Source: a virus (lineage: Duplodnaviria > Heunggongvirae > Uroviricota > Caudoviricetes). From it: a DNA stretch of 64,000 nt. Under the pieces are notes generated by a model. The model saw nothing but the letters and a program-made list of their open reading frames with translations. It ran no database searches and was not told the origin of the DNA. The position numbers and the translations under genes were made by a program. Position 1 is the first letter of the stretch; every line of letters starts with the position of its first letter. Location of the stretch: IMG/VR virus record IMGVR_UViG_3300008262_003982; one strand, written 5' to 3'. Shown piece after piece: positions 1 to 64,000 of this stretch.

Positions 1-81
1 TGCTAACTTCATTGCTGAACGCATCGATGCTCATCAAAAGCATGGCTGGATGCTGAGAAGTTACCTGAAAGAAGAAAGAGC

Positions 82-807
82 ATGAGTTCGGACATTAGAT
101 CAATACTGGAACGCCTTGCGGCGGTAGAAGGTAAACTTACGCCAGTAGGCGTCAAGCATGGGCTTAACACACAACAAAAAGGTGTGCCACAGTTGCCTGC
201 GCTGTTCAAGCCTAAATCAGCCAGTCCTGCGTTGCGTGCCAAAAAAGATCCAGCACATCCAATGGATGGATACATGGTGGGTGATTCTGTAGAGCCCAGA
301 AAATCCGCACTAGAAGAAGCCATGCAAGAAGTTGAAGAAGATATGTTGAGCAAGGTCAAGAAGGACCTTACACAATATCTTGATCAGTTGGAACAAAAAG
401 TTCGAGTTGATCGTGAACTCAAAGACAAAGCAGTTGACGCTGTGGAAAAAGGTCAAGCCGAAGAAGAAATTGAAGAAGATGACTACGAGTTGACAGATCC
501 CAGCACAGTGCATGGCATCGAGGACAAAGTAGACACTCAGCTAGGCAACCCACAACAGCCTATCAATGACATGTCAGAAACATCATCTGCTCCGGTAAAA
601 AGTTACGCCATGGAATATGGTGTTACCTTTGAATGTTATGGCAACGAAAAGGATGGATTTGAACTGCGGCAAGGTAATAGATCCATGCCCAGCAAATTTA
701 AAAACCTAGACCATGCTGACATGGCAGTAAAGTTGTTTCAAAAACGCAGAGCAATGAAACAACAGGCTCAACAAACAAGCCAACAAGATTATTTGGATGA
801 ACGCTAA
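82..807 (+). CDS. hypothetical acidic protein (possible scaffold/assembly protein)
   Basis: 241 aa ORF, Glu/Asp/Lys-rich, coiled-coil-like composition. No catalytic motifs recognised. Confidence 0.45.
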   Translation: MSSDIRSILERLAAVEGKLTPVGVKHGLNTQQKGVPQLPALFKPKSASPALRAKKDPAHPMDGYMVGDSVEPRKSALEEAMQEVEEDMLSKVKKDLTQYLDQLEQKVRVDRELKDKAVDAVEKGQAEEEIEEDDYELTDPSTVHGIEDKVDTQLGNPQQPINDMSETSSAPVKSYAMEYGVTFECYGNEKDGFELRQGNRSMPSKFKNLDHADMAVKLFQKRRAMKQQAQQTSQQDYLDER

Positions 808-2341
808 AATGATATACACTGATCTAATCAAACCAACTACCACAATCAACGAGCAACAGCTTGACGAAATTAGCCTGGACCAGGTTGGTCGAGGCATTGG
901 CGGCCTTGTCGGCGGCATTGGTAAAACAGCAGGCGCTGTGGCAGGTATTCCGCAAGGCCTGGGTCGAGCAATTAAAAAAGGTTATCGTGGATCAGTAAAA
1001 GGCATTGGTGGCGAAGATGATGCTGGCAGCACAGTGCCCGGCGCAGCCTATGGTGACACATCTGGCGCCAAGGCCGGCGGTAAAGCAGAAATGCCAATTG
1101 GATCTAATACGATTAATCCTCGTACCGGCAAGCCCTATGTGCCTAGTGATTTTTCTGGGCCGTCAGGTGGTAGTGCAACAGCAACACCTGCACCTGCTGC
1201 TTCTGGCGGTGGCGGTGGCGCAGCAGCCACACGAGATGCTGACACAGTCAAAACAGAACTGCGCAATTTAGATGCAGCCTACAAAACAAGACGCAATGCG
1301 CTAAACAAAGAACTTGAAGCACTGTCATCAACACCTGCTGGTGATGCTGGCACAGAACCTACTGCAGAACCCGCAACCGGTGCATTGGGATCAGCAATTG
1401 CAGGAACCCCAACTGGTGGCAAGCCTGAAACAGTCAGCATTGGTGGACAAAAGATTTCTCCAAGCGATCCGTTGTATGCCAAAATTGCCGCATCACAAGT
1501 GATGCAAAACAAACCTCTAGTGCAATCCATTCAAGCTCTTGACGCCAAGCAGTTGGAAATAGTCAAACAGATATTGTCTAAAAAGGCCGCTGGTGCATTG
1601 GAAGAACGTTTGCCTCCTACAGTCGCACCTGTGGTACCAAACAAAAGCAGAATGAGCCAAGCATACGACATGGGCAAACAAGCTCTAAAAACCACAGGTT
1701 CAGCAATTGCTGCAACACCACGTGCGCTTTCAACTGCTGCTGGTGCCACAAGAGGTGCATTCACTGGAATGTCACAAGCATACGCTAAAGGCAAACAAGC
1801 TGGTACCAAGTATGTAGGGCAAGGCGAATTGAGCTGGGACGATATACAAGTTGAATTGGCCAATCTGTCAGTAGAAGATGCCAAAGCATTGTTGAGTTTT
1901 GTAAATCAACTGGGAGTCACAGCAGCAGAGCCTGCTCCAGCACCAGCGCCAGCACCAGGAGCGACAGCACATGAACCAAGTGATGTTCAAATAGCTAATT
2001 TAGTTAGAGATGTTCAGAAAGGACCTGATGAAGTATTATCCAGATTTGCCGCAAGAACAGATTTACATCCAAAAATGAAAGCAGTTCTTGATGCTGAGAT
2101 AGCAAAAAGAGCTAGTAGACCACCCGCACCTGCTCCAGCAGACGCCTCTGGCTCAGGAGCAGCCGGCAAGGTTCCTGGATACACAGGTCGCAAGGTCAAA
2201 CTGCCTACAAAGCAAACAAAAACTCTGCCCACAAAGACTAAAAAGAAAAAACTAAGAGAGAAGATTGTTGCAGAAACTTTGACTTGGAGCAAAAACTTTG
2301 ATCCAAGCCGCCACCTAATCAAACAAATCCGTCGTACATAA
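797..2341 (+). CDS. hypothetical Ala/Gly/Pro/Thr-rich protein (possible virion structural/internal protein)
   Basis: 514 aa ORF with low-complexity PAPAPAP and GGGG stretches and a basic C-terminus. Confidence 0.45.
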   Translation: MNAKMIYTDLIKPTTTINEQQLDEISLDQVGRGIGGLVGGIGKTAGAVAGIPQGLGRAIKKGYRGSVKGIGGEDDAGSTVPGAAYGDTSGAKAGGKAEMPIGSNTINPRTGKPYVPSDFSGPSGGSATATPAPAASGGGGGAAATRDADTVKTELRNLDAAYKTRRNALNKELEALSSTPAGDAGTEPTAEPATGALGSAIAGTPTGGKPETVSIGGQKISPSDPLYAKIAASQVMQNKPLVQSIQALDAKQLEIVKQILSKKAAGALEERLPPTVAPVVPNKSRMSQAYDMGKQALKTTGSAIAATPRALSTAAGATRGAFTGMSQAYAKGKQAGTKYVGQGELSWDDIQVELANLSVEDAKALLSFVNQLGVTAAEPAPAPAPAPGATAHEPSDVQIANLVRDVQKGPDEVLSRFAARTDLHPKMKAVLDAEIAKRASRPPAPAPADASGSGAAGKVPGYTGRKVKLPTKQTKTLPTKTKKKKLREKIVAETLTWSKNFDPSRHLIKQIRRT

Positions 2342-2473
2342 GAACTCTGGCCTTAGGACCGAGTGGGCGGCTTCTGCCCGGGTCATTGGATTCGCTACCC
2401 AATGATCCAAAACGAGCAACCATACATTGACTTTCTTTAAATAAATCTATATACTATTGTTTTAGGAGGCTCT

Positions 2474-2734
2474 ATGAGCGGCAAAACATTTAACGGCGAG
2501 CAAAAACTCAAACTCACTCAGATCATCAACGAAGGCATGCAAGTCATGCACGAAATTGAAACTCTCAACGGCGGACTTACTGACACCATCAAGGCTGTGG
2601 CTGAAGAACTGGAAATCAAGCCTGCTGTACTTAAAAAAGCAATCAAGCTGGCACACAAAGCTGAATTTGGCAAAGCCAAACAGGATCACGAAACCCTGGA
2701 AACTATTTTAGAAACAGTTGGTAAAACTCTTTGA
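2474..2734 (+). CDS. hypothetical small protein
   Basis: 86 aa ORF. SD-like AGGAGG sits 7 nt upstream of the ATG, and a TTGACT-N17-TATACT promoter sits at 2427..2455. Confidence 0.5.
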   Translation: MSGKTFNGEQKLKLTQIINEGMQVMHEIETLNGGLTDTIKAVAEELEIKPAVLKKAIKLAHKAEFGKAKQDHETLETILETVGKTL

Positions 2735-3795
2735 GCTATCAAGTTTTTCAACACTGGGATCCATTACAGGTATGCGTGGTCGGTATGACGTACCCGCCGG
2801 ATTATTACTATTGGATCCAAGATCGCAACACACGCCAACGTTTCCAAACGTTGGCAGAAGAAACTGAACAAGATTATCAAGCCCTTATTGCACTATTGCA
2901 AAGCCGGTTCGGAATCCGTGTGTTGCGGCCTCAACTGCCTGAGGATCTCAGTGCTTTGAAAATTCATGATCATTGGGTGCCACCGCCTGTAACTCCAAGA
3001 GATTATTTCATCATGATTCATGATGAACTGTGGGTTCCGCAACAGCCAAACAGCTCACATGCTCAAAGAGCATACGCCAATCAAACTGAACTGACTTGGA
3101 CAGAATTTCAACATAGAGATCTTGCACAACATCGTGCTAAATTGAGTTGTTATCAAAACGTCGTTGAGCATGTGTTGTCACAAGGCAACACAGTACGACA
3201 TACAGATCTTGATGTAGTGTCAGGATGCTTTGTGAGTCGCATTGGTCAAGACTTGTATTTTGCCACTCAAAGTTATGATGAAGATCAAACACAACTGTTG
3301 GCCAAAGTCAATCAACTGTTCCCGCGCACACGCAATCGCATTGTGAATGCTGGCGGTCACGGAGATGCTACCTATTGCCCAGTTACTCCTGGATTGATCA
3401 TTAGCCTACGAGATGTGCCAACTTACGCAGACACTTTTCCTGGATGGGAAGTGGTGTACTTGCCACCAAGTGATTATGCAGACACTGCGGAATTTCGAGC
3501 CAGCATGAAGCACAATCGAGGCCGCTGGAACATTCCGGGCTTTGAATCAGATCCTAATCTTGTACACATGGTTGAACATTACTTTGAGTCTTGGGTAGGC
3601 AATGCTAGTGAAACTGTGTTTGATGTCAACATACTTGTGATAGATCAAAAGAACATTGTGGTATCCAGCCACAATGATCAAGTTGAAAAAGCCTGTGCTA
3701 GACACGGTATTGAAGTTCATGTGTCGCCGTTTAGGCATCGTTATTTTTGGGACGCTGGTATACACTGTATCACAAACGACTTGAGTCGAGCATGA
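2731..3795 (+). CDS. hypothetical protein
   Basis: 354 aa ORF whose start overlaps the upstream stop (ATGA). Confidence 0.5.
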   Translation: MSYQVFQHWDPLQVCVVGMTYPPDYYYWIQDRNTRQRFQTLAEETEQDYQALIALLQSRFGIRVLRPQLPEDLSALKIHDHWVPPPVTPRDYFIMIHDELWVPQQPNSSHAQRAYANQTELTWTEFQHRDLAQHRAKLSCYQNVVEHVLSQGNTVRHTDLDVVSGCFVSRIGQDLYFATQSYDEDQTQLLAKVNQLFPRTRNRIVNAGGHGDATYCPVTPGLIISLRDVPTYADTFPGWEVVYLPPSDYADTAEFRASMKHNRGRWNIPGFESDPNLVHMVEHYFESWVGNASETVFDVNILVIDQKNIVVSSHNDQVEKACARHGIEVHVSPFRHRYFWDAGIHCITNDLSRA

Positions 3796-3891
3796 TAAGA
3801 TTTCCTGTCAACACACTGTCTAATATAAATATCTGCGAGTCGCTCTCGTTACGAGCATGAATCATGGCTTACCGGCCACAAACGGAGAACA

Positions 3892-6552
3892 ATGAGTTAT
3901 ATCGACGCACTTTTTGATCGTGAACACGATCGCATACATGTAGTAGAACGCCGCGATGGCGAACGAGTCTACAAGGAATATCCTGCCAACTACATTTTCT
4001 ATTATGACGATCCTAGAGGCAAGTTTCAAAGCATCTACGGCACACCTGTAAATAGATTCTCATCGCGCAACAACAAAGAATTTCGCAAGGAAGTTCGCAG
4101 CCAGTCGGGCAAGCAGTTGTATGAATCAGACATCAATCCTATCTTTAGATGTTTGGAAGAGAACTACAAAGACCAAGATGCTCCAGAACTGCACACAGCA
4201 TTTTTTGACATCGAAGTTGCGTTTGATGCAGAGCGTGGATTCTCGCCTGTGGCAGATCCCTTCAATCCTATCACTGCTATATCTGTATATTTAGATTGGC
4301 TGGATCAGATGATCACACTGGCGGTGCCGCCTAAACATCTAAGCTGGGATACTGCACAAGAGCTGGTGGCCGAGTTTGAAAATACCATCTTGTTTGAGCG
4401 TGAAGAAGACATGATCAAAATGTTCTTGGATGTGATTGAAGGTGCGGATGTACTTACAGGTTGGAACTCAGAAGGTTACGACATTCCTTACACAGTAAAT
4501 CGTACCACAAGAATACTCAGCAAGGATGACACACGACGCTTTTGTTTGTGGGGACAGTTTCCCAAGCAAAGAATGTTTGAACGCTTTGGCGCAGAGAATC
4601 AAACTTACGACTTAGTCGGTCGTGTGCATATGGACTACATGCAGTTGTATCGCAAGTACACATACGAGGAACGCCACTCATATAGTTTGGATGCTATCGG
4701 CGAGTACGAGCTGGGTGAACGCAAAACACAATTTGAAGGCACACTGGATCAGTTGTACAACCAGCACTTCAAAAAGTTTATTGAGTACAACCGCCAAGAC
4801 ACCATGATCATTGCCAAGTTAGACAAGAAATTGCGTTTCTTGGACCTAGCCAATGAACTGGCACACGCCAATACTGTGTTGCTACAAACCACAATGGGTG
4901 CTGTGGCAGTGACTGAACAGGCCATTATCAATGAAGCACACGAGCGTGGAATGGTTGTGCCCAATCGTAAGCAACGCCTTACAGATGATGACACCCAGGC
5001 CGCAGGTGCTTATGTGGCATATCCTAAAAAGGGCCTGCACATGTGGATTGGGTCAGTGGACATCAACAGTCTATATCCATCTGCAATTCGTGCCATGAAC
5101 ATGGGTCCAGAAACTGTGGTGGGCCAATTGCGGCAAACCATGACTGATCAGTTGATCAAATCCAACATGGCCAAGGGACAAAGTTTTGCGGCTGCATGGG
5201 AAGGCTTGTTTGCCAGTTTAGAGTATACTGCTGTGATGGAACAGCAACGTGGTACAGAAATTACCATTGACTGGGAAGGTGGCGAAGAGTCAGTACACTC
5301 TGCTATGGAAATCTGGCACATGATCTTTGACTCAAATCAACCTTGGATCCTTACTGCCAATGGTACCATTCTCACTTACGAGAAGAAAGGTATCATCCCT
5401 GGCCTGCTGGAACGCTGGTATCGTGAACGACAAGAACTGCAAGCCAAGAAGAAGCAGACCAAGGATCCCAAAGAGATTGCGTTCTGGGACAAACGTCAAT
5501 TGGTCAAGAAGATTAACTTGAATAGCTTGTATGGTGCTATTTTGAATCCAGGCTGTAGATTCTTTGACAAGCGTATTGGGCAGTCAACCACACTGGCAGG
5601 TCGAAGTATTGCCAAGCACATGGATGCTCACATCAATGAGTGCATCACAGGCGAATATGATCACACAGGCAAGGCCATCATCTATGGTGATACAGACTCA
5701 TGCTATTTTTCTGCGTGGCCCATACTGGAAAAAGAAGTTGCAGAAGGACGGATGGAATGGTCAAAAGAAATCTGCATCCAACTGTACGACTCAATTGCTG
5801 ATCAAGTGAATGAGAGCTTTCCAGCGTTTATGGAACAGGCGTTCCATTGTCCCCGAGACATGGGTGCGTTGATCAAAGCAGGTCGTGAACTGGTTGCTGA
5901 CCGCAGTTTGTTCATTACCAAGAAGCGTTATGCTGTGAACATCATTGACTTGGAAGGCAAGCGACTGGATGTAGACGGCAAGATTGGCAAGACCAAGGCC
6001 ATGGGCTTGGATCTCAAGCGTTCAGATACCCCCAAAGTAATTCAAGACTTCCTGTTAGAAATTCTAAATAAAGTACTGGCAGGTACACAACGAGATGAGA
6101 TCATTGAACGCATTAGAGAATTCAAGTATGAGTTTAAAGAGCGTCCAGGCTGGGAAAAAGGATCGCCTAAGCGTGTGAACAACTTGACCAAATATGCGGC
6201 AGAGGAAGCACGCCTGGGCAAAGCAAACATGCCAGGACACGTTCGTGCCGCAATGAATTGGAATCAAATGCGTAGAATGAATTCAGACAACTACTCAATG
6301 CAGGTTGTGGATGGTATGAAAACCATTGTGTGCAAACTCAAATCAAATGCACTTGGATGGACATCAATTGGCTATCCTACAGATGAGCAAAGATTGCCTG
6401 CATGGTTTACTGAACTGCCGTTTGACGATGGGCTAATGGAAGCAACTGTTGTGGATCAAAAGGTCGACAACTTGCTGGGTGTGTTGGAATGGGACCTTGC
6501 GTCTGCTACCAACACAGAAAATACTTTTACATCACTATTTTCATTCGAATGA
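3892..6552 (+). CDS. DNA polymerase, family B (with 3'-5' exonuclease domain)
   Basis: 886 aa. Exo I motif FFDIEV, polymerase motif A DINSLYPSAI and motif C YGDTDS. Confidence 0.9.
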   Translation: MSYIDALFDREHDRIHVVERRDGERVYKEYPANYIFYYDDPRGKFQSIYGTPVNRFSSRNNKEFRKEVRSQSGKQLYESDINPIFRCLEENYKDQDAPELHTAFFDIEVAFDAERGFSPVADPFNPITAISVYLDWLDQMITLAVPPKHLSWDTAQELVAEFENTILFEREEDMIKMFLDVIEGADVLTGWNSEGYDIPYTVNRTTRILSKDDTRRFCLWGQFPKQRMFERFGAENQTYDLVGRVHMDYMQLYRKYTYEERHSYSLDAIGEYELGERKTQFEGTLDQLYNQHFKKFIEYNRQDTMIIAKLDKKLRFLDLANELAHANTVLLQTTMGAVAVTEQAIINEAHERGMVVPNRKQRLTDDDTQAAGAYVAYPKKGLHMWIGSVDINSLYPSAIRAMNMGPETVVGQLRQTMTDQLIKSNMAKGQSFAAAWEGLFASLEYTAVMEQQRGTEITIDWEGGEESVHSAMEIWHMIFDSNQPWILTANGTILTYEKKGIIPGLLERWYRERQELQAKKKQTKDPKEIAFWDKRQLVKKINLNSLYGAILNPGCRFFDKRIGQSTTLAGRSIAKHMDAHINECITGEYDHTGKAIIYGDTDSCYFSAWPILEKEVAEGRMEWSKEICIQLYDSIADQVNESFPAFMEQAFHCPRDMGALIKAGRELVADRSLFITKKRYAVNIIDLEGKRLDVDGKIGKTKAMGLDLKRSDTPKVIQDFLLEILNKVLAGTQRDEIIERIREFKYEFKERPGWEKGSPKRVNNLTKYAAEEARLGKANMPGHVRAAMNWNQMRRMNSDNYSMQVVDGMKTIVCKLKSNALGWTSIGYPTDEQRLPAWFTELPFDDGLMEATVVDQKVDNLLGVLEWDLASATNTENTFTSLFSFE

Positions 6553-7493
6553 AACTGAGCGAACTTGTTGATTACTTGAACCACATTGATGAATTTGAGT
6601 TAGGTCAAATTCATCAAGAAGCCCGTCACAGACTTGATGCTGTGATACACAAAATTGCCAACCACAATGTGCAATTTAACAAATTTACACAAGGCATCAT
6701 TGCCAATGGTAACAAAATTAATGAAAGTTTCCAGCAATTCAATCATACCATTGACGCTATACGCAGTCACGTGATTGACGCTATGACTGCACAGCATCCA
6801 GAATACTTGCGTGAAAGTTTGAGATTGTTCCAGCATGAAATGTGTTATGACACTACCGAACACATTCTTAATCGTAGGCTACGTTGCGATCCCGAAAGTG
6901 CTGAACTACTACAAGGTAGAATTTTACGCTACACAGATTGGCGTGTGCCTGGATTGATTTTCAGACCAGCACTGGAACAACACGTGGAGCAATTGGTACC
7001 ATTGGACCCGTTGTACATGATTGACAACAATCTTGAATTGCTAGAACCTGCCTGTCAAGGATTTACTGAAGAATATCGACGTAGACTGAGATTATACACA
7101 GCTGAAGAGATTCTAGGCAAACCAATACTTGCACTGTTGCCAGATGCTCAGTTTGGATATTGCTTTGCTTACAATTACTTCAATTACAAACCATTGGAAT
7201 TGATATGTCAGTACTTGGATGAGCTGTGGAAAAAACTTCGGCCTGGCGGAGTGGTGTTTTTTACCTACAACGACTGTGATCGTGCTCACGGAGTTGCATT
7301 GGCCGAGCGCAGTTACATGTGCTACACTCCAGGATCGTTGATTCAAGAACATGCTGAAACATTGGGATTTGAGCTCATGCATCGTCACAATGGCCCTGCT
7401 GACGTTGCATGGTTTGAGTTCCAAAAACCTGGAGAAATAGATTCGCTTAGAGGCGGACAAACATTAGCCAGAATAGTTGCAAATTCTAAATAA
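6549..7493 (+). CDS. hypothetical protein
   Basis: ATG at 6549 overlaps the polymerase stop (ATGA). 314 aa. Confidence 0.5.
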   Translation: MKLSELVDYLNHIDEFELGQIHQEARHRLDAVIHKIANHNVQFNKFTQGIIANGNKINESFQQFNHTIDAIRSHVIDAMTAQHPEYLRESLRLFQHEMCYDTTEHILNRRLRCDPESAELLQGRILRYTDWRVPGLIFRPALEQHVEQLVPLDPLYMIDNNLELLEPACQGFTEEYRRRLRLYTAEEILGKPILALLPDAQFGYCFAYNYFNYKPLELICQYLDELWKKLRPGGVVFFTYNDCDRAHGVALAERSYMCYTPGSLIQEHAETLGFELMHRHNGPADVAWFEFQKPGEIDSLRGGQTLARIVANSK

Positions 7494-7526
7494 ACCTGTT
7501 AAACTTAAACATTAGGAGTATACAAA

Positions 7527-8249
7527 ATGAGAGATTATCTATTAGACTTAGTACAACACACACACGATCTTGGCTGCATTGATTTGATCAAGATTGTAGG
7601 CGATGACAAAGCCACACAAATTGTAGGCCTTGCTGAAGACATGAGCGTGGTTGTGGAAGGTGAATTCAAAAATCCACATCCAGACTTTGTGGGCACATTT
7701 GGCATGCCAAACTTGGCCAAGATCAAAATTCTGTTGAACTTGCAGGAGTACAAAGAAAACGCCAAACTCAGCTTGAGTCGCCGAGCAGGCGGCGAGCCAG
7801 ATGGCATCAAGTTTGAAAATGCCGCAGGCGATTTTCAAAACAACTATCGTTTCATGGCCGAAGCCATTGTGACTGAAAAACTCAAGACGCCCAAGTTCAA
7901 AGGTGTAAACTGGCACATTGAATTTGAACCCACTGTGGCTGCCATCCAACGCCTGCGTATGCAAGCACAGGCCAATGCTGAAGAACCACATTTCCAGGCC
8001 AAGACTGAAAACGGAGACTTGAAGTTTTTCTTTGGTGATCATAGCACACATGCTGGTAACTTTGTGTTCCACCCAGGTGTAAATGGTCAATTGAAACGTG
8101 CTTGGTCGTGGCCTGCTCAACAAGTCATGAGTATCCTGTCATTGACTGGGGACAAGACCGTTCGTATCAGTGATGATGGTGCTGCCAAGATCACGGTGGA
8201 TAGTGGCATTGCTGTTTACAATTATATCTTACCAGCACAAAGCAAGTGA
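7527..8249 (+). CDS. hypothetical protein (size and position compatible with a sliding clamp, unproven)
   Basis: 240 aa, AGGAG SD upstream, sits downstream of the polymerase. Only vague similarity to T4 gp45-type clamps. Confidence 0.4.
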   Translation: MRDYLLDLVQHTHDLGCIDLIKIVGDDKATQIVGLAEDMSVVVEGEFKNPHPDFVGTFGMPNLAKIKILLNLQEYKENAKLSLSRRAGGEPDGIKFENAAGDFQNNYRFMAEAIVTEKLKTPKFKGVNWHIEFEPTVAAIQRLRMQAQANAEEPHFQAKTENGDLKFFFGDHSTHAGNFVFHPGVNGQLKRAWSWPAQQVMSILSLTGDKTVRISDDGAAKITVDSGIAVYNYILPAQSK

Positions 8250-8250
8250 T

Positions 8251-9009
8251 ATGTTTAAAAAACCAACAGGACCTAAATTTGTTGATGATGGTGATCCGGC
8301 AGGACCTAACCAAGCTGGGAATGGACAAAGCTATTGCATTGTCAAAGATAATCCATCAAGATGTTTGATTTACGTTCACATTCCTAAAAATGCCAGCAGC
8401 TGGACCAAGCATCATACACCGGGATATTTGTTTAACTACCGTACACAAAAATTTTACGAAGATATTCCAACACAATACAATATCAACGTTTCAACATGGT
8501 CAGAACATTTACAGAATGCCCAGTATGCTGTGATACTTAGAGATCCTATCAATCGGTGGGTGACTGGACTAGCACAGTATCTGCAAGGATGGGATCCAGA
8601 ACATCCATTGCATATAAACAATGTTGATTGGGATATGATATTCGATACTGTAATGTTCGACAGTCACACTCAACCACAATGTGATTTTATTAAAGGTATC
8701 GATCATTCTAAGATCACTTGGTTACGGTGTGATGATGAGCTGGCCAAAAACTTTGGCAAGATGATGGAACAGTTTACTGGTACACCGTTTAATCTCACAA
8801 CAGAAGATCAAGATCCTACCAATGTGTTTAATATTACTAAAAAGATCAACCCCACAGTGACAGAATTGTTCACTACAGAGTTACAACAAAATATAGTAGA
8901 TCGTATCAATGAAAAACTTTCAAGCAATCCAGACTATCTAAATAGACTTCGCAGTTTCTATAAAGAGGACTGTGAACTATTTGAAACAGTAAACTTTTAC
9001 CAAGCATGA
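8251..9009 (+). CDS. sulfotransferase-like protein
   Basis: Internal ATG directly after the upstream stop. The HIPKNASSW segment resembles the 5'-PSB PAPS-binding loop of carbohydrate sulfotransferases. Confidence 0.35.
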   Translation: MFKKPTGPKFVDDGDPAGPNQAGNGQSYCIVKDNPSRCLIYVHIPKNASSWTKHHTPGYLFNYRTQKFYEDIPTQYNINVSTWSEHLQNAQYAVILRDPINRWVTGLAQYLQGWDPEHPLHINNVDWDMIFDTVMFDSHTQPQCDFIKGIDHSKITWLRCDDELAKNFGKMMEQFTGTPFNLTTEDQDPTNVFNITKKINPTVTELFTTELQQNIVDRINEKLSSNPDYLNRLRSFYKEDCELFETVNFYQA

Positions 9010-10544
9010 CCCAAGACGACTTAACTGCCAAGCAATCGGACTACGCTGTGTTCCTTCCGGCCATCAGCGGGTTCTATGCCACGTTCATAGGCAAGCAAAG
9101 GAATGAACCATATGTGGATCCGGCGAGATTGCCTCAGGGCCTTAGTGACATGGAGCAACTTAATTGGCTTAACTCTACCAAAGCACTTTTCCCTTACCGT
9201 TGGTCCCTATACTCTGGAGGGCATGCAAATCTCGATCTTGCTAAACAAGACTGGTCAGAAGACATGGTACGGAACAGAGAGCCTGGCACAATCATGCTGG
9301 GCGACTCTGGTGGTTTCCAGATTGCTAAAGGTGTGTGGGAAGGTGATTGGCGAGCCAACTCAGGTTGTGCCAAGGCTCAGGCCAAACGAGAACAAGCACT
9401 AGCCTGGTTAGATGGTATAGCAGACTATGCTATGACACTTGATATTCCAAGTTTTGTTATCAATGAAAAGAATGGATGGAAGTCTGGCATTAGCACTTTG
9501 GATGAGGCAGTCAAGGCAACACATTACAACAACGAATACTTCATGAAACATCGCAAGGGTGTGGCAAACGGTGGTACCAAGTTCTTGAATGTGTTGCAAG
9601 GTGGTAACCATACTCATGCAGAAGAATGGTATCAGATGATGAAGGATTATTGCGATCCACAAAAATATCCAGATACGCATTTCAATGGCTGGGCCATGGG
9701 CGGACAAAACATGTGTGATGTTCACTTGGTACTCAAACGTATTGTGGCATTGCGCTATGACAATTTACTTCAAGAAGGTGTCCATGATTGGATGCACTTC
9801 TTGGGAACCTCCAAACTGGAGTGGGCTGTTTTATTAACTGTAATCCAAAGGGCCGTGAGAAAATATGTCAATCCAAACTTCACAATCTCGTTTGACTGCG
9901 CCAGTCCGTTCCTTGCAACAGCAAACGGACAGGTCTACTTTGAAAATGTCTTTGAAAACAACTCAAAATGGTCGTATCGCATGGCTCCTACAGCCGACGA
10001 CAAAAAGTACGCCACTGACACACGTGCCTGGGGTACAAGTATAGTTGCCGATGGAGTAGTACCACGTTGGGAAGATAGCCCCATAAGCAAACTTCTCAAG
10101 ATGAAAGACATCTGTATCTACAAGCCAGGCGACCTAAATAAAAATGGTAAAGAAGGCAAGACATCGTGGGACAGTTTCTCATATGCTTTACTCATGGGCC
10201 ATAATGTCTGGATGCACTTGACCGCAGTACAAGAAGCCAATAGACGTTTTGATGCAGGAGAACATCCTGCCATGATGCGTCGTAGCACTGGTGACTATGC
10301 TTACTTTGAAGACATTGTGGAAGATATTTTCACTGCACCCACAAGAGAACAAGCCGAATCTATTGTTGAGAAATACAGTACATATTGGATGGAGATTGTG
10401 GGCACACGAGGCTTTAAGGGCAAGAAGACTGTGAATGCTACTACTCAATTCAATGCATTGTTTGAATATGAGGACAGTGAGTCGGAGCCCGACGAAGTAG
10501 ATTTGGACAGTGACAAATTGGACAACCTGAGCACAGAAATATAA
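9006..10544 (+). CDS. dpdA: tRNA-guanine transglycosylase-like protein (DpdA-like DNA 7-deazaguanine transglycosylase candidate)
   Basis: LGDSGGFQ (the TGT substrate-binding motif) and FDCASPF (catalytic Asp region, like TGT MFDCV). No CxCxxC zinc site, as in DpdA-type proteins. Confidence 0.6.
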   Translation: MTQDDLTAKQSDYAVFLPAISGFYATFIGKQRNEPYVDPARLPQGLSDMEQLNWLNSTKALFPYRWSLYSGGHANLDLAKQDWSEDMVRNREPGTIMLGDSGGFQIAKGVWEGDWRANSGCAKAQAKREQALAWLDGIADYAMTLDIPSFVINEKNGWKSGISTLDEAVKATHYNNEYFMKHRKGVANGGTKFLNVLQGGNHTHAEEWYQMMKDYCDPQKYPDTHFNGWAMGGQNMCDVHLVLKRIVALRYDNLLQEGVHDWMHFLGTSKLEWAVLLTVIQRAVRKYVNPNFTISFDCASPFLATANGQVYFENVFENNSKWSYRMAPTADDKKYATDTRAWGTSIVADGVVPRWEDSPISKLLKMKDICIYKPGDLNKNGKEGKTSWDSFSYALLMGHNVWMHLTAVQEANRRFDAGEHPAMMRRSTGDYAYFEDIVEDIFTAPTREQAESIVEKYSTYWMEIVGTRGFKGKKTVNATTQFNALFEYEDSESEPDEVDLDSDKLDNLSTEI

Positions 10545-10566
10545 TACTTTTATTTTAACAATTTGA

Positions 10567-10595
10567 TTGACTCAAAATTGTTCTTGTGTTATAGT
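10567..10595 (+). promoter_or_regulatory. sigma70-type promoter TTGACT-N17-TATAGT
   Basis: Read directly from the sequence, upstream of a TTG-start gene that has an AGGAG SD. Confidence 0.5.
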
Positions 10596-10619
10596 GTGTG
10601 CATTGTAACAACTTAGGAG

Positions 10620-11543
10620 TTGGTTTTGAATATTCAGAAACTACTTGCACAAGATCCCAACAAAGCCGTTCTAAAGGCTATAACGGCCGGTGTAAGATTA
10701 GCATTTATGGCCGGCGACTTGCGAAAATTTGCTAATCATGTTAAAGCCCGCACAATCGAAGAACTCAAAGAATATTGCTATTACAAAAGATTTTTCAATG
10801 GTGGTTTTGCCGCAGGACCTGAATATAACCAGGCGAGCATTTCTGGTGACACTGTGCATTGGAGTAATGGCGGTATCAGAAAATTTCATTCAGATGTTAT
10901 GGGATTACAACATGCTACCGGCAATAGCGGTACAGATCTAATCACTGGCAAGGCCATTGGAAGAATGCATGAGCTAGGGTTGGCCGGTTTATCAGGTGAT
11001 AACTTTGCCAATGAATGGCATTGCGAGCACACATATCCTATTAAACAAATTGAAAAAGATTTAATTCGAGAAGTGATCGAAAACAGCAGGAGAGTCAGCC
11101 CTAAAGACATGGCTAGATATGCAATGAATCATGCTTTAGCAACGACCGTTCATACGTCAGAAAGAACACACGGTGGTCCCACTACTAACGAAAATTTACG
11201 TCCGTTTGAAAAATATAACGACGGAGTGTTACAGTATGTTGACGGAAGATTCATTGACGTAACCAATGCAACAATACAAGAAGTAACCTATAATAGATGG
11301 AATCGTAATTCTTACTACAAGGAATTTATTTGCTTGTTTGAAGATCTTCCTGATTCAAATTTTGAAGATGTTAGGGAAGAAACAAAGCAGAGTCTCTACA
11401 ATATAACTCCTGGTTCGACAGAACGCAAGTTAATCGATTTGACTCCTGAAGCATTAGATGTATTGGCTCAAAATGATCCAATGGAAATTGCAACCAGATG
11501 GTGCCCTGATGCCTTCAAAGATCGTTGGAAAAAGAAGAAGTAA
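10620..11543 (+). CDS. hypothetical protein
   Basis: 307 aa, TTG start with AGGAG SD. Confidence 0.5.
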   Translation: MVLNIQKLLAQDPNKAVLKAITAGVRLAFMAGDLRKFANHVKARTIEELKEYCYYKRFFNGGFAAGPEYNQASISGDTVHWSNGGIRKFHSDVMGLQHATGNSGTDLITGKAIGRMHELGLAGLSGDNFANEWHCEHTYPIKQIEKDLIREVIENSRRVSPKDMARYAMNHALATTVHTSERTHGGPTTNENLRPFEKYNDGVLQYVDGRFIDVTNATIQEVTYNRWNRNSYYKEFICLFEDLPDSNFEDVREETKQSLYNITPGSTERKLIDLTPEALDVLAQNDPMEIATRWCPDAFKDRWKKKK

Positions 11544-11559
11544 CTCTTGCTTTCTCTCT

Positions 11560-11612
11560 CGTGATCCTGTATACTGTTAAATATGTATGCAGGATTTCTT
11601 TATAAGGCAACA
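11560..11612 (+). terminator. putative rho-independent terminator
   Basis: Inverted repeat TCCTGTATAC/GTATGCAGGA followed by a T-rich tract. Confidence 0.35.
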
Positions 11613-11614
11613 AC

Positions 11615-12592
11615 ATGGCACAACTATTTGATATCAACAACAAAAAACTAGTAACAAACCGCATAGGCAGGCAATATTGGATCTGGGACAATGACAAACT
11701 TTATGAACAGCGTATGGCAAGAGAAAACGGTCCATACCAGGCTCGCAATTTGGTAATGAATCGTCGCTTGCTACCTAATGCAAGAACTGTAATTGACATT
11801 GGTGGCAACATTGGCATGAACGCAATTGAATATGCCACCTGGTGCCAACATGTAAAAACCTTTGAGCCCATGCAGTCTAGCATGGAACTAATGAAACTCA
11901 ATGTAGACATTGCAAAAAATGCAAAACTTCAAGGTCGTTATTGGGATAGCAAACTGCAACAAGTAAGACATCAGCCGGATCGTCCAGATGGCTGGTTCAA
12001 GTTCCCCAATGGCACATTTGCCAGTCTTGACTTGATAGGAGAGATTGAGTTTTTTGAATATGCATTAGGTAAAGTCGCTGGAATTATTACCATGGAACAA
12101 AAAACCAACGAGTGCAGTCGCGGTGATGCTGTGTTACTTGATGGCAAAACTACCAACAATCCCACACAGACTGCAGAGCAACGCACACTTGACAGTTTTG
12201 GGTTTGAAAATGTTGATCTTATTAAGATTGATATTGAAGGTTCTGAACTGTTTGCATTAGAAGGTGCAACACAAACCATTGCTAAGTATCAACCCGTGGT
12301 TCAGGTCGAACTGCGAGATACACATTGTAAACGATTTGGGTACACTTGCAATGATATTATCAATCTTATGATGGGGTTAGGTGATTATGTGATGTGTGAT
12401 TTTAACGGCAATGACCTTGGTAAAAGTTATACCAAAGTATCTGGAGTTATGGATCGTTTCTTTGTGCCAAGATCAATTTTTGATGCTACTGAATTTAAAA
12501 ATAAAAAGGTACACCCTGGCATGAAAAAAACTAAGACAGACAAAAAAGCAAACAACAAACATTTATCTAACTTATTTGAGATTACATTATGA
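11615..12592 (+). CDS. FkbM-family SAM-dependent methyltransferase
   Basis: Motif I VIDIGGNIGMN and the FkbM-typical KIDIEGSE. Confidence 0.6.
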   Translation: MAQLFDINNKKLVTNRIGRQYWIWDNDKLYEQRMARENGPYQARNLVMNRRLLPNARTVIDIGGNIGMNAIEYATWCQHVKTFEPMQSSMELMKLNVDIAKNAKLQGRYWDSKLQQVRHQPDRPDGWFKFPNGTFASLDLIGEIEFFEYALGKVAGIITMEQKTNECSRGDAVLLDGKTTNNPTQTAEQRTLDSFGFENVDLIKIDIEGSELFALEGATQTIAKYQPVVQVELRDTHCKRFGYTCNDIINLMMGLGDYVMCDFNGNDLGKSYTKVSGVMDRFFVPRSIFDATEFKNKKVHPGMKKTKTDKKANNKHLSNLFEITL

Positions 12593-13122
12593 ATAGACCC
12601 GGACACGAAGATACCAATTTCTTTGTAGGTACAGAAGTTGAGGCCAGTCCTGTAGCCGGTCACCGTACATTGTTTGTGGTCGGACTGCAAGATGCAGATC
12701 AAATCATGTGGCAACTGGGTGAGTCAGACCACAAGAGTAAAAATCCAATCACACACATCTACTTTGGCGCCAATCAAAGTTTTCCAAACCCCACTATGAA
12801 CGATGCTGGAGTCTGGACTGCCTGGGAACAGATGATTCAACCGTGGCTGGATCGAGGATACTGGTGTACCTTGGATCTTGATTCAAGTGCTGTGGAAGGA
12901 TTGTGCGAAGGTAGCTTGTGCGAACAAGCACAATTTGTTCCTATGATTTCAGTGAAACTGCCTTATATTAAACTGCTAGGCTACAATGCCACTATCAAGC
13001 TAGACGACAAAGATTTCAAAGCAACCAACCCAGGAGTATGGTGTCACAGCCTGCATGACTTGCTGGATAGAAAAACATTTACCTCTTGGGACCAATACAC
13101 AAAGGATGAAGTAATCAAATGA
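12589..13122 (+). CDS. hypothetical protein
   Basis: 177 aa ORF with an ATGA overlap. Confidence 0.5.
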   Translation: MNRPGHEDTNFFVGTEVEASPVAGHRTLFVVGLQDADQIMWQLGESDHKSKNPITHIYFGANQSFPNPTMNDAGVWTAWEQMIQPWLDRGYWCTLDLDSSAVEGLCEGSLCEQAQFVPMISVKLPYIKLLGYNATIKLDDKDFKATNPGVWCHSLHDLLDRKTFTSWDQYTKDEVIK

Positions 13123-13562
13123 TACAAGATGAACGTGAACAAATTGAAAGAATCAAATATGCCGCACAAAGAAGAATCTGGGTTACCTTCCAAAAAGAAG
13201 GCATCCACTTCTACCCCGCAGCCGCAACAGATCCAGCCCTTAAGACGGGCGATGAGTATGATGTTAGTTTCCTTGGTACTCCTCACCGTCATATCTTCCA
13301 CTTCCGGGTGTGGATTGATGTTGTACACAATGATCGAGACATTGAATTCATCCAGTTCAAACGATGGCTACAAAAACTCTACGAGTCAGGAACCGTCCAA
13401 CTCGACTACAAGTCATGTGAAATGATGTCAGACGATTTGTATTTGCAAATTGCCGCACGGTATCCAGAACGCTCAGTCTGGATTGAGGTCTCCGAAGATG
13501 GTGAAAACGGAGCTCTTATTAAGTATGAAACTCACCGCCCTAGTATTAACATTGCTATCTAA
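13119..13562 (+). CDS. hypothetical protein
   Basis: 147 aa ORF with an ATGA overlap. Confidence 0.5.
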   Translation: MIQDEREQIERIKYAAQRRIWVTFQKEGIHFYPAAATDPALKTGDEYDVSFLGTPHRHIFHFRVWIDVVHNDRDIEFIQFKRWLQKLYESGTVQLDYKSCEMMSDDLYLQIAARYPERSVWIEVSEDGENGALIKYETHRPSINIAI

Positions 13563-13573
13563 TAGGAAACAAA

Positions 13574-13801
13574 ATGGCAAAAATCGCTATTAAATCTAAC
13601 CCACGTGTGGCCGAGCTCTTTGAGCATCTTGAGCACTTCCAGGAGTTCTGCCAAGACTACGGTTATCGTTACAACGAAGCCGATTTGTATAACTTTAAGA
13701 GTTATGCCTGGCAGCAGTTCAACAAGTTTTCACAAGGCAAGAATGCCAAGAACATGTGGGACGAAGACACTCGTCGCTTTGCCGGAGCATTTCGTAACTA
13801 A
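13574..13801 (+). CDS. hypothetical small protein
   Basis: 75 aa ORF with an SD-like GGAAACAAAATG. Confidence 0.45.
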   Translation: MAKIAIKSNPRVAELFEHLEHFQEFCQDYGYRYNEADLYNFKSYAWQQFNKFSQGKNAKNMWDEDTRRFAGAFRN

Positions 13802-13808
13802 GTGGCTG

Positions 13809-14516
13809 ATGAAAAAATTTACATACACTGGACCAAGTTGGGCGGCATCTAGTTGGCCGCTGGATGTACCAACAACTAATCTTGCCAAGGAATGGGGGTT
13901 TGAGTTCTATGACCATGCTCAATCTGGAACTAGTGTGTTGGGAAGTTATATTAGATTGGTACGATCGCCTAATGTACCTGTAATTTGGATCTATAATGAA
14001 CCTATTTTGTGTTTACAAGATGCAACTAAGTTAACTTTCAAAGAATTTATTCAGCGTTCAGACTGGAAAGATATTTGGGAAGAATGCAATCAATTTTGTC
14101 TGAACAAAATCAACAGTTTAAATAAACCTGTGTTGTTAATTGGAGCACACAGTGACATTGTTAATTGCAATTATCCAAACATTACTATAGGACATCTTTC
14201 CTGGCAAAAATTTCTAGCAGACAAAGCCGGAATGACTATTAATAATGGGTCGGTTTGTGTTATACTAAACGATGGCACAGAATTTGATATGCATCATTGT
14301 TGGGGTGCTGAAGTTATACACAGGTTCATGCACGAAACCCCTAACATCGATCCAGAACCAAGTTTGGTAGACAGTGTGTGGGACACATTCTTTTTTTGGA
14401 AACAACTTGAAACACAAGATTTGTTCAACAATGTTCATCCAAACTTCAAAGGCAATGTACTGTTTGCAGAACATTTAAAACCCACAGTGATAAAATTTTT
14501 ACAGGAACATCAATGA
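13809..14516 (+). CDS. hypothetical protein (possible SGNH-like hydrolase paralogue)
   Basis: Internal ATG at 13809 right after the upstream stop. 236 aa. Confidence 0.4.
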   Translation: MKKFTYTGPSWAASSWPLDVPTTNLAKEWGFEFYDHAQSGTSVLGSYIRLVRSPNVPVIWIYNEPILCLQDATKLTFKEFIQRSDWKDIWEECNQFCLNKINSLNKPVLLIGAHSDIVNCNYPNITIGHLSWQKFLADKAGMTINNGSVCVILNDGTEFDMHHCWGAEVIHRFMHETPNIDPEPSLVDSVWDTFFFWKQLETQDLFNNVHPNFKGNVLFAEHLKPTVIKFLQEHQ

Positions 14517-15727
14517 GAAAACTATTTTACATGGGCTTGGAAAGTTATGAAGCCCGCTACACACTACAACTCACAGAGTGGAATCGACGTGTGTTTGACC
14601 GCAGAGGTCTTGATGTTGTGTATGTGCCTGGCACTACAATTGACAACACACAAGCTATCTCAGTAGGTCAAGTGTTAGACGCACACGGACGCAGTTTCTT
14701 TGCCATGAGCCAAATGATGAACTTGGTTCAGCTCATGAAGAACGGCGATGTTACCGGTGACGATGTGATCTACTTTGAAGACATGTTCCAGCCGGGCTTT
14801 GAAAGCCTTGGTTACATCATGAATCAGATTCCACAAGAACAATGTCCAAAGATTTATGTTCGTTGTTTGGCACAGGCCATTGATCCTGATGACTTTGTGC
14901 ATGTGTGGGGTATGGCAAAGTGGATGAACTTGTATGAACAAATGGTCAATGAGATGGTGGCTTTCTCGGGGGGTGCAGTATTGGCTACCAATGAAGAAAT
15001 GGTCGCGCACATGCGCATCGCTGGATGGACTGCTCCAATCTACAACATTTCCGGTCTGGCATTTGGAAAATCAGAGGTTCTGGAAAGAATTGGCGGTACA
15101 GAGAATATCACGCCGTTTGCTGAAAGACCGAGACGAGTGGGTTTTGCAGCCCGTTTCGATCAGGAAAAACAACCTGGATTCTTCATGGACCTTATTGAGA
15201 TGTATGGTGAGCTTACCTCCGAACCGTGTGAGTTTGCAATATACAGTGGCGGACCTCTCCGATCCAACAATCCAGACTATATTGAACGTGCCCTCCGTAT
15301 GGAGGCAGAAGGCAAGCTCAAGATCTACGACAATATAAGCAAGAATGAATACTATAGTCATCTCAACAATACTCGTGTGTTGTTTAATTGTGCTTTACAA
15401 GATTGGGTTTCAAACACCGTATCAGAGGCCGATACTGTTGGATGCAATGTGCTATATCCAGCGTATCGCAGTTTTCCTGAAACCTTCGCGAACGATCCCA
15501 ATAGACTGTATATTCCCTGGAGCATAGATGATGCTTATCACAAAATGCAAAACCTACTTCGCGAGCCGCACCACAACATGGGACTTATTTCAGATTGGAA
15601 CAATGCCACTGTGGATCGCGTTATTGATATTATTAGTGGTAGCGGTGAGCAATGGAATAGAGCGGGCAACCGCTATCGTGACCACGCTTCTCACGAAAAA
15701 TATCAAGTTGTAAAGATTGAAAAATGA
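14513..15727 (+). CDS. hypothetical protein (possible glycosyltransferase)
   Basis: 404 aa ORF in the sugar-enzyme block. No firm motif. Confidence 0.4.
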   Translation: MRKLFYMGLESYEARYTLQLTEWNRRVFDRRGLDVVYVPGTTIDNTQAISVGQVLDAHGRSFFAMSQMMNLVQLMKNGDVTGDDVIYFEDMFQPGFESLGYIMNQIPQEQCPKIYVRCLAQAIDPDDFVHVWGMAKWMNLYEQMVNEMVAFSGGAVLATNEEMVAHMRIAGWTAPIYNISGLAFGKSEVLERIGGTENITPFAERPRRVGFAARFDQEKQPGFFMDLIEMYGELTSEPCEFAIYSGGPLRSNNPDYIERALRMEAEGKLKIYDNISKNEYYSHLNNTRVLFNCALQDWVSNTVSEADTVGCNVLYPAYRSFPETFANDPNRLYIPWSIDDAYHKMQNLLREPHHNMGLISDWNNATVDRVIDIISGSGEQWNRAGNRYRDHASHEKYQVVKIEK

Positions 15728-16686
15728 TTGTAATTGTAACTGGATCAGCCGGGTACATTGGTGGTCAGACCATGCTGGCATTGAAAGATGCCGGGCATGA
15801 AGTATACGGCATTGATCGCAGACAGCCTCCTGAACATCTTAGAGGTGTGCCCGATGGATTCTTGTATCAGGACTTTGCAAGTGATGTAGCACTGAGTTGG
15901 ATCATACAAAAGCAACCCAATGCTATCATTCATTGTGCTGGCACCAGCCTTGTGGGGCCTTCAGTACAGAACCCTTCAGAATACTACAACAACAATGTGG
16001 CCAAAACATTGAAGTTGTTGGATATTGTTAAACAAAGCATGCCTCGTTGTAGATTGGTGTTTTCAAGTTCAGCAGCCACATACGGTGAGCCCGTCATGAA
16101 TCCCATACATGAAGTGGATCCCAACGAACCTGTTAGTCCTTATGGCGAATCTAAACTGATGATTGACATGATGCTGGAAAGCTATCACCGGGCATACGGT
16201 CTTGACTATGTTAGTTTTCGCTATTTCAATGCATGTGGTGCAGACCCCAAAGGCAGGCATGGTCAAGAGCCTGGTGCCACACATATTATTGCTAGAGTGC
16301 TTGAAAGCATAAGGGATCAAAAAGATTTTGTGTTAAACGGAAACGATTTCCCCACTGAGGATGGTACATGTGTGCGTGATTACGTGCATGTGGATGATAT
16401 TGCCCGGGCCCACGTTCTGGCGTTATATCACAAAATCCCTGCGGGCGTTTACAATCTTGGCTCCAGCATGGGCACAAGCAATCACGGCATTATTGAAGCC
16501 GCACTTGATGAAACACAACAACCATTGAATGTTGTTGTTGGCAAGCGTAGAGCCGGTGACCCTCCTGTACTTACTGCCAGTTCAGAAAAGTTTAATTTGA
16601 TAGCAGGAGCATGGCGTCATTATGAGCTAGATGACATGATTCAACACGCATGGAACTGGTATGTTCGACAAGATAAAAAAGTTTGA
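15724..16686 (+). CDS. galE: NAD-dependent epimerase/dehydratase (UDP-glucose 4-epimerase-like)
   Basis: N-terminal Rossmann motif VTGSAGYIGG and the catalytic YGESK (YxxxK). Confidence 0.75.
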   Translation: MIVIVTGSAGYIGGQTMLALKDAGHEVYGIDRRQPPEHLRGVPDGFLYQDFASDVALSWIIQKQPNAIIHCAGTSLVGPSVQNPSEYYNNNVAKTLKLLDIVKQSMPRCRLVFSSSAATYGEPVMNPIHEVDPNEPVSPYGESKLMIDMMLESYHRAYGLDYVSFRYFNACGADPKGRHGQEPGATHIIARVLESIRDQKDFVLNGNDFPTEDGTCVRDYVHVDDIARAHVLALYHKIPAGVYNLGSSMGTSNHGIIEAALDETQQPLNVVVGKRRAGDPPVLTASSEKFNLIAGAWRHYELDDMIQHAWNWYVRQDKKV

Positions 16687-17257
16687 AGAAGAACTAGCAG
16701 AGTTCACAGGAGCACCGTATGCAATCATGACTGATTGCTGTACACATGCCATTGAACTTTGCTTGCGATATGATCGAGTACGAGCTTGTAAGTTTACACC
16801 TTACACTTATTTGAGCATTCCTATGACCATGCACAAGTTAGGCATTCACTATGTCTATCACGATATTGACTGGCAGCATTGGGAAGGCGAGTATGAATTC
16901 ACTTACACTAGAATTTGGGACTCAGCTCGCAGATTGGAACAGGATATGTATCGGCCAGGCACCATGCAGTGTTTGAGTTTTGGACATACAAAGCCATTGG
17001 CTATTGGGCATGGTGGTGCTATATTGTTGGATGATAAAAAAGCATATGAAACCATATTGCGCCAACGCTATGATGGCAGAGACTTGACTGTGGCACCTTG
17101 GCAGGACCAAAAGACATTTCATGTGGGCTATCACTACAAGCCCAGTATTGAAGATGCCATTCAAGGTGTGGCATTGCTACAAGGTGTCAAGGAACACAAT
17201 CCTAAACCTGTGTATGTGCCATATCCTGATCTAAGAAATATCAAGATTGTTGAATGA
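16661..17257 (+). CDS. DegT/DnrJ/EryC1-like N-terminal domain protein (truncated aminotransferase-like)
   Basis: FEEELAEFTGAPYAIMTDCCTHAIELCL resembles the N-terminal segment of DegT-family sugar aminotransferases. Only 198 aa. Confidence 0.3.
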   Translation: MFDKIKKFEEELAEFTGAPYAIMTDCCTHAIELCLRYDRVRACKFTPYTYLSIPMTMHKLGIHYVYHDIDWQHWEGEYEFTYTRIWDSARRLEQDMYRPGTMQCLSFGHTKPLAIGHGGAILLDDKKAYETILRQRYDGRDLTVAPWQDQKTFHVGYHYKPSIEDAIQGVALLQGVKEHNPKPVYVPYPDLRNIKIVE

Positions 17258-18255
17258 AGTGGTTTAGTTTTTCAAGACGCAATCTTGTGCATTATGGTGC
17301 ATTGCACATGGCACAATGGTATCTTGATAACCCTGGTCCTAGAGTAGAACAAGATTTAGCAACCAGCGGAATGTCACGAGCCGACTTGCACGGCAAAAAA
17401 CTCATAGTAGATTTTAGAGCCGAAGGCCAGTGTGACAAAGTGATCGGCAATCTAATTACGTATTTGCAAACACTACCAGTTGAAGATATCCTGGTGGTAT
17501 TCAACGCTGTGGTTGACGTTGATGGCCTTTCGTACAAAGCACTGTCGCAACCTACTTTTCTAACAAATTTTGCCGGTTGGTTTGATCGTCTTGATGCGTC
17601 TGGTGCCGCTACTGGCATTGACACAAAGTTTTTGTGTTTGATTCGTAGGCCCAGTATAAGTCGTGCTAGACTTGCTGCTGGGTTGACGGACATCTCTAGT
17701 GTCAGACTCAGCTTTGGTAGCATGGGTGCCAATAACATTACCAACGAATACCGAGAAATTATACCAAGAGAATTGCCGCTGTTGTTGGATGGGATTGTGG
17801 AACGATCAACTGGGCTAGAACATGACCAAACCAACAGCATGTTCAAAACCTGCATGTTCAATATTGTTGCAGAGTCTGGCAGTCAGTCTGATGTTGGCGT
17901 GTGGCGCAGTCATTTTATCAGTGAAAAAACATTCAAGGCATTTGGCTTGAGACAAATTCCAATTTGGTTTGCAGTTCCTGGTCTGGTTGCTGAAGTGCGT
18001 AAACTGGGGTTTGATGTGTTTGATGACATTGTCACACACAGTTATGACAACATCACAGATGAAGATCAGAGATTACATGCTGTGCTGAAAGAAATACACA
18101 GGCTAGATCAATTGACTGTGGGACAATGTTGTGAGTTAAAACAACAGTTGTCCACACGCATTGAAAACAACTATAATCTGTTGAGAGAATATGCACGAGA
18201 CGTAGATGCTTGGTACAGCCGCGTGGAAACAGAGTTTGATAAGAATGATTCATAG
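17254..18255 (+). CDS. hypothetical protein, member of a 3-gene paralogue family (C-terminal LGFDxFDDxVxHSYD motif)
   Basis: C-terminal similarity to 32939..33898(-) and 36086..37201(-). Confidence 0.5.
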   Translation: MKWFSFSRRNLVHYGALHMAQWYLDNPGPRVEQDLATSGMSRADLHGKKLIVDFRAEGQCDKVIGNLITYLQTLPVEDILVVFNAVVDVDGLSYKALSQPTFLTNFAGWFDRLDASGAATGIDTKFLCLIRRPSISRARLAAGLTDISSVRLSFGSMGANNITNEYREIIPRELPLLLDGIVERSTGLEHDQTNSMFKTCMFNIVAESGSQSDVGVWRSHFISEKTFKAFGLRQIPIWFAVPGLVAEVRKLGFDVFDDIVTHSYDNITDEDQRLHAVLKEIHRLDQLTVGQCCELKQQLSTRIENNYNLLREYARDVDAWYSRVETEFDKNDS

Positions 18256-18916
18256 ACTTGCTATTTTAGGAGACAGTTGGGCATATGGTGCAGAACTTGA
18301 GCCAGGCGAAAAATCATTTGGCCAGATCATTGGTGACCGTTTGAATGTGACCAGTGTGGATAATGTTGCAGTACCTGGATCCAGCATTCCTCACACAGTG
18401 TTGCAACTCAAAGGCTTTTTAGACAAGTACCGCACTGAAAGAGAAAATCCAGACAATAGGTACACTGTATTGGTGTTTTTGACTTCTCAACAACGTCACA
18501 TGACCTGGCATGATCGGCTGGTACATTTGCAACCCAACGGAGTGGCTGTGCCCAATGCCAATCCCACAGAACACAATCTAAACGAATTGTATTACAAGTA
18601 TTTTTCTAGCGATGCCGCACACGATTATGCTGTGAACACTGCTATCTTGACTGTGCAAGGAATTTGCAGAGAAGCCAGGGTAAATGCACTATTTGTTGCT
18701 GGCTGGCAAAAGATAAAATTTTGGTCTGAAGTAGACACTAGATACATGTATGAGAATGGCAAGGTAACTTGTGCTGACATACTGGGAGTGAAATTTACCA
18801 GTATGGAACGAGGACATGAATTGTTTAGCAGTAGTGGTGGCCATCCCAATCAACTGGGCCATCAAGTTATAGCAGATAGGTTAATTAGATGGGTCACAAA
18901 TCAATTAATCTATTGA
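18245..18916 (+). CDS. SGNH/GDSL-like hydrolase
   Basis: N-terminal LAILGDSWAYG (GDS block I). Confidence 0.45.
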   Translation: MIHRLAILGDSWAYGAELEPGEKSFGQIIGDRLNVTSVDNVAVPGSSIPHTVLQLKGFLDKYRTERENPDNRYTVLVFLTSQQRHMTWHDRLVHLQPNGVAVPNANPTEHNLNELYYKYFSSDAAHDYAVNTAILTVQGICREARVNALFVAGWQKIKFWSEVDTRYMYENGKVTCADILGVKFTSMERGHELFSSSGGHPNQLGHQVIADRLIRWVTNQLIY

Positions 18917-18983
18917 CAAGTCAATCTAAATAGTTTACAATTAACACATAGACATCCACGTCTTATAACTCGGAGAATAACAA

Positions 18984-19676
18984 TTGGAAAAAAATCTATC
19001 ACAAGTCCTTCGCGAACGCATGAAGGCAGACGGCAAGAGATTCTGGGCTGGTGACAACATCAGTGATTATGTTGCTGAGTCAGATCGTGAACATTTGATT
19101 ATGGAGGCCACTCAAGCATTTGAACAAGTTCTCGATACACTACTAATTGACAGGGAAAATGATCCTAACTCACAAGGCACGGCGCAACGCCTTGCAAAAA
19201 TGTACTTCAATGAAATTATGGCTGGTCGCTATGAGACGAGCCCTAATGCTACGGCTTTCCCAAACGATACGGACGGAGCATACGAAGGTATGCTTGTGGT
19301 GCGTTCAGAGCTTAAGAGCATGTGTTCGCATCATCACCAGCCTGTTACGGGTGTGGCTTATATTGGAATCATTGCTGGCCCCAAACTTATTGGTCTATCC
19401 AAGTATACCAGGATTGCGCAATGGTGTGCCCGTCGAGGCACTCTCCAAGAAGAGCTATGTATGGATATTGCTCGCGAAATTGAATTCGCGACCGGGTCCA
19501 AGGATGTTGCAGTTTATATACAAGCTACCCATGGTTGTTGTGAGAATCGCGGTATCATGGCTCACTCTAGTCTCACCCAAACAACAGTTTTACACGGTGC
19601 GTTTAAATCAGACCAAAGTGTAAAAAAAGAATTCTTTGACAACATCAAACTACAACAGGACTTTGCACCACGATGA
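18984..19676 (+). CDS. folE: GTP cyclohydrolase I
   Basis: CSHHHQP...VAYIG, GLSKYTRIAQW and HGCCENRGI match the FolE active-site blocks. Confidence 0.8.
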   Translation: MEKNLSQVLRERMKADGKRFWAGDNISDYVAESDREHLIMEATQAFEQVLDTLLIDRENDPNSQGTAQRLAKMYFNEIMAGRYETSPNATAFPNDTDGAYEGMLVVRSELKSMCSHHHQPVTGVAYIGIIAGPKLIGLSKYTRIAQWCARRGTLQEELCMDIAREIEFATGSKDVAVYIQATHGCCENRGIMAHSSLTQTTVLHGAFKSDQSVKKEFFDNIKLQQDFAPR

Positions 19677-20083
19677 TATTTTTTCATGCATTACGAGATG
19701 ATCTGATGGTTCAACAACAAATCTCTAACTCATGGGAACACATGGTTGGAGTGATCATGTTGAATCAAACAGGCCGCAAATCTGTAAAAACAACCTTGCC
19801 AGAATTTTTATACTGGTTCCCAACGCCGGAAGCATTGATCGCAGCCGATGAAGATTTTGTAAAAAGCATTATTGCACCATTAGGTATGGCTAATGTAAGA
19901 TACACCAGATTGAAAAAAATGAGTCAAGACTACATGACTTGGAATGGTGATGATGCTACCGATTTGTACGGCATTGGCAAATACGGCAGTGATAGTTATG
20001 AAATTTTTTTCAAGAAGAACTATACTGTAGAACCCAATGACAAAGAACTCAAACGATATCTCAAAGAGGAAGTTTGCGTATGA
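19673..20083 (+). CDS. hypothetical protein with weak HhH-GPD (DNA glycosylase-like) resemblance
   Basis: IMLNQT...LYGIGKYGSDSYEIF is reminiscent of the Nth-like helix-hairpin-helix. Confidence 0.3.
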   Translation: MIFFHALRDDLMVQQQISNSWEHMVGVIMLNQTGRKSVKTTLPEFLYWFPTPEALIAADEDFVKSIIAPLGMANVRYTRLKKMSQDYMTWNGDDATDLYGIGKYGSDSYEIFFKKNYTVEPNDKELKRYLKEEVCV

Positions 20084-20190
20084 TAATTATTACTAATTAT
20101 ACTGGCAACATTCAATTTCCAGTTGAAGAAGGATTGTTGGAATGGTTGCAAGCGAACTATCCCTACTCACAATACCATTTGGAGGAGATC
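20080..20190 (+). CDS. hypothetical small protein (36 aa)
   Basis: ATGA-coupled to the upstream gene. Ends just before the GGAGGAG SD of the next gene. Confidence 0.3.
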
Positions 20191-20193
20191 TAA

Positions 20194-20532
20194 ATGGCCG
20201 GACGAAAACCAATGGTGTCCAAAGCAGAACTATTAGCTCTTGAAGAGTTAAAACTGGAATTTGAAGCACTAACTACATTTACTACAGAGGAAAATCAAAT
20301 GGCAAAATCAAAAGCAAAAACAAAGACTGAAGGGTCTGTAAAAAAACTCAGCGACAAGCTGGTCAAAGTTAACGAAAACTTTAGCATCAACATGTATGAC
20401 AATGGCTACATGATTGAAGTAAGCGGTAGGGACGATGAAGACAACTGGAAAACTTCCAAGATCATCGTTGACACTGTAGACGAACTGTTGGTGTTGGTTC
20501 GTGAAGCAACTGAAATTGAAAGGGCAGAATAA
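20194..20532 (+). CDS. hypothetical protein
   Basis: 112 aa ORF with a strong GGAGGAG SD. Confidence 0.55.
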   Translation: MAGRKPMVSKAELLALEELKLEFEALTTFTTEENQMAKSKAKTKTEGSVKKLSDKLVKVNENFSINMYDNGYMIEVSGRDDEDNWKTSKIIVDTVDELLVLVREATEIERAE

Positions 20533-20705
20533 TGGCTAAGAAAATCACTCCTTATGAACAAGCGCCTTATCAACAAGGCTATGAGCAGGCCAAGGCCGGC
20601 GAAAAATGCCTCAACCCCTATTTGAAACTGGAAGATGCCGAAGCAGATGCTGACGACTTCCAACGTGGATATGACAATGCTATTGAGGCCTTGGATCAAG
20701 AGTGA
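20532..20705 (+). CDS. hypothetical small protein (57 aa)
   Basis: TAATG overlap with the upstream gene. Its stop overlaps the GTG start of the next gene. Confidence 0.4.
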   Translation: MAKKITPYEQAPYQQGYEQAKAGEKCLNPYLKLEDAEADADDFQRGYDNAIEALDQE

Positions 20706-21148
20706 TTAGATATCTGAATCTGCCTAAAATTCCAGTTGAGATTTTAGACAGCCTCAATTACAATTTTGATCAATACTCGTTTAAGGCCAACTATCTTAAC
20801 GGTGCTTACAAGTGGTCAGACGATTTTACCCAACAGATAGATACATGGTGCAAGCAAAATATTTGTGACACTATGCATTGGGGATTTCAGTTTATGAACA
20901 ACGATATCATTGCACACAAAGATGTTGGTACTGAAGTAAAATTAACGTATTTGATTGACGCTGGTGGAAGCAATGTTAGGACCAATTTTTTTGAAGATGA
21001 TAAAACTACCATAACACACAGTTTTGTTATTCCAACACATCAATGGCACATATTGCATGCCAGCAGATATCATAGTGTAGAAGGCATAGAATCTGGACAT
21101 ACTAGATTCAGCTTGACTGGAAGAGTTTTTCCGTTACCAATTGAATGA
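20702..21148 (+). CDS. hypothetical protein
   Basis: 148 aa ORF with a GTG start. Confidence 0.45.
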   Translation: MIRYLNLPKIPVEILDSLNYNFDQYSFKANYLNGAYKWSDDFTQQIDTWCKQNICDTMHWGFQFMNNDIIAHKDVGTEVKLTYLIDAGGSNVRTNFFEDDKTTITHSFVIPTHQWHILHASRYHSVEGIESGHTRFSLTGRVFPLPIE

Positions 21149-21549
21149 AAACTATTATGACTGATTTAGAAATTGCATATCAACAAGATATTGCACCCTG
21201 GGACGACCGTGTGACAGAACTGTCAGACTATCACGTGGCTGTGTTTCGTGATCGTTATCCTGTCACACCCGGTCATTTGTTGTTTGTGCCACAGTACAAT
21301 AACGATGCGGTAATCATGGACTGTTTTGAATCAGCCATGCTGCATGGTCGCAGAATGGTTGTCAATGGCGAATGTGATGCATTTAATATCGGCATCAACA
21401 TGGGTCGTGAAGCAGGTCAAACTGTGATGTATCCACATGTGCATTTGATTCCACGCCGAGCAGGTGACTGTGCTGACCCAGTGGGCGGAGTACGTGGGGT
21501 TATTATTGGACAAGCTAACTACAAAACAGGTAGTTACCAAAAACCATAA
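21145..21549 (+). CDS. HIT-like nucleotide hydrolase/transferase
   Basis: YPHVHLIPR is a degenerate histidine-triad motif. 134 aa. Confidence 0.35.
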   Translation: MKTIMTDLEIAYQQDIAPWDDRVTELSDYHVAVFRDRYPVTPGHLLFVPQYNNDAVIMDCFESAMLHGRRMVVNGECDAFNIGINMGREAGQTVMYPHVHLIPRRAGDCADPVGGVRGVIIGQANYKTGSYQKP

Positions 21550-21554
21550 TTAAC

Positions 21555-22211
21555 ATGCAAAAAAAAATTATATACAAAAAAAAGTATATTTCATTGAGCG
21601 TTGTCAATGATATAAAATCATACTATGAAAAAATAAATGATTCATTGTTAGACTCAGCTGGACCTTATCCTAATCCAAAATCTAAACTGGGATGGGCAAG
21701 TTGTTGGGATCGTCAGTTGCACTATGAACTGCCCCGAAGTCCTATTCATAAAATAGTCAACCAGTTAAAAACAGACTTTGGTGAGTTTATCATCCACGAT
21801 TCCAGTATCCGATATTTGTCAGCACCAATTTTGCCACATAGCGACATTAGAGGAGTCGATTGGCTCAAAGAAAATAAAAGCAAAGGTTTCAAAGAAGGTC
21901 TTACTTTTTTAATTCCTTTGTGGTGGAAAGACGGTCATACTCCTGGTACTGCATTTTATAGTTGTCCAGCCAATTTGAATGAACCATTATATACAGATAT
22001 GCCAAACATCTTGCCAGCGTATTCTGACCAATACACTGAAGAAGCAAGAAATTTCAGTGTAAGAAAAATCATAAAATGGGAGTCACCTGGTGATCTAATT
22101 GCGTTTGAAAGTTTCCAATGGCACGGATCGTGCCAATGGGGCGATGTCACATATGATCGAGAAACTTGGTCTAAAGAGTTTCTTTCAATAGAAACCTGGC
22201 GTGAACCTTAA
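21555..22211 (+). CDS. hypothetical protein
   Basis: 218 aa ORF. Confidence 0.45.
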   Translation: MQKKIIYKKKYISLSVVNDIKSYYEKINDSLLDSAGPYPNPKSKLGWASCWDRQLHYELPRSPIHKIVNQLKTDFGEFIIHDSSIRYLSAPILPHSDIRGVDWLKENKSKGFKEGLTFLIPLWWKDGHTPGTAFYSCPANLNEPLYTDMPNILPAYSDQYTEEARNFSVRKIIKWESPGDLIAFESFQWHGSCQWGDVTYDRETWSKEFLSIETWREP

Positions 22212-22267
22212 CCTCTGTTGATATTTAATATAAGTATTTCTCTAAGCGGCCTGTCCGGCATCATCCC

Positions 22268-22296
22268 GCTATACAAACTCTGCTGCCTATGCTATA
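22268..22296 (+). promoter_or_regulatory. promoter TATACA-N17-TATAAT upstream of queD
   Basis: Sequence motif, followed by an AGGAGG SD. Confidence 0.45.
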
Positions 22297-22313
22297 ATAC
22301 ATAGGAGGACAAT

Positions 22314-22781
22314 ATGGCAACAAATCAACCAGTACAATACAAGTACACCAGCACCAAAGAGTATCATGATGCTTTTCCCTGCGCATACCGTCAATGGCGT
22401 GCCGACAGCCACTGCAATCTAATTCACGGTTACTCATTCTCAATGAAGTTCTACTTTGGCACAGACAACCTGGATGTGCGTAACTGGGCCGCTGACTATG
22501 GCGGTCTCAAAGAACTTAAAAAGACATTAGAAGATCAATTTGATCATACCTTGCTGGTGTCTGCAGATGATCCAGAGCTGGCGACATACAAGCTCTTGCA
22601 AGAGAAAAAAATGGCCAAACTCACAATCCTGCCACGCTTAGGGTGTGAAGGCTTGGCAGACATGCTGTACAAGTATGTGAACGGTGTTTACATTCCGGAC
22701 CTGTGGGGACCGGGTGAAGCAGAGCGTCTCTGGTGCTATCGTGTGGAAGTGCGCGAAACACAGAGCGATCTATTCGTTTAA
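22314..22781 (+). CDS. queD: 6-carboxy-5,6,7,8-tetrahydropterin synthase (QueD/PTPS family)
   Basis: CNLIHGY in place of the usual CxxxHGH, and DYGGLKELKKTLEDQFDHTLL matching the PTPS block DFgdLk...lDHk.LN. Confidence 0.7.
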   Translation: MATNQPVQYKYTSTKEYHDAFPCAYRQWRADSHCNLIHGYSFSMKFYFGTDNLDVRNWAADYGGLKELKKTLEDQFDHTLLVSADDPELATYKLLQEKKMAKLTILPRLGCEGLADMLYKYVNGVYIPDLWGPGEAERLWCYRVEVRETQSDLFV

Positions 22782-22798
22782 TATAACAAGGAAAAATC

Positions 22799-23419
22799 AT
22801 GTTAGATCGAATCTTAAGTGGCGTTGACCGTGCATTGGCCTACAAGCTCATGCTGGCACATATCATTATCATTGCTATCAGCAACTACATTGTGCAATTC
22901 AAATTCTCAGTGTTTGGTGCACCATTGGCAGCAGCCGCATTCACATTCCCACTAGTGGTTGTGTTGACCGACTTGACTGTGCGAATGTTAGGCAAACAAA
23001 CTGGTCGTGCGGTGATTGCATTGGCATTCATCCCTGCTATCATTGTGTCAATGGCAGTGGTCAAACTGGGCGGTGCTCCTGACTCAGTTGCTTTCCGCAT
23101 TGGTCTTGGCTCGGGTGTTGCATACTTTGTGAGCAACTTGCTTGATGTGTACGTGTTCCAATACATTCGTGAAAAGTACGCCACTTGGTGGATTGCTCCT
23201 GCATTGAGTTCAATTGTGAGCACATTCTTTGATACCTATGTGTTCTTCTTTACTGCCTTTGCTGGTGGCGCAAATGAGTTCATGGCTGCTAACTGGCACA
23301 TTGTTGCAACCAACAATTCAATCAGTAAGATCATTGTGAGTCTGTTGGTTATTCTGCCTGCGTATGGTTTCTTGTTGAATCACTTGCAGAAAAAGCTGGC
23401 TGCAGACAATCAAGCATAA
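22799..23419 (+). CDS. yhhQ: queuosine precursor (preQ0/preQ1) transporter, YhhQ/DUF165 family
   Basis: Multi-TM protein with the SNYIVQ, TDLTVR and FMAANW blocks conserved in E. coli YhhQ. Confidence 0.8.
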   Translation: MLDRILSGVDRALAYKLMLAHIIIIAISNYIVQFKFSVFGAPLAAAAFTFPLVVVLTDLTVRMLGKQTGRAVIALAFIPAIIVSMAVVKLGGAPDSVAFRIGLGSGVAYFVSNLLDVYVFQYIREKYATWWIAPALSSIVSTFFDTYVFFFTAFAGGANEFMAANWHIVATNNSISKIIVSLLVILPAYGFLLNHLQKKLAADNQA

Positions 23420-23442
23420 TTACATCAAATTGGTAGGAATTT

Positions 23443-24312
23443 ATGGCACAAGAATTTGATATATCTTTACTGTTGGCCACTCGAGGTCGTACAGAAGCGT
23501 TGGGCAAAAGTGTTCGCAGTTTGTTTGAACTGGCTGACAATCCTCATCGTTTGCAAATCATGTTTGGATTTGACAAAGACGATGACAAAGGCAAAACGTA
23601 CTTCCAAACTGAATTGCAGCCTTGGTTAGACTCACACGGTTATCACTATACCGCCATGTTGTTTGACCCATTGGGATATATCAGATTGCATATCTACAAC
23701 AACAAGATGGCTGAGAAAGCCCTGGCTCCTTGGTTTGTTATTTGGAATGATGATGCCATCATGCAAACCCAGGGGTGGGACAGTGAGATTTTGAAATACA
23801 ATGGCAAGTTTAGATTGCTGGCATTCCATACTCACAACGACCACCCCTACTCAATTTTTCCAATAGTTCCACGCAAATGGTATGAACTGTTGGGATACAT
23901 CAGTCCCCATCCCACACAAGATGGGTGGTTGAGTCAACAGGCATACATGCTGGACATTTGGGAAAGAATTCCAGTATGGGTAGAACATGATCGCCACGAC
24001 TTGACTGGCAACAACGGCGATGAAACATTTAAAAATCGTGCCATGCTAGAAGGTCGCCCCGATGATCCGTTGGACTTTCACAGCGTTCAGCAAATGGACC
24101 TGCGACACCGAGACTGTGCAAAATTGGCCACATACATGCGCAGTGAATTAGGTATGGATCTTTCATTCTTTACCAACGTGTTCAACGGCAGTCAAGATCC
24201 CTGGGAAAAACTAGCACAGAATGATGTAAACAGTCAAATGGTTCAATTTGCCAACCCGCATACACATTTTGCAAAAAAAGATACTGATCAAAAACAAGTA
24301 AATAATGCATGA
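23443..24312 (+). CDS. hypothetical protein (possible GT-A-like glycosyltransferase; WNDDA motif)
   Basis: 289 aa ORF with a DxD-like motif. Weak. Confidence 0.35.
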   Translation: MAQEFDISLLLATRGRTEALGKSVRSLFELADNPHRLQIMFGFDKDDDKGKTYFQTELQPWLDSHGYHYTAMLFDPLGYIRLHIYNNKMAEKALAPWFVIWNDDAIMQTQGWDSEILKYNGKFRLLAFHTHNDHPYSIFPIVPRKWYELLGYISPHPTQDGWLSQQAYMLDIWERIPVWVEHDRHDLTGNNGDETFKNRAMLEGRPDDPLDFHSVQQMDLRHRDCAKLATYMRSELGMDLSFFTNVFNGSQDPWEKLAQNDVNSQMVQFANPHTHFAKKDTDQKQVNNA

Positions 24313-26291
24313 AAAGAAAAATTGCCTGGGTACAACCAAACTTCCAACAAGGTCCTAAAGAACTCAATGCCTACTACCTGCCATACTCAGCAGGTGTGAT
24401 TTGGAGTTATGCAGTTGCGGAACCCAGCATACGTGATGCATGGCAAGTGACTGAATGGGTGTGGCGCCGGGACAACATAGAGCCAATTGCACAACGACTG
24501 GCTGAAAATGATGTTGTGACTTTTAGCACTTATGTGTGGAATCACAATTTCAACTATGCATTGGCTCGCAGGCTCAAGGAGATCAATCCTGGCGTGTTGA
24601 CCATATTTGGCGGTCCCGAACCTGCAATCACAGACAAAGATCTGTTTCGCAAAGAACCATTCATGGACATTGTGATTTGCTACGAAGGTGAAATCACATT
24701 TAGAAATCTCATGCTGGCATATGACAGCAAAGACTGGGAGTCAATACCTGGCTTGCTGATCAATCGAGACGGCGAAGCTATAAGCACAGGTGATGCCAAG
24801 CGCATTGAAACTCTTGAAGATATTCCTAGCCCGTATCTGGCAGGTGTATTTGATGACCTAATGGCTGCAAATCCTGACATCATGTGGCAAGGCACACTAG
24901 AAACTTCTCGTGGTTGCCCATTTGCTTGTACGTTTTGTGACTGGGGTAGCTTGACATACAACAAGGTCAAGAAGTTTGGTTTAGAACGTGTGTACCATGA
25001 GTTGGAATGGATGGCTAAGCACAACTTTGATTTCATATCAATTACTGACGCTAACTTTGGCATGTTTGCCGAACGTGACAGTTTGATTGCAGACAAGATT
25101 ATTGAATGTCAAGAAAAGTATGGTTCTCCGAGAACTTTCTCTGTGGCCTGGGCCAAGAATCAAAAGAAAGAAGTTGTGGACATTGTTAAAAAATTGCTGG
25201 ATGCCCGAGGCTTCAATCAAGGTCTAACGCTGAGTGTGCAAAGTCTTGACTTGGATGTATTGGAAAACATTCGTCGCAAAAACATGGAAATGAACAAGCT
25301 CAACGAAGTATTTGAGCTGTGTGAGCAACGTAACATTCCAACCTACACTGAACTTATCTTGGGCCTACCTGGTGAAAGTCTTGAGTCTTGGAAGAAAAAC
25401 TTTTGGACTTTGTTTGAAATGGGCAATCATACTGGTCTCACGGTGTTCCAGGCTCAGTTGTTGGAAAATGCCGAAATGAACCTGTTGCAGAAGAAGTTGT
25501 TTAAGATTACCAATCAAAGTGTAACAGACTATTTTTCTGGATCATACTCCAACGAACACATTGAAGAAGCCATTGACATTATCACTGGCACCAAAGACAT
25601 GCCGTTTGATGTCATGATGGAAGCACATATTTTTTCATGGTTTATCAATACCTTCCACATCAATGGCATCAGCACACTGTTGAGTCGATTGGTGTTCAAG
25701 TATCAGGGTGTGCCCTACAGCGAGTTTTATGCAGACCTGTTTGAATACGTGCAAGGTCATGAATGGATCCACCGCGAACAAGAAGAAGTTCGCGAGTACT
25801 ATCGCAGTTGGATGACCAATGGCCGAATCAATCATCCCAAGATTGGCATTGAAATTCACGGATGGAACCTCATACACAGAACTGTGTTGAACATGCATGT
25901 GGAAAAACAAAATCACAATATCTTTGACATGTTAGAAAAGTTCATGAGTCGTTATGATTTACCGCCTGTGTTGTTGGAGAACATCATGCGATTCCAACGC
26001 AGATACCATGTGGCTTACGATGCTATGAACACTTATCCTGAGGTTTTAGAATTAGACTACAACATCTGGGAATATCTCAGCTTTGATCACAAACTTGTAC
26101 ATGCGCCAAGAGAATATCAACTGGAGTTTCCAGAAGATAAAACTATGAGCTTTCCACGTTTCTTAGAACTATTTTATTTTGCTAGACGTAGAAATTTTGG
26201 AAAAGCCACAGTTGAATGCTTGAACGCTGACACGCAGGTAGACGTTGCCAAACGCGGAGATGCTGGCGCCAGGGCAAAACTAGCAGCCTAA
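24309..26291 (+). CDS. B12-binding-domain radical SAM enzyme
   Basis: 660 aa. CPFACTFC (CxxxCxxC) lies after an N-terminal cobalamin-binding-like domain. Confidence 0.65.
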   Translation: MKRKIAWVQPNFQQGPKELNAYYLPYSAGVIWSYAVAEPSIRDAWQVTEWVWRRDNIEPIAQRLAENDVVTFSTYVWNHNFNYALARRLKEINPGVLTIFGGPEPAITDKDLFRKEPFMDIVICYEGEITFRNLMLAYDSKDWESIPGLLINRDGEAISTGDAKRIETLEDIPSPYLAGVFDDLMAANPDIMWQGTLETSRGCPFACTFCDWGSLTYNKVKKFGLERVYHELEWMAKHNFDFISITDANFGMFAERDSLIADKIIECQEKYGSPRTFSVAWAKNQKKEVVDIVKKLLDARGFNQGLTLSVQSLDLDVLENIRRKNMEMNKLNEVFELCEQRNIPTYTELILGLPGESLESWKKNFWTLFEMGNHTGLTVFQAQLLENAEMNLLQKKLFKITNQSVTDYFSGSYSNEHIEEAIDIITGTKDMPFDVMMEAHIFSWFINTFHINGISTLLSRLVFKYQGVPYSEFYADLFEYVQGHEWIHREQEEVREYYRSWMTNGRINHPKIGIEIHGWNLIHRTVLNMHVEKQNHNIFDMLEKFMSRYDLPPVLLENIMRFQRRYHVAYDAMNTYPEVLELDYNIWEYLSFDHKLVHAPREYQLEFPEDKTMSFPRFLELFYFARRRNFGKATVECLNADTQVDVAKRGDAGARAKLAA

Positions 26292-26293
26292 CA

Positions 26294-27004
26294 ATGCGCC
26301 GACTGTTTACGTTTGGTTGTAGTTTTACAAACTATCGCTGGAGCACCTGGGCAGATTGTCTTGCTCCAGAATTTGATCACTTTGAAAATTGGGGCCAGGC
26401 AGGAGGAGGAAATCAATATATTTTCAATTCAGTCATGGAGGCTGATCAAAGGCATTGTTTTGGTGACGGAGATACTGTTGTTGTATGCTGGACCAGTTTA
26501 GATCGAGAGGATCGATATGTTGACGGTCGATGGCACACACCCGGAAATGCACACTTCGCAACCAATGTGTTTAACAAAGAATACCTTAAAACACACATGG
26601 ATGAAAGAGGATTCCTAATTAGAGATCTGGCATGCATCAAAGCAGTTAAAACTCTACTGGAATCTCGACACAATCTAAAATGGGAATTTTTGAGTATGGT
26701 AGAATTAATGGCCATGCCATTTCCGTCCGACAATGTTAGCAAACACAGAGATGTCATGCGATTGTACGAAAATGTGGTTTTAAGTATCAAACCAGGGTAT
26801 GACAAAACTGTATTTAAAAACACTGGATATCCTAATAGAAACGGTGACCCACATCCCAGCCCCGAAGAACATTTGGCCTATTTAGATGCAGTATTACCGG
26901 GTTGGGTGACAAAACAATCTACTCGTGTTAAAATGCATGATGAAAGTATCAATCTAAATAAGAATCCCCGCAAGTCGGGAATGTCAAAGGTAACAAGGTT
27001 ATAA
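26294..27004 (+). CDS. hypothetical protein (GCSxT motif; paralogue of 28898..29626)
   Basis: FTFGCSFTNY compared with YVNGCSHTAA in the paralogue. Confidence 0.45.
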   Translation: MRRLFTFGCSFTNYRWSTWADCLAPEFDHFENWGQAGGGNQYIFNSVMEADQRHCFGDGDTVVVCWTSLDREDRYVDGRWHTPGNAHFATNVFNKEYLKTHMDERGFLIRDLACIKAVKTLLESRHNLKWEFLSMVELMAMPFPSDNVSKHRDVMRLYENVVLSIKPGYDKTVFKNTGYPNRNGDPHPSPEEHLAYLDAVLPGWVTKQSTRVKMHDESINLNKNPRKSGMSKVTRL

Positions 27005-27007
27005 ACA

Positions 27008-27853
27008 ATGAAATTAAAAGTAAGTGAACTATTTTATTCTGCTCAGGGCGAAGGACGCTATATTGGAGTTCCTTCTATCTTCTTACGAACCTTCGGTTGC
27101 AACTTTACGTGTTCGGGATTTGGATGCCAACCCGGTGATAAGAGCACTGAGGCAGATGACGTCGCAAAGAGCGTTCATCTCTACAAGACTTTTGAAGAGC
27201 TCCCGTTGGTTAATACAGGATGCGATTCGTATGCAAGTTGGCATCCTGACTTTAAACATCTAAGTCCCACATACACAGCACAAGAGTTAGTTGACAAAAT
27301 GGCTGCGCTGTTGCCCAATGGCCACTGGCAACAACCAAACGGCAATTCAGTGCATCTTGTGATCACAGGTGGCGAGCCATTGCTAGGTTGGCAACGTGCA
27401 TATCCTGAACTGTTGAATCTGTTGCACGAACGTGGACTGCGACACATTACATTTGAAACCAATGGTACTCAAGAACTCACAAGAGAATTCAAACAGTATC
27501 TGTCTGAATGGTTTGGCGAGATCACATTCTCAGTAAGTCCTAAACTTAGTGTCAGTGGTGAAAAGTATGAAGATGCTATCAAACCTGACATTATTTGGGA
27601 TTACGAAACTCACGGTGTTACCTATTTGAAGTTTGTTGTTGGTCACATTGATGATTTCAAAGAGCTTGATCTAGTAGTTGACGACTATCGAACCCGTGGA
27701 TTTAGCGGACCAGTTTTTGTGATGCCTGTTGGCGGTGTTGTGAGTGTGTATGATGGCAATAGAATTCACGTTGCCGACGAAGCACTCAAACGAGGTTATT
27801 GGTACAGCCCACGATTGCATGTGGACCTCTGGGGTAATGGATGGGGCAAATAA
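27008..27853 (+). CDS. queE: 7-carboxy-7-deazaguanine synthase (QueE-like radical SAM)
   Basis: N-terminal ELFYSAQGEG...FGCNFTCSGFGC matches the QueE hallmark SxQGEG plus a Cys cluster. Confidence 0.7.
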   Translation: MKLKVSELFYSAQGEGRYIGVPSIFLRTFGCNFTCSGFGCQPGDKSTEADDVAKSVHLYKTFEELPLVNTGCDSYASWHPDFKHLSPTYTAQELVDKMAALLPNGHWQQPNGNSVHLVITGGEPLLGWQRAYPELLNLLHERGLRHITFETNGTQELTREFKQYLSEWFGEITFSVSPKLSVSGEKYEDAIKPDIIWDYETHGVTYLKFVVGHIDDFKELDLVVDDYRTRGFSGPVFVMPVGGVVSVYDGNRIHVADEALKRGYWYSPRLHVDLWGNGWGK

Positions 27854-27854
27854 C

Positions 27855-28037
27855 ATGTCAGAAACTCATACAAGAACATGGATCCGAACTCTAACTTATC
27901 GAATTGCTGCATTGCTGATTACTGCATTGTGGACCGGACTGGGTGATGCAGTTGCAATCCATATTGTGTTAGCATTCTTGCAATACAGTATGGAACGTAT
28001 TTGGTTAAAAATTAAATGGGGTAGGATTGATGTTTGA
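27855..28037 (+). CDS. hypothetical small membrane protein (60 aa)
   Basis: ATG directly after the queE stop. One hydrophobic helix. Confidence 0.35.
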   Translation: MSETHTRTWIRTLTYRIAALLITALWTGLGDAVAIHIVLAFLQYSMERIWLKIKWGRIDV

Positions 28038-28428
28038 TTGGTTTAAAAAATCTCAAAAGAAACCACCACCTGTGGTAGAAAAAGTCACTAAGCCTAGAGT
28101 TGCCGAACCACCAGCTAAAACTGAAAAACAACTTGCTACTGAAAAGGGAGAACCTTACGTGGCTGTGCTCAGTATGGATGTGGATCCTGACAATCTGCAT
28201 CAAGGTGCATTTGAGTTGGATTGGAATGAAATCTTTGTGGCTCGACTGGTAAAGGCTGGCTATATGATGAAACCTACAGACACTGATGGGGACATTGTTG
28301 ACCGTTGGTTTCAAAATGTATGCCGCCATGTTGTGATGGAAACATGGGAACAAGAACAAGCCATCAAGAACTCCGGCATGTATGTTCAAAAGCGAGATCT
28401 TGGCGATGGCAGGAGCGAGGTATCATGA
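28027..28428 (+). CDS. hypothetical protein
   Basis: 133 aa ORF. Confidence 0.45.
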   Translation: MMFDWFKKSQKKPPPVVEKVTKPRVAEPPAKTEKQLATEKGEPYVAVLSMDVDPDNLHQGAFELDWNEIFVARLVKAGYMMKPTDTDGDIVDRWFQNVCRHVVMETWEQEQAIKNSGMYVQKRDLGDGRSEVS

Positions 28429-28901
28429 TATTCAATCACATCAAACAACTCAAAGCAGAAGGCAAAAAAATTGGCATCACTTTCTCAACCTTTGACATGC
28501 TCCACGCAGGCCACATTGCCATGCTTTCTGAAGCAAAAAATCACTGTGACTACCTCATCTGTGGGCTCCAAACGGACCCAACTATCGATAGGCCTGAGAC
28601 TAAGAATCGTCCGATACAAAGTATTGTGGAGAGACAGATACAGCTGGCTGCATGCCGTTACGTTGATGAAGTTGTTGTGTACCAAACCGAACAAGATCTA
28701 CGTGACCTTCTACTAATTCTGCCATTAGATGTTCGAGTACTGGGAGTAGAATACGAACACAAAGACTTTACCGGTCGCGACGAATGCTATGACCGCGGGA
28801 TTGAACTAGTATTCAACGGCCGAGATCACTCATTCTCATCCAGTAGCCTGCGCAAGCGTGTGGTTGCCGCAGAGACCGAAAAAGTACTGCTACAAAAATG
28901 A
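28425..28901 (+). CDS. cytidylyltransferase-like nucleotidyltransferase (TagD/RfaE domain II-like)
   Basis: FSTFDMLHAGH (HxGH motif). ATGA-coupled internal start. Confidence 0.65.
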   Translation: MIFNHIKQLKAEGKKIGITFSTFDMLHAGHIAMLSEAKNHCDYLICGLQTDPTIDRPETKNRPIQSIVERQIQLAACRYVDEVVVYQTEQDLRDLLLILPLDVRVLGVEYEHKDFTGRDECYDRGIELVFNGRDHSFSSSSLRKRVVAAETEKVLLQK

Positions 28902-29626
28902 TCTTGTATGTAAATGGATGCAGCCATACAGCGGCTGCCGAAGCAGTGGTGCCTGATTGCTTTGCTGTGGATGATGGTAGATATGGCATTGACCGTAGAC
29001 CTCATCCAATCAACTTGGAAGCCAGCTGGGGCAAGCAATTGAGCCGAATGCTCAACACTGAATTTTACTGTGATGCTGAGTCAGCAGCCAGCAATGACCG
29101 CATACTGCGTACCACTAACAAGTGGATTCATGAGAACTATAGCCGTTTGTATGACACTGTGATGGTAATCCAATGGACCACTTGGGAACGAGAAGAATGG
29201 GAGTATGAAGGCCGATGCTATCAAGTAAACGCCAGTGGTGTGGACATGGTACCACCAGAGCTTGAAGATAGGTATCGTCAGTACATTTTGGATGTCAACT
29301 GGACTCAAAAAACAGATGAATGGCATAACAAAATATGGCACCTGCATTGTCGGTTGAAAGATCTAAATGTACGACATTTATTCTACAGTGGCAACAGTAC
29401 ATTTAGTGATTTATTTAATCTAAGAGATTGGCAAGGGCATTACATTGAGCCATATTCAAGAGACCACAGTTGGAATGCCATACTAAAAAACAACGGATTT
29501 GAGCATGTGAATCCCAAAAGTTATCACTTTGGAGCCGATGGTCATAGATTTTGGTCGGAATATGTGTTACAATACTTGAAGGAACACAAACTTCTGGACC
29601 GCCCTAATGAAATATCTACTGATTGA
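28898..29626 (+). CDS. hypothetical protein (GCSHT motif paralogue)
   Basis: 242 aa ORF. Confidence 0.45.
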   Translation: MILYVNGCSHTAAAEAVVPDCFAVDDGRYGIDRRPHPINLEASWGKQLSRMLNTEFYCDAESAASNDRILRTTNKWIHENYSRLYDTVMVIQWTTWEREEWEYEGRCYQVNASGVDMVPPELEDRYRQYILDVNWTQKTDEWHNKIWHLHCRLKDLNVRHLFYSGNSTFSDLFNLRDWQGHYIEPYSRDHSWNAILKNNGFEHVNPKSYHFGADGHRFWSEYVLQYLKEHKLLDRPNEISTD

Positions 29627-30641
29627 TACTGCTAACATGTTTTTCCGTGCCCGCCATTCAGCACACAGGGCCAGCGACACATGGACTAAATTAGGCTTTG
29701 CACTGCACTTGACCATGATGAGTGCAAATAAAGTAGCTAGGCGTTTTGGTGTAGACCATGTGGTTTTTGCACTAGAAGGGCGTAGCTGGCGTAAAGATCA
29801 CTACAAGCCCTACAAAGCTAATCGTGCTGTGGCCCGTGGTGCCATGAGTGAAACTGAAGCAGAAGAGGACAAGTTGTTTTGGGAAACCTATGATGAGCTG
29901 ACTAAATACTTGTCTGAGAAAACAAATTGTAGCGTGATTCGTTGCGCAACAGCAGAAGCGGACGATATCATAGGCCGCTGGATTGCACTACACCCCCAAG
30001 ATGAACATATTATTGTCAGCAGTGATTCAGACTTCGTTCAGTTGGTTGCACCAAATGTGCAATTGTACAATGGCATAAACGACCACCTGTTCAGTATTGA
30101 TGGCGTAACTGATGCCAAAGGCAACAAATTGAGTTTCACAATCGAAAGCAATTCAAAGATCAAAGTAGGCAAAGCCGACCGGAGCTTTGTGGCCCCAACT
30201 GACTATCAGAAATGGGTGCTGTTCTTGAAATGTGTGCGCGGTGATCCCGGCGACAATGTGTTCTCAGCATACCCTGGTGCACCAGTAAAAGGCACAAAGA
30301 ATCGTGTAGGCATTACAGAAGCATTTGAAGATCGCAACAAAAAAGGCTACAATTGGAACAATCTCATGTTGCAACGTTGGACCGACCACGAAGAAAAAGA
30401 ACACAAGGTGCTCGAAGACTACGAACGCAATGTCACACTAATTGACCTTACTGCACAACCACAAGAAGTAAAAGATACTGTGGATGCTGTGATTGGTGAA
30501 CAAGTCAGTAACAAAGACATAGGGATGGTGGGCGCACACTTTCTCAAGTTCTGTGGCAAGTATGAGCTTACCAAGCTGAGTGACCAAGCCGAACCAATTG
30601 GTCGCTGGCTGAATCAAACATATCAAGGAGTGTTAAAATGA
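29607..30641 (+). CDS. 5'-3' exonuclease / flap endonuclease (RNase H-like)
   Basis: N-terminal LLIDTANMFFRARHSA resembles the Pol I 5'-exo/FEN block LLIDGnsLayRAf. Acidic clusters follow. Confidence 0.65.
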   Translation: MKYLLIDTANMFFRARHSAHRASDTWTKLGFALHLTMMSANKVARRFGVDHVVFALEGRSWRKDHYKPYKANRAVARGAMSETEAEEDKLFWETYDELTKYLSEKTNCSVIRCATAEADDIIGRWIALHPQDEHIIVSSDSDFVQLVAPNVQLYNGINDHLFSIDGVTDAKGNKLSFTIESNSKIKVGKADRSFVAPTDYQKWVLFLKCVRGDPGDNVFSAYPGAPVKGTKNRVGITEAFEDRNKKGYNWNNLMLQRWTDHEEKEHKVLEDYERNVTLIDLTAQPQEVKDTVDAVIGEQVSNKDIGMVGAHFLKFCGKYELTKLSDQAEPIGRWLNQTYQGVLK

Positions 30642-31081
30642 TAGTAGCAAAACCGGTAATTGACAATCAATACTGGATACTCAAACAAGACGATGAAAAA
30701 ATTGGCAACGTTCAAGCTGTAGATGGTGGGTTTGCTCTTACCATCCGCAACAAGGTTGCTAAATTTAAAACCATTCGAATGTTGCGCCGACAGGCCAACA
30801 TTGAATTTGCTGAACCAGAACATGTCACGCCTATTCCAAAAGATTGTGTGCATGGTTATCCTACAGGTTGCCGAACACACAATGGCATGTGGAATGTGCA
30901 GTTAAAATTGCCGTTGTTTACCAAAACAACCAAAAGCAAATCATGGTTTGCTGCCGGATGGTATTCGATCAAACAACATCGCAGTTGGAAAGTGCTACAG
31001 AATCCCAAACTAATTGTGCTAGAACGTTATACCTATCAAGGACCATTTTACACCGAGGAGCAAGCAAATGCATCCTTATGA
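30638..31081 (+). CDS. hypothetical protein
   Basis: 147 aa ORF. Confidence 0.45.
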   Translation: MIVAKPVIDNQYWILKQDDEKIGNVQAVDGGFALTIRNKVAKFKTIRMLRRQANIEFAEPEHVTPIPKDCVHGYPTGCRTHNGMWNVQLKLPLFTKTTKSKSWFAAGWYSIKQHRSWKVLQNPKLIVLERYTYQGPFYTEEQANASL

Positions 31082-31694
31082 CTTTAAAGAAGATGTAAAA
31101 ACTGTTACTGGTAATGAGACTGAATATTATAATTTTATAGATGAAAACTATTTGAAGGTATGTGCTAATGCTCGAGTACTTGAAGTAGGGCCGCATGTTG
31201 GAAAACACACTAAATTAATTGCAAAACATGCACCATGTTACTTAGAATGCATTGAAGGGAATATAGTTCACCAATCTACATTAGAAGATATTCCTGGAGT
31301 AGACAAAGTTGTGGTTGATGATGTTTGGCTTATGAGAGATGCTAAACCATTTGATGTTGTAATTTGTTTTGGTGTGTTGTATCATCATCATAGTTCATTG
31401 CATCTGTTGGAACTATTTGTAAATTATAATACACCAAAATACATAATGCTTGATTGTGTAACTGCCGAGCATCCGTTAGCTTATCTACCAGAAGATATTA
31501 ATATCAGCGGGTCGAGACAACTTCGAAAATCTTGGAAGCATTGTGGGGTCAATTTTAAAACTCCCTTCTTTATTATTAATCAATCACTGTCAAATATGGG
31601 ATATGATTTAAAAATATCACATAAATTACAAACCAGTTATTTTCCAAAATCTAATGGCTGGGTAGCACTTTGGGAACTTCGGGAGAACTTATGA
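31068..31694 (+). CDS. class I SAM-dependent methyltransferase
   Basis: Motif I VLEVGPHVG and motif II FDVVICFGVLYH. Confidence 0.55.
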   Translation: MHPYDFKEDVKTVTGNETEYYNFIDENYLKVCANARVLEVGPHVGKHTKLIAKHAPCYLECIEGNIVHQSTLEDIPGVDKVVVDDVWLMRDAKPFDVVICFGVLYHHHSSLHLLELFVNYNTPKYIMLDCVTAEHPLAYLPEDINISGSRQLRKSWKHCGVNFKTPFFIINQSLSNMGYDLKISHKLQTSYFPKSNGWVALWELRENL

Positions 31695-32059
31695 CCAATC
31701 CGTTTAGAGATCAAGAAAAATTTATGAAGGCTTGCGACCAAAGTGTCAACGAGTTTAACAAAGATCAATTTAACTTGTATGTTACATTGATTGAAGAAGA
31801 AGCCAACGAATTGGCTGATGCAATCACAGCACACGACCAAGTCGAAACTGTTGATGCACTTATTGACATTTTGGTTGTTACTATTGGTGCATTACACAGT
31901 ATGGGCGCAGATGCCGAAGGTGCTTGGAAAGAAGTCATGAAAACTAACTTTGCCAAGATTGATCGAGACACCGGCAAGGTTCGCAAGCGCGAAGATGGTA
32001 AGGTACTCAAACCTGTAGGCTGGACGCCACCTGATCTCAACCCATATCTTAAAAAATGA
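31691..32059 (+). CDS. mazG: MazG-like nucleoside triphosphate pyrophosphohydrolase
   Basis: EEEANELADAI...DALIDILVV is the MazG EExxE metal-binding helix pattern. Confidence 0.6.
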   Translation: MTNPFRDQEKFMKACDQSVNEFNKDQFNLYVTLIEEEANELADAITAHDQVETVDALIDILVVTIGALHSMGADAEGAWKEVMKTNFAKIDRDTGKVRKREDGKVLKPVGWTPPDLNPYLKK

Positions 32060-32271
32060 GTTTACACATACACCGATTTGTTGATTCTATCAAGGCGCAT
32101 GAGTCACGCAACCAACGTGATTTTATCATGACACTTCGTGACGCTAAGGATCTGCATGCAGACATTACCAAGCTATTGGTAACTTTGGAAGAACTACGGT
32201 CAAACACTGCTACAAATTCCAATGAAGTGATTACGGTAGAACTCGCAGGCGGAAGCTTCAAAAACACCTAG
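32056..32271 (+). CDS. hypothetical small protein
   Basis: 71 aa ORF. Confidence 0.4.
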   Translation: MSLHIHRFVDSIKAHESRNQRDFIMTLRDAKDLHADITKLLVTLEELRSNTATNSNEVITVELAGGSFKNT

Positions 32272-32289
32272 TTTATTAGATAAATAAAC

Positions 32290-32598
32290 TTGGGAGAAAA
32301 TATGAGTAGACCCAAACCGCTAGTTCTAATTGAGCACACTGAGAAACAAACCTATAAGACCGAACAAGTATTGGCCTCTGAAGGTGTGTGGGCGGTCTTT
32401 TACGATCAAAAGCCAATCAATCTCAAGACTGGTAACATGCTTACGCAATACCCCGGACCCAAGTACAAAAAAGTCAGTTTCTCAAATCCAGGGCATGCTA
32501 AAAATTTGGCAAAAAAATTAAATGCACAGTTCAAGACTGACAAATTCACAGTCATGCTGTTAACACAAGGGGAACAAGTGTACCCCAATGTTAACTAA
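32290..32598 (+). CDS. hypothetical protein
   Basis: 102 aa ORF with a GGGAG SD. Confidence 0.45.
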   Translation: MGENMSRPKPLVLIEHTEKQTYKTEQVLASEGVWAVFYDQKPINLKTGNMLTQYPGPKYKKVSFSNPGHAKNLAKKLNAQFKTDKFTVMLLTQGEQVYPNVN

Positions 32599-32953
32599 AC
32601 AACAGATTACCGAACGCATACTGACAGGTCTTCCGTCGGAAGACCAACTGACCTACGACGAAGCCTGCAAGTCATGGTGGATGAACTTTAGAGATGGCGG
32701 CGGATTCAGACTGACCAATGCTGGATATACAGCAATTGGTACTTGTGACTTAGAAACATACGCATTTGATGCTCCTTCTGACTTGGTTGCTAAACCCAAA
32801 CATTTACTGACCTTGGATAAAAAGTTAGATTGCCCTTACTACATTAAAATTGGCAAGCATCCGCAAATTGTTTTGTTTGGCAGTCAGCAGGCAGTGATGT
32901 TGGCCATGTACGGCGATCTAGAAAAGTGGTTGAAGTTTTTAAATCGCACTTAG
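32588..32953 (+). CDS. hypothetical protein
   Basis: 121 aa ORF. Confidence 0.45.
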   Translation: MLTKQQITERILTGLPSEDQLTYDEACKSWWMNFRDGGGFRLTNAGYTAIGTCDLETYAFDAPSDLVAKPKHLLTLDKKLDCPYYIKIGKHPQIVLFGSQQAVMLAMYGDLEKWLKFLNRT

Positions 32954-33898
32954 TTTTTTAGCCAACTGTTCAACGTCTTGAATGTACCGTTGTTGTGTGC
33001 CAGTTATAAATTCATCAAGCAAAAAACTTCTTTGTTTTTGCAGTCGCTCTTGGTATGGCGCAAGGTTAATTTTTCCCAGTATGAGATCTTGATTTTTCAT
33101 TATGGCTTGTTCGACTCGAACGTCATTGGACATGCTATCATAGCTGGTGTCCACCAGGTCGTCAAACATGTCAAACCCAAGCTCTCTACAGTCTTGCACA
33201 ATACCTTGGTGACCAATCACAATGGGTACCTGCTGTGCAATCATCGCCATCAATGTTTTTTCGCTCACAATGCCTGGCGGCTCATCATACTGTGTTTCAG
33301 TCACAATGTTCACTTGACATTTTGCATATACCGGCAACAGTCGCATGAAGTTATCTTCGTTTTCTGTGCCGCGATAGGTGTCATAAGCCCAAGCATCAAG
33401 TGGAATGTCGTTGCCGTAACTTAACACACCATTAGGCCAATGTTGCAAGATGTCCACAGCACGTCGACGATGCAAGCACATGCGACCATTGAGGCATTGC
33501 CATGCTGAAGTTTTTGCATTTATTGAATTGGTCCATTGTGACTCACGAGCTTGGATAGCAGTCACAGTGGCCATGTTGTGATTGCTGAATTCGATAAGGT
33601 TCACTGGTCCTTGATAGTATTTTTGTAAATTATGACTCCAATAAGTTACCAGCACACGATGTGCATTGGCGCCATAGTGGCGTTCTACTTGTTCCAGTTC
33701 AAGTATGCGACCCTGACATGGTGTTATGAAATCTTGAAAATGCAACAACAGCAGTGTGTTGTGTTTGAATTCAATGTTGGGCAACTTTAACGGCCAACCA
33801 GTTTCTGGACGATATGGCGGATCAAAGCAGTTGTAAACTGCATGCAGATCAAACCCCAAGCCAGAGAGTGTGTTGGCAAACAAAGATGTATAGTCCAT
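32939..33898 (-). CDS. hypothetical protein, paralogue family (LGFDMFDDLVDTSYD)
   Basis: 319 aa. C-terminal motif shared with 17254..18255 and 36086..37201. Confidence 0.5.
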   Translation of the reverse strand: MDYTSLFANTLSGLGFDLHAVYNCFDPPYRPETGWPLKLPNIEFKHNTLLLLHFQDFITPCQGRILELEQVERHYGANAHRVLVTYWSHNLQKYYQGPVNLIEFSNHNMATVTAIQARESQWTNSINAKTSAWQCLNGRMCLHRRRAVDILQHWPNGVLSYGNDIPLDAWAYDTYRGTENEDNFMRLLPVYAKCQVNIVTETQYDEPPGIVSEKTLMAMIAQQVPIVIGHQGIVQDCRELGFDMFDDLVDTSYDSMSNDVRVEQAIMKNQDLILGKINLAPYQERLQKQRSFLLDEFITGTQQRYIQDVEQLAKKLSAI

Positions 33899-34613
33899 GA
33901 CCTATTTACTAAGTAGATCTATGTATTGGAATAATCCTCTTGTGGAATTTCACTGGCCCAGCAAACAAGATCCCATTCAGATCAGTTCAAATCAAGGCAT
34001 GCATTGCTTGTTCTGGAATCCCAGTTGCGAATTTCGACACTTTTCAACCAACCAACGACTGAATGATCTTTGCGAATGGGCCAATCAGTGGCTAGATCAT
34101 GATGGGCCAGCAGGGTTTCTAGCTGAGCCGCGCAATCACTATGACATTGCCAATCTTGTCAAGCTCAACATGTGGATACGAGACATACGAGCACAGGGCA
34201 TTATAAAACCATTTTTGGTGTTAGATCAGGGTGATGGCACATATCTTGCTGGCAATGGAGATTCACGATTGCGATGTCTAGAACGATTGCCCGAAATACA
34301 AACTGTGCCAGGATTTATTACCACACATCACAGTCGAGCACACTTGTATTCAGACTTTGAACCAATCACAACTTTTGATAGATTTGCCAAACTGTGCGGA
34401 GCAGATCCCGGACAGTTGTTTACTTTTAGATTTACAGATTCTCAGGCACCATACGGGTTGTACTGGTATGAATTCAACAGTTCTCGCACTAGGTCAGTGA
34501 CTCCTAGCGAATCACAATGCTTGGATTGGGTTGAAAAATATTTCAAGCAACATCCGCATGTGCGGATAAGTCCTGAGTGGTTTGATCAAGATATTGATTG
34601 GCATAATATCTAA
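33897..34613 (+). CDS. ParB/Sulfiredoxin-like domain protein (DpdB-like candidate)
   Basis: DGTYLAGNGDSRLRCL resembles the ParB N-terminal GxxR box. Confidence 0.35.
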   Translation: MTYLLSRSMYWNNPLVEFHWPSKQDPIQISSNQGMHCLFWNPSCEFRHFSTNQRLNDLCEWANQWLDHDGPAGFLAEPRNHYDIANLVKLNMWIRDIRAQGIIKPFLVLDQGDGTYLAGNGDSRLRCLERLPEIQTVPGFITTHHSRAHLYSDFEPITTFDRFAKLCGADPGQLFTFRFTDSQAPYGLYWYEFNSSRTRSVTPSESQCLDWVEKYFKQHPHVRISPEWFDQDIDWHNI

Positions 34614-36084
34614 ATCCAGTTTTGACAATTTGCTTCCACTGTGGTGCCCGAGCCTGATCTGGCACAGTGAATTTCATCCAAGGCAATGAATCATTGCAAT
34701 GTCCAGTGAATCCTTTTTTGGGAAGTATCATTTCTTCAGGCCAGGAGGCCAAAAACTGTCGACGAATCAAAGGTTTGCCGCGCCTCAGGTGCATGGGAAG
34801 GCCAAGTGCAAACCGAATGATCTTAGGATGCACAAATGGCGAGCGTGGTTCAATGCCATGTGCCATGGTACAAACGTCAATGCCACGCATGTCTATTGCA
34901 CAAATTTGAGTGATATAATCCATCAACAGAGTGGCTGGCTCTGCTTGACCTTGATGTGCATGCAAACATTGTTGCCACAGTTGTTGAGCGTGAGTGTCAT
35001 TGCCAAATGAACTGTAAGGACTTGCACTTGTTTGTGTGGTGTATTCAAGCTGTGAGTAAACGCCATAGCCACCAAACAGTTCATCAGCGCCTACACCAGT
35101 AAACAACACACGTTCTTTGCAGTGTTGAGCAATTATCCACTGGCCAACAAAACTGTAGCTTTGAACTGGCATCAGTGTGCGACGACACACTTGCTCAAAT
35201 GCATCGGCCCATTGCTGTTCTGTAACACCAATGTTGATGATTTTGTCTCGTTGACTGCCTTCCAACATACGTTGAGATTGTTCACTCACTGGGTCTTTGC
35301 CCAGCATGTTGGTGGTATAATAGTGCTGACTTTGTGGAAGACTTTTTGCAACCACGCCAGAATCAAGCCCACCACTGAATGTGCAGGCATAAGATGTTTC
35401 TGGCCGCATGTCAGTGATTACCCGTTCCCACAAGGGTTGATATTCTTCCCAGGCCTGGTCCAATGTTTGAATACTACTGGGTTTGGCCCATGAAAAGATA
35501 CTGTCAATCACTGTGGTGTTGCCCGACTGATCATACATCACACCTGGCACACATCGTTCAATTCCTTGCCAAGGCGTGTTTTGCCAAATTGGATAGTGTT
35601 TGGTTGTGTAATCAATGTCTTGTAATTTTGGTCGGATGTATACCAAAATAGCTGCCACCTCAGAACTCACAATCAGTATGTTGTTGTCTTGATATCTGTA
35701 CAGGCATCTTTCGCCTTGTGGATCAGTGGCATATATCACTTGGTCGCCTTGAGCATACACCCACGCCCACGGTCCTTCAAAGTATTTGAGTTTTTTTACT
35801 GGTGCGTCTTTTACAGCACGATACATCAGCTCAGTGTCGTTGCTGTAGGAACCAAACCAGCGATAGTTGTAGATTTCGCCATTGAATGCAAAAAAATCAT
35901 CTGACTGTCGATTGTAAAATTGTGTGTTGCCAGTGATGTGCAGAACTGTTTGCGCACAGAACACACGACCATGATGTTGGTAACAGGTAAAATCTGGACC
36001 GCGATCTTTTAAAATTTCTAGAGCTTGGTTGTGCTTTTCTAGCGGTATATCAGTGGTGCTTTTTACGTATAGAACACCACACAT
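34543..36084 (-). CDS. asparagine synthetase B-like glutamine amidotransferase with PP-loop ATPase domain (Gat-QueC-like)
   Basis: N-terminal MCGV (Ntn class-II GATase Cys2) and FSGGLDSGVV (the SGGxDS PP-loop). 513 aa. Confidence 0.75.
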   Translation of the reverse strand: MCGVLYVKSTTDIPLEKHNQALEILKDRGPDFTCYQHHGRVFCAQTVLHITGNTQFYNRQSDDFFAFNGEIYNYRWFGSYSNDTELMYRAVKDAPVKKLKYFEGPWAWVYAQGDQVIYATDPQGERCLYRYQDNNILIVSSEVAAILVYIRPKLQDIDYTTKHYPIWQNTPWQGIERCVPGVMYDQSGNTTVIDSIFSWAKPSSIQTLDQAWEEYQPLWERVITDMRPETSYACTFSGGLDSGVVAKSLPQSQHYYTTNMLGKDPVSEQSQRMLEGSQRDKIINIGVTEQQWADAFEQVCRRTLMPVQSYSFVGQWIIAQHCKERVLFTGVGADELFGGYGVYSQLEYTTQTSASPYSSFGNDTHAQQLWQQCLHAHQGQAEPATLLMDYITQICAIDMRGIDVCTMAHGIEPRSPFVHPKIIRFALGLPMHLRRGKPLIRRQFLASWPEEMILPKKGFTGHCNDSLPWMKFTVPDQARAPQWKQIVKTGFRYYANQYLDQTTQDLSAHADVA

Positions 36085-36085
36085 G

Positions 36086-37201
36086 TTATTTGATATGGTC
36101 TATAACAGCCGGCAACCAAGCGGCAAACTCTGCAGGCCAACGAGCACTCATGTCTTTGAGCACCTTTTGATTTTGTCTGCTGGCAGTAAGGCAACGATGT
36201 CGCAGTTCTGTGCGATCCATAGCACTGAGTTTGGTAAATGTATCTGCGCCAGCAAAGATGTATTCAACCAGTTTGTCACCATAGGCAGCAGTTTTGTTTT
36301 CCATCATGACATCGTAACTGTGATTGACAATGTCTTTGAGTGTGTCAAATCCTAGACTTTCCAGATAGGCCACTGCATGGCGGCCAGCATACACTTGCCA
36401 GGGTGCCGGAGTGACCAATGCACGGAATATCTTCTCGCTGAGAGCAATTGAACTGTCACTGGAGTAGGTTTCAATTACCATGTTCACATAAGCACTGAGG
36501 TGTGCCTGCTCAACTGACATGTCATGATTTTTAAATGGCATGGTTTGAGCAATGCGTTCAAAAGTGTCACCATACACTGCTTTGTATTGTGGCTCTAGTT
36601 TTTCGTAGGCATCTCTGAAATTTTGATTGCATCCTTCAGCTGTGGAATTGTCACCTTCCCAACTCCAGCAGTTGAAATTGATAAAGTCCAACGTTTCAGC
36701 ATCTGGATACTTTTCACAACGCAACGCAATTTCCAGCATGGTCAACATGCGTTTGGAATCAATGCGATTGACTGAAAAATTAAATCTGCGTGTGGGATTG
36801 AAATTGGTCAGCTTGGGTTCATAATGATAGATGCCAAAGAAACTGGATGGCAGTTGAAACACCTTGTACAAGGTTGGACTGGTAACATAGTTGTCTGTGA
36901 TCACTGTGGTATTGCGATCAAATCGATATGCCACTGGTGTGTCATAGTCGTATGTGGTAGAGATGTAGTCGTCTACCAGACACAGCACCACAGTACGGTC
37001 TCCACGGCGCCATGTTTTGTGTCCATCTTGCACAGGCTCATATCCCAGTTTGATCAACAAACTGTGAAAGAAATTCATGGTATTATTTTCGTGCCATATG
37101 CATTGGCTGGTGTCAAAAATTTCGCTAGTGTAAATGTCGTGGTAAAGATCAGTGTCCATGCTGTTACTTATAGCCCACACTTTGGTTGACCAAATATTCA
37201 A
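36086..37201 (-). CDS. hypothetical protein, paralogue family (LGFDTLKDIVNHSYD)
   Basis: 371 aa. A TTG start at 37201 lies inside a promoter-like repeat. The alternative ATG at 37159 is more plausible. Confidence 0.45.
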   Translation of the reverse strand: MNIWSTKVWAISNSMDTDLYHDIYTSEIFDTSQCIWHENNTMNFFHSLLIKLGYEPVQDGHKTWRRGDRTVVLCLVDDYISTTYDYDTPVAYRFDRNTTVITDNYVTSPTLYKVFQLPSSFFGIYHYEPKLTNFNPTRRFNFSVNRIDSKRMLTMLEIALRCEKYPDAETLDFINFNCWSWEGDNSTAEGCNQNFRDAYEKLEPQYKAVYGDTFERIAQTMPFKNHDMSVEQAHLSAYVNMVIETYSSDSSIALSEKIFRALVTPAPWQVYAGRHAVAYLESLGFDTLKDIVNHSYDVMMENKTAAYGDKLVEYIFAGADTFTKLSAMDRTELRHRCLTASRQNQKVLKDMSARWPAEFAAWLPAVIDHIK

Positions 37202-37216
37202 TTTTTGCTGAAAAAA

Positions 37217-37258
37217 GTACTACTTTTAGGGCTAAAAAAAGTAGTACTTTTGTTGTAT
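37217..37258. terminator. bidirectional hairpin (16 bp stem AAAAAGTACTACTTTT / AAAAGTAGTACTTTTT)
   Basis: Perfect inverted repeat with A/T runs on both sides, sitting in a divergent intergenic region. Confidence 0.45.
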
Positions 37259-37278
37259 TTTTGCAACAGGCATTTCGG

Positions 37279-37313
37279 TTGACCAAAAATGCCCAAAATG
37301 CTATAATACACAC
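37279..37313 (+). promoter_or_regulatory. conserved early-type promoter GGTTGACCAAAAAT-N-GCTATAAT-ACACACAT (copy 1)
   Basis: TTGACC-N17-TATAAT. Near-identical copies at 37640, 37893 and 58619. Confidence 0.6.
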
Positions 37314-37643
37314 ATGATGAGAAAGAAACGTACTGATCGCAGCCACATAGTGTACATGATCCAAATTGGATTTGAGTACTACATTGGTATTACCGCAAAA
37401 ACCCAGCGCACAATCAACATGTCGCTCCGTAGCCGTGTGAACAAGCACATCTACCGTAGCCGCACAGAAGACAAAGGCTGGAACTTGTACGAAGCAATTC
37501 GCGCAAACGGTACTGAAGCAATGAACGTGGCTATCGTGGACATTGTGCGTGGCAAAGATGCCGCACATAAGTTGGAGCGCGAGTTAATACAAAAGTATGC
37601 ACCTGCGCTGAACACGGACGTTCGCGTGAAGCAAAACGGTTGA
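37314..37643 (+). CDS. GIY-YIG nuclease domain protein
   Basis: HIVYMIQ...YYIGIT...RVNKH fits the GIY-YIG core. 109 aa. Confidence 0.45.
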
Positions 37644-37676
37644 CACCAAATCACCGTTTTGCTATAATACACACAT
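37640..37676 (+). promoter_or_regulatory. conserved promoter copy 2 (TTGACA-N17-TATAAT-ACACACATAGACA)
   Basis: The stop codon TGA of the upstream gene lies inside the -35 box. Confidence 0.55.
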
Positions 37677-37695
37677 AGACAACAGAGGAGCCACC

Positions 37696-37896
37696 ATGCA
37701 CAAGATGATTCGCGGCAAATATGACTCGCTGTGGAAATGGAAGCTCAATCCGGTAGGATTAGCTCGCAAAACACATCGTCAGCGTGGCAAATTTGCCACA
37801 GCCATGCAGTATGCCTGCAGGGTTAAAGGTGGTGTTAAGGCAATACAATACATTCGCGATCAGCCCTGGGAAACCTGGACTGCTCTGCACGGTTGA
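37696..37896 (+). CDS. hypothetical small basic protein
   Basis: 66 aa ORF with a GAGGAG SD. Confidence 0.45.
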   Translation: MHKMIRGKYDSLWKWKLNPVGLARKTHRQRGKFATAMQYACRVKGGVKAIQYIRDQPWETWTALHG

Positions 37897-37930
37897 CCAA
37901 AAATTCCCAATTTGCTATAATACACACATA
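37893..37930 (+). promoter_or_regulatory. conserved promoter copy 3
   Basis: TTGACC-N17-TATAAT-ACACACATAGACA. The upstream stop lies inside the -35 box. Confidence 0.55.
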
Positions 37931-37948
37931 GACACTAAGGAGCTTGAG

Positions 37949-38149
37949 ATGACCACTATAACTGTAGCACAAATGATTGAGGCACTCCGTGCCCTGCCCG
38001 CTGATGCTCGCTTGGTAGTGACCGAGTCTGGTTATTACTCCTACGGTGAGTTTGCGGATATCATGTTGCCGGAAGTGTATACTCCGGAAAATGATTTGAC
38101 GCCAGGCGCACCCGTGTATCGTATCGGACATTCACATCAATCTTATTAA
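37949..38149 (+). CDS. hypothetical small protein
   Basis: ATG after an AAGGAG SD. 66 aa. Confidence 0.45.
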   Translation: MTTITVAQMIEALRALPADARLVVTESGYYSYGEFADIMLPEVYTPENDLTPGAPVYRIGHSHQSY

Positions 38150-38159
38150 GGAGCCCAAC

Positions 38160-38552
38160 ATGACCAACTGGACTGACCCTATCATACACTGGAATCAACT
38201 GCCCGGCACTGAAGTTCGCCGACTACTGGCCACATGGGGCATGGATGAAAAAGCCATTGCCAAGTATGATAAGAAACATGGCTTTGAGCATCGTCCGCTT
38301 GCAGTGCCTGCACCTGCAAAGGCAGTGACAGCAAAGCCTGTGGTGGCCGCAGTGCCTAAAGCACCTGCAAAAAAGGCAGTGCCTGCAAAGCCAGCGGCTC
38401 GTCAAAAGCATACTGGTGCTGACGGTGAAGTGAAGTTTGTGGAGCACCGCAGTCTGTATGTGGGCTTCTGGGGTGGCCGGGTGGTAGTGACCAAGCGCAC
38501 CGAGGCCGCATGTGTGGAGTTTTTGAAAGCCCTGCAGACACAAGGAGAGTAA
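38160..38552 (+). CDS. hypothetical protein with AKP-rich (histone H1-like) repeat segment
   Basis: VPAPAKAVTAKPVVAAVPKAPAKKAVPAKPAA. Confidence 0.45.
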   Translation: MTNWTDPIIHWNQLPGTEVRRLLATWGMDEKAIAKYDKKHGFEHRPLAVPAPAKAVTAKPVVAAVPKAPAKKAVPAKPAARQKHTGADGEVKFVEHRSLYVGFWGGRVVVTKRTEAACVEFLKALQTQGE

Positions 38553-38553
38553 C

Positions 38554-38967
38554 ATGCCCTGTAGAGATTATGCATCAGACAGTTATTCCAGCCCCACTGA
38601 CAGTTGGCAGTATCGCGATCTCAAAGACCGTGCTGACATGCTGGCTCGCATTGCCTGCAAGGCCATGACTGAACTGGAAAACAACAAGATTGAAGATCTG
38701 TTGTTGCTCCGTGATGACGAGGTGCGTGAATGGTGGGCTAAACACAAAGAAGCAGACCGCAAGGCCCGCGAAAAGGAAGAACGCAAACAAGAGCGTCTGC
38801 GCCTGCGGCGTGCGGCCCTGCGTAAACTCACAGCAGAAGAAAAGGTTGCACTAGGACTCAAAAAGAGCACTGACCCAGACACTGCGGAAGATGTCACGCA
38901 AGCCCTGTCGGCAGTGATTGACCCAACAACTTTCAAACGCAAAACAAAAAAGGAATGGCAAATATGA
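38554..38967 (+). CDS. hypothetical protein (Arg/Glu-rich coiled coil)
   Basis: 137 aa ORF. Confidence 0.45.
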   Translation: MPCRDYASDSYSSPTDSWQYRDLKDRADMLARIACKAMTELENNKIEDLLLLRDDEVREWWAKHKEADRKAREKEERKQERLRLRRAALRKLTAEEKVALGLKKSTDPDTAEDVTQALSAVIDPTTFKRKTKKEWQI

Positions 38968-39233
38968 GTAAAGAAATTGAACTGGTGCCTGGTGGTGGCC
39001 GTTACTACCGTGCCATGACATTTCATTGGGTGGTTGTGGCTGTGCTGATTGTGCCTGTGGCGGCAGCACTGATTGTGGCCATTGTGAATCCCTTGTGGTT
39101 CCGCAGTGCCATGTTTGACTGGGTCGAGCGTGGTGTGAACCGACTGAGCCAGTGGCGCAATTATCAAAAGTATCGCATCTACTTGGGCACCGATCCCAAA
39201 ATGTGGCACACCCTGCGTGGCGATTTGAAATGA
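38955..39233 (+). CDS. hypothetical membrane protein
   Basis: Contains a hydrophobic helix VVVAVLIVPVAAALIVAIV. Confidence 0.4.
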   Translation: MANMSKEIELVPGGGRYYRAMTFHWVVVAVLIVPVAAALIVAIVNPLWFRSAMFDWVERGVNRLSQWRNYQKYRIYLGTDPKMWHTLRGDLK

Positions 39234-39340
39234 AGAAATACCCATCATACTGTTGCCAAAATTGCGGTGAACTGATTGGATGGCTTGGTCGTATTATGCC
39301 ATTTCACAAATGTAAAAAACATTTTGGAGTTAAAGAATGA
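39152..39340 (+). CDS. hypothetical small protein ending KKHFGVKE
   Basis: C-terminal motif shared with 39441..39734 and 40101..40328. Uncertain ORF. Confidence 0.25.
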   Translation: MAQLSKVSHLLGHRSQNVAHPAWRFEMKKYPSYCCQNCGELIGWLGRIMPFHKCKKHFGVKE

Positions 39341-39440
39341 TTGAAATTGTTATTGTTATTGCAGTCGTTGTTATTATTGGCATAAATGTGCTAACAACAG
39401 TATCAACAAGATTCCGCCGATGGTTATATAAGGATGTAAA

Positions 39441-39734
39441 ATGAACGAACAAATTAAACTACTTGCGGTTGAGGCTGGCGCAGTATACAGCAATGACCAT
39501 GCTGTTTCATTGTTAGATGACGAAATTGAAAAGTTCGCCGAGTTGATTGTGCGGGAATGTTGCATAGCATTGAATCCCATGTTGCGTGACATGATCAGTC
39601 GCGGTCAGGGAGTAGATTTGATTAAATTGCATTTTGGAATGAATCCCAAAGAAATCACAACTGCTATGCTTGACGCCTCCATTGCTCAATGCGAACAAGA
39701 ATTAGCGAAAAAGAAATTTGGAGTTGAAGAATGA
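39441..39734 (+). CDS. hypothetical protein, paralogue A (FAELIVREC...HFGVEE)
   Basis: Shares the N-terminal MNEqIkxLA, the central KFAELIVREC and the C-terminal HFG(M/V) with 40101..40328. Confidence 0.5.
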   Translation: MNEQIKLLAVEAGAVYSNDHAVSLLDDEIEKFAELIVRECCIALNPMLRDMISRGQGVDLIKLHFGMNPKEITTAMLDASIAQCEQELAKKKFGVEE

Positions 39735-40100
39735 AAGTCTACGGCTATGCTGTTCAAACATTTGACAAAGACAGTGAAGTGCCCGATGTGAGTGTCCGTG
39801 TGTTTGCATCCAGGAACAATTTAGAATACGCACTAGAAAGTCTGGATCTGACAGAAGATCAAGAAATTTCTACTTTTGAAACAGAGGTTGAAGAATGAAC
39901 AAGCGTAAAATCACTACACGGGTTATCTTTGATGGTGCTGTGGATAAAACCTATACACAGATGCGACAAGTGTATACTGATGACAAGGGTGAGTATGTAA
40001 ATTGCAACCGCAATCGGTATCACATTGAGAATGATAGTTTTGATATTGTTTATACTACAGGTCAGGCGATATCGGTTAAAAAATTGTTTGAGGGTATGAT

Positions 40101-40328
40101 ATGAACGAACGAATTCGACAACTTGCTGAACAGGCTGGCTACGAAAAAGATATGTTTGGCATTGGACACTGGGATATGCCAGAGTGTAAAAAATTCGCCG
40201 AGTTGATTGTGAGAGAATGTATTGAACAAGCAAGCATTGGTAACGGGCACGGTAATAATCAATGGGATAGAGCGTTGACCTTTTCTGCAAAGAATATCAA
40301 AGAACATTTTGGAGTTGAAAGTGCCTAA
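40101..40328 (+). CDS. hypothetical protein, paralogue B
   Basis: See 39441..39734. Confidence 0.5.
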   Translation: MNERIRQLAEQAGYEKDMFGIGHWDMPECKKFAELIVRECIEQASIGNGHGNNQWDRALTFSAKNIKEHFGVESA

Positions 40329-40782
40329 ATTGTACATGTTGGTAGGAGTGCCAGGATCAGGCAAAAGCACCTGGATCAAAGACCAGGTCTGGGCCTTGGG
40401 CTTGAGTGTGGTCAGCACAGACCCCTGGGTGGAAGATTATGCCCGGAGCCAAGGCAAGACCTATTCAGAAGTGTTTGAAGAATACATGCCTATTGCTGTT
40501 CGCCTGATGACCAACCATGCGTTGACTGCACAGGCTAACAACAACGACATCATCTGGGATCAGACCAGCACCACACGGGCAAGCCGGGCCAAAAAGTTTC
40601 GCATGTTGCCGGAATACTCGGCCATTGCTGTGGTATTTCGAACGCCCGAGCCTGAAGAATTGGCTAGACGATTGGCCGGCCGTCCGGGCAAAACAATCCC
40701 ATCTGAGGTGATTGCTCGCATGATTCGGGACTGGGAAGAGCCAGACTTGTCGGAAGGTTTTGAAGAAATTTGGAGAGTGTGA
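40309..40782 (+). CDS. P-loop NTPase / nucleotide kinase-like (AAA_33/zeta-toxin-like fold)
   Basis: Walker A GVPGSGKST. 157 aa. Confidence 0.55.
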   Translation: MELKVPKLYMLVGVPGSGKSTWIKDQVWALGLSVVSTDPWVEDYARSQGKTYSEVFEEYMPIAVRLMTNHALTAQANNNDIIWDQTSTTRASRAKKFRMLPEYSAIAVVFRTPEPEELARRLAGRPGKTIPSEVIARMIRDWEEPDLSEGFEEIWRV

Positions 40783-40958
40783 TGATTAGAATCCTATTGG
40801 CTTTTGTTGTTGTGTTTGGCATGTTCTTTTTCGGCATTCAGTACCTACGGAACATGTCCGGAAAAGAATCGTGGAGTTTGGTAAAACTCTTGACTTACAG
40901 TGCATTTTGTGCTATACTTACTTTTGGTAGTCTACTTGCCCTTGTGGTACTTTTTTAA
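40770..40958 (+). CDS. small membrane protein (2 TM)
   Basis: 62 aa with two hydrophobic helices. Confidence 0.4.
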   Translation: MESVMIRILLAFVVVFGMFFFGIQYLRNMSGKESWSLVKLLTYSAFCAILTFGSLLALVVLF

Positions 40959-40967
40959 GGAAATAAA

Positions 40968-41762
40968 ATGAAACGTATTTTGACTCTCTCCGTTCTTGCC
41001 GCGGCTGTGCTGGCAACAGGTTGTACTCGTATCGAAACAGGTGAAGTTGGTGTACGTGTTGGCTTTGATAAACAAGTCCAGCAAGGTGAATTAATGCCTG
41101 GCTCGTTTAATCAAACCTTTTGGGGTGATGTTCTTACATTCCCAATCAAGGACGTTAATGTCAAACTGGAGGACATGACACCTGTTGCTAAAGATAACTC
41201 AACAATGAAAGACTTTGATGCAGTGGTTATCTATAACATCAATCAAGCACAGGTAGCCGAGTTGTATAGCCAAAAGAGTCAAGCATTCCATGCTCGGCAC
41301 AACGGCGACATCTACTTGATGTACAACTATATGGTTCAAACCACTCGTAATGCCATCTACAAAGAAGCCCGAAAGTACGAGGCACTAGACATGGCTGATA
41401 ATCGCCAAGTGATGGAACAAGCAATTAAAGAACAAATTCAAAAGAGTTTGGCTGATGAAAAACTTGATGGTAGTTTGGTTGTTGGTCAAGTGTTGATTCG
41501 GAATATTGTACCTGCAGATTCTGTGGTTGCGAGTGCAAATGAGTTGGTTCGTGCCAAGAATGAATTGAAACAAAAAGAAGTTGAAGTTAAGACTGCTAAG
41601 ATGGAAGCAGAACGTATGCAAGCATTGAGTAATCAAGGTGCTCAGTCAATTGCTTACATGCAAGCGCAGGCTATGATGAATATCTCAGAAGGTATCAAGA
41701 ACGGTCGTGTGCAAACAATTGTTGTTCCTGCAAACTTCAATGCGCTGATGATGCAAAAATGA
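40968..41762 (+). CDS. lipoprotein with SPFH/band-7 (prohibitin/stomatin-like) domain
   Basis: Signal peptide plus lipobox LATGC. VGQVLIRNIVPADSVVASANELVRAKNELKQ resembles the HflK/C-stomatin core. Confidence 0.5.
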   Translation: MKRILTLSVLAAAVLATGCTRIETGEVGVRVGFDKQVQQGELMPGSFNQTFWGDVLTFPIKDVNVKLEDMTPVAKDNSTMKDFDAVVIYNINQAQVAELYSQKSQAFHARHNGDIYLMYNYMVQTTRNAIYKEARKYEALDMADNRQVMEQAIKEQIQKSLADEKLDGSLVVGQVLIRNIVPADSVVASANELVRAKNELKQKEVEVKTAKMEAERMQALSNQGAQSIAYMQAQAMMNISEGIKNGRVQTIVVPANFNALMMQK

Positions 41763-42055
41763 ACCGATTTAGACCACAAGATATATCTAAAAAGTATATC
41801 ATGCAAGAACGCCGAATGGGTGTCTGGGTAAACTACAATTGGCAAACTCGCGACAAATGGTATCCTGCAGGCTGGAAGCCCAATCACATCAGCATTGGGC
41901 GCAGATTTGGCCACTTGCATTATCTTGCTTGCCATGCGCCAGCACCTGTCCAAAAGCGTTGGCGTGCGGCATACCAACGGTTCTGTAATCAGCACATTCC
42001 CAGCCGTGCCAGCATGCGATATCTTGCTGCCTTCACTTATGATTCCAGGCTATGA
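41759..42055 (+). CDS. hypothetical protein
   Basis: 98 aa ORF. Confidence 0.4.
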   Translation: MNRFRPQDISKKYIMQERRMGVWVNYNWQTRDKWYPAGWKPNHISIGRRFGHLHYLACHAPAPVQKRWRAAYQRFCNQHIPSRASMRYLAAFTYDSRL

Positions 42056-42209
42056 ATACTGAACTTGAACGCCTGGTGCGGGCCGCTGGCGCACCCGAAG
42101 AAGCGATGGACCAACTTTGGTTTGCTATCTTCTGTCAGCAATTTGCTGACCTGCTGATTACCGAAATGGAAATGGATCAAGAGGCTGACCTACTGCAAGT
42201 AGATGCATA
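42054..42209 (+). CDS. hypothetical small acidic protein (51 aa)
   Basis: ATGA-coupled ORF MNTELERLVRAAGAPEEAMDQLW... Confidence 0.3.
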
Positions 42210-42218
42210 AGTATCTGC

Positions 42219-42983
42219 ATGAAAAAGAAAAACTGGTTTGTGCCTTCGCACAACGAAATGATTGCATACAGTGCCTGTCTACATGTGATCCTGGTCTACT
42301 TTATCTTCAACAGTGAAGCATGGCAGTGGGCAATATGTCTGTTGGTCTACTATATCAAGATGGTAGTCGGAACTGTAACAGTTCATCGGCTGATCACCCA
42401 TCGTTCTTTTCAAGCACCAAAATGGTTTGAATATCTAGGAACATTGATTGCTATTCCTGGCACAACTTTACCAATGTTGTATTGGGTAGCAATACATCGA
42501 GCGCATCATAGACACTCTGACACAAAAGATGATCCGCACTCACCTGCGGTATACGGTTATCTAGCCGTGCAATTTAGACTCACACCTGCTACTCCAAAAT
42601 TAAGTTATGCTCCAGAGATTGTGAAATCCAAATTTCACATGCACATGTACTACAATCATTGGTTGTACACTATCTTGGTCGGGGTGGCAGTTTACATGAT
42701 AGATCCTTATGCAGTAGTGTATGCTTATTTGGTTCCGTCACTATTGTTGCAACATGCCAGTTCACTGACCAACTCTCTCACTCACAGTCCATCAGGATAT
42801 AGAAATTTTGACACACGTGATCAAAGTTCAAATAACCTGCTGGTAGGATATTTGACTGGTGGAGAGGGCTGGCACAACAATCATCACGCCGCTGCCGCAG
42901 ATCCACAGTTTGGCAAAAAATGGTGGGAATTTGATCCTGGATACCGCTTAATTCAATTGGTAAGAACTGACAAAGACCGTTGA
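42219..42983 (+). CDS. membrane fatty-acid (acyl-lipid/acyl-CoA delta-9-type) desaturase, paralogue 1
   Basis: Three His boxes: HRLITHRSF, HRAHHRHSD and GEGWHNNHHA. Multiple TM helices. Confidence 0.8.
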   Translation: MKKKNWFVPSHNEMIAYSACLHVILVYFIFNSEAWQWAICLLVYYIKMVVGTVTVHRLITHRSFQAPKWFEYLGTLIAIPGTTLPMLYWVAIHRAHHRHSDTKDDPHSPAVYGYLAVQFRLTPATPKLSYAPEIVKSKFHMHMYYNHWLYTILVGVAVYMIDPYAVVYAYLVPSLLLQHASSLTNSLTHSPSGYRNFDTRDQSSNNLLVGYLTGGEGWHNNHHAAAADPQFGKKWWEFDPGYRLIQLVRTDKDR

Positions 42984-43008
42984 CAAACACTTAGCATTTT
43001 TGTATAAT
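42980..43008 (+). promoter_or_regulatory. promoter TTGACA-N17-TATAAT
   Basis: Sequence motif upstream of 43038. Confidence 0.5.
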
Positions 43009-43037
43009 AATTCTATACAAAATAGAAAGGGTATGCT

Positions 43038-43418
43038 ATGGAATTTCTTCCAGTATTAGAACTAATTGATCGACTCTGCATTGCCAGAGTAAAACATGCA
43101 CGAACCAAAGGCGCCAACCAAGTTGAACTTGATTGGTACGAGGACAAGTTTCGACAACTACCACAAAGCGCAGAACTAGATGAGGACATTCAAGCAATGA
43201 CCGACATCCATCATGCTATCTGGGATCTAGAATGGCAGCTCAAATCAGGCGTGGAGCAAATGTTGAGCCTTCAGGAGATTGGTCGCCGAGCCATTGCCAT
43301 TAGAGATCATAACAACAAACGTATTGCTTACAAAAATTCTGTTGCCAGCATTTTAGGGCATCCTGTAAAAGAAATCAAACATGACCACCTGGCCGACGGA
43401 ACAGTTGACACTAAATAG
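43038..43418 (+). CDS. hypothetical protein
   Basis: 126 aa ORF with an AAAGGG SD. Confidence 0.45.
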   Translation: MEFLPVLELIDRLCIARVKHARTKGANQVELDWYEDKFRQLPQSAELDEDIQAMTDIHHAIWDLEWQLKSGVEQMLSLQEIGRRAIAIRDHNNKRIAYKNSVASILGHPVKEIKHDHLADGTVDTK

Positions 43419-43441
43419 TTTTCCTGCTACAATGTAGCACA

Positions 43442-43513
43442 GGGCCAATAGCTTAATGGTAAAGCAACCGACTCATAATCGGTCGAGTCTTGGTTCAATT
43501 CCAAGTTGGCCCA
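43442..43513 (+). tRNA. tRNA-Met (anticodon CAT)
   Basis: Acceptor GGGCCAA/TTGGCCC, anticodon loop cuCAUaa, T-loop TTCAATT, CCA encoded. Confidence 0.8.
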
Positions 43514-43521
43514 CCAAACAT

Positions 43522-43593
43522 CTGGCGTTCGTTCAACGGATAGGACATGATTCTTCTAAAGTCATTATAGAGGTTCGATTCCTCTACGCCGGA
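43522..43593 (+). tRNA. tRNA-Arg (TCT)
   Basis: Acceptor CTGGCGT/ACGCCGG, anticodon loop cuUCUaa, T-arm AGAGGTTCGATTCCTCT. Confidence 0.75.
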
Positions 43594-43614
43594 CCATGTA
43601 TTAAATAACGCAAA

Positions 43615-43697
43615 GCCAGAGTGGTGGAATGGTATACACAGCAGACTTAAAATCTGCCGCTTGCAAGGGCATACGGGTTCGAGTCCCGTCTCTGGTA
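43615..43697 (+). tRNA. tRNA-Leu (TAA), type II
   Basis: Acceptor GCCAGAG/CTCTGGT, anticodon loop cuUAAaa, long variable arm, T-arm ACGGGTTCGAGTCCCGT. Confidence 0.8.
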
Positions 43698-43706
43698 CCA
43701 AACATT

Positions 43707-44240
43707 ATGAACAAAAGTCCTACTCGCGGAACCTTTCACAGTCAATGCAGAATTGAAGATGTCATTGCGGAAGGAGGAGATCCTGCCACTGACGAAGATG
43801 TTCAACGAGCTTTAGATCTTGAACGCATGATCAACGAACATCAGGCTCAACGCGAAGCCGACGAACGGTGGCGAGAAAACAATCTTGAATATGATTTGCG
43901 TAGCACCAAGTGGGTTTGCGACAAAGCCAAGGCCAGCGATACCTACGCTCAAAACATCTACGCAGCCTTGTGCAATCAAGACTGGCAACGCAACGAAGTA
44001 TGGCCTTTGCTAAAGGGAGAGACCTACAGTTGTTCGTGGCGCTATGCCGGGGGTATTGTTGCCGACATGCGTGAACAAGGTGACTATATTGATTGGTACT
44101 GTTCGGGCATAGGCGATGGACTGGGCAATGGTGATGCTGACGGTGTTAAAAGATATGTACCCGAAGGACATGTCACAGAAGAAATCCAGGAAGACTTTTT
44201 TAAGTTGGGCTGGATCCCAGTAGATAGCGGGGATGAATAA
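43707..44240 (+). CDS. hypothetical protein
   Basis: The listed ORF starts inside tRNA-Leu. The first ATG after the tRNA is at 43707. 177 aa. Confidence 0.45.
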   Translation: MNKSPTRGTFHSQCRIEDVIAEGGDPATDEDVQRALDLERMINEHQAQREADERWRENNLEYDLRSTKWVCDKAKASDTYAQNIYAALCNQDWQRNEVWPLLKGETYSCSWRYAGGIVADMREQGDYIDWYCSGIGDGLGNGDADGVKRYVPEGHVTEEIQEDFFKLGWIPVDSGDE

Positions 44241-44390
44241 ATAGGTATGTGCTCAATCCCATAAAAAAACTACAAGAAAATCTAGCCCGAGACTTGGTCA
44301 GTCTGGAGGACACAGACTTGGTGTCGGAACAACAACTAGACAAAATTACTGATGCATACGCACAAGTGTATGACATCATCTCCAAAGCAG

Positions 44391-44419
44391 TTGACAAGCC
44401 CAAAGAATAAATATATACT
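44391..44419 (+). promoter_or_regulatory. promoter TTGACA-N17-TATACT driving tmRNA precursor
   Basis: Sequence motif immediately upstream of the acceptor piece. Confidence 0.5.
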
Positions 44420-44455
44420 GCGAGTTATTGCTGTATGAAGCCGAGAGAAAAGTGT

Positions 44456-44490
44456 TCTGGACGGGGGTGCGAATCCCCCCAGGTCCACCA
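44456..44490 (+). ncRNA. ssrA: tmRNA acceptor piece 3' end (T-arm plus 3' acceptor strand plus CCA)
   Basis: T-stem GGGGG/CCCCC with loop TGCGAAT. CAGGTCC pairs with GGGCCTG at 44706, with one G·U. Discriminator A and an encoded CCA. Confidence 0.7.
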
Positions 44491-44705
44491 TAAGGAAGTT
44501 TAATGATAGGTTATGTTTTATTTTTGTTATTTTGGTTAGTGTTTGGTGTATTTTATTTTACACGTGATACCACATTGGACGAAGAGAAAATAAAAAACTG
44601 TGAGTTATGGTAATATGGAAAATTTAGCAAAATTTTTATTAATTGTTTTTCCAATATTATGCTTGTTGTTAACAACATTAAGCGTAGATTAAGTTTCTTT
44701 ATGAT

Positions 44706-44866
44706 GGGCCTGACCTAGATTCGACAGGGCAAAGAGTAACAGAGTGGACAGCACGGTAGGCGATGACCGTAAATCAAGCAAAACTTTTATCTGCAAATGA
44801 TGAAAAATTCTTGATGGCCGCTTAAGGTCGTCTAGGGTAGGAAATACCTCGTAACAGAAACCACCA
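44706..44866 (+). ncRNA. ssrA: tmRNA coding piece (5' acceptor strand, D-like GAUUCGAC, tag ORF)
   Basis: GGGCCUGACCUAGAUUCGACAGGG matches the tmRNA 5' consensus GGGGCUGAUUCUGGAUUCGACGGG. Tag frame GCA AAT GAT GAA AAA TTC TTG ATG GCC GCT TAA gives ANDEKFLMAA. Confidence 0.7.
44793..44825 (+). other. tmRNA tag-peptide reading frame (A)NDEKFLMAA-stop
   Basis: Resume codon GCA. The ...AA-stop ending is typical of SsrA degradation tags. Confidence 0.65.
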
Positions 44867-44894
44867 AAATGGCTGCGAAAGTAGCCATTTTCTT
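44867..44894 (+). terminator. rho-independent terminator
   Basis: AAAATGGCT-GCGAAAGT-AGCCATTTT hairpin followed by TTTCTTT. Confidence 0.6.
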
Positions 44895-44921
44895 TGACAT
44901 TCTCAGTGTTTGTGCTATATA
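44893..44921 (+). promoter_or_regulatory. promoter TTGACA-N17-(T)ATATAAT for porin gene
   Basis: Sequence motif. Confidence 0.5.
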
Positions 44922-44971
44922 ATACTCTATGATCGACATTTGATCATTTCATTAACAAGGAAAAATTACTT

Positions 44972-45862
44972 ATGAAGAAAGTTCTAATTGCGTTGACCCT
45001 GGCAGTTGCTGGTGTTGCAAGCGCACAAGTTGGTATCTATGGTCGTGTTGGCACTTACCTTGACAACACCAAAACTGGTGCTTCCACCGTGCAAGGCATG
45101 GCCAATGACTTGAGTCACTTTGGCATTCGTGCTACTGAAAACTTAGGTGGCGGATTAACAGCTCGTGCCACATACGAGACCGGCATCCAAGCCAACAGCC
45201 CAGACACTGGTACTGACACTAGACTTGGCGATCGCCAAAGCACCGTGGGTATTGCTCACAAAATGGGTAGCGTTGATCTTGGTCGCAATGTTCACACTCA
45301 CTTCTTGGCCATCAGCGACAATGATCCATTTGGCACATTGATTGGTAGCTCAGCTGCCGACGTGCATAACCTGCGTGGTTTGCGTTTGAGCAATGCCGCT
45401 TTCACTTCTGTGAACTTTGGCAATGTCTCTGCTAACTTTGATCGTAGCACTGGTGCTGTTGGCACTGCCGCTGATCCTTATGCCGCATCCGTGATTGCCG
45501 CAGTTGGACCTGCTGTGTTGACTTATGCTCGTTACGAAGCTGGCGCAGAAACCAGTGACGTGTTGGCTGCTCGTGCTAAATTTGGTGCAACCACTGTGTT
45601 TGCCAGCGCAAGCGACAACAAAGGCGTTGCTGCCAACACCAACCGTGCTCAGTTGGTCGGCGTGGCACACAAACTTGGTGGACCAGTCACAGTGAAGGCC
45701 AGCTATGGTCGCATTGAAAATGGCATCAAGAGTTACAACGTAGGTGCTGAGTATGCTTTCAGCAAAAAGACCTATGCACAAGTTTTGTATCGTACAGTTG
45801 AGGGAACCTCAGCAGCCACTGATGTCAAACAAGTAGCAGGCGGGTTGGTCGTACAGTTCTAA
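44972..45862 (+). CDS. outer-membrane general porin (Gram-negative Porin_4-like beta-barrel)
   Basis: Signal peptide MKKVLIALTLAVAGVASA. AQVGIYGRVGTYLDN...ATENLGGGL matches the N-terminal strands of Neisseria/Burkholderia-type porins. C-terminal ...VVQF (terminal Phe). Confidence 0.7.
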   Translation: MKKVLIALTLAVAGVASAQVGIYGRVGTYLDNTKTGASTVQGMANDLSHFGIRATENLGGGLTARATYETGIQANSPDTGTDTRLGDRQSTVGIAHKMGSVDLGRNVHTHFLAISDNDPFGTLIGSSAADVHNLRGLRLSNAAFTSVNFGNVSANFDRSTGAVGTAADPYAASVIAAVGPAVLTYARYEAGAETSDVLAARAKFGATTVFASASDNKGVAANTNRAQLVGVAHKLGGPVTVKASYGRIENGIKSYNVGAEYAFSKKTYAQVLYRTVEGTSAATDVKQVAGGLVVQF

Positions 45863-45884
45863 AACAGAAGTAGTACAAACCAAA

Positions 45885-45913
45885 AAACCCGCCAAGTAGG
45901 CGGGTTTTTTTAT
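45885..45913 (+). terminator. rho-independent terminator
   Basis: AAACCCGCC-AAGTA-GGCGGGTTTTTTT. Confidence 0.8.
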
Positions 45914-45928
45914 GGCAGTAGACCAATA

Positions 45929-46070
45929 ATTGGATTGGTGCTATACTAGACACAAGTTAGAAAAACAGCGAAGTTTGTAAAGACCCTGCAACAAGGCGGG
46001 GCATTTACAAAACAAGTTGACCAGTAAAGCAGGAGATGCTATACTAGAGACTAGTTAGAAAACAAAGGCA
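45929..46070 (+). promoter_or_regulatory. tandem repeated promoter-like elements (...GGTGCTATACTAGACACAAGTTAGAAAAACA / TTGACC-N17-GATGCTATACTAGAGACTAGTTAGAAAACA)
   Basis: Two copies of about 30 nt starting GCTATACTAGA. Each is followed by a strong hairpin (46001..46038 and 46106..46140). Confidence 0.4.
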
Positions 46071-46380
46071 GTTGATCGAAACTACTTTGAAGTTCGTTAA
46101 AAATTTAATTTTGTATAGTGCCCCAGATTAAGTTCTGGGCACTATATGTAAACACATTAGGGTTACCTAGTCCGTTAGGGGTGAACAAAGGCTGATTCGA
46201 GCCGGATACCCATGAAGCAGGAGGGCCTAAGAGTAGCGCGAGACACCATCGAGCGTGAGGGATAAGGCTACACCAAACTCCAGGAAGGCGGCGGAACTAC
46301 TGGGCCTGTAATGAGGTCTTGATGCAAGTTGGTGATGCGTGTCAAGAACTTCCCTAATGTGTTTTCATATAGTGAACTAT

Positions 46381-46452
46381 GGAGCGTTCGTCTATCGGTT
46401 AGGACACAAGCCTTTCACGCCTGTAAGAGGGGTTCGATTCCCCTACGCTCTA
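46381..46452 (+). tRNA. tRNA-Glu (TTC)
   Basis: Acceptor GGAGCGT/ACGCTCT, anticodon loop cuUUCac (one mismatch in the anticodon stem), T-arm AGGGGTTCGATTCCCCT, CCA encoded. Confidence 0.6.
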
Positions 46453-46658
46453 CCAAATCCCGTTACTACTTTCGTTAAAGTAGCGTTTGATTAGCGATAG
46501 AGATCCGGTGGCAGAAGACCGTAAGCGTAAGGATGGAGACTACCCTTACAGACTCTGATAGGCAGAATCTCACTGCACACAGACTTTGAATAAATGAGAT
46601 GGACAGAGTAACTGCTCAATTAAGGGCTGGCGTGGAACCCAGTAGCTTATCCTAATTT

Positions 46659-46730
46659 GGTCTCAAGGTGTTCATGGACGCACACAGCACTGTCACTGCT
46701 GAGGAGGGGGATCGTTACCCCCTGGGACCG
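46659..46730 (+). tRNA. tRNA-Asp (GTC)
   Basis: Acceptor GGTCTCA/TGGGACC, anticodon stem CAGCA/TGCTG with loop cuGUCac. T-loop is the unusual ATCGTTA. CCA encoded. Confidence 0.6.
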
Positions 46731-46740
46731 CCAAGTTTAT

Positions 46741-46828
46741 GGACATGATGTGTCAATTACCTGAGGCTGGTATGAAACTTCGTAATAGCATACGAGGAAG
46801 AAGTGGGTTAGATTCCCATTGTTGTCCA
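46741..46828 (+). ncRNA. tRNA-like element (T-arm plus 3' acceptor plus CCA recognisable; non-canonical body)
   Basis: 3' end GTGGGTTAGATTCCCATTGTTGTCCACCA followed by the same AAGTTTATGG tail as tRNA-Asp. The 5' strand GGACATG pairs only 5 of 7. Confidence 0.3.
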
Positions 46829-46839
46829 CCAAGTTTATG

Positions 46840-46928
46840 GCGTCATAGGATGTAACGGAGTGTGGTTTGCTTCAACCTTGAATGATCATCAAGGTTTTCT
46901 TGCGTGGGTTCGAATCCCACATGATGCC
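46840..46928 (+). ncRNA. tRNA-like element (89 nt; acceptor GCGTCAT/ATGATGC and T-arm GTGGGTTCGAATCCCAC present; body contains 23-nt perfect palindrome)
   Basis: AACCTTGAATGATCATCAAGGTT palindrome at 46866..46888 where the anticodon arm should be. No clean D-arm. Confidence 0.3.
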
Positions 46929-47532
46929 TCAAGTTTGAAGCCACATCGCCTGGACACTTCCTCGCAAGAGCACTAGGTCCTGCAACCGTGGCTTCTCCCC
47001 GACGTTCCGCTTGGTTAGCGGATACTGTGACCCGCAGGATAAGAAGTGAGGTGACTCTCAAGGGTGGTAGTCTTCTTACCGAAAGGCCGTTAGCAACACG
47101 ATAGCGGTCCCTGTCGGGAAGCGGGTGGAAGGTGTGTGAGAATTGCGGGGCAACCCAAGAGATGATGCACTACAATTACCGCCGGGGGATGCAGAGCAAC
47201 TAATTTTCCTGATGCTGGGCAGGACAAGGCCCAGCAGTCCTATCCCAAGGATCACCTGAGCCAGAACTCAGGGCCGATGAGCATCGCAAGCCCTACCACG
47301 GGTGCCGATGGACGATAAATTGGGAAGCAGTAGTTAGCAGTGGGAGGATTTGATTTTCAAATCCGAACTTTTAGTTTTTATAGTCAAGCACCGATAAAGG
47401 TATCGTGTAAGGACGCTTACGCTATTCGGGTCCAACCGGCCGGGAACGGATCCTAATATAACTGCTATCGGCTATTGCACTCTTAGCGGAGGACGCATAA
47501 ATTGAGCATCTCTCGGTGCTTGACTATAGAAT

Positions 47533-48504
47533 CTATTCAATGTCAATTTGGCAAAAACTGTTTTTGCCGCCAAATCCAAAATTGGCCTTGAGTATGCGTT
47601 TGCCCGGAAACGGCACAGCATCTACGATGATCCTTGAATCTTTGACTATGAGATCACCAGCTAACACATTGGGTCTTAGGGTTTTTGCACGGTAATCGTC
47701 AAAACTCATGCACATTTCAATGGCGCCGCTGGCTGAGATACAGTGCCCTATGCGGCTTTTGTAGCTGACAATAGGTATGTCTTTGTGAACTAAAGAATTA
47801 AAAACATTGTACTCAAATTGATCTCCCACTGGAGTGCCTGTTGCATGTGCATTCCAAAAATCAATGGTGTCAAAATTGATGCCAGAAATATCTCTGGCCA
47901 ATTGGTGCGCATCACCTGGATTGGCTATGAGTGTGGGGTTGGTACGAAAGATATAATTGCTGATTGTGGCAAATGCACTCATGTTGAATTTTACACTTGG
48001 ATGTTTTATCAACATTGCAGCCATGCCTCTACCCATTCGAAATCCAGTACTGGTTGAGTCAAATGCTCTTCCTGAGGATTGATCCAATGCACCCATACTG
48101 GCAAATCGCCACATGTGAAGTTCGTCATCAACTAAATTATCAGCACAAAAAACAATCACTGGTAATTGGTGTTGCAAGCTCACCATGGATGCAGTGTACA
48201 AGGCATGCATGCTTCCACTGCATTCTGCTACCACATTCGTAACAAATCCGTTGAGATGCAATTTTGTTGCCACAAGACTGACCAAGGCGTCAATGGTACT
48301 GTTCCTAAGTTCAGTAGGACGTCCTCGTTTTTTATTGAGCTCAAAAAAGTCTCGGCTGGGTTTATTTGTTGGTATCAATCCTCCTTTGGAAGAAGTTACC
48401 ATTGGCCAGTGTGGCTGAACAATGTTTGCTAGACATGTGCTATCAACGAATTGTTCAATGTTCCAGTCGAGACTGTGGTGATAGGTTAAGATTTCAGTGA
48501 TCAT
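47533..48504 (-). CDS. beta-ketoacyl-(ACP) synthase-like condensing enzyme (KAS; thiolase fold)
   Basis: FWNAHATGTPVGD (the HGTGT-type His motif), C-terminal NFGFGGKNS (the GFGG motif), and a candidate active-site Cys in AECSGS. 323 aa, shorter than FabF. Confidence 0.65.
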   Translation of the reverse strand: MITEILTYHHSLDWNIEQFVDSTCLANIVQPHWPMVTSSKGGLIPTNKPSRDFFELNKKRGRPTELRNSTIDALVSLVATKLHLNGFVTNVVAECSGSMHALYTASMVSLQHQLPVIVFCADNLVDDELHMWRFASMGALDQSSGRAFDSTSTGFRMGRGMAAMLIKHPSVKFNMSAFATISNYIFRTNPTLIANPGDAHQLARDISGINFDTIDFWNAHATGTPVGDQFEYNVFNSLVHKDIPIVSYKSRIGHCISASGAIEMCMSFDDYRAKTLRPNVLAGDLIVKDSRIIVDAVPFPGKRILKANFGFGGKNSFCQIDIE

Positions 48505-48595
48505 GTGGGGTACTTATTTGCCCACTGTAACACGACTGCAGAAAACTGTTACAGACTATTTTGGATAGATAAACAACAAATTTATCCAAAACTGT

Positions 48596-48624
48596 TTGAC
48601 AACAAAAGACGTTTGTCTTACAAT
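48596..48624 (+). promoter_or_regulatory. promoter TTGACA-N17-TACAAT
   Basis: Sequence motif. Transcribes into the ORF-poor GC-rich region. Confidence 0.5.
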
Positions 48625-48625
48625 A

Positions 48626-49620
48626 GATACATAGGGCAGTTTATTGTCCTGTGCAGTATGGTTCGCCCAGCTGTACGAAGAATAACTGGGGTGACCCAGC
48701 CAAAGGATGTATGCCTACATAAGTCCGCCAGCAATGGTTCATGTAAACAAGCCTGCTCAGGTCCGTGAGGATCCGATCACTGATAAGACCGGTGGTTGTA
48801 ACAATGACGCTGGGAGTATAGGAAAGAGCTGTAACTTACCGGCCCGCAAGGGTAACCGGAGTTGCAGAAAAGTAACAGGTGGTGCTGACTTCTATACAAA
48901 ACCAGCCCAGTTAATTGGTATGAGAAAGGGTAGCGTATCGGTCCGAGGGGTTGCACCCAAGGGCTCGTATGCAGTTTGAGTGGTTGGTGGAGGTACGCGA
49001 AAGCCGAGACCCGACACTGATCGCAAAAGACGTCTGAGTAGTTCGCAAGACAAAAGGAACGTGGTGTGTTGTATTTTGTATTCCAAAAGAGTATGAAGCA
49101 ACTGAGTCAGCACATCGCAGTAGGTTGATATAGCTCATCGTAGAGCAATTCCCTGTTAAGGAATAGGCTGTGGCTTCAAAACCACTATCTAACATAAAAG
49201 CAAAGACTGACTCGGTCATGTGTGAAAAGTATCTAATGCTGTAGCCGCAAGGCAATACAGTCAGACGTAACTCGCAAGGTGAAATCTGTTTATACTGGAA
49301 GTTTCGTAACTGTTTAGCGACAGTGAATGGCTCTAAAGGTCAACGGGATAGATGGTGTAGAGTAGCATGTGATGACAAGACTACTGCCTGTCTTTAAAAA
49401 CGGCGATACTGGTAACAGACTGTGATACATAGCAATATGGTTGCAGTGGAAATCGGAAGAAAGCAGACTCGCAAGGTTTGTAATAATGTCCGAGGTGTTA
49501 CTGGGTTAGGATGTATTCTCAGTCCGCCACTTTATATACAAACGCACTCCGTACCCGTTGGTGGTTGCTCAATTCAATGAATTGTTCCCCAAGCATAGAG
49601 TGTGTTTCTATATAAATAAT
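48626..49620 (+). ncRNA. candidate large structured ncRNA (about 1 kb, GNRA tetraloop-rich)
   Basis: Sits downstream of the promoter at 48596. No credible ORF. Repeated cGCAAg/cGAAAg hairpins: CCCGCAAGGG, GCGAAAGC, GCCGCAAGGC and CTCGCAAGG, the last occurring twice. Confidence 0.4.
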
Positions 49621-49624
49621 TCAA

Positions 49625-49696
49625 TCGCGGGGTACGTCAGCGGTAGACCACCAGGCTCATAACCTGGGAGACGGAGGTTCGATTCCTTCCCCCGCA
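49625..49696 (+). tRNA. tRNA-fMet (initiator-like, CAT)
   Basis: C1·A72 mismatch (CGCGGGG/CCCCGCA), which is typical of bacterial initiators. Anticodon arm CCAGG-cuCAUaa-CCTGG. CCA encoded. Confidence 0.7.
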
Positions 49697-49735
49697 ACCA
49701 ATTCAGCCGAAAGGCTAAATAACTTTAACACAGTG

Positions 49736-49764
49736 GTTGACCTCAAAAGGTAAATACTGTACAA
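49736..49764 (+). promoter_or_regulatory. promoter TTGACC-N17-TACAAT
   Basis: Sequence motif. Confidence 0.5.
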
Positions 49765-49765
49765 T

Positions 49766-49946
49766 AGGACTTATGATGAAAACACAATATTGTTCACTGC
49801 TACCCAAGTTTGCCCAGACACCAGTTTGGTCACACGCCTATGGTCGCATGAATAGCATTCCAGGAGGCAGAGGGTCCTAAGTAGTATACAACCGTATCTT
49901 ACCCAAGGACCCAGGCGTAAAAACCCTGGGTTTTTTCATTTAGTGC
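49766..49946 (+). ncRNA. candidate small RNA (promoter-to-terminator unit, about 180 nt)
   Basis: Bounded by the promoter at 49736 and the terminator hairpin CCCAGG-CGTAAAAA-CCCTGGGTTTTTT at 49918..49946. Could alternatively encode a 35-aa peptide starting MMKTQYCS... Confidence 0.4.
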
Positions 49947-50118
49947 AACGGCAACGCGAGCCTGTATCACTCTAAACTACAAATGGGCGGCCTCGGGGAT
50001 GGCTTATGTTCTTGTACATAAAAAAATCCGAGCGTATTAAAACATTCTTTACAAACAGGCAGCCTAAGTAGTTTAGAATGTTTTAATACACACATTCGCA
50101 AGAGTGTGTTAAAATTAT

Positions 50119-50189
50119 GTCTCGGTGGTGTAATGGCAGCATGACGGTCTCCAAAACCGTTCGTGGGGGTTCGAGTCCCTCCCGGGATG
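50119..50189 (+). tRNA. tRNA-Trp (CCA)
   Basis: Anticodon arm ACGGT-cuCCAaa-ACCGT, T-arm GGGGGTTCGAGTCCCTC, acceptor GTCTCGG/CCGGGAT. Confidence 0.75.
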
Positions 50190-50198
50190 CCAAAATTT

Positions 50199-50270
50199 GG
50201 GCTGGTAGTGATAATGGGAGCACAGGGGCTTTGCAAGCCTTTAGTCGGGGTTCGATCCCCCGCCGGTCCA
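50199..50270 (+). tRNA. tRNA-Ala (TGC)
   Basis: Acceptor GGGCTGG/CCGGTCC, anticodon loop uuUGCaa, T-arm CGGGGTTCGATCCCCG. Confidence 0.75.
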
Positions 50271-50278
50271 CCAAATAT

Positions 50279-50368
50279 GGAGCAATTGATGCTATGGCGT
50301 GTGCATCGGCGGACTGTAAATCCGTCCCCTCGTGGTAAACATTCTTGGTTCGACTCCAAGTTGCTCCA
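50279..50368 (+). tRNA. tRNA-Tyr (GTA), type II
   Basis: Acceptor GGAGCAA/TTGCTCC, anticodon loop cuGUAaa, long variable arm, T-arm CTTGGTTCGACTCCAAG. Confidence 0.8.
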
Positions 50369-50411
50369 CCATATTTTTGTAGTAGGCTCGAGTGCCTACT
50401 AAGTAGATTAT

Positions 50412-50484
50412 TCCCTAGTAGCACAGCGGTAGTTGCACTTGACTGTTAATCAAGGTGTCCGTGGTTCGATCCCACGCTGGGGAG
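50412..50484 (+). tRNA. tRNA-Asn (GTT)
   Basis: Anticodon arm CTTGA-cuGUUaa-TCAAG, T-arm CGTGGTTCGATCCCACG. Confidence 0.8.
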
Positions 50485-50492
50485 CCAAGTCA

Positions 50493-50579
50493 GGAAGACG
50501 GGCAGGACGGTAATGCAGCAGATTGCTAATCTGTAGATTCTAGTAATAGGGTCATAGGGTTCGACTCCCTAGTCTTCCA
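50493..50579 (+). tRNA. tRNA-Ser (GCT), type II
   Basis: Acceptor GGAAGAC/GTCTTCC, anticodon loop uuGCUaa, long variable arm. Confidence 0.75.
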
Positions 50580-50588
50580 CCACAATTC

Positions 50589-50659
50589 GCCCTACTAGTA
50601 CAATGGTAGTACACTGGTTTTGTAATCCTGTGATGGCAGTTCGATTCTGTCGTGGGGCA
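50589..50659 (+). tRNA. tRNA-Thr (TGT) (anticodon stem with two mismatches)
   Basis: Acceptor GCCCTAC/GTGGGGC, D-arm GTAC/GTAC, loop uuUGUaa, T-arm GGCAGTTCGATTCTGTC. Confidence 0.55.
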
Positions 50660-50873
50660 CCAAGTTTTGAGAGTGTCAGCAAGAGAAAGACACGCTAGGA
50701 AGATTCTTCGAAGGTCAACCTAGTGTAAAGCACGGGCGGCGTGATTCCGTACACAACTAAGTAATCAATCTGTGTGTTAAGTATTCCAAGTGACGTATCA
50801 CCCTCCCGGCCGGCTTTATTACACGGGTCAATGGTAGCAATAACAGTGATGCTACTACTCTCAAATTCAATAC

Positions 50874-50948
50874 ACCACCTTAGCTCATTTGGATTAGAGC
50901 ACTGTGCTACGAACGCAGGGGCGGGGAGTTCGAATCTCTCAGGTGGTA
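50874..50948 (+). tRNA. tRNA-Arg (ACG)
   Basis: Acceptor ACCACCT/AGGTGGT, anticodon loop cuACGaa, T-arm GGGAGTTCGAATCTCTC. Confidence 0.75.
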
Positions 50949-50991
50949 CCAACACATAGCCATACTCTCCCTTGACGAGTTAGGTCCCTGG

Positions 50992-52116
50992 CTATTGTAT
51001 AACTTCTTGCGCTAAATTTTCTAGCACACCAAACACTGAGTTGATTGTGTGTTGTGTGATGTTGCGCAGTCGAATCAGCTGGCTTGTTCGAGACACAAAC
51101 TGTTCTCGTTGAGCAGGTGAGTGCTGTATTGTTTCTAGCATACTACATGTATCAGTCATTAACTGTTTTTGTGTTTTGGTAAGTTTTGCAACTGTTAGTT
51201 GTTTTTGTATAACTGCAATCAACTGCTGACGTTCGAGAGTGGTAAGCACTTCTGACTGTAGCCAAACAGGATAAGATAAAGGGATCACATTAAATGGCAG
51301 TCGACGGACATTGGCGTATTCAAACAGTTCAATGATATTTTGCAAATTTAAAAATTGCAACACTGCCGACAAATGTATCTTTGCTCCGGGCAATGCCTGT
51401 TGTAGTGCAACAATGTTTGATTGCACAACTGACCATTGTGCCGGATAGCGTAAAAATTCAAATGTTGGCCCAGTACCGTCTACACTAACCATCACATCAA
51501 GGTCAGATATTTTTTGTAACCGCTCAAGATGTTTTTTGGTTAGTTGAGTGGCATTGGTAATAATTCGTGTTTTAAGATTTTTTTCAATAACCGCATCGAG
51601 CAATTCAATATTGTGTTTGGTTACAAAAAATTCGCCGCCAATAAAACCTATTGATTTAAGGTCTGGCAACTGTTTAATAACTTCAAGTGCATGATCTTCG
51701 TGATTGATCACTATTGATTGTTTAATCCATCCAAGTTTGGCATATTCCTGACCTGATTTGGTACTATGAGAAGGATTGCACGACAAGCAACTGAGATTAC
51801 ATGCGTTGCCAGGGAAAATTTCCAAGTCAACAATTTTAGTTTTGGTTTCATGCTCAAACACTTTAATATACTTGTTTCGGATACTAGGCAAGTTATTATC
51901 TTCGTCTACTTTGCATGCCTTGCATCCATCTGGCAATGATTCTTTTGTAAGCAAATGTTGCTGAAGAGACGCTAGTTCAGATGATTGCAAATAATCATTA
52001 ATCGTTGCGTACTGCTTGATAGGTTTGTAATTGCAACAAGGCCTAACAGTTGGATTGAGATCTTTATCAGTATACATATGAATACTAACAAATGGTTTTG
52101 GACAATATTTGTTCAT
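50992..52116 (-). CDS. radical SAM protein (additional N-terminal Cys cluster; function unknown)
   Basis: CNLSCLSC (CxxxCxxC) plus an N-terminal CPKPF...RPCC. 374 aa. Confidence 0.6.
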   Translation of the reverse strand: MNKYCPKPFVSIHMYTDKDLNPTVRPCCNYKPIKQYATINDYLQSSELASLQQHLLTKESLPDGCKACKVDEDNNLPSIRNKYIKVFEHETKTKIVDLEIFPGNACNLSCLSCNPSHSTKSGQEYAKLGWIKQSIVINHEDHALEVIKQLPDLKSIGFIGGEFFVTKHNIELLDAVIEKNLKTRIITNATQLTKKHLERLQKISDLDVMVSVDGTGPTFEFLRYPAQWSVVQSNIVALQQALPGAKIHLSAVLQFLNLQNIIELFEYANVRRLPFNVIPLSYPVWLQSEVLTTLERQQLIAVIQKQLTVAKLTKTQKQLMTDTCSMLETIQHSPAQREQFVSRTSQLIRLRNITQHTINSVFGVLENLAQEVIQ

Positions 52117-52177
52117 TCAAATACTTATTTTAAAAAGGAGAGTCTGTCATGAATAGTGACAAGAGTGACAAGATACC

Positions 52178-52249
52178 GGGGGTGTGGTGAAACGGTATCA
52201 CAGCAGACTTTTAATCTGCCAATTTCGGGTTCGAATCCCGGCGCCCCTA
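52178..52249 (+). tRNA. tRNA-Lys (TTT)
   Basis: Anticodon arm GCAGA-cuUUUaa-TCTGC, T-arm TCGGGTTCGAATCCCGG. Confidence 0.8.
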
Positions 52250-52340
52250 CCATATAAAAACACATTCAACTAATGACACGGGTGGTAGCCGTGTATCTTA
52301 GTGGGCTAACGAACTACTACGCCTGAGTGTGTTCCTATAT

Positions 52341-52412
52341 GGTGACGTTAGTTTAGTGGCAAAACCGCGGGTTGTGATTCCGCTGTCATGAGTTCGATTC
52401 TCATACGACACC
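52341..52412 (+). tRNA. tRNA-His (GTG) with encoded G-1
   Basis: The extra 5' G pairs with discriminator C. Anticodon arm GCGGG-uuGUGau-TCCGC. D-stem GTTT/AAAC. Confidence 0.75.
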
Positions 52413-52420
52413 CCAGACAT

Positions 52421-52509
52421 GCCCCTATAGTTTAATGGTAAAACGGCGGATTTATATCCCGTAAGCAACAGATAATTGGTTCATCTGGGTTCGACTCCCG
52501 GTGGGGGTA
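52421..52509 (+). tRNA. type-II tRNA, anticodon uncertain (possibly TAT)
   Basis: Acceptor GCCCCTA/TGGGGGT and T-arm CTGGGTTCGACTCCCGG are good. The anticodon arm is irregular. Confidence 0.4.
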
Positions 52510-52517
52510 CCAAACAT

Positions 52518-52589
52518 GGATGTATAGCATAATGGTAGTGCGCCTCCTTCATACGGAGTCAAGTGGTAGTTCGACTCTACTTACATCCA
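52518..52589 (+). tRNA. tRNA with CAT anticodon (elongator Met or Ile2/lysidine type)
   Basis: Acceptor GGATGTA/TACATCC, loop uuCAUac, T-arm GGTAGTTCGACTCTACT. Confidence 0.7.
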
Positions 52590-52604
52590 CCAAATAGTTT
52601 TTGT

Positions 52605-52675
52605 TCGGGTATAGTGTAATGGTAACACTACAGACTTTGACTCTGTCATTCTAGGTTCGAGCCCTAGTACCCGTG
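52605..52675 (+). tRNA. tRNA-Gln (TTG)
   Basis: Anticodon arm ACAGA-cuUUGac-TCTGT, D-stem GTGT/ACAC, T-arm CTAGGTTCGAGCCCTAG. U1·U72 mismatch. Confidence 0.7.
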
Positions 52676-52685
52676 CCAAGTTTTT

Positions 52686-52752
52686 GCCGTGTAGCTCAGA
52701 GGAAGAGCAATCGCTTGATAAGCGATAGGTCGACATTTCGAAACAAGCGGCT
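52686..52752 (+). tRNA. tRNA-Ile (GAT)-like with aberrant T-arm (possible pseudogene)
   Basis: Acceptor 5' strand, D-arm GCTC/GAGC and anticodon arm ATCGC-uuGAUaa-GCGAT are canonical. No pairable T-stem. Confidence 0.35.
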
Positions 52753-52794
52753 GTATTCTTAGCTGGTAGTATTTTGACAGCAATAGGATTTGTA

Positions 52795-52950
52795 GTGATT
52801 GTGGCGGCGGCTGTTGCTGTCAACAACATCATAAGTCGTTACTGGAAGCCTGTAAAAATTTTCACAGCAGACAGTTGGAATCTGGGCCACGGCACAAGAT
52901 TTGCTGAACCCCATGAACTTGACAAAAGTCAAGAACCCAAAGTAAAATAA
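52795..52950 (+). CDS. possible small hydrophobic peptide (about 52 aa, GTG start)
   Basis: An AGGA SD lies 6 nt upstream of the GTG. Hydrophobic N-terminal segment VIVAAAVAVNNII. Lies between tRNAs. Confidence 0.2.
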   Translation: MIVAAAVAVNNIISRYWKPVKIFTADSWNLGHGTRFAEPHELDKSQEPKVK

Positions 52951-52956
52951 AATACA

Positions 52957-53030
52957 CGGAGTATAGCACAGCCTGGTAGTGCGCCTGGTTTGGGACCAGG
53001 AGGTCCGAGGTTCGAACCCTCGTACTCCGA
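52957..53030 (+). tRNA. tRNA-Pro (TGG)
   Basis: Acceptor CGGAGTA/TACTCCG, anticodon arm CCTGG-uuUGGga-CCAGG. Confidence 0.8.
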
Positions 53031-53039
53031 CCAATAGAT

Positions 53040-53112
53040 GTAGGTGTGTGCCGAATGGCTAGGCGCCGGATTGCAAATCCGTATAATGCAGGTTCGAGTC
53101 CTGTCACCTACT
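53040..53112 (+). tRNA. tRNA-Cys (GCA)
   Basis: Acceptor GTAGGTG/CACCTAC, loop uuGCAaa. Confidence 0.7.
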
Positions 53113-53309
53113 CCAAGTTTAGAAAAGATGTGTGAAAAACTCATTGACTATGGGCCCAACTGCTAGGGACCTTAACGTTATCCAGGTGCCGCTGGGATTA
53201 AGTTCCAGACTGCTAGTCACAGTCGAACCATGTGCCAGGAAGGATGTGAGCTACCCGAAAGGATGTTCAGTACCTTTAAACGCAAAGCAGTATCTTTTTT
53301 AATTTTTTA

Positions 53310-53397
53310 GGAAGTGTGGCAGAGTTGGTTGATTGCAGCAGTCTTGAAAACTGCCGGCTCCGAAAGGGGTCCGTGAGTTCGAATCTCACCACTTCCA
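53310..53397 (+). tRNA. tRNA-Ser (TGA), type II
   Basis: Acceptor GGAAGTG/CACTTCC, anticodon arm GCAGT-cuUGAaa-ACTGC, long variable arm. Confidence 0.8.
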
Positions 53398-53405
53398 CCA
53401 TATAC

Positions 53406-53477
53406 GGGTGATTAGCTCAGCGGTAGAGTCGCTGCCTTACACGCAGTTTGTCGGGAGTTCGATCCTCTCATCACCCA
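53406..53477 (+). tRNA. tRNA-Val (TAC)
   Basis: Acceptor GGGTGAT/ATCACCC, loop cuUACac. Confidence 0.7.
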
Positions 53478-53485
53478 CCATTCAT

Positions 53486-53558
<73 letters not shown>

Positions 53559-53562
53559 CCAG

Positions 53563-53766
53563 TTAGATTTTAGGTGTAAGATGTTTGATGCGTTGATTCA
53601 CCACATGCTCGACTGAATTGTCGTTGTAGGCCATAGCAGCCAGCAAGCCTGTTAGATATCCGCGCTCGTAGGCCAACTGTTGTTGTTTGGTCACAAACGT
53701 TTTGCCCAATGTTTCCATTGCAAGCAAACGCTCTATTTTTTTGATGGAGTCTTGTTTGGTTTGCAT
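53563..53766 (-). CDS. hypothetical small protein (67 aa)
   Basis: Minus-strand ATG at 53766. The longer listed ORF runs across a tRNA. Confidence 0.3.
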   Translation of the reverse strand: MQTKQDSIKKIERLLAMETLGKTFVTKQQQLAYERGYLTGLLAAMAYNDNSVEHVVNQRIKHLTPKI

Positions 53767-53777
53767 GATGTATTTAA

Positions 53778-53851
53778 GCCCCGGTGACGGAATTGGTATA
53801 CGTGTTGGTCTTAGAAGCCAAATTTTAGGAGTTCGAGTCTCCTCTGGGGCA
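53778..53851 (+). tRNA. tRNA with Leu anticodon TAG but short (type-I) variable loop
   Basis: 74 nt. Acceptor GCCCCGG/CTGGGGC, anticodon arm TTGGT-cuUAGaa-GCCAA, discriminator A. Paralogue of the tRNA at 55057. Confidence 0.6.
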
Positions 53852-53892
53852 CCAAATTTAATGTAGCTTGCACAGACTTTTAAATACACTGT

Positions 53893-54666
53893 ATGGCTAC
53901 AATTACTCAAATAGAACAGTACTGGGATCAACAACCTTGTAATATAAAGCATGGGTTGGCACCAGAAGGCACAGAAGAATTTTGGAACAACATCAATCGT
54001 CGTAGATGGTTTGTTGGGCCGCATTTGTGGCAGTTGGCCGACTTTGAAAACTGCAAGGGACGGCGGGTGCTAGAACTAGGATGCGGCATTGGATCTGATG
54101 CTGAACAATTTGTACGGCATGGTGCTGAATACGTTGGGATTGATCTTAGCAGTCGTAGCATAGAACTTTGTGAGCAGAGATTTACTGTTATGGGATTAGA
54201 TGCTGAATTCTATCACATGGACGCAGGCGACAGTCAGCGTGTTGCAGGGCTAGGACAATTTGATATGGTGTATGCTTGTGGTGTATTGCATCACTATCCC
54301 AATGTAGAACAAGTGGTCAGCAATGCTTACGCAAGTCTAGCATCTGATGGGGAGTTTCGTTTCCTAGTGTATGCTCGCAACAGTTGGAAATGGGCAATGA
54401 TTCAGTCTGGGCTGGACCAGTTTGAAGCGCAAGACAACTGCCCATATGCCAGAGTTTACAGTCAAGGAGAAATACAAAAACTGCTGGACGTACACTTTGA
54501 TATCAAAAGCATCAAGCAAGATTACTGTTTTATGTACAATGTAGAGCAGTACAAACAAGGAAATTATGTGTTGGAACCATGGTTTGCTGCCATGAGCGAT
54601 GCACAACGCCAGGCTGTCAATCAACAGCTAGGTTGGCATTTAAGCGTGATTGCCGCAAAGCAATAA
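53893..54666 (+). CDS. class I SAM-dependent methyltransferase
   Basis: Motif I VLELGCGIGSD. 257 aa. Confidence 0.6.
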   Translation: MATITQIEQYWDQQPCNIKHGLAPEGTEEFWNNINRRRWFVGPHLWQLADFENCKGRRVLELGCGIGSDAEQFVRHGAEYVGIDLSSRSIELCEQRFTVMGLDAEFYHMDAGDSQRVAGLGQFDMVYACGVLHHYPNVEQVVSNAYASLASDGEFRFLVYARNSWKWAMIQSGLDQFEAQDNCPYARVYSQGEIQKLLDVHFDIKSIKQDYCFMYNVEQYKQGNYVLEPWFAAMSDAQRQAVNQQLGWHLSVIAAKQ

Positions 54667-54685
54667 ATACAAAAAGGAGATTATT

Positions 54686-54985
54686 ATGGCTATAGTTGCT
54701 AAAACTGTGTTGGTGTATGCGTCTGTAGAAGATCGAGAAACAGCAAGAACTATTATCCCTTGGAGTAATTATTTACAAATTGTTGGAGACGGTGGGCATG
54801 ATGACTTTACTGTGGTTGGTACCGCAGGTCTCGACCCGTCAGAACTAGGTCCCACCCATTTAACTGTAACTCGAAAATGGGAAAACAAAAAAAATGCAGA
54901 AGACTTTGTTGAATGGATGACTGCACAACTTTCAACTTTTAGTGTTGTTCCTGTGTCATTTACTGTAGAAGATTATACAGAATAA
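54686..54985 (+). CDS. hypothetical protein
   Basis: ATG after an AAGGAG SD. 99 aa. Confidence 0.45.
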   Translation: MAIVAKTVLVYASVEDRETARTIIPWSNYLQIVGDGGHDDFTVVGTAGLDPSELGPTHLTVTRKWENKKNAEDFVEWMTAQLSTFSVVPVSFTVEDYTE

Positions 54986-55016
54986 CGCATGATCAGATTG
55001 TCTGACACAAGTTATA

Positions 55017-55050
55017 AAAACAGTAGGCCAGTCCTACTGTTTTTTTTTTT
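55017..55050 (+). terminator. rho-independent terminator
   Basis: ACAGTAGG-CCAGT-CCTACTGT followed by eleven T residues. Confidence 0.75.
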
Positions 55051-55056
55051 GCAAAT

Positions 55057-55130
55057 GCCCCGGTGACGGAACTGGAATACGTGTCTCTCTCAAAAGGAGA
55101 ATTCTGAGGGTTCGAATCCCTCCTGGGGTA
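55057..55130 (+). tRNA. tRNA with Leu anticodon CAA, type-I body (paralogue of 53778)
   Basis: The first 27 nt are almost identical to 53778. Anticodon arm TCTCT-cuCAAaa-GGAGA, discriminator A. Confidence 0.6.
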
Positions 55131-55156
55131 CCACTATCAATAAATATTTTTGAAAG

Positions 55157-55633
55157 TTGAAAATGAAAAAGCTCGATATAGCATCAGTAGCAGAATTTAT
55201 CCAGAAACAAACGCCCGAAACTCGCATCTACCTTGGCTGCGACTCTGAACGAATCAAAATTGACGGTACCTGGTATGCCGACTATGTGTTGGCCATTGTG
55301 GTACACATCAACGGCAACAACGGCTGCAAACTGTTTGGCGAAGTTCAACGCGAGCGTGTGTGGGACGTGAAACCAGGCAAACCTGCCATGCGTTTGATGA
55401 CCGAAGTGTACAAGGTTTCAGAACTGTATTTGAAACTGGCTGACGTACTAGAAGGCCGTCAAGTTGAAGTTCACTTGGACATCAACCCAGACGAACAATA
55501 CGGTTCAAGTTGTGTGATCTCGCAAGCTGTGGGCTACATCAAAGGAACATGCAATGTGATTCCGTTTGTGAAGCCAGAAGCATTTGCAGCATCATACGCG
55601 GCAGATAGATTTAAGAGTTTACGAGCTGCCTAA
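55157..55633 (+). CDS. hypothetical protein
   Basis: 158 aa ORF. Confidence 0.45.
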   Translation: MKMKKLDIASVAEFIQKQTPETRIYLGCDSERIKIDGTWYADYVLAIVVHINGNNGCKLFGEVQRERVWDVKPGKPAMRLMTEVYKVSELYLKLADVLEGRQVEVHLDINPDEQYGSSCVISQAVGYIKGTCNVIPFVKPEAFAASYAADRFKSLRAA

Positions 55634-55646
55634 TAAGTAACGGAAT

Positions 55647-55717
55647 GCAGGATTAGTTTAGGGGTAAAATAGAACCTTGCCAAGGTCCAGTCACCAGTTC
55701 GATTCTGGTATCCTGCT
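55647..55717 (+). tRNA. tRNA-Gly (GCC)
   Basis: Acceptor GCAGGAT/ATCCTGC, loop uuGCCaa, T-arm ACCAGTTCGATTCTGGT. Confidence 0.65.
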
Positions 55718-55724
55718 CCACTTA

Positions 55725-55795
55725 GCTCTCATAGTATAAAGGCATTACACTACATTGGTAATGTAGAAACACTGGATCGTTACCAGTTGGGAGCA
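55725..55795 (+). tRNA. tRNA-Thr (GGT)
   Basis: Anticodon arm CTACA-uuGGUaa-TGTAG. T-loop is the unusual ATCGTTA. Confidence 0.65.
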
Positions 55796-55803
55796 CCAAT
55801 TCT

Positions 55804-55875
55804 CGGCCCTTGGTGAAATGGATATCATGCTTGTCTTCGAAACAAGCGGTGGGAGTTCGATCCTCTCAGGGCCGG
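55804..55875 (+). tRNA. tRNA-Arg (TCG)
   Basis: Acceptor CGGCCCT/AGGGCCG, anticodon arm CTTGT-cuUCGaa-ACAAG. Confidence 0.75.
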
Positions 55876-55924
55876 CCAATAAAAAACCTCAAACTCCGTC
55901 ATAGAAAAATACAATAGCAAAATG

Positions 55925-55955
55925 CCTTGACTTAGGTATGTTCTATACTATATAC
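55925..55955 (+). promoter_or_regulatory. promoter TTGACT-N16/18-TATATA/TATACT
   Basis: Sequence motif upstream of the rubrerythrin gene, followed by an AGGAGG SD. Confidence 0.45.
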
Positions 55956-55980
55956 TAGTGATGTCACTATAGGAGGAAAC

Positions 55981-56418
55981 ATGACACAATCTGTAAAAGG
56001 TACCCGTACCGAAGAAAACTTGAAGGCGGCATTTGCCGGAGAATCGCAAGCCAATCGTCGATACTTGTATTTCGCAAACATGGCCGACGTAGCAGGCGAC
56101 AATGACGTTGCTGCCTTGTTCCGTTCAACTGCCGAAGGCGAAACTGGACATGCACACGGTCATATGGAATACTTGATCGAAGGTGGTGCTGGAGATCCCG
56201 CCACTGGCATGAGTGCCAAATCTGTTGAGCAGGCTCTGGAAAGTGCTATTCATGGCGAAACACATGAATACACTGACATGTATCCTGGCATGGCCAAAAC
56301 TGCCAGAGACGAAGGCTTAGACGAGATTGCTGACTGGTTTGAAACACTGGCCAAAGCCGAACGCTCACATGCCAATCGTTTCACCAAAGCCCTGGCTGCT
56401 CACAAAGAAGCACAATAA
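55981..56418 (+). CDS. rubrerythrin ferritin-like di-iron domain protein
   Basis: N-terminal [23 protein letters not shown] is the rubrerythrin signature. ExxH pairs are present ([13 protein letters not shown]). Confidence 0.7.
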
Positions 56419-56428
56419 GGAGACGGAA

Positions 56429-56557
56429 ATGGAATACGTATGCACTGTATGTGGCCATGTCCACAATGAAGAGACAGATGGTAAATTTGACGATTTGCCA
56501 AAATACTATAACTGTCCAGAGTGTGGTTGCGGTAAGGAAGAATTCCAGGCAATGTAA
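56429..56557 (+). CDS. rubredoxin-like zinc/iron-ribbon protein (42 aa)
   Basis: CTVCGH...NCPECGC gives two CxxC pairs. AGGAG SD. Corresponds to the C-terminal domain of fused rubrerythrins. Confidence 0.55.
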   Translation: MEYVCTVCGHVHNEETDGKFDDLPKYYNCPECGCGKEEFQAM

Positions 56558-56558
56558 C

Positions 56559-56590
56559 TTGACAACAATGTAGAACTGTGTTATACTGGT
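56559..56590 (+). promoter_or_regulatory. promoter TTGACA-N17-TATACT overlapped by an 11 bp perfect inverted repeat (candidate operator)
   Basis: ACAATGTAGAAC-N12-GTTCTACATTG spans the -35 to -10 region. Confidence 0.45.
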
Positions 56591-56596
56591 TCTACA

Positions 56597-56785
56597 TTGT
56601 TAAATAGTTATATGAACGATCCAAAATCTTCCAAACTCACTGACGCTGTGCGAGAGGCTCTTGCCAAAAAGCATGAGGCTGCTCGACCCACAGTAAAAAC
56701 CAAAACTACCAAGACCAAACAAAACTACGGCGCACCAATGATCAAAGGAGCACCTGTTAGAAAAGCCAGCGGAAGAGGTGGCTGA
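56597..56785 (+). CDS. hypothetical small basic protein
   Basis: 62 aa, Lys/Thr-rich. Confidence 0.4.
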   Translation: MLNSYMNDPKSSKLTDAVREALAKKHEAARPTVKTKTTKTKQNYGAPMIKGAPVRKASGRGG

Positions 56786-57090
56786 TGGCTAACGACTTTG
56801 CTAAATTCAAAAACTCAGCTCGCCGTCATAAAACAGATGTTGCAATTGCTAGACAAGTCAAAATTGCCAAAAGTCATAGCACCTACAACTTACGAAGCAT
56901 TAGGCAAACACATCGCCTGGCCAAACATCATGCCATGGACTGCGGCAATCCTGCATGTTACTTGTGTGGCAATCCACGTAAGACACATAAAGACAAACTT
57001 ACAGCCCAAGAGAAAAAACTATTTCAAGATTTAGATTCCCTCAACCACCATCACTCAAACGGAAACAACAATGAAAATTATTCACAGTAA
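56785..57090 (+). CDS. hypothetical protein with Cys4 zinc-ribbon (CGNPACYLCGNP)
   Basis: 101 aa ORF. Confidence 0.4.
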   Translation: MANDFAKFKNSARRHKTDVAIARQVKIAKSHSTYNLRSIRQTHRLAKHHAMDCGNPACYLCGNPRKTHKDKLTAQEKKLFQDLDSLNHHHSNGNNNENYSQ

Positions 57091-57340
57091 CGACAGAACA
57101 GCCGGGTTGACCAGCGAAGCCGCAGTAGCCGCAATTGGCAATCGCTATGACTTGGTGCTAGTGGCTTCTCGACGATTGCGCGAACTCAATCGCGGCGACA
57201 TGCGAAAAGTTGCAAGTAAAAACAGCAACTCAGTGGCAGTACTTGAAGAAATTGAACAAGGCAAAATCACAAGAGACTATCTCTATCGCGAACAAGATTT
57301 AGAACCCCGACGTAGACGTAGAACCAATGGATCTATCTAA
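57071..57340 (+). CDS. rpoZ: DNA-directed RNA polymerase omega subunit (RpoZ) homologue
   Basis: AVAAIGNRYDLVLVASRRLRELN...VAVLEEIEQGKI aligns with E. coli RpoZ [22 protein letters not shown]...VIALREIEEGLI. Confidence 0.7.
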   Translation: MKIIHSNDRTAGLTSEAAVAAIGNRYDLVLVASRRLRELNRGDMRKVASKNSNSVAVLEEIEQGKITRDYLYREQDLEPRRRRRTNGSI

Positions 57341-57752
57341 AGAAGACGGAGATAGAAGAAACAGTCTGCCTTACCCAATGGAGTTGGGCAGTCCTGCGTT
57401 TGCCCCTGTTCCTGTTGAACGAGAAAAAGATGTCATACTCAATGTAGGGCGAATGCATGCTCAACAAGAATATGACAGGATCATGCAACAAGTTGAAGTG
57501 TTAAAACAACAGGCCGACGCACTTCAACAACGCCTGCATGTTAGTGAGATCATGCACGGCGTCAAGTACGGCTTACAACCTCGACATGGTAAAACTTACT
57601 ATGTGTATTTTAACTCAATAAAAAACGAGCATTGGTTGAGTATGAATCATCCGCATCACTGGTGCGCTGGCCCTGGAGAACAGCACACCTACGTGATGGC
57701 AGTTAAAATGCTCGGCGACTCGACCTGGCAAGAAGTGCAATTAGACACATGA
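57327..57752 (+). CDS. hypothetical protein
   Basis: 141 aa ORF. Confidence 0.4.
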   Translation: MDLSKEDGDRRNSLPYPMELGSPAFAPVPVEREKDVILNVGRMHAQQEYDRIMQQVEVLKQQADALQQRLHVSEIMHGVKYGLQPRHGKTYYVYFNSIKNEHWLSMNHPHHWCAGPGEQHTYVMAVKMLGDSTWQEVQLDT

Positions 57753-58618
57753 AAATACAACTACACGAAAATGGTTGGACTTCAATCATTACTGATATTG
57801 ATTTACGTTCTGCTTCACAGCAAGAGATGAATACCATTGCTTGGCTTGCTGCCAAAGACACCGTGGTTGTGATACGCGATCAACACCTTTTGCCCGGAGA
57901 CGAAGTTGACATCTGTGAAAAAATTGGTGCATGTGAGCAAGTGGCGCCGGCTAATACGCCAACACCGGGCACAAAATTAGTACAAGGCGGGCGTGGTAAA
58001 ATTGTCAGAGTAGGTGGCGGTGGTCACCATCATGGACAACCAGGTGTGTTTGAACATGTGAGTGATCTAGATTGGCACTGCAATAGAACCGGTAGTGAAG
58101 ACCGAGATCCGTTGATTTGGTTGTATTCAGTAAAAGATTCTGTTGGCAGCCGAACCAGTTGGATCAACAACATTTTGAGTTATCAAGATCTTGACCAAGA
58201 ACTCAAAGAACAAATCAAAGATTTAAAACTGGTCATGGGGTTTGATGCTAGGGTGATCTCTGAAGACACTTACACAATCACCAGTCGAGATTCAAATGCC
58301 ATCAACCACAATTGGTATCCAAGTTTGTTACACACCAACCAGGCTGGTGTCACAGGCATGTTTTTTTCGTTTTTACAAATTCATCAGATACTGGGTTTTG
58401 ACAAAGACAAAAGCGATGCCCTAATTCAAAAATTACGACAACATGTGGAGCAAGAAAAATACACATATCACCACGATTGGCAAGACGGTGACATTGTGTT
58501 AAGTGAACAATGGTTAAGTATTCACAAAAGATGGCGCTGTGAAAACATTCAGAATCGAGTGGTGCATCGCATTGCTCTTAACTTTGATCACTGCAACATT
58601 TCTAATACTTTAGTGTGA
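57749..58618 (+). CDS. TauD/TfdA-family Fe(II)/2-oxoglutarate dioxygenase-like, paralogue 1
   Basis: DWHCNRTG compares with TauD WHTD. The C-terminal HHDWQDGDIVLSEQWLSIHKR compares with TauD RxxWxxGDlvxWDNRxxxHRA. Confidence 0.5.
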   Translation: MKIQLHENGWTSIITDIDLRSASQQEMNTIAWLAAKDTVVVIRDQHLLPGDEVDICEKIGACEQVAPANTPTPGTKLVQGGRGKIVRVGGGGHHHGQPGVFEHVSDLDWHCNRTGSEDRDPLIWLYSVKDSVGSRTSWINNILSYQDLDQELKEQIKDLKLVMGFDARVISEDTYTITSRDSNAINHNWYPSLLHTNQAGVTGMFFSFLQIHQILGFDKDKSDALIQKLRQHVEQEKYTYHHDWQDGDIVLSEQWLSIHKRWRCENIQNRVVHRIALNFDHCNISNTLV

Positions 58619-58650
58619 TTGACCAAAAATTCCTGATCTGCTATAATTAC
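58619..58650 (+). promoter_or_regulatory. conserved promoter copy 4 (TTGACC-N17-TATAAT)
   Basis: The upstream stop TGA lies inside the -35 box, as in the copies near 37.3–37.9 kb. Confidence 0.55.
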
Positions 58651-58673
58651 ACATTAACAGAAAGGAGTGCAAA

Positions 58674-58907
58674 ATGAGAATTGAAACTGTAAACGGTCGC
58701 AACCTTGTTTGTGGCCACTTCTTCCCGGCCGACGAGCTTGCAAGCGGTCAACGCTGGGCACCTGCCGACGGCAGTAACCGCGAAGTCAAAATTGTCACAG
58801 TAGACGGTGACTGGATTGAATACGAATGGCAAGACAATGGTGAGAGAAAAACTCATCAAAAATTAGCATTTGCATTTCAGTGCCGTTATTGTAAAGTAGT
58901 AGAATAA
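58674..58907 (+). CDS. hypothetical small protein
   Basis: 77 aa ORF with a GGAG SD. Confidence 0.45.
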   Translation: MRIETVNGRNLVCGHFFPADELASGQRWAPADGSNREVKIVTVDGDWIEYEWQDNGERKTHQKLAFAFQCRYCKVVE

Positions 58908-58918
58908 AAAGGAGGCAC

Positions 58919-59539
58919 ATGATGCCAGCAACATTTTTGGTAAGCGACACGCATTTTGGTCATGTTGGCGTGTGCAAGTTTACACACCCAGATGATGACA
59001 CTGTGAAATTGCGTCCGTGGGATGATCCTGCAGAGATGGATGAGGAAATGATCCGCCGTTGGAACGACCGTGTTCGTCCATCAGACAAGGTCTACCATTT
59101 GGGTGACGTGGTTATTAACCGCAAGGCATTGCCTACGTTACATCGCTTGAACGGCGACAAGGTATTGATCCGCGGCAACCATGATATCTTCCGTGATGAT
59201 GAGTACCGCAGGTACTTTCGTGAATTGCGAGCATATCATGTGTTGAACGGAATGATCTTGAGTCACATTCCTGTGCATGAATCTAGCTTGGGTCGCTTTG
59301 GTGTAAACATCCACGGACACTTGCACGCCACTCGAGTTAAGAAAGCTCGTGGTGTTGATGCCCGTACAGGAGAGATCTTGTATGGCACAGAACTGGATGT
59401 GCGGTATCATTGCGTATGTGTGGAGCAGACTGATTTTGCGCCTATCTTGTTGGAAGATGTGTACAAACGCATTGAAGCAGAAGGTGGACGGATTGGCTTG
59501 CAAAACGGCAATTTCAAAACTGAGCATCATGTAGATTAA
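58919..59539 (+). CDS. calcineurin-like metallophosphoesterase (Ser/Thr phosphatase-like)
   Basis: Motifs DTHFGH, HLGDVV and RGNHD. Confidence 0.7.
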   Translation: MMPATFLVSDTHFGHVGVCKFTHPDDDTVKLRPWDDPAEMDEEMIRRWNDRVRPSDKVYHLGDVVINRKALPTLHRLNGDKVLIRGNHDIFRDDEYRRYFRELRAYHVLNGMILSHIPVHESSLGRFGVNIHGHLHATRVKKARGVDARTGEILYGTELDVRYHCVCVEQTDFAPILLEDVYKRIEAEGGRIGLQNGNFKTEHHVD

Positions 59540-59658
59540 AGGCGGCTTTCTGCCTAGCCCTCTGCTTGTGAAAGTATGGTGAAGTGATAGGGTACAGATC
59601 AGAACGGCTGACACCATAGTTCAGCACCGGAGTCGTAACCGGTAATTTTATTACAATT

Positions 59659-60570
59659 ATGAAATTAACTTTAGATCCAAACGGCTGGGTAGTGCATGTA
59701 GATCAACTAAACGTGCTAGATGTAAACAGCACCGAACGCGATCAATTAAGAACGCTACCTTATACCAACTTGCTGGTTGTAATCCATAACACGCAACCGT
59801 TAACCATTGATCAATATCATCAATTTACTTCTGGTGTGTTTGATGATCTCAATAACGATCTTCCAGCCAAAGAAAAAATATTTGTCGAACAAACCAACAA
59901 AGAAATTATCAGAGTCACTGGTAAGAAAGATGTCCACGGTGAAATCACTGGATTATTTGGCATGCCAGATGATTTGCCTTGGCACTGCAACGAACCAGGA
60001 AGAACTGCCGCAGAACGTCCCGATGCTTTGTGTTTGTACGGGGTAGAACATACTGAAGGCAGCATCACAGGATTTACCAACAGCATACAAGCATTAAACG
60101 ATCTTAGGCAAGCAACCGATACACCAGTTGGACTATTAAGAAGTCTGGATCAGCTCATGTGTTATTACAATTACTCAGGCAGTACAGATAACGGGCCTAT
60201 GGCTGCAGACGTTAACTATCAAGGCAGAACAGGATTTAACAAATTTGTTACTCAAAACAAATCAGGGGCCACGGGCATCCATTGGTCACCCATGCAAAAT
60301 CCAATATTCTATATTGGCAAAACACCAGTTCCAAACGCTGGACAACAAGCATGGTTCAGTTATCTGTACAAATTTCTAACTCAGCCCAAGTACCAGTACG
60401 CTCATCATTGGCAAGACTATGAAATAATTATCAATTGCCAGTGGTTGAGCATGCATGCTCGTCCTGCATTTGAAAATATTGAAAACCGTCTGTTGTGGAG
60501 AGCCATGGGCTATGTTAGCCCATTTGATGGGTCAGCGATTGATACTGGCCAGCTTGAATTGCGCCAGTAG
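59659..60570 (+). CDS. TauD/TfdA-family dioxygenase-like, paralogue 2
   Basis: Paralogue of 57749..58618: PWHCNEPG and the C-terminal YAHHWQDYEIIINCQWLSMHAR. Confidence 0.5.
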   Translation: MKLTLDPNGWVVHVDQLNVLDVNSTERDQLRTLPYTNLLVVIHNTQPLTIDQYHQFTSGVFDDLNNDLPAKEKIFVEQTNKEIIRVTGKKDVHGEITGLFGMPDDLPWHCNEPGRTAAERPDALCLYGVEHTEGSITGFTNSIQALNDLRQATDTPVGLLRSLDQLMCYYNYSGSTDNGPMAADVNYQGRTGFNKFVTQNKSGATGIHWSPMQNPIFYIGKTPVPNAGQQAWFSYLYKFLTQPKYQYAHHWQDYEIIINCQWLSMHARPAFENIENRLLWRAMGYVSPFDGSAIDTGQLELRQ

Positions 60571-61314
60571 TTCAATTATTCTGGCAGGTGGGTCAATTTC
60601 ATACCAGCGTTGACTGAATCTATAGTTGGCTGCATTTTGATGATGGTTCTTGTGCCAAGCTTCGCCATTGTTGATGTTTAATAACACCATCAGCACACTG
60701 TTACTGCTGGTGTCATCATTGTGTATAGGTAGCAAGAACCAAGGTGTGCGATGACACAATGAATTGATTGTGTGAAGTTTGAACACTGTGAGTCCAATTA
60801 CTGCTATCCATAATCCTACCAGGGCAGGATCAATTGCAAATAACAATGCAAACCAAACTATGTTGAGGGCCCAGTACCAATGATAAAACCAAAGATGGCG
60901 AGAATCTCTACCAAGGTCCACAATGTATTTGGTTTTGACTTGATTGAAATAGCTCAAAAATTGAATAGCCCACCGACTCTTATGATATGGAGAATGTGGA
61001 TCACGGTCAGTGTCACAATGTGCATGATGTTCGCGATGAATTCCCACCCATCCAATGCTGTTGCCTACTAGGCACAAGGTAAATACAACAAGTCCATACA
61101 AATCAACTACTGAACTAGGTTTCCAGGCGCGATGACACCAGGCGCGATGCGCAAACATAGTGATGTGAATTCCCATAAACCAACTGGTCAATAGCACAAC
61201 AAAAAATGTAGTCCATGACCAGTTTATTGTCAACCAGATCACTGTCCAAATTGGAAATAACATGCCAACGGAACTGAGTGCCACTGGGTCGATCAAGGAG
61301 CGAGAGATTTTCAT
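60532..61314 (-). CDS. membrane fatty-acid desaturase, paralogue 2
   Basis: His boxes HRAWCHRAW, HREHHAHCDTDRDPHSP and EAWHKNHHQ. Confidence 0.75.
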   Translation of the reverse strand: MKISRSLIDPVALSSVGMLFPIWTVIWLTINWSWTTFFVVLLTSWFMGIHITMFAHRAWCHRAWKPSSVVDLYGLVVFTLCLVGNSIGWVGIHREHHAHCDTDRDPHSPYHKSRWAIQFLSYFNQVKTKYIVDLGRDSRHLWFYHWYWALNIVWFALLFAIDPALVGLWIAVIGLTVFKLHTINSLCHRTPWFLLPIHNDDTSSNSVLMVLLNINNGEAWHKNHHQNAANYRFSQRWYEIDPPARIIELLAQFKLASINR

Positions 61315-61355
61315 ATGAAATATTTATTTGCTCGCACACTAACTTAAATAATCGC

Positions 61356-62057
61356 ATGCACAAACCAATTGTTTTTTTAGGCACCAGTACAAACTTAGAA
61401 ATTTTTATAAGAGTGTGTACTCTTCGTAACATACCCGTTGCAGGTATTGTTGACAGTGATTATTACAGGAACACTGATACTAAAAATGGATTGCCTGTGA
61501 TTGGAAGCGAAGACTCGTTTGATTTTGAGGCTGCTCGAGACCAGTATGATTTTTTTGTTGGAATGTCTTGGTCAAGTCTTGATCTAAGATCGAAATCCAA
61601 AAGACTTGCGTATATTGATCTGATTGATCAACATAAACTCAACTGTGCAACGCTGATACATCCAGCCAGTGAGGTGTATGACGAAGCAGAAATTGGCCCA
61701 GGGTGCTATATTGGATTCAACGCCGGAGTAGCACATTATACAAAGATTGGTGCTCACAGCCGAATACATAATTCTACTACTGTTGCGCATCATACCACTA
61801 TTGGAAAAAATTGCATCCTACATGAATTTGTAAAAATTTGTAGTAGAGTAACATTAGGTGACAATGTGTTAATTCACCCTGACACTGCAATTGTAGGGTA
61901 CGGCAAATTTAACAATGAGCGCGGACCAAATATTGGTAGTAATGCTGAACTACATCCTCGAATCACTGTTACTAGAGATGTAGAACCGGGAGAGATTGTT
62001 TCTTTGGCTGGTGGCAACAACACTAGAAGAATCTATGGCGAGGTAGTAAGATCATGA
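61356..62057 (+). CDS. NeuD/PglD-family hexapeptide-repeat sugar O-/N-acetyltransferase
   Basis: The N-terminal Rossmann-like IVFLGTSTN...GIVDSD followed by left-handed beta-helix repeats, for example IGKNCILHEFVKICSRVTLGDNVLI. Confidence 0.6.
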   Translation: MHKPIVFLGTSTNLEIFIRVCTLRNIPVAGIVDSDYYRNTDTKNGLPVIGSEDSFDFEAARDQYDFFVGMSWSSLDLRSKSKRLAYIDLIDQHKLNCATLIHPASEVYDEAEIGPGCYIGFNAGVAHYTKIGAHSRIHNSTTVAHHTTIGKNCILHEFVKICSRVTLGDNVLIHPDTAIVGYGKFNNERGPNIGSNAELHPRITVTRDVEPGEIVSLAGGNNTRRIYGEVVRS

Positions 62058-62785
62058 AACGCATAAACTGGTTGTTTGTTTTTCAAACCATGTGCATAGC
62101 TGCCTTGGTGTGCCTAATGGTGAATGGTGAATGGTGGCAATGGGCCGTAGCGTTTGGCGTATACGTTGTAACTGGCAGTATTGGTGCCAGTGCAACTTTT
62201 CACAGACTATTGAGTCATAGAAGTTATAAAGCACCTGCTTGGTGGGAATACCTTGGCACCATAATTGGCACTCTCGGTGGAGTGGGCTCTAGTATTGCTT
62301 GGGTTGCCATACATCGTGAACATCATAAATTTGTGGATACCGAACGCGATCCCCACAGTCCCTTGCACAAAGGATTCTTCCGTGTGCAATTTTTAATCAT
62401 GTTCAATCAGCCCAGTCTTAGAATGGTTACTGATCTCATGCGCAGTAGATTTCATGCATTCATGCACAATTACTATTGGGCCATACACGGTGCGTATGCT
62501 GTGATACTGTATGCTATAGATCCAATGGCTGTGGTCTATGCTCACTTGGTGCCTGCTTTGTTTTTATTCCATGCAGGCGGTTTGATCAACAACATTGGTC
62601 ACACCATAGGCTGGCAAGATTATCCTGGCAAAGATACCAGTGTTAACAATCCTATTTTAGGTGTACTTGTGTGGGGCGAAGGATGGCACAACAATCATCA
62701 TGCCAATCCCAGTGACTGGCGCTTTGGACTAAAGTGGTGGCAAATTGATGTTGCTGGATATTTAATTAGACTGGTCAAACAATGA
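62054..62785 (+). CDS. membrane fatty-acid desaturase, paralogue 3
   Basis: His boxes HRLLSHRSY, HREHHKFVDTERDPHSP and GEGWHNNHHANP. Confidence 0.8.
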   Translation: MKRINWLFVFQTMCIAALVCLMVNGEWWQWAVAFGVYVVTGSIGASATFHRLLSHRSYKAPAWWEYLGTIIGTLGGVGSSIAWVAIHREHHKFVDTERDPHSPLHKGFFRVQFLIMFNQPSLRMVTDLMRSRFHAFMHNYYWAIHGAYAVILYAIDPMAVVYAHLVPALFLFHAGGLINNIGHTIGWQDYPGKDTSVNNPILGVLVWGEGWHNNHHANPSDWRFGLKWWQIDVAGYLIRLVKQ

Positions 62786-63513
62786 AAACACGAAAACAAC
62801 TTCCAGCGTTTGGCTATCTGAACAATTTTCACATAGACACACCACAATTGATCAAACACTTGAAAGACAACAGTCTCCTAGACTGGGATCACTATGTTGA
62901 TGTCAAGGCCAGTACTGATGGTGCATTCACTCCATTCATCAAAGCCAACCAATGGACCTTGGATAATTTGTTTAAAGAAGCAGATGCACCCAGTTTGGAA
63001 AGTGAAAAATTTAGACAGATACAACTTACTGAGTTTGACAAAACAAAAAGCCGTGGGCCTGTGGAAGTTAAAGCCACAACCATGATAGAACGAGTCAAGC
63101 GTCAGGATCCCAATGATCCTCGGTATGTGCCCGAAGCTGACGATCTCAACTACGGAGTACGCACCAACATGGTGACTGGTGAGATTGAACGGATTTTTGA
63201 CATGTTTACCAGTCGAATTACTAGAGCAAGACTGGCATACCTAGGAGCAGGTCACGAAATCAAACCGCACTTTGATTATGACCCCAGTTATGTCACAAGG
63301 TTTCACATTCCTGTGCTGACTCACCCTGACGTCAGTATGTTTATGCTAACCAAACAAGGCATACAAGAACAGCACCTACCAGCAGACGGTCGTGTTTATT
63401 TTTTCAACGCAGGTCTAAAGCACTGGGTAAAAAATAACAGCCCACATCCAAGACTGCACTTTATCATTGATGTGCATGGGCAAAGCGAGCTGGAGCATTT
63501 GATCCCAATGTAA
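62782..63513 (+). CDS. cupin-type 2OG-Fe(II) oxygenase-like (aspartyl/asparaginyl beta-hydroxylase-like) protein
   Basis: HEIKPHFDYD...RFHIPV...GLKHWVKN fits a loose HxD...H pattern. Weak. Confidence 0.3.
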   Translation: MKTRKQLPAFGYLNNFHIDTPQLIKHLKDNSLLDWDHYVDVKASTDGAFTPFIKANQWTLDNLFKEADAPSLESEKFRQIQLTEFDKTKSRGPVEVKATTMIERVKRQDPNDPRYVPEADDLNYGVRTNMVTGEIERIFDMFTSRITRARLAYLGAGHEIKPHFDYDPSYVTRFHIPVLTHPDVSMFMLTKQGIQEQHLPADGRVYFFNAGLKHWVKNNSPHPRLHFIIDVHGQSELEHLIPM

Positions 63514-63558
63514 TACTAGAGTACTACATTTCAAAAGGTAATACTCAAGTGTTACAAT

Positions 63559-63590
63559 AGCCCTACAACATGTAGGGCTTTTTTTTTGGT
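63559..63590 (+). terminator. rho-independent terminator
   Basis: AGCCCTACA-ACATG-TAGGGCT followed by nine T residues. Confidence 0.75.
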
Positions 63591-63619
63591 TTGACCAATA
63601 AATCCCTATCTGCTACAAT
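63591..63619 (+). promoter_or_regulatory. promoter TTGACC-N17-TACAAT
   Basis: Sequence motif, then an AAGGAG SD before 63650. Confidence 0.5.
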
Positions 63620-63649
63620 AGTGGCATACAAAGCAAAAAGGAGCCTGGA

Positions 63650-63913
63650 ATGAAGCAACTAAATGAAAGTCAAAAACGCGATATCCACATGTATGGCATG
63701 ACCGAAGCAGAATTGCGCGAAGAAGTTGAGCAAGACCTGATCTATCGTTATTCTAGTCCTGCTACGTTGGTAGCCAGTTTGATGAGTGATGCCCAGGAAA
63801 TGATCGACTCGGAATATGGTAAGGTTAACGCCAAGCGTGCCGACTATGCTCGTCAATTTTTGAACCGCGCCAAGTGGGTTTTGTTTGAATATTGCATGAA
63901 GGAGACTGCATAA
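63650..63913 (+). CDS. hypothetical protein
   Basis: 87 aa ORF. Confidence 0.5.
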   Translation: MKQLNESQKRDIHMYGMTEAELREEVEQDLIYRYSSPATLVASLMSDAQEMIDSEYGKVNAKRADYARQFLNRAKWVLFEYCMKETA

Positions 63914-64000
63914 TGAGTAATTTTTCTGAACTAAGAGATTTCTACGTGGAGCTGGTCACACAGACGCATTTTTACGATCCTTACACTCGCCTTGTCAAGG

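Follow-up and report, generated by a model that had tools for sequence, protein, structure and literature searches.

A two-piece tmRNA gene, probably of beta type, in a jumbo freshwater phage, with an intervening sequence that probably doubles as a small protein-coding cassette

Two-piece tmRNAs account for 53 of 133 distinct phage tmRNAs and were described in OM43 phage Melnitz, in pelagimyophages and in cyanophages, with a glutamine riboswitch reported for the Melnitz ssrA gene (PMC9004378). Huge phages have likewise been reported to carry tmRNAs and SmpB (PMC7162821). The betaproteobacterial two-piece lineage is that of Sharkady and Williams 2004, as cited in PMC9004378. Second genes within tmRNA genes are also known: intron-form tmRNA genes carry homing-endonuclease genes in a group I intron, and one permuted tmRNA has a tRNA-Ala gene in its intervening sequence (IVS) (PMC11915505).

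In this work we analysed a permuted tmRNA gene in the window, that is, the whole stretch of 64,000 nucleotides from IMG/VR record IMGVR_UViG_3300008262_003982; all positions are those of the window. Like the known phage two-piece tmRNAs, it is a permuted ssrA gene lying among tRNA genes, in the setting of large aquatic or T4-like phages. The annotated ssrA genes of the Stenotrophomonas Menderavirus phages Yut2, Moby and Mendera are akin to it, and Yut2 shares with the window the 5' motif GUUAUGGUUGUAUGAAGC and a trailer-leader stem, which in Yut2 encloses a 57-nt IVS. The window gene itself differs from the known genes in having no counterpart among the INPHARED cultured phages (no match to 44380-44920 in blastn, distant mode); among the window and its relatives (numbered L), only L121, which has a canonical T-arm, matched cultured phages. 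The exact T-arm plus acceptor 25-mer of the window was present in at least 116 IMG/VR contigs. An earlier sequence-only reading had called a phage copy of a two-piece tmRNA unusual; this was overstated, given the published two-piece and huge-phage tmRNAs, these contigs and the annotated relatives in cultured Stenotrophomonas phages. Our analysis makes it probable that a jumbo phage here encodes a functional two-piece tmRNA of the beta type and that the IVS of this gene doubles as a small protein-coding cassette.

ARAGORN placed a permuted tmRNA on the + strand at 44398-44916, with the 3' tRNA domain, ending in CCA, at 44452-44490 and the 5' tRNA domain at 44706-44732 (features in Table 1). The covariance-model search that the sequence-only reading had proposed gave a complete match to RF04321 (tmRNA_permuted; model positions 1-213, 115 bits vs. 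a gathering score of 47, E 1e-21). The order is permuted: the 5' acceptor strand and the tag come only after the T-arm, the 3' acceptor strand and CCA. By contrast, the one-piece model RF00023 (full-length bar 47 bits) yielded just a 5'-truncated match of 27.1 bits on the acceptor piece. No T-arm or CCA was found 3' of 44866, and ARAGORN and Rfam detected nothing tRNA-like between 44866 and 46381; a terminator, a promoter and a porin gene follow 44866, and the next tRNA is at 46381. A standard gene order is excluded by the truncated RF00023 match and the missing 3' tRNA-like end, as had been claimed. The permuted two-piece tmRNA with tag ANDEKFLMAA was borne out by ARAGORN, by RF04321 and by comparative covariation (below), and every sequence element quoted for it was found in its place. 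The 3' module does lie about 215 nt upstream of the 5' module (the ARAGORN domains leave a gap of exactly this length), and the 5' acceptor strand does pair with CAGGTCC, through the seven pairs of GGGCCUG/CAGGUCC. Transcription is predicted to start at approximately 44426-44428, and the -10 region of the putative promoter is preserved in the syntenic relatives L119, L121 and L126.

Table 1. Features of the tmRNA locus and its surroundings (positions in the window)
Feature	Position	Strand	Basis or remark
Upstream ORF, 53 aa	44249..44410	+	its family occupies the tmRNA IVS in other phages
Putative promoter of the pre-tmRNA, sigma70-like	44391..44419	+	TTGACA-17-TATACT; consensus scan, 11/12 matches
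Acceptor piece	44427..44490	+	ARAGORN 3' domain, RF04321 alignment, precursor fold; 5' end placed from the promoter and the model start
P2 distal strands	44429-44434 (acceptor piece) / 44748-44753 (coding piece)	+	
P2 proximal strands	44453-44459 (acceptor piece) / 44725-44731 (coding piece)	+	
T-arm	44463-44479	+	GGGGG-UGCGAAU-CCCCC
Acceptor 3' strand; discriminator A; CCA	44480-44486; 44487; 44488-44490	+	
IVS, 215 nt	44491..44705	+	ARAGORN domain coordinates
IVS closing stem, 5' strand UAAGGAAGUUUAAU	44491..44504	+	pairs in register with 44688-44701
IVS ORF1, 36 aa: MIGYVLFLLFWLVFGVFYFTRDTTLDEEKIKNCELW	44503..44613	+	one transmembrane-like segment
IVS ORF2, 25 aa: MENLAKFLLIVFPILCLLLTTLSVD	44615..44692	+	hydrophobic; hydropathy 2.81
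IVS closing stem, 3' strand AUUAAGUUUCUUUA	44688-44701	+	MFE fold and family comparison
Leader UGAU	44702-44705	+	opposite ACCA
Coding piece	44706..44895	+	ARAGORN 5' domain, RF04321, partial RF01850 match, fold, covariation
Acceptor 5' strand GGGCCUG	44706-44712	+	
P3 hairpin	44754-44769	+	
Tag frame	44793..44825	+	GCA AAU GAU GAA AAA UUC UUG AUG GCC GCU UAA = ANDEKFLMAA*
P5-like helix GAUGGCC/GGUCGUC	44813..44832	+	precursor and co-fold MFE; stop codon in loop
Terminator hairpin AAAAUGGCU..AGCCAUUUU, then U-rich run	44866..44891	+	plus-strand assignment from fold and alignment to the beta_tmRNA terminal hairpin; the scan reports only a minus-strand terminator-like site

The two subtype models gave matches of different kinds. 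RF01849 (alpha_tmRNA) scored 57.4 bits against a gathering score of 50, while RF01850 (beta_tmRNA, threshold 84) gave a partial match of 65.2 bits on the coding piece (44649-44893) and a separate one of 18.7 bits on the acceptor piece; the window remains below the beta threshold as a single match, since the model does not span the 215-nt IVS. The syntenic relative L121, which has an identical tag, flanks about 90% identical and an IVS of 24 nt, reached 151.5 bits with RF01850 (gathering score 84), and Stenotrophomonas phage Yut2 reached 92.8 bits. As the short-IVS relatives score far higher on the beta model, the alpha match of the window probably reflects insert tolerance and not subtype, and the alpha assignment was dropped. 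Judged by these scores, the gene is probably beta-type. It shares with the betaproteobacterial tmRNA (RF01850) the order acceptor piece/IVS/coding piece, the P1, T-arm, P2 and P3 elements, the tag consensus ANDE.F.MAA and the terminal hairpin. It differs in its T-loop (UGCGAAU), in a long, stem-closed and apparently coding IVS, and in an acceptor arm found only in viral contigs and two metagenome-assembled genome (MAG) contigs.

The MFE fold of the precursor contained P1, the T-arm, both P2 helices, P3, P5 and the IVS stem, and the P5-like helix was also formed on joint folding of the two pieces, as proposed by the sequence-only reading. Comparison of 83 distinct family sequences showed that P2 proximal is paired in 99.5% (19 double-change cells; 32-55% with the partner slid) and P2 distal in 89.5% (45 double-change cells; 27-46% with the partner slid). 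These are explicit pair counts on the well-aligned part of the family alignment; the RNAalifold consensus on the concatenated alignment was poor, as the sequences align badly downstream of the tag. P1 and P3 were read directly from the sequences, since one-column MAFFT shifts distorted their pair counts. P1 shows compensatory change with G3.U70 retained (GGGCCUG/CAGGUCC in the window, GGGGAUG/CAUCUCC in L119, GGGGGUG/CACCUCC in L121), positions 4-6 of the acceptor stem varying on both sides in the relatives. The T-arm likewise shows compensatory changes among relatives, and for P3 at least 10 Watson-Crick variants were found. Where the pseudoknot PK1 would lie, upstream of the resume codon, the P3 hairpin was observed. 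The D-loop analogue of the coding piece contains GAUUCGAC.

Integrity of the gene bears on whether it is instead a non-functional remnant of a host ssrA, left as an attP/attL fragment or as a piece from imprecise excision. Both pieces are complete and have their own promoter and terminator, compensatory change maintains the helices across more than 80 distinct sequences, and the tag frame is intact in 88 of 88 ARAGORN calls of the family. Moreover, the acceptor arm (25-mer) is missing from 185,579 species genomes save two MAG contigs. These carry the labels Crocinitomicaceae and Haliscomenobacter, and one is syntenic with the window; both were read as misbinned phage because L118 shares the tRNA/tmRNA synteny of the window. 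A remnant is thus extremely improbable, even though phages commonly integrate at the 3' ends of tmRNA genes and prophages do hold ssrA fragments (PMC9004378).

The 7-nt T-loop, UGCGAAU on a 5-bp stem, has G in place of the usual U55 (type motif UUCGAnU; L119 and L121 have UUCGACU). This unusual loop, which the family also has, would suit a decoy RNA that competes with host tmRNA or SmpB instead of rescuing ribosomes, and a precedent exists in the CDS-less tmRNA-like RNA of mycobacteriophage DS6A, which is reported to inhibit endogenous tmRNA on expression in E. coli (PMC11915505). However, the window gene has a complete tag frame that resumes on the Ala codon GCA, with U and A at -5/-4 before it, and ends in UAA, the stop codon lying in the P5 loop. 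The hydrophobic C-terminus ..MAA is of the proteolysis type, the tag agrees with the beta_tmRNA consensus, and tags are conserved across the family. We regard a decoy as very unlikely.

The sequence-only reading had described the DNA between the pieces as an AT-rich 215-nt spacer to be excised. It does lie between the pieces, but this description was incomplete, as it holds a conserved stem and two ORFs with a Shine-Dalgarno sequence. The stem closing the IVS is an extension of the acceptor stem. In the window all 12 scored positions are paired (approximately 14 bp by reading the sequence), in agreement with the MFE fold. It is in register, with covarying positions, in 73 of 77 distinct family IVSs (on average 10.6 of 12 positions paired vs. 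8.5 in chimeric controls), and the leader ..UUUAUGAU is conserved across the family. The 5' strand holds the Shine-Dalgarno AAGGA (44492-44496), whose start is 2 nt past CCA, together with the AU of the ORF1 AUG (44503-44505). The closing stem, as modelled, may sequester both and thereby limit translation.

ORF1 starts 6 nt after this Shine-Dalgarno and has a maximum 15-residue hydropathy of 2.61. Its homologue in L057/L130, found as others were by degenerate DNA patterns, spans 36 codons with no indel at about 77% DNA identity; 10 of the differing codons are synonymous and 8 non-synonymous, with differences of 7/3/15 at the three codon positions. ORF1 is nearly identical in L131-133. ORF2 begins with an ATG 1 nt past the ORF1 stop, and its own stop falls inside the closing stem. 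Compared with L131-133 it shows two amino-acid changes and one synonymous change, i.e. three substitutions in one relative group, and the coding evidence appears weaker for ORF2 than for ORF1. A likeness of ORF2 to the IVS peptide of L036 was not significant and was dropped. Neither ORF had a Pfam or PHROG match. A 41-aa ORF lies on the opposite strand at 44553-44678.

ORFs within the IVS were common in the family. With an ORF defined as at least 20 aa, starting no more than 25 nt after CCA and spanning half of the IVS or more, one is present in 30 of the 77 distinct IVSs. A Shine-Dalgarno was present in the first 14 nt of 28 of these 30, vs. 5 of the 47 IVSs lacking an ORF (28/5/2/42). Thirteen of the 14 distinct IVSs of at least 171 nt are 82-97% ORF, with p values of 0.007 or less in mononucleotide shuffles except for the window. 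IVS ORFs reach 151 aa, and IVSs reach 491 nt, a length that RF04321 still bridges with a complete model. Two IVS proteins reached Pfam thresholds (GNAT, 28.5 bits; CxxCxxCC, 26.6 bits), and a third-position substitution excess was found in three comparisons (7/3/15, 2/3/9 and 13/11/36). The 64-aa IVS ORF of L128 was independently called as a gene in its ENA assembly.

These results must be weighed against the simpler view of an ordinary two-piece tmRNA of a phage, with nothing more than a processed spacer as its IVS, the ORFs being untranslated and conserved by recent descent or RNA structure. Such a view would fit the length of ORF1 (within chance for its region, shuffle p 0.16), the burial of Shine-Dalgarno and AUG in the closing stem, the missing Pfam and PHROG matches of both ORFs and the greater length of the opposite-strand ORF. 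It is nevertheless contradicted by the indel-free ORF1 homologue of L057/L130 with its third-position differences, by the co-occurrence of Shine-Dalgarno and ORF in the family, by the Pfam domains and coding-type substitution of the longer IVS ORFs, and by the gene call in L128. We therefore consider a mere spacer unlikely and favour a coding cassette.

The layout of this cassette also speaks to its transcription. The Shine-Dalgarno starts 2-3 nt past CCA in the family, and in 16 of the 30 IVSs with an ORF the stop is a UGA 1 nt before G1, which leaves no room for separate signals. The consensus scan found no promoter-like (sigma70) or terminator-like site on the + strand within the IVS (44491-44705), and a covarying trailer-leader stem is sensible only when a single RNA contains its two strands. 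All this argues against the two halves being separate transcription units that share no precursor, with the IVS genes as ordinary neighbours under their own promoter. That arrangement would agree with the complete genes held in IVSs of up to 491 nt, and the consensus scan omits phage-specific middle and late promoters, but it is quite improbable in view of the stem and the spacing. A common precursor is the preferred reading.

Cassettes and tmRNA backbones were combined differently in different relatives. L121 has window-like flanks and no IVS ORF, L128 has window-like flanks and a different ORF, and in L131-133 the window cassette, almost unaltered, sits in another tmRNA backbone. Furthermore, the 53-aa ORF upstream of the window gene resembles the IVS ORF of L110 (53% identity over 43 aa, E 3e-16), and tblastx to the L110 IVS concurs. 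No description of a protein-coding IVS in a phage two-piece tmRNA was found in the literature searched. The nested cases known from intron-form and permuted tmRNA genes (PMC11915505) resemble this family in that the second gene lies in a tmRNA part missing from the mature RNA, within a loop shut by conserved pairing. The window family differs from the intron form in having no intron, splicing or endonuclease, and from the nested cases as a group in its diverse small same-strand protein genes, whose Shine-Dalgarno directly follows CCA and whose stop is often 1 nt before the RNase P site.

The source of the window is a giant (jumbo) freshwater phage. Its DNA polymerase is nearest to those of the jumbo phages Phosso and Atu_ph07, ARAGORN detected 28 tRNAs in the window, and relatives are found on IMG/VR contigs of up to 347 kb. 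The permuted gene had been taken as a hint at the host clade. This hint is weak, because the acceptor arm is nearly absent from cellular genomes and the cultured relatives infect a gammaproteobacterium. The porin gene search returned metagenome proteins only, and the TctC and Porin_4 neighbours seen in relatives do no more than suggest Burkholderiales. A tblastn search with an approximate E. coli SmpB as query gave, as a weak negative, no match below E 0.5 in the window and the fetched loci; the SmpB partner would therefore be the host's or be encoded elsewhere.

From these features a course of maturation can be proposed. A single transcript would run from the promoter to the terminator, and the stem of about 14 bp formed by the post-CCA trailer and the pre-G1 leader would lengthen the acceptor stem and clamp the halves together despite the 215-nt insert. 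RNase P would cleave 5' of G44706 and 3' trimming would stop at the CCA at 44490, leaving two RNAs, the acceptor piece (about 64 nt) and the coding piece (about 190 nt), joined by P1 and P2. AlaRS would charge the RNA through G3.U70 and the discriminator A (A73); with SmpB, probably the host's, stalled ribosomes would be rescued and ANDEKFLMAA added. The IVS, released or unprocessed, would be the mRNA for two small membrane peptides whose Shine-Dalgarno and start codon sit in the closing stem. The stem-bounded loop would be a slot where unrelated genes insert and exchange across the phage family, possibly to the benefit of the phage.

Messages freed by tRNA-processing enzymes are familiar from tRNA-mRNA co-transcripts, such as those of the phage T4 tRNA region and the E. 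coli tRNA-tufB operon. The proposed release of the IVS message from its precursor would be alike, whereas here the message lies between the halves of one RNA and its ends are paired, the stem continuing the acceptor stem. A further-reaching and tentative interpretation is that the IVS is a stem-clamped, insertion-tolerant slot for exchangeable coding cassettes in which nested translation is mechanistically coupled to tmRNA maturation; the coupling would take the form of mutual exclusion or of timed message release by the tRNA-processing enzymes.

The tmRNA itself adds little: two-piece forms have been documented in phages, and this lineage abounds in freshwater viromes and is annotated in cultured Stenotrophomonas phages; tmRNA type is also a poor host predictor here. 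Family members whose IVS is about 250 nt or longer escaped ARAGORN, and the 215 nt of the window were not bridged by the beta_tmRNA model, so that pipelines will undercount or mis-subtype such genes. What matters is that the stretch between the halves of a probably functional RNA repeatedly holds real protein genes, which are exchanged from one tmRNA backbone to another. A compact case of one gene nested in an RNA gene is seen here, and RNase P together with 3' trimming would liberate the nested message. It offers a natural system for the insertion tolerance of a permuted RNA gene and for whether tRNA-type processing times the expression of small membrane peptides in phages. If true, the coupled slot would tie two small membrane peptides to tmRNA biogenesis in the phage of the window.

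The window holds a complete two-piece tmRNA gene under selective maintenance. ARAGORN called a permuted tmRNA on the plus strand at 44398-44916, and every sequence element quoted for it by the sequence-only reading was found within 44391-44894. The permuted gene order proposed there held up: RF04321, the general permuted-tmRNA model of Rfam, aligned from end to end with 44429-44825 (E = 1e-21), with 115 bits where the gathering score is 47. The one-piece model RF00023 gave only a truncated 27-bit match confined to the acceptor piece, and no one-piece 3' end lies downstream: neither a T-arm nor a CCA was found 3' of the terminator, and the next tRNA lies at 46381. The gene thus withstood the refutation tests set out with the sequence-only reading. 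Minimum free energy folding of the entire 469-nt precursor recovered every helix of both pieces, including the acceptor stem and both P2 helices. The acceptor stem carries G3.U70 and A73, the established alanine identity set recognised by AlaRS. Upstream of the resume codon (UAUCU-GCA) there is a U at -5 and an A at -4, presumably as in E. coli tmRNA. Guided by the fold and by its alignment with the hairpin that ends the beta_tmRNA model, we read the hairpin with a U-rich tail as a probable plus-strand terminator. A perfect (12/12) sigma70 consensus promoter precedes the porin gene.

Features of the two-piece tmRNA locus and of the tRNA region in the window
Feature	Position	Strand	Details
Promoter-like site	44391-44419		TTGACA-17-TATACT, upstream of acceptor piece
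Acceptor piece	~44427-44490
P2 distal strand	44429-44434		UGCUGU, acceptor piece
3' tRNA domain	44452-44490	+	CCA-terminated (ARAGORN)
P2 proximal strand	44453-44459		UGUUCUG, acceptor piece
T-arm	44463-44479		GGGGG-UGCGAAU-CCCCC, acceptor piece
Acceptor 3' strand	44480-44486		CAGGUCC, then discriminator A and CCA
Intervening sequence (IVS)	44491-44705	+	215 nt between tRNA domains (ARAGORN)
ORF1	44503-44613		36 aa, MIGYVLFLLFWLVFGVFYFTRDTTLDEEKIKNCELW, in IVS
ORF2	44615-44692		25 aa, MENLAKFLLIVFPILCLLLTTLSVD, in IVS
Coding piece start (G1)	44706		GGGCCUG, then GAUUCGAC, D-loop analogue
5' tRNA domain	44706-44732	+	ARAGORN
CAGGGCA	44725-44731		Coding piece
ACAGCA	44748-44753		Coding piece
P3 hairpin	44754-44769		CGGU/ACCG, coding piece
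Tag frame	44793-44825	+	ANDEKFLMAA, stop (ARAGORN)
P5-like helix	44813-44832		GAUGGCC/GGUCGUC, loop holds tag stop codon
Hairpin and U-rich tail	44866-44891		Terminator scan lists minus-strand site only
Gram-negative porin gene (Porin_4)	44894-45862	+	Directly after tmRNA terminator
GOLLD RNA	49061-49525	+	Full length, inside tRNA region; RF02032, 204 bits, E = 3.5e-56
tRNA-like Rfam match	49124-49194		Nested in GOLLD; 50.6 bits; no ARAGORN call
tRNA-Tyr	50279-50371		93 nt (ARAGORN)
tRNA-Ile(UAU)	52421-52512		92 nt, unusually long for its class (ARAGORN)

A 25-mer of the window (T-loop, 3' strand of the T-stem, acceptor 3' strand and ACCA) was matched exactly in at least 116 IMG/VR contigs, 88 of which carry a permuted tmRNA called by ARAGORN. 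Pattern matching recovered both pieces in 101 loci (83 distinct sequences), a family whose diversity is under-sampled by the fixed 25-mer. P2 covaries in this family: 99.5% of the cells are paired in P2 proximal, compared to 32-55% with the partner column slid (19 double-change cells), and 89.5% in P2 distal, compared to 27-46% (45 double-change cells). P3 occurs as CGGU/ACCG, CGGC/GCCG, CAUC/GAUG, CGAC/GUCG, CGGG/CCCG, CACC/GGUG, CAGC/GCUG, CAAG/CUUG, CGUC/GACG and CAGU/ACUG. Within the 25-mer set P1 and the T-arm do not vary, the search pattern having fixed both; syntenic relatives in which they vary were located via the neighbouring porin gene. P1 is GGGGAUG/CAUCUCC and the T-stem CCGGG/CCCGG in contigs L119/L126 (GGGGGUG/CACCUCC and GCGGG/CCCGC in L121/L122), and G3.U70 is retained in all of them. 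The T-loop is UGCGAAU in the window (44468-44474) and the at least 116 contigs, GGCAGUG in contigs L131-133 of the same homologous tmRNA family (L131 tmRNA at 10115-10509, minus strand), and the canonical UUCGACU in L119 and L121 (tmRNA at about 2117-2445), where the 3' end of the acceptor piece is encoded as ACC-U, not CCA.

In a first Rfam pass the window scored 57.4 bits with alpha_tmRNA, an assignment that proved misleading in the light of the beta-model results. With laxer filters, RF01850 (beta) matched the coding piece alone with 65.2 bits, tag consensus (ANDE.F.MAA) and terminal hairpin included, and aligned the acceptor piece separately (18.7 bits), the 215-nt insert not being bridged by the model. 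L121 and the window have the promoter, the terminator and the exact tag in common, and their flanks are about 90% identical in DNA; the L121 IVS is 24 nt, and L121 reached 151.5 bits on RF01850 (gathering score 84). The scores of the coding piece and of L121 argue for a beta-type two-piece tmRNA in the window.

The IVS had been described as an AT-rich 215-nt spacer; the length stands, and it is not plain spacer, since it holds a closing stem and reading frames. The 14 nt directly 3' of CCA, UAAGGAAGUUUAAU (44491-44504), pair with AUUAAGUUUCUUUA (44688-44701), and the leader UGAU faces ACCA; the acceptor stem is therefore prolonged into a long, near-continuous helix. An in-register trailer-leader stem clamps 73 of the 77 distinct IVSs of the family, with a mean of 10.6 of 12 positions paired, where chimeras joining unrelated ends have 8.5. 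Covarying pairs are plain to see (e.g. AAGCACA/UGUGCUU, AAGUAUAAUC/GAUUAUACUU and AAGAAUUCU/AGAAUUCUU), and the shortest IVSs (24-28 nt) consist of the closing stem and a tiny loop, nothing more.

The IVS also bears protein-coding signatures. The Shine-Dalgarno AAGGA of ORF1 begins 2 nt past CCA, and ORF1 and ORF2 each encode a single strongly hydrophobic segment. The ORF1 homologue in the L057/L130 IVS likewise has 36 codons, without an indel; 10 codon differences are synonymous and 8 non-synonymous (7/3/15 by codon position). A third-position excess was also found in two more homologous IVS ORF pairs (2/3/9 and 13/11/36). In 30 of the 77 distinct IVSs, half or more of the length is taken up by an ORF of 20 aa or longer whose start lies no further than 25 nt from CCA; a Shine-Dalgarno lies in the first 14 nt of 28 of these 30, compared to 5 of the remaining 47. 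Among IVSs of at least 171 nt, 13 of 14 distinct ones are 82-97% ORF (shuffle p ≤ 0.007, window excepted). The conserved UGA, its last base 1 nt before G1, ends 16 of the 30 ORFs. The encoded proteins, 21-151 aa long, mostly share no relationship with one another; a GNAT domain was found in one (28.5 bits against a threshold of 27) and a CxxCxxCC domain in another (26.6 bits against 23). ORF2 and some 21-24-aa ORFs of the family are weakly supported candidates, and the opposite strand of the window IVS has a 41-aa ORF. The N-terminus M(R/Q)I(N/K/T)E(I/L) is common to the otherwise unrelated IVS proteins of L054/L084, L078, L060, L116 and L015, which suggests that cassettes are exchanged downstream of a shared 5' segment. 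RF04321 spans the longest IVSs with a complete model, up to 491 nt (L060). ARAGORN misses the longest, being silent on L005, L016, L054, L057, L060, L078, L084 and L116 (IVS about 250 nt or longer), all complete with RF04321; ARAGORN-only pipelines may thus overlook permuted tmRNAs with long IVSs.

IVS cassettes are exchanged in a mosaic manner. The L121 IVS, in a locus with the tag and flanks of the window, lacks ORFs. L128, which shares the tRNA-like domain with the window and whose upstream DNA is 94.6% identical, has a 218-nt IVS that codes for a different 64-aa protein, also called by the gene caller of the ENA assembly; L129 has the porin and no tmRNA. The three metagenome contigs L131-133 carry the ORF1 and ORF2 cassette of the window, with about four substitutions, in a different tmRNA backbone (T-arm GCGGG-GGCAGUG-CCCGC, other P2 and P3, tag ANDSQFALAA, different flanks). 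A 53-aa ORF at 44249-44410 (+), just upstream of the window tmRNA, is 53% identical to the ORF filling the L110/L085 IVS (E = 3e-16), so that one small-gene family lies outside or inside the tmRNA, depending on the phage. From these comparisons, the IVS acts as an exchangeable slot with the conserved stem as its border.

The family B DNA polymerase of the window is most similar to those of jumbo phages (Sinorhizobium phage Phosso, 51%; Agrobacterium phage Atu_ph07, 47%; GAP32/CBB-like phages, 42%). The window has 28 tRNAs and a GOLLD RNA, and among the relatives are IMG/VR contigs 342 and 347 kb long. A membrane/lipid-related auxiliary cluster lies near the tmRNA (40968-41762, 42219-42983 and 47533-48504, the last on the minus strand; products SPFH/Band 7 protein, fatty-acid desaturase and beta-ketoacyl synthase-like protein). 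In cellular genomes the 25-mer occurs in 2 of 185,579 species, each time on a short MAG contig; we read both as probably misbinned phage, because one (L118) has the tRNA-tmRNA-tRNA synteny of the window. Cultured Stenotrophomonas phages (Menderavirus, e.g. Yut2) have a related permuted ssrA, already annotated: that of Yut2 (PV130723.1, 1476-1849, ends overlapping the annotated tRNA-Leu and tRNA-Thr) has the tag VAANDDSYTVRIAA and an IVS of 57 nt closed by the same stem, and scores 92.8 bits with beta_tmRNA. Several sister records lack any annotation in the tmRNA region. Stenotrophomonas is a gammaproteobacterium with a one-piece tmRNA. A phage of OM43 has an alpha-type ssrA (PMC9004378); thus tmRNA type is a weak host indicator, and the hint at the host clade formerly drawn from it carries little weight. 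A Burkholderiales host would fit Porin_4 in the window and the TctC neighbours of relatives, neither being proof of it. The porin has more than 120 metagenome homologues (85-96% identity); in relatives the porin gene is preceded by TctC, 2OG-Fe(II) oxygenase and TauD genes.

A phage copy had been considered unusual; however, two-piece forms make up 53 of the 133 distinct phage tmRNAs counted, and 50 of the 53 come from aquatic phages (PMC9004378), so the window tmRNA itself belongs to a known kind. tmRNA and SmpB were reported in huge phages (PMC7162821), and the tmRNA database lists 79 phage sequences; for IVSs, its 2025 paper singles out as curiosities a nested tRNA gene and a repetitive element, nothing more (PMC11915505). 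No report of a protein-coding IVS in a two-piece tmRNA was found in the literature searched, whose coverage is incomplete, and on that basis we regard such an IVS as the probably new aspect of this locus.

From established tmRNA and tRNA biology, a single precursor RNA would be produced, and either the released IVS or the precursor before processing would act as mRNA for the ORF1 and ORF2 peptides. Since the Shine-Dalgarno and AUG sit in the stem, translation may be confined to the nascent transcript or require unfolding; we speculate that peptide synthesis may be coupled to tmRNA maturation. RNase P would cleave 5' of G44706, exonucleases would trim to CCA (44490) and AlaRS would charge the two-piece RNA. 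No smpB gene was found within the window, so host SmpB or an unseen phage copy would be required. Stalled ribosomes would then be released and ANDEKFLMAA added to proteins, and a phage that supplies tRNAs of its own while degrading host mRNA could plausibly gain from such rescue and tagging.

Follow-up and report, generated by a model that had tools for sequence, protein, structure and literature searches.

The window analyzed here, a stretch of 64,000 nucleotides from an IMG/VR virus record (IMGVR_UViG_3300008262_003982), is assigned from its sequence to an uncultured T4-like jumbo phage. It encodes a T4-type PolB that is 47-51% identical to those of phages Atu_ph07 and Phosso, and the closest phages by this marker are the jumbo phages Phosso, Atu_ph07, and Rak2-like. 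The window carries an island of 28 tRNAs, a permuted tmRNA, and a GOLLD RNA, together with lipid and membrane genes for a fatty-acid desaturase, a KAS-like enzyme, and an SPFH protein. Directly downstream of the permuted tmRNA, and on a transcript that does not include it, lies a porin gene flanked by its own expression signals (Table 1).

Table 1. Features of the porin cassette and of the adjoining tmRNA, in window positions.
Feature	Position	Strand	Description
Permuted (two-piece) tmRNA	44387..44868	+	ARAGORN; tag ANDEKFLMAA; Rfam tmRNA_permuted 115 bits; alpha_tmRNA 57 bits
tmRNA-porin spacer hairpin and T-run	44866..44891	+	From scan; reads AAAATGGCTGCGAAAGTAGCCATTTTCTTT, with TTGACA directly after
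Sigma70-type promoter, reading 1	44894..44923	+	TTGACA 44894-44899, 18-nt spacer, TATAAT 44918-44923; 12/12 consensus
Sigma70-type promoter, reading 2	44913-44921 (extended -10)	+	TTGACA, 16-nt spacer, extended -10 TGcTATATA
Ribosome-binding site AAGGA	44957..44961	+	10 nt before ATG; read from sequence
Porin CDS	44972..45862	+	ORF; 296 aa including signal peptide; mature protein ~278 aa, pI 9.0, no Cys
Signal-peptide coding part	44972..45025	+	aa 1-18, MKKVLIALTLAVAGVASA; predicted cleavage ASA/Q; by sequence inspection
Loop L3 coding region	45293..45382	+	aa 108-137, HTHFLAISDNDPFGTLIGSSAADVHNLRGL; predicted pore-constriction loop; motifs NDPFG and DVHNLRG
Intrinsic terminator	45880..45911	+	A-tract, CCCGCC stem, AAGUA loop, GGCGGG stem, U7

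The open reading frame encodes a phage-borne, secreted porin of the Porin_4 type. In an HMM search, the protein matched Pfam Porin_4 (PF13609; E=2.8e-25) and at 90.2 bits exceeded the cutoff of 27, the match spanning residues 7-278 and model positions 4-307 of 310. The match to Porin_1 (PF00267), the family of OmpF, OmpC, PhoE, and Lc, was weak and partial (29 bits against a cutoff of 23.7), its best stretch pairing residues 38-108 with positions 21-91 of a 337-position model rather than running the full length, and the NCBIfam equivalog porin_porB_Neis (NF040479) gave 35.6 bits against a cutoff of 480, with residues 1-110 only aligning. A profile search of the PDB returned PorB (5e-18), BpsOmp38 (1e-11), Omp32 (2e-8), and PhoE (E=1.7e-3). 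By inspection, the N terminus, MKKVLIALTLAVAGVASA followed by QVGIYGRVGTYLDN, has the n, h, and c regions of a Sec signal peptide and an AxA cleavage site, the predicted peptide passing from MKK through a hydrophobic core to ASA/Q; in the AF2 model, it forms a low-confidence (low-pLDDT) helix at residues 3-14. The N-terminal strand aligns with ADVTLYGTIKAGVETS of PorB, and the protein ends in GGLVVQF, in which the hydrophobic residues of LVVQF alternate and whose terminal Phe is found in 293 of 294 family members.

The AF2 model, which is that of a monomer, has a pLDDT of 90.2 and a pTM of 0.84, and DSSP assigns 17 strand elements to this predicted structure, which we read as 16 strands because strand 2 bulges. 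The top 50 Foldseek matches in the PDB are all trimeric 16-strand general porins; Omp32 is the best of them (TM 0.80), and Omp32, BpsOmp38, and PorB span TM 0.74-0.80. On the basis of the model, the phage porin is confidently predicted to be a 16-stranded antiparallel beta-barrel closest to these three proteins, and this topology is supported by the insertions in bacterial relatives, which fall only in alternate, outward-facing segments. The initial annotation had recognized a Gram-negative general porin (Porin_4 type) by its signal peptide, its Neisseria/Burkholderia-type N-terminal strand, and its C-terminal Phe, and each part of this description stands: the HMM, PDB profile, AF2, and Foldseek results agree with one another, and the searches that it proposed recovered a Porin_4 match and a predicted barrel, not tail-fibre or beta-sandwich proteins and not a sequence devoid of a barrel.

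The phage porin departs from bacterial porins in its surface. In the model, loop L3 links strands 5 and 6 by 30 residues, among them two short helices, and is as long as in bacterial porins, and L2, the putative 17-residue trimer latch, and all periplasmic turns likewise keep their full length. Only the outer loops account for the ~40 residues by which the phage protein falls short of bacterial porins, L4-L8 being cut down to 2-10 residues; the reference for these lengths is a set of 45 "bacterial-type" porins picked by length and score, of which one is confirmed on a bacterial chromosome. Because the L2 latching loop keeps its full length, the protein is probably a homotrimer. The short surface loops could simply reflect economy. 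Conserved arginines (R88, R105, R135, and R138) are located in or beside barrel strands 4-6, and the conserved acidic residues D116, D118, and D130 are kept in L3.

The gene is flanked by strong expression signals. The initial annotation had placed it within a tRNA/ncRNA island, behind a sigma70 promoter of its own and ahead of a strong terminator, and all three features hold, given the full-consensus promoter, the composition of the island, and a terminator that folds at -19 kcal/mol (z=-5.0), with 0 of 200 shuffles as stable. The terminator hairpin was also picked up by a scan of the minus strand and, from its symmetry, may act in both directions. The hairpin and T-run between tmRNA and porin are likely the tmRNA terminator, a role that would insulate the two units from each other; with this element and a separate promoter in between, we rejected the idea that tmRNA and porin are co-transcribed in this window. 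The plus strand of the window has 12 promoters that score 11/12 or better and the minus strand has 0, and promoters of the same class precede the tRNAs and the tmRNA. At the ribosome-binding site, AAAGGAAA is retained ahead of family porins with as little as 47% identity. A promoter of at least 10/12 is found at 56% of 112 unique family loci, as against ~5% of random segments, and a hairpin with a T-run at 71%, as against 3.3%. The promoter and terminator signals are not due to chance, and they travel with the porin gene across the family. The cassette has the makeup of a "moron," in that one accessory gene sits between a dedicated promoter and terminator while the neighbours vary among phages; classical morons are defined in temperate phages, and the term is applied here by analogy.

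The family of this porin counts at least 294 distinct proteins of ~295 aa, which form hundreds of 90%-identity clusters and diverge down to ~30% identity. Its loci come from IMG/VR (73) and from unclassified metagenomes (~60), giving more than 130 independent contigs with phage genes; the locus scans used an 11-sequence alignment (A2), a 38-sequence alignment (A1) being too diverse. Each of the 108 family loci that reach 6 kb belongs to a single phage gene-sharing component, and loci with bacterial-type porins stay outside it. Several carrier contigs measure 349-359 kb, and recurring neighbours include the T4 gp15 tail-sheath stabiliser, RNR, DNA ligase, and MoxR/DUF2201. In ~30 of 80 family loci, the 10 kb ahead of the porin gene contain a permuted tmRNA in the same orientation, and the gap between the two is often no more than 35-60 nt. 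In three related phages (L005-L007), two genes for periplasmic TctC solute-binding proteins are located within 7 kb of this tmRNA-porin module; TctC was found neither in the window nor in most family loci.

No family relatives came to light among GTDB species genomes when 185,579 reference bacterial genomes were scanned for motifs. The restriction to phages is to be read in the light of scans that are blind to bacterial members without LGDRQSTVG-type motifs and of contigs chosen through the same motifs. A single-protein scan of GTDB gave no match. The nearest labelled bacterial porins, drawn from a collection biased to plasmids and chromids, are 28-32% identical and all from Burkholderiales. 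One candidate host porin, P0204, was rejected, as it lies on a 2.25-Mb chromosome beside ComP_DUS pilin genes and is a distant conventional porin. On the viral side, PHROGs contain no matching family, tblastn against 50,697 deposited phage genomes gave no match, and a search of GenBank phage DNA was also empty, in line with the earlier remark that such a gene is uncommon. No description of the family was found in the literature on phage or viral porins, jumbo or huge phages, Polynucleobacter, and PA-2 Lc, and Kavagutti et al. (2019) do not mention porins.

The porin gene is under strong purifying selection. Its dN/dS is 0.12 overall, with 0.06 in L3, 0.13 in the outer loops, and 0.29, the highest of any region, in the signal peptide. 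Close relatives also vary least in L3 (entropy 0.09). Positive selection on the outer loops was considered and rejected in the close group on the basis of their dN/dS, a value that neither supports nor excludes a "stealth" role.

We consider it somewhat likely that the gene provides a working diffusion porin of the Omp32/PorB/OmpF kind, delivered as a self-contained early cassette and trimmed in its loops, that raises nutrient influx into the host. Early reading by the host polymerase is probable in view of the consensus sigma70 promoter, the strong ribosome-binding site, and the intrinsic terminator; the porin would be transcribed from the start of infection, alongside the phage tRNAs and tmRNA with their promoters of the same class. 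Sec would export the precursor, which would then be cleaved after ASA, and BAM would use the C-terminal Phe signal of the mature protein to place it in the host outer membrane. Porin trimers would add extra water-filled channels to this membrane, and these may raise the inflow of small hydrophilic nutrients, needed where so large a phage genome is built in a host short of nutrients. Because L4-L8 are so short, the trimmed channel would offer other phages or grazers almost nothing to grip. The analysis itself establishes what the protein is and its predicted fold, that a phage carries it, how the family is distributed, the purifying selection, the conservation of the expression signals, and the shortening of the loops; the early timing, membrane insertion, trimer formation, and benefit for nutrient uptake are steps that we infer.

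Altered permeability and superinfection exclusion, the two functions suggested in the initial annotation, both fit the present data. The main rival to a nutrient channel is receptor remodelling or superinfection exclusion, whereby a loop-less porin would replace or dilute the long-looped host porins that serve as receptors for the phage itself or its competitors, so that cells and their debris adsorb fewer virions. The Lc porin of the lambdoid phage PA-2, which alters OmpC-dependent adsorption, is the classical precedent, and the trimming of the epitope-bearing surface loops with retention of the functional L2 and L3, as well as the strong early-type promoter, are what such a role would predict. 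However, existing host porins are stable and persist through a single lytic cycle, so dilution would need growth or a very long infection; moreover, the outer loops bear no mark of diversifying selection and no host-porin repressor was identified, and we regard this explanation as unlikely, if deserving of attention. Lower still in our estimation, and rather improbable, is a substrate-selective channel with an Omp32-like preference for organic anions (di- or tricarboxylates), which would work with phage TctC in a two-step uptake. This would suit the best structural match, the anion-selective Omp32 (including its malate complex), the conserved arginines in or beside strands 4-6, the basic pI of the mature protein, and the TctC genes close to the module in L005-L007, but the acidic residues of L3 are kept as in general porins, most family loci and the window itself are devoid of TctC, and identity to Omp32 is only ~21%.

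Over-production of a barrel might also perturb the outer membrane or shed vesicles, thereby easing virion release or shedding bound competitors, and the desaturase, KAS-like, and SPFH genes in the window do hint at envelope remodelling. This aid to lysis is nevertheless very unlikely, since the promoter is of the early, host-polymerase type and not a late one, and since L3, the predicted pore loop, is the most conserved part of the porin, a sign that selection acts on the channel rather than on sheer protein mass. The last explanation to be weighed is that the gene is a passenger or an artefact, be it a recent and roleless capture from a host, contamination with bacterial DNA, or an assembly chimera. 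Cells are the usual carriers of porin genes, and the GC content of this one (50.6%) exceeds that of the window (43.7%). As a sign of recent transfer, however, the raised GC was rejected, because GC3 is normal (z=0.45, with phage-like codon usage) and the excess sits in GC2, reflecting richness in Ala, Gly, and Thr. With the porin placed among phage genes on so many independent contigs, under purifying selection, with a conserved promoter and terminator and without a close bacterial homologue, this explanation is largely refuted and we give it hardly any credence. The phage-only network, the absence of GTDB relatives, the low identity to bacterial porins, the phage codon usage, the low dN/dS, and the cassette organization argue that the porin is not a recent host capture but belongs, as judged from sequence comparisons, to an old subfamily found only on jumbo-phage contigs.

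This history also bears on the host. The initial annotation had taken the porin to indicate a beta-proteobacterial-type host; the resemblance to Burkholderiales porins holds, but because the protein belongs to an old phage-only subfamily without a close bacterial homologue, it says no more than "Burkholderiales-type porin." Cultured relatives of the window phage infect Alphaproteobacteria, and the window tmRNA fits the alpha_tmRNA model best. A similar freshwater jumbo phage has been predicted to infect the alphaproteobacterium LD12. Host inference from TctC (in L005) and from TauD (in the window) failed, giving identities of 19-33% across several classes.

Among bacterial porins, the phage protein shares its 16-stranded trimeric-porin fold with Omp32 of Delftia (Comamonas) acidovorans (PDB 1e54, 2fgq), BpsOmp38 of Burkholderia pseudomallei (8jto, 8wv0), and PorB of Neisseria (4aui, 3wi4), along with the (A/D)-V-T/G-(I/L)-YG N-terminal strand, a GxRQS motif before strand 4, and the C-terminal Phe, but identity is ~20-22% and the phage protein is 30-60 residues shorter, all in L4-L8. 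Phage-borne general porins are represented by Lc of the temperate lambdoid phage PA-2 and the related nmpC of a defective E. coli prophage. Like the present cassette, Lc has its own signals, and it changes the porin complement of the host; it is, however, an OmpC-like, host-like Porin_1 protein expressed in lysogens of a temperate phage, whereas the present porin is of the Porin_4 type, lacks a close host counterpart, and is carried by a jumbo phage. The T4-like jumbo context and the 28-32% bacterial identity set it apart from lysogenic-conversion porins of the Lc type. Nor does it qualify as a classical auxiliary metabolic gene, as the motif scan found no close host homologue and labelled bacterial porins reach at most 32% identity. 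General-porin folds already exist among deposited phages, in the "uncultured Caudovirales phage" entries A0A6J5L4P1, A0A6J5LP82, and A0A6J5LFR4 (UniProt/BFVD; 420, 285, and 104 aa), for which we found no study; being 17-25% identical to the present porin, these are not of the same family.

Two reports link other outer-membrane channels to viral support of host nutrition. An OmpL-like porin encoded beside glnK-amtB on marine viral contigs (Gazitua et al. 2020, PMC8115048) is likewise a beta-barrel with a predicted promoter and terminator and has been given an auxiliary uptake reading, but it is part of a three-gene block derived from Flavobacteriales, belongs to an unrelated family, and is known from few contigs. 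More recently, a preprint described oprP, encoding a phosphate-selective porin, on freshwater amoC-phages of 155-338 kb (bioRxiv 10.64898/2026.06.18.733297); as with the present porin, this is an outer-membrane channel on large phages, and the authors read it as host nutrient support. OprP belongs to a different porin family and, according to the same authors, is highly similar to homologues of the predicted hosts, and therefore looks like a recent capture, unlike the phage-confined family described here. Both oprP on the amoC-phages and the TctC genes near the module in related phages are in keeping with the theme of nutrient uptake. In a wider reading, which we put forward tentatively as plausible but short of probable, aquatic jumbo phages would have long kept and diversified a "viral porin" of their own, with the channel and trimer loops intact and the surface stripped, and would install it early to gain nutrients without presenting a receptor surface.

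Porins determine what enters Gram-negative cells and are prime receptors for phages. To our knowledge, the phage-borne porins recognized so far are temperate conversion genes or recent copies of host genes. The present family differs in being abundant, divergent, maintained by purifying selection, found only on jumbo-phage contigs, and trimmed in its extracellular loops, and its conserved pairing with a permuted tmRNA provides a marker for an uncultured phage group. If the proposed function is correct, the porin would supply a naturally minimal, trimer-competent scaffold for structural and engineering use and a handle on how very large phages provision their replication. From an ecological point of view, outer-membrane permeability would then join the host functions taken over by lytic phages in nutrient-poor waters and would be a trait under direct viral control.

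The porin gene of the window lies exactly where the initial annotation had placed it, encoding 296 residues that start with MKKVLIALTLAVAGVASA followed by QVGIYGRVGTYLDN and end in the anticipated Phe (...GGLVVQF), and its assignment as a general porin of the Porin_4 type was borne out by an HMM search, in which Pfam Porin_4 matched over nearly the full model at 90.2 bits (cutoff 27); the Porin_1 match was weak and partial. The score against the PorB equivalog model was 35.6 (cutoff 480), and the protein is a Porin_4 member outside every named bacterial equivalog. The profile of its family, the ~295-aa short porins, matched the solved structures of PorB (5e-18), BpsOmp38 (1e-11), and Omp32 (2e-8). 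An AlphaFold2 model based on a 38-sequence family alignment (pLDDT 90.2, pTM 0.84) predicts 16 strands, with strand 2 bulged, a 30-residue loop L3 (residues 108-137) containing two short helices, and very short outer loops of 2 (L1), 10 (L4), 2 (L5), 6 (L6), 4 (L7), and 7 (L8) residues. All 50 top Foldseek matches in the PDB were trimeric general porins, the first being Omp32 of Delftia acidovorans (TM 0.80); a barrel is predicted, and the matches are porins rather than the tail-fiber or beta-sandwich proteins that would have spoken against the initial annotation.

In an alignment of 60 family representatives and 45 of the nearest conventional-length porins, the family is shorter by ~40 residues (median 299 versus 341 aa), and the extra residues of the conventional porins fall in L1 (+2), L2 (+1), L3 (+1), L4 (+3), L5 (+5), L6 (+3), L7 (+6), and L8 (+14). 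The difference is 0 or -1 in every periplasmic turn; the deficit is thus entirely outward-facing, so that L2 and L3 are kept at full length and the exposed L4-L8 are cut back. In known porins, L2 is the trimer latch and L3 forms the constriction. Among close relatives, L3 is the most conserved region (entropy 0.09), and the outer loops vary only modestly more (0.28 versus 0.16). Residues R88, D102, R105, D118, D130, R135, and R138, invariant in an 11-sequence alignment, would be consistent with the usual arginine cluster opposite acidic L3 residues.

Our bioinformatics analyses suggest that this family belongs to phages. A protein collection clustered at 90% contains 820 relatives of the window porin, of which the top 120 are 85-96% identical and from metagenome sources only; at 50% clustering, short porins (290-312 aa) fill ~80 clusters before the first ordinary 330-380-aa porins, which begin at about E~1e-12 to 1e-10. 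A motif-guided scan of IMG/VR gave 73 viral loci, frequently on contigs of 100-524 kb and in several cases of 349-352 kb, and unclassified metagenomes gave ~60 further full-length members. Two scans covering one genome per species of Bacteria and Archaea (185,579 species) returned no member, although scanning relied on conserved motifs (e.g. LGDRQSTVG) and bacterial members without them would escape. The 294 unique members have a median length of 295 aa, with a terminal Phe in 293. Clustering of all ORFs neighboring porin loci placed 108/108 family loci spanning 6 kb or more in one gene-sharing component, whereas control loci with weak bacterial-type porin matches formed separate small components and carry cellular genes (e.g. 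TonB-dependent receptors, aldehyde dehydrogenase). The neighbors that recur around the family are phage genes: a T4 gp15-type tail-sheath stabilizer, both RNR subunits, ATP-dependent DNA ligase, and MoxR ATPase with DUF2201. In one phage of the same group (L144), a conventional, long-looped porin of 376 aa takes the place of the short one; its N-terminal half shares 35% identity with the window porin, and an OmpA-C-like protein is encoded immediately after it. Carrying a porin is thus a trait that recurs in the group.

Besides a T4-type family B DNA polymerase and an exonuclease, the window encodes a QueE-like enzyme and members of further phage families, and the tRNA/ncRNA island claimed around the porin is real, comprising 28 tRNAs, a permuted tmRNA, and a GOLLD RNA. 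Its polymerase is nearest to those of the jumbo myoviruses Sinorhizobium phage Phosso (51%) and Agrobacterium phage Atu_ph07 (47%), followed by the ~350-kb Rak2/GAP32-like phages (42%). The porin region has no match by DNA or protein in deposited phage genomes, and the phage is therefore uncultured. The window also holds a cluster of envelope and lipid genes, suggesting a wider remodeling of the host envelope, and further metabolic-type genes (see the table).

Coordinates of features in the window and in related loci
Feature	Position	Strand	Remarks
Porin ORF	44972-45862	+
Porin promoter	44894-44923	+
Ribosome-binding site		+	AAGGA, 10 nt 5' of the porin ATG
Promoters, at least 11/12	18913, 37279, 37640, 37893, 42980, 43405, 44391, 44894, 48596, 52919, 56559, 58619	+	sigma70-like match; 44391, tmRNA
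Paired promoter-like units	45919-46060	+	TAGACC/TTGACC-17-TGCTATACT, each then the same AGTTAGAAAA
Permuted two-piece tmRNA	44387-44916	+	tag ANDEKFLMAA; directly 5' of porin
~177-203-aa ORF	43629-44240	+	listed start overlaps tRNA-Leu
53-aa ORF	44249-44410	+
28 tRNA genes	43442-55878	+	large set for a phage; include three tRNA-Met(CAT), tRNA-Ile(TAT)
GOLLD RNA	49061-49525	+	full-length, inside tRNA island; Rfam RF02032, 204 bits (cutoff 150)
tRNA-like element	49124-49194		within GOLLD RNA
SPFH/Band 7 protein	40968-41762		envelope/lipid
Fatty-acid desaturase	42219-42983		envelope/lipid
Beta-ketoacyl synthase-like	47533-48504	-	envelope/lipid
Nucleotide-sugar epimerase	15724-16686		envelope/lipid
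Glycosyltransferase	23443-24312		envelope/lipid
Rubrerythrin	55981-56418		metabolic-type
TauD-family dioxygenase	57749-58618		metabolic-type
Radical-SAM	50992-52116	-	metabolic-type
QueE-like radical-SAM enzyme	27008-27853		metabolic-type
SAM methyltransferase	53893-54666		metabolic-type
L144, conventional porin locus	9971-11656
L005, two TctC-family periplasmic solute-binding genes	3383-4321, 6842-7741		likewise L006, L007
L003, ClpX-like ATPase, ribosomal protein S21, HSP20, ClpS	17893-20468		consecutive; PAAR-motif protein upstream of porin
tmRNA-porin order			L005-L009, L014, L015, L030, L036, L040, L041, L044, L045, L048, L051, L059, L072, L076, L077 and others

The sigma70 promoter and strong terminator attributed to the porin gene are both present, the former as a perfect consensus (TTGACA-18-TATAAT) for which TTGACA-16-TGcTATATA, with an extended -10, is an alternative reading, the latter as a downstream hairpin (CCCGCC-AAGUA-GGCGGG) followed by U7 (-19 kcal/mol, z=-5), a fold matched by 0/200 shuffles. 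Promoters of at least 11/12 number 12 on the + strand and 0 on the - strand; they precede tRNA blocks, the tmRNA, and the porin, and near-consensus promoters lie mostly in the 37-59-kb island ahead of RNA and accessory genes. We infer that the porin is grouped with genes that the host sigma70 polymerase would transcribe early in infection. The "TGCTATA" form is common to the porin promoter and two promoter-like sites downstream (45919, 46017); these paired units, between the porin terminator and tRNA-Glu, could be tandem tRNA promoters or small-RNA starts.

Across the family, the porin gene is an autonomous, mobile cassette. Its neighborhood varies among phages: one locus (L008) is syntenic with the window, in L005-L007 the gene is downstream of TctC and 2OG-oxygenase genes, and on a 160-kb contig (L003) it has PAAR-linked genes on one side and a radical-SAM gene on the other. 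Of 112 unique loci, 63 have an upstream promoter of at least 10/12, a feature of about 5% of random segments, and 71% have a T-run with a hairpin at least as stable as -10 kcal/mol (3.3% of random segments); the conserved ribosome-binding site is AAAGGAAA. In about 30/80 family loci, the tmRNA likewise precedes the porin on one strand, with porins 39-92% identical and a gap often of only 35-60 nt. Of the two ORFs upstream of this module in the window, neither of which has a Pfam or NCBIfam match, the longer is represented by homologues at 13 further family loci. The phages of L005-L007, whose porin is 92% identical to that of the window, have TctC, TauD, and 2OG-Fe(II) oxygenase genes just 5' of the module.

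The beta-proteobacterial-type host proposed initially fits the type of porin, but evidence from the phage as a whole is mixed. Labelled relatives of the porin were from Burkholderiales in 224/224 plasmid/chromid records (including Ralstonia, Cupriavidus, Burkholderia, Paraburkholderia, and Variovorax), in a collection that gave many alphaproteobacterial matches to another query; the best solved-structure matches, by sequence and fold alike, are betaproteobacterial, and the nearest relatives of the conventional porin of L144 are again mostly from Burkholderiales. On the other hand, porin identities are low, cultured relatives of the phage infect Rhizobiaceae, and the tmRNA is best fitted by alpha_tmRNA among the Rfam tRNA-clan tmRNA models. 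A 318-kb Atu_ph07-like freshwater phage with S21 has LD12 as predicted host (Okazaki et al., bioRxiv 10.1101/655167); S21 is encoded on the family-bearing contig L003 too, and has been reported in the Atu_ph07-like Lake Biwa phage LBVG_1. Given these conflicting signals, the host is stated only as a Gram-negative proteobacterium, and the porin as being of the Burkholderiales type.

That the porin is a passenger gene or an assembly artifact is essentially excluded. Its GC content is raised (50.6% versus 43.7%), with the excess sitting at second codon positions (z=2.3), a consequence of the abundance of Ala, Gly, and Thr in the protein. GC3 is unremarkable (z=0.45), and the correlation of its codon usage with that of the remainder of the phage is 0.65 (other long ORFs, 0.71±0.09). 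Identity to the nearest cellular porins with a taxonomic label is only 28-32%, and among 11 distinct close relatives the median dN/dS is 0.12 (strands 0.10, outer loops 0.13, L3 0.06, signal peptide 0.29). The gene is functional and no recent import.

The best-supported mechanism is a diffusion channel, probably trimeric and presumably made early in infection. The precursor would be exported by Sec and inserted in the outer membrane by BAM, and the channel would render the membrane more permeable to small nutrients while the ~350-kb genome replicates, the trimmed loops leaving minimal exposed surface. Circumstantially, this mechanism is in agreement with the TctC genes adjoining the module in related phages and with the fatty-acid desaturase, KAS-like enzyme, and SPFH protein in the window's island, and it has a precedent in oprP on freshwater amoC-phages (bioRxiv 10.64898/2026.06.18.733297). 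Alternatively, the porin may be an Omp32-like anion or carboxylate channel acting with TctC, or may weaken the envelope. Receptor remodeling or superinfection exclusion would fit the loop trimming, but host porins are stable and there is no diversifying selection.

Phage-borne porins are known, as with Lc of phage PA-2. An OmpL-like porin gene has been reported on marine viral contigs (Gazitua et al. 2020, PMC8115048), and auto-annotated porins in a few uncultured phage genomes share only 17-25% identity with the window porin; the searchable literature gave no description of the short-porin family. Together, these data bring forward an old and diverse family that motif-based scans place in phages only, the autonomous structure of its cassette, the specific trimming of its surface loops, and the recurrent linkage of a porin with a permuted tmRNA.

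What the first reader, a model, noticed from the sequence alone, without database searches (positions are those of the whole stretch)
46456..47530. About 1.1 kb ORF-free, GC-rich, hairpin-dense region inside the tRNA island: candidate large ornate ncRNA
There is no plausible ORF, GC is clearly above the flanks, and local stem-loops are numerous, many capped by GNRA tetraloops (CTCGCAAGAG, CCGAAAGG and CGGGAAGCG). The region is framed by tRNAs. Large structured phage RNAs of the GOLLD and ROOL classes typically sit next to tRNA arrays. The region also carries tRNA-like units that share an identical CCAAGTTTATGG tail.
Basis: seen in the sequence. Interest (0 to 1): 0.75.

Follow-up and report, generated by a model that had tools for sequence, protein, structure and literature searches.

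The report
Cluster of small structured phage RNAs
The flagged 1.1-kb gene-free stretch is not one giant RNA but a row of at least four separate, conserved, folded small RNAs (plus one tRNA and two degenerate tRNA look-alikes) packed into a phage tRNA gene cluster; none matches a catalogued RNA family and what they do is unknown.

Summary
The stretch is ORF-free and lies on the sense strand of a phage tRNA island, but it is not a single GOLLD/ROOL-type RNA. A true GOLLD lies 1.5 kb downstream (49061-49525). The flagged region is a mosaic: module a (46451-46662), tRNA-Asp (46659-46733), two sub-threshold tRNA-like units (46742-46830, 46839-46930), a small hairpin element, module e (47002-47199), module f (47208-47368) and module g (47371-47532). 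Each module recurs on its own in other viral contigs (profile hits in fetched loci: e 132, g 88, f 53, a 46), usually filling the gap between two same-strand tRNAs, next to varying tRNAs and in varying order. The e-f-g juxtaposition was seen only here. Covariation is strong for e (28 of 43 pairs compensatory), f (22 of 40) and g (30 of 39), with pseudoknot candidates in e (several compensatory changes) and f (one, from PHB04). It is weak for a. G·U pairs far outnumber A·C, so the structures belong to the tRNA-sense RNA. Rfam 15 has no match. There is no similarity to T4 RNA C/D. The most likely mechanism is co-transcription with the tRNAs and release by tRNA-processing enzymes and RNase III. 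Function is unknown.

The parts
45919..46045 (+). Two sigma70-like promoter matches (45919-45947 TAGACC-17-TATACT; 46017-46045 TTGACC-17-TATACT). They lie within a ~37-nt direct repeat and are the likely start of the RNA operon.
   Evidence: Consensus scan. Direct repeat D1 at 45939-45975 / 46037-46073, 81% identical. No + strand terminator-like site between 46000 and 47540. Inferred, not shown.
46140..46374 (+). Element A: a ~235-nt structured RNA closed by a 23-bp stem. It lies outside the flagged coordinates but in the same ORF-free unit.
   Evidence: Inverted repeat I1, 96% complementary. Its 20-mer is in 19 IMG/VR contigs. 72 predicted pairs, 21 with compensatory change, 97% canonical. 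G·U 96 vs A·C 6.
46381..46455 (+). tRNA-Glu(TTC)
   Evidence: ARAGORN. Rfam tRNA 53.8 bits.
46451..46662 (+). Module a: a ~200-nt conserved RNA filling the gap between tRNA-Glu and tRNA-Asp.
   Evidence: nhmmer profile hit at 46451-46662, E 5e-74. Motif found in 15 IMG/VR contigs; profile hits in 46 fetched loci. A variable-length hairpin but only 5 of 42 pairs compensatory, so structure is weakly supported. MFE z +0.25.
46659..46733 (+). tRNA-Asp(GTC), with encoded CCA followed by AGTTTATGG
   Evidence: ARAGORN. Rfam tRNA 36.2 bits, threshold 29. blastn to tRNA regions of other phages.
46742..46830 (+). tRNA-like unit c: GGGTTAGATTCCC T-arm and CCA + AGTTTATGG tail, otherwise non-canonical.
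   Evidence: Not called by ARAGORN at default settings or by Rfam tRNA. Appears only at a 50-60% ARAGORN threshold. T-arm repeat D2 and tail repeat D3. A unit with the same GGTTAGATTCC T-loop lies 315 nt upstream of module f in phage PHB04.
46839..46930 (+). tRNA-like unit d: perfect 7-bp acceptor stem and GTGGGTTCGAATCCCAC T-arm, aberrant D and anticodon regions.
   Evidence: Rfam tRNA 20 bits, below the threshold of 29. ARAGORN calls it only at relaxed thresholds, as a Leu(CAA)-like unit with a long arm. One homolog after tRNA-Asp in L020.
46937..46995 (+). Small stem-loop element (8-bp closing stem GAAGCCAC/GTGGCTTC, inner CTC-GCAA-GAG hairpin). No homolog found.
   Evidence: Read from the sequence and the MFE fold. 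No nhmmer hit upstream of 46998. Status uncertain.
47002..47199 (+). Module e: a ~200-nt pseudoknotted RNA, the most widespread family here.
   Evidence: Profile hits in 132 fetched loci. On alignment A3, 96.9% of cells paired, 28 of 43 pairs compensatory, 0/500 shuffles reach the observed value, slid controls 40-52%. Pseudoknot between the GACCC loop and GGGU.
47208..47368 (+). Module f: a ~155-nt multi-helix RNA beginning CCUGAUG, with long invariant junctions and a variable terminal hairpin.
   Evidence: CM R1 176.8 bits; exactly one copy per locus in 52 loci. On alignment A2, 98.2% paired, 22 of 40 pairs compensatory, 0/500 shuffles. Present in Bordetella phage PHB04. G·U 121 vs A·C 1.
47371..47532 (+). 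Module g: a ~160-nt RNA whose 5' and 3' ends form an 18-23-bp stem (candidate RNase III site) enclosing several hairpins.
   Evidence: Inverted repeat I2. MFE z -5.53. Motif in 60 IMG/VR contigs. 39 pairs, 30 compensatory, 94.8% canonical. The closing stem covaries in sequence.

Best explanation
The ORF-free stretch 45863-47532 is a non-coding RNA operon within a phage tRNA island.

Its contents, in order on the + strand, are:
- element A
- tRNA-Glu
- module a
- tRNA-Asp
- two degenerate tRNA-like units
- a small hairpin
- modules e, f and g

Modules a, e, f and g (and element A) are separate genes. Each encodes a compact small RNA of about 155-235 nt, and each belongs to its own family that recurs in many other phage genomes.

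Inferred mechanism: the whole unit is transcribed from sigma70-like promoters at about 45.9-46.05 kb, as one precursor together with the tRNAs. The modules are set free by the host machinery that trims tRNAs. RNase P would cut at the 5' end of the next tRNA, and 3'-end processing of the preceding tRNA would define the other end. This is tRNA punctuation. RNase III would cut the long terminal duplexes of A and g.

The released RNAs fold into pseudoknotted structures whose strongly conserved junction nucleotides presumably bind a conserved partner or form an active site.

Shown: modularity, conservation, strand and base-pair covariation. Inferred: co-transcription, the processing enzymes, stability and trans action. 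Biological role: unknown.
For: Modularity:
- blastn and nhmmer map a, e, f and g to different, non-adjacent places in other contigs.
- In many loci module f exactly fills a ~160-nt gap between two same-strand tRNAs. Examples are L016 positions 424/586, L008 10720/10884 and L002 196/355.
- Over 241 loci the ordered neighbours within 60 nt are mostly tRNAs. Counts: tRNA->e 74, g->tRNA 66, e->tRNA 45, tRNA->g 38, tRNA->a 34, a->tRNA 28, tRNA->f 15, f->tRNA 12.
- Module-to-module neighbours are rarer: e->g 12, f->g 3 and e->f 1, the last being the window only.
- Flanking tRNA identities vary, and median gaps are 0-7 nt.

Structure:
- f: 98.2% paired, 22 of 40 pairs compensatory, 0/500 shuffles, slid controls 20-45%.
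- e: 96.9% paired, 28 of 43 compensatory.
- g: 30 of 39 compensatory.
- A: 21 of 72 compensatory.

Strand:
- G·U vs A·C cells are f 121/1, e 146/18, g 69/14, A 96/6, a 34/1.
- All 287 module copies with a tRNA within 300 nt share its strand.

One copy per locus for f.

Promoter-like sites lie upstream and there is no + strand terminator inside the unit.

Precedent: T4 rnaD and rnaC abut tRNA-Arg in the T4 tRNA cluster. They are small RNAs of unknown role (PMC3014915).
Against: - There are no transcript data, so co-transcription, processing sites, stability and trans action are all inferred.
- Module a has little covariation (5 of 42 pairs) and an unremarkable folding energy.
- Homologs were retrieved by exact motifs, so invariance of those motif columns is partly by construction. 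One exception: all full-length loci found with the GACGATAAATTGGGAAGC motif alone also carry TCCTATCCCAAGGATCAC.
- Related sequences inflate shuffle statistics.
- f also occurs in contigs with no tRNA nearby, followed by small ORFs. tRNA punctuation therefore cannot be the only maturation route.
- e and g are directly adjacent in 12 loci. A composite e+g RNA in some phages is not excluded.
Confidence: 0.8

Rival explanations
1. The region encodes one large ornate RNA of about 1 kb, of the GOLLD/ROOL kind.
For: ORF-free, sense-strand, next to tRNAs, no internal terminator-like site. e, f and g are contiguous here, and e-g adjacency recurs in 12 loci. A GOLLD can carry an embedded tRNA, as the one at 49124-49194 does.
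Against: No GOLLD, ROOL or HEARO hit at E<=10. A genuine tRNA-Asp and two tRNA-like units interrupt the region. Every module occurs alone between tRNAs elsewhere, and the window's combination is unique among 241 loci. No long-range pairing between modules is conserved: the a/g complementarity I4 is absent from homologs (read).
Confidence: 0.04
2. The modules are cis-acting elements rather than stand-alone RNAs. They could be riboswitch-like leaders or processing and spacer signals that control maturation or expression of neighbouring tRNAs or genes.
For: They abut tRNAs with 0-7 nt gaps. In tRNA-free contexts f sits 24-70 nt upstream of an ORF with a ribosome-binding site, as in L012, L015 and L028.
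Against: Downstream genes of f are unrelated to each other: an HNH_3/NUMOD4 endonuclease, several small orphan ORFs, or a tRNA. Flanking tRNA identities vary widely. Sizes of 155-235 nt with pseudoknots and tens of invariant unpaired bases exceed what a spacer needs.
Confidence: 0.08
3. One or more modules are ribozymes. They could be self-cleaving elements or a phage-encoded catalyst acting on the tRNA precursors.
For: Near-invariant junction sequences, multi-helix junctions and pseudoknots resemble catalytic cores. The position inside tRNA precursors fits. f contains CUGAUG/CCGAUGAG strings that recall the hammerhead core (read).
Against: No Rfam ribozyme model (hammerhead, HDV-like, twister, pistol, hatchet, RNase P) hits at E<=10. 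The hammerhead core is not met: C replaces U4, there is no GAAA strand, and A94 varies to C in some copies. There are no biochemical data.
Confidence: 0.07
4. The elements act at the DNA level. They could be MITE-like mobile elements with terminal inverted repeats (A, g), homing-endonuclease targets, or decayed tRNA pseudogenes.
For: A and g have 23-nt terminal inverted repeats and turn up at different positions in different genomes. Homing endonuclease genes are frequent neighbours. Units c and d are clearly tRNA-derived.
Against: The terminal stems covary in sequence rather than conserving a transposase site. G·U pairs outnumber A·C by 5- to 120-fold, which only makes sense for RNA of one strand. 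f is single-copy per locus in 52 loci. Strand identity with tRNAs is 287/287. a, e, f and g give no tRNA-model hit.
Confidence: 0.02

Closest known systems
Bacteriophage T4 RNA C (species 1) and RNA D (species 2), small stable RNAs of the T4 tRNA gene cluster
   Same: They are 119-139 nt non-tRNA RNAs encoded on the tRNA strand and directly abut a tRNA (rnaD starts 2 nt after tRNA-Arg). They are transcribed from the tRNA region and their roles are still unknown (PMC3014915).
   Different: No sequence or structure similarity. The CM for f scores at most 7.4 bits in the T4 region and not on rnaC/rnaD. Profiles for e, g and a give no hit. The present families are larger in number (five in one operon) and are found in metagenomic phages and Bordetella phage PHB04, not in T4-like phages.
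GOLLD RNA (Rfam RF02032)
   Same: It is a structured phage RNA of unknown function next to tRNAs. One is present in the same window.
   Different: GOLLD is a single RNA of about 800 nt (own knowledge; the Rfam model covers 416 positions). The flagged region gives no GOLLD hit and consists of independent 155-210-nt modules.
tRNA punctuation of polycistronic transcripts (mitochondrial model) and bacterial tRNA/rRNA operon processing by RNase P, RNase E/Z and RNase III
   Same: Non-tRNA RNAs are bounded by tRNAs at 0-7 nt, so tRNA-end processing would define their ends. Long terminal duplexes, as in pre-rRNA, flank A and g.
   Different: This comparison rests on established knowledge, not on a test here. 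f also exists without flanking tRNAs.
Anonymous candidate structured RNAs from IMG/VR (DNAVirus_N; Fremin et al. 2023, PMC10690425)
   Same: Same data source (IMG/VR intergenic regions) and same kind of evidence (covariation). Some of those 8,495 candidates may correspond to parts of these modules.
   Different: Those candidates are 29-151 nt long (mean 67) and were not described as tRNA-island cassettes. The supplementary models are not held, so overlap could not be checked.

Membership tests
GOLLD RNA (RF02032) | Match to the Rfam covariance model at or above the gathering score (150 bits) | tested here: not met
   No hit in 46456-47530 even at E<=10. The model does match 49061-49525 at 204 bits, which is a different locus.
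ROOL, HEARO, group I and group II introns, RNase P RNA, known self-cleaving ribozymes (Rfam 15) | Match to the family covariance model | tested here: not met
   cmscan of 45700-49700 at E<=10 lists only tRNA hits and chance-level hits in the region. The same is true over homologs in six other loci.
tRNA | Cloverleaf detected by ARAGORN and/or Rfam RF00005 at >=29 bits | tested here: met
   Met for 46659-46733 only: tRNA-Asp GTC, 36.2 bits.
tRNA (units c 46742-46830 and d 46839-46930) | Cloverleaf detected by ARAGORN and/or Rfam RF00005 at >=29 bits | tested here: not met
   d scores 20 bits and c gives no hit. ARAGORN calls them only at 50-80% thresholds, with aberrant arms.
T4 RNA C / RNA D | Sequence or structure homology to T4 rnaC/rnaD | tested here: not met
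   CM R1 with filters off, and nhmmer profiles of e, g, a and f, find nothing on T4 70908-71171.
T4 RNA C / RNA D | Non-tRNA small RNA gene directly abutting tRNAs on the same strand in a phage tRNA cluster | tested here: met
   Median gaps are 0-7 nt and strand agreement is 287/287. The T4 layout is shown.
Riboswitch / cis-regulatory leader | Consistent position upstream of one class of genes | tested here: not met
   Downstream neighbours of f are tRNAs, an HNH endonuclease or unrelated small ORFs.
Hammerhead ribozyme | Conserved core CUGANGA ... GAAA around three stems | tested here: not met
   f has CCUGAUG and CCGAUGAG but lacks the GAAA strand. It has C at the U4 position, and A94 varies (alignment). 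There is no Rfam hit.
Stable, processed trans-acting RNA | A discrete transcript with defined ends accumulates during infection | not testable with these tools
   No transcriptome data are available.

The most novel reading that the evidence does not exclude
A, a, e, f and g are five previously undescribed classes of phage RNA that travel together in tRNA islands (the order A-tRNA-tRNA-e-g is shared by L060 and the window) and act as a functional set. They could form an RNA-only or RNA-protein machine, or include ribozymes, acting on tRNA or translation, or neutralising host tRNA-targeting defences. On this reading, the long near-invariant junction stretches of f (about 18 nt each) and the conserved junction motifs of e mark an active site or a binding site for a universal host component.
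Probability: 0.2. Interest if true: 0.85.

Novelty: new variant of a known kind. Interest (0 to 1): 0.62.

Why it matters
Phage tRNA islands are usually annotated as tRNAs plus empty spacers. Here the spacers hold at least four or five conserved, pseudoknotted RNA families. They are spread over dozens to more than a hundred viral contigs, including contigs of 300-500 kb, and none is in Rfam 15.

They are modern counterparts of T4 RNA C and D, whose roles remain unknown decades after their discovery (PMC3014915).

One family (f) occurs in a cultured phage, Bordetella phage PHB04. That makes the question directly testable by knock-out, Northern blot, structure probing and pull-down.

Strongly conserved junctions and pseudoknots are typical of ribozymes, ligand binders or specific RNP scaffolds, so any of these RNAs could reveal a new way in which phages manipulate translation, RNA processing or defence. 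For annotation, the result also shows that a long ORF-free, structured stretch next to tRNAs should not be read as a GOLLD/ROOL-type giant RNA by default.

Tried and rejected
- Rfam 15 at gathering scores over the whole window and at E<=10 over 45700-49700 gave only tRNAs in the region. The same held for PHB04 and six other loci.
- blastn against 50,697 phage records found only tRNA matches plus a 95-nt match to PHB04. That match led to module f.
- Megablast of 13 kb of the window against phages found no match.
- blastn of 46936-47535 against all complete E. coli genomes found no match.
- A scan of 185,579 species genomes with the f pattern gave one hit, in a Bacilli MAG.
- Homology to T4 rnaC/rnaD was rejected.
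- The hammerhead reading of CUGAUG/CCGAUGAG in f was rejected.
- The riboswitch reading of f was rejected because downstream genes are heterogeneous.
- A search for a conserved protein partner within 3 kb of f found only clade-specific small ORFs and homing endonucleases. The GIY-YIG assignment is by eye only.
- The complementarity between modules a and g (repeat I4) is not conserved in homologs and was treated as chance.
- Pairing of the invariant strand UUGGG(A) in f has three possible partners (CCUGA, UCCCAA, CCGAU). They cannot be told apart because nothing varies. The A-to-U change just 5' of it disfavours the CCGAU option.
- Literature searches found no description of these RNAs.
- The one relevant catalogue (PMC10690425) could not be checked because its supplements are not held.
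Full report
**1. What is at the coordinates**

The window carries a phage-type RNA island. ARAGORN finds 28 tRNAs and a two-piece tmRNA, all on the + strand, between 43.4 and 55.9 kb. The flagged 46456-47530 lies in a stretch without any ORF over 72 aa. That stretch really extends from 45863, the end of a porin-like ORF, to 47532, the end of a ketoacyl-synthase-like ORF on the minus strand.

GC is only moderately raised. It is 0.51-0.56 over 46800-47400 and 0.46-0.49 elsewhere in the region. Immediate flanks are 0.39-0.44, and the upstream ORF is 0.51-0.54.

A Rfam 15 scan finds a genuine GOLLD RNA in the window, but at 49061-49525 (204 bits), not in the flagged region. At E<=10 the flagged region gives only tRNA-model hits: tRNA-Asp at 46659-46730 (36.2 bits) and a sub-threshold 20-bit hit at 46840-46928.

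**2. The region is a mosaic**

blastn against cultured phages gave one non-tRNA hit: 95 nt (47234-47328) at 81% identity to an un-annotated stretch of Bordetella phage PHB04. There it also follows tRNAs and a two-piece tmRNA.

Two motifs shared with PHB04 were used to scan IMG/VR, and they retrieved 50 viral contigs. Only about 155 nt are conserved among them (window 47208-47368, module f). Sequence on either side is unrelated.

In many contigs f exactly fills a ~160-nt gap between two same-strand tRNAs. nhmmer with the remaining pieces of the window showed that each piece has homologs at other, separate places in these islands:
- 46456-46658 (module a)
- about 47000-47199 (module e)
- about 47370-47533 (module g)
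- 46109-46376 (element A, just upstream of the flagged region)

Motif scans of IMG/VR gave these counts:
- g: 60 contigs
- A: 19 contigs
- a: 15 contigs

Profile searches over all 241 fetched loci that contain any family gave e in 132, g in 88, f in 53, a in 46 and A in 23. These numbers are biased by how the loci were fetched.

The ordered neighbours within 60 nt are overwhelmingly tRNAs:
- tRNA->e 74
- g->tRNA 66
- e->tRNA 45
- tRNA->g 38
- tRNA->a 34
- a->tRNA 28
- tRNA->f 15
- f->tRNA 12

Module-to-module neighbours are rarer: e->g 12, f->g 3 and e->f once, in the window only. The identity of the flanking tRNA varies, and median gaps are 0-7 nt. This is the main argument against a single 1.1-kb RNA.

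**3. Are the modules structured RNAs?**

Single-sequence folding is not decisive. Z-scores are a +0.25, e -0.79, f -2.37 and g -5.53. Comparative evidence is decisive for three of the four.

Module f (30 distinct copies, alignment A2):
- 98.2% of cells are paired.
- 22 of 40 pairs carry compensatory changes.
- 0 of 500 shuffles reach the observed values, and slid controls are 20-45% paired.
- The helices are a 5' hairpin, a second hairpin with a C-N-N-G-A-A loop, a two-part hairpin and a terminal hairpin of variable length.
- A pseudoknot between the ACCAC loop and GUGG is supported by one compensatory change, in PHB04 (GCAC/GUGC).

Module e (29 non-redundant copies, alignment A3):
- 96.9% of cells are paired.
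- 28 of 43 pairs are compensatory, and 0 of 500 shuffles reach the observed values.
- It includes a pseudoknot between the GACCC loop and GGGU.
- Matching double changes appear in several lineages: GACAC/GUGU in the alignment, and GAUCC/GGAU, CGUCC/GGAC and GGUCC/GGACC by eye.

Module g (27 non-redundant copies):
- 39 pairs, of which 30 are compensatory.
- An 18-23-bp stem formed by the two ends changes sequence but keeps pairing.

Module a is too conserved to test. Only 5 of 42 pairs are compensatory, although one hairpin varies in length.

Element A has 72 predicted pairs, 21 of them compensatory.

G·U cells far outnumber A·C cells: f 121/1, e 146/18, g 69/14, A 96/6, a 34/1. All 287 copies with a tRNA within 300 nt lie on that tRNA's strand. 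The structures therefore belong to RNA of the tRNA-sense strand, not to DNA or to the opposite strand.

Caveats:
- Homologs were fetched by exact motifs, so invariance of those columns is partly circular. However, the full-length loci found with the 3' motif of f alone all carry the 5' motif unchanged.
- Related sequences inflate shuffle statistics. The slid controls and the multiple pair types per column argue against an artefact.

**4. The rest of the region**

46659-46733 is a real tRNA-Asp. Units c (46742-46830) and d (46839-46930) have good T-arms and acceptor-like stems but fail default tRNA detection. They look like degenerate or non-canonical tRNAs.

The shared CCAAGTTTATGG tail is the encoded CCA plus a repeated trailer. 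46937-46995 is a small stem-loop element with no homolog found.

**5. How it probably works**

Sigma70-like promoter matches lie at 45919-45947 and 46017-46045, upstream of element A. No + strand terminator-like site occurs before the convergent ORF at 47533. Element A is never directly preceded by a tRNA, which fits a position first in the unit.

I infer one precursor carrying A, tRNA-Glu, a, tRNA-Asp, c, d, e, f and g. The modules would be released by tRNA-end processing (RNase P at the next tRNA's 5' end, 3'-end trimming of the previous one). RNase III would cut the long terminal duplexes of A and g. None of this is shown, because no transcript data exist.

f also occurs in contigs without nearby tRNAs, flanked by small hairpins and followed by unrelated small ORFs or an HNH_3/NUMOD4 homing endonuclease. 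This argues against a riboswitch for one gene class. It also shows that tRNA punctuation is not the only context.

No conserved protein neighbour was found. f was not found in 185,579 species-representative bacterial and archaeal genomes; the single pattern hit is rejected by the CM. Nothing matches E. coli. Function remains open.

**6. Comparison with what is known**

The closest analogues are T4 RNA C and RNA D. These are small RNAs abutting tRNA-Arg in the T4 tRNA cluster, and their roles are unknown (PMC3014915). The context is the same, but there is no homology.

GOLLD shares the neighbourhood but not the architecture.

A 2023 catalogue of 8,495 anonymous candidate structured RNAs from IMG/VR, 29-151 nt long (PMC10690425), may contain fragments of these families. 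Its files are not held, so this could not be checked. No other description was found in five literature searches.

**7. Verdict**

The region is a cluster of independent, conserved, structured small RNA genes in a phage tRNA island. At least three of them (e, f, g) have strong covariation support, and e has a covariation-supported pseudoknot. None is in Rfam 15.

I rate this a new variant of a known kind: orphan small RNAs of phage tRNA clusters. Interest is moderate to high, because the families are widespread, intricately structured and experimentally accessible through phage PHB04, while their function is entirely unknown.

Noticed in passing
window 49061-49525 (+), probably starting near 48630: A genuine GOLLD RNA (RF02032, 204 bits). 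It carries an embedded tRNA-like insert at 49124-49194 (Rfam tRNA 50.6 bits, not called by ARAGORN). A strong sigma70-like promoter match (TTGACA-17-TACAAT) lies at 48596-48624.
   Followed up: partly
window 46140-46374 (+): Element A is a ~235-nt RNA closed by a 23-bp stem, just upstream of the flagged region. It forms its own family (19 IMG/VR contigs, 21 of 72 predicted pairs compensatory). It is never directly preceded by a tRNA and is probably the first gene of the RNA operon.
   Followed up: partly
window 44398-44916 (+): A two-piece (permuted) tmRNA with tag peptide ANDEKFLMAA (tmRNA_permuted 115 bits, alpha_tmRNA 57 bits). Relatives L020 and PHB04 carry beta-type two-piece tmRNAs, which suggests proteobacterial hosts.
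   Followed up: no
window 44972-45862 (+) and 47533-48504 (-): The phage carries a Gram-negative porin-like ORF (Porin_4, 90 bits). It also carries a 323-aa ORF matching only parts of the beta-ketoacyl synthase N- and C-terminal domains. Both are unusual cargo flanking the RNA operon.
   Followed up: no
L001 (Bordetella phage PHB04, MF663786) 913-3620: About 2.7 kb is almost un-annotated in GenBank. It holds three tRNAs, a two-piece tmRNA (L001 1898-2269), a tRNA-like unit (2578-2662), an unexplained GC-rich ~310 nt (2663-2975) and module f (2977-3130). PHB04 has f but not e, g or a.
   Followed up: partly
L028, L029, L036, L039, L042, L046, L047, L049 (ORF starting ~25-30 nt after module f); homolog further downstream in L050: An HNH_3 + NUMOD4 homing-endonuclease ORF sits right after module f in one clade. 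By eye, the neighbourhoods also hold GIY-YIG-like ORFs. This recalls segB inside the T4 tRNA cluster.
   Followed up: partly
L060 and window: The order of RNA genes is conserved: A - tRNA - tRNA - e - g in L060, against A - tRNA-Glu - a - tRNA-Asp - c - d - e - f - g in the window. Four loci have two e copies adjacent (within 60 nt). This hints that the families are inherited as a cassette.
   Followed up: partly
window 47250-47256 (module f): The invariant heptamer GGAUCAC equals the start of the 16S rRNA 3' tail GGAUCACCUCCUUA (own knowledge). The following bases vary and form a stem, so the match is probably chance.
   Followed up: no
window 45882-45910: A perfect 12-bp GC-rich hairpin flanked by A-runs and T-runs (AAAAAACCCGCC ... 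GGCGGGTTTTTT). It is a likely bidirectional terminator ending the porin-like gene just before the RNA operon's promoters.
   Followed up: no
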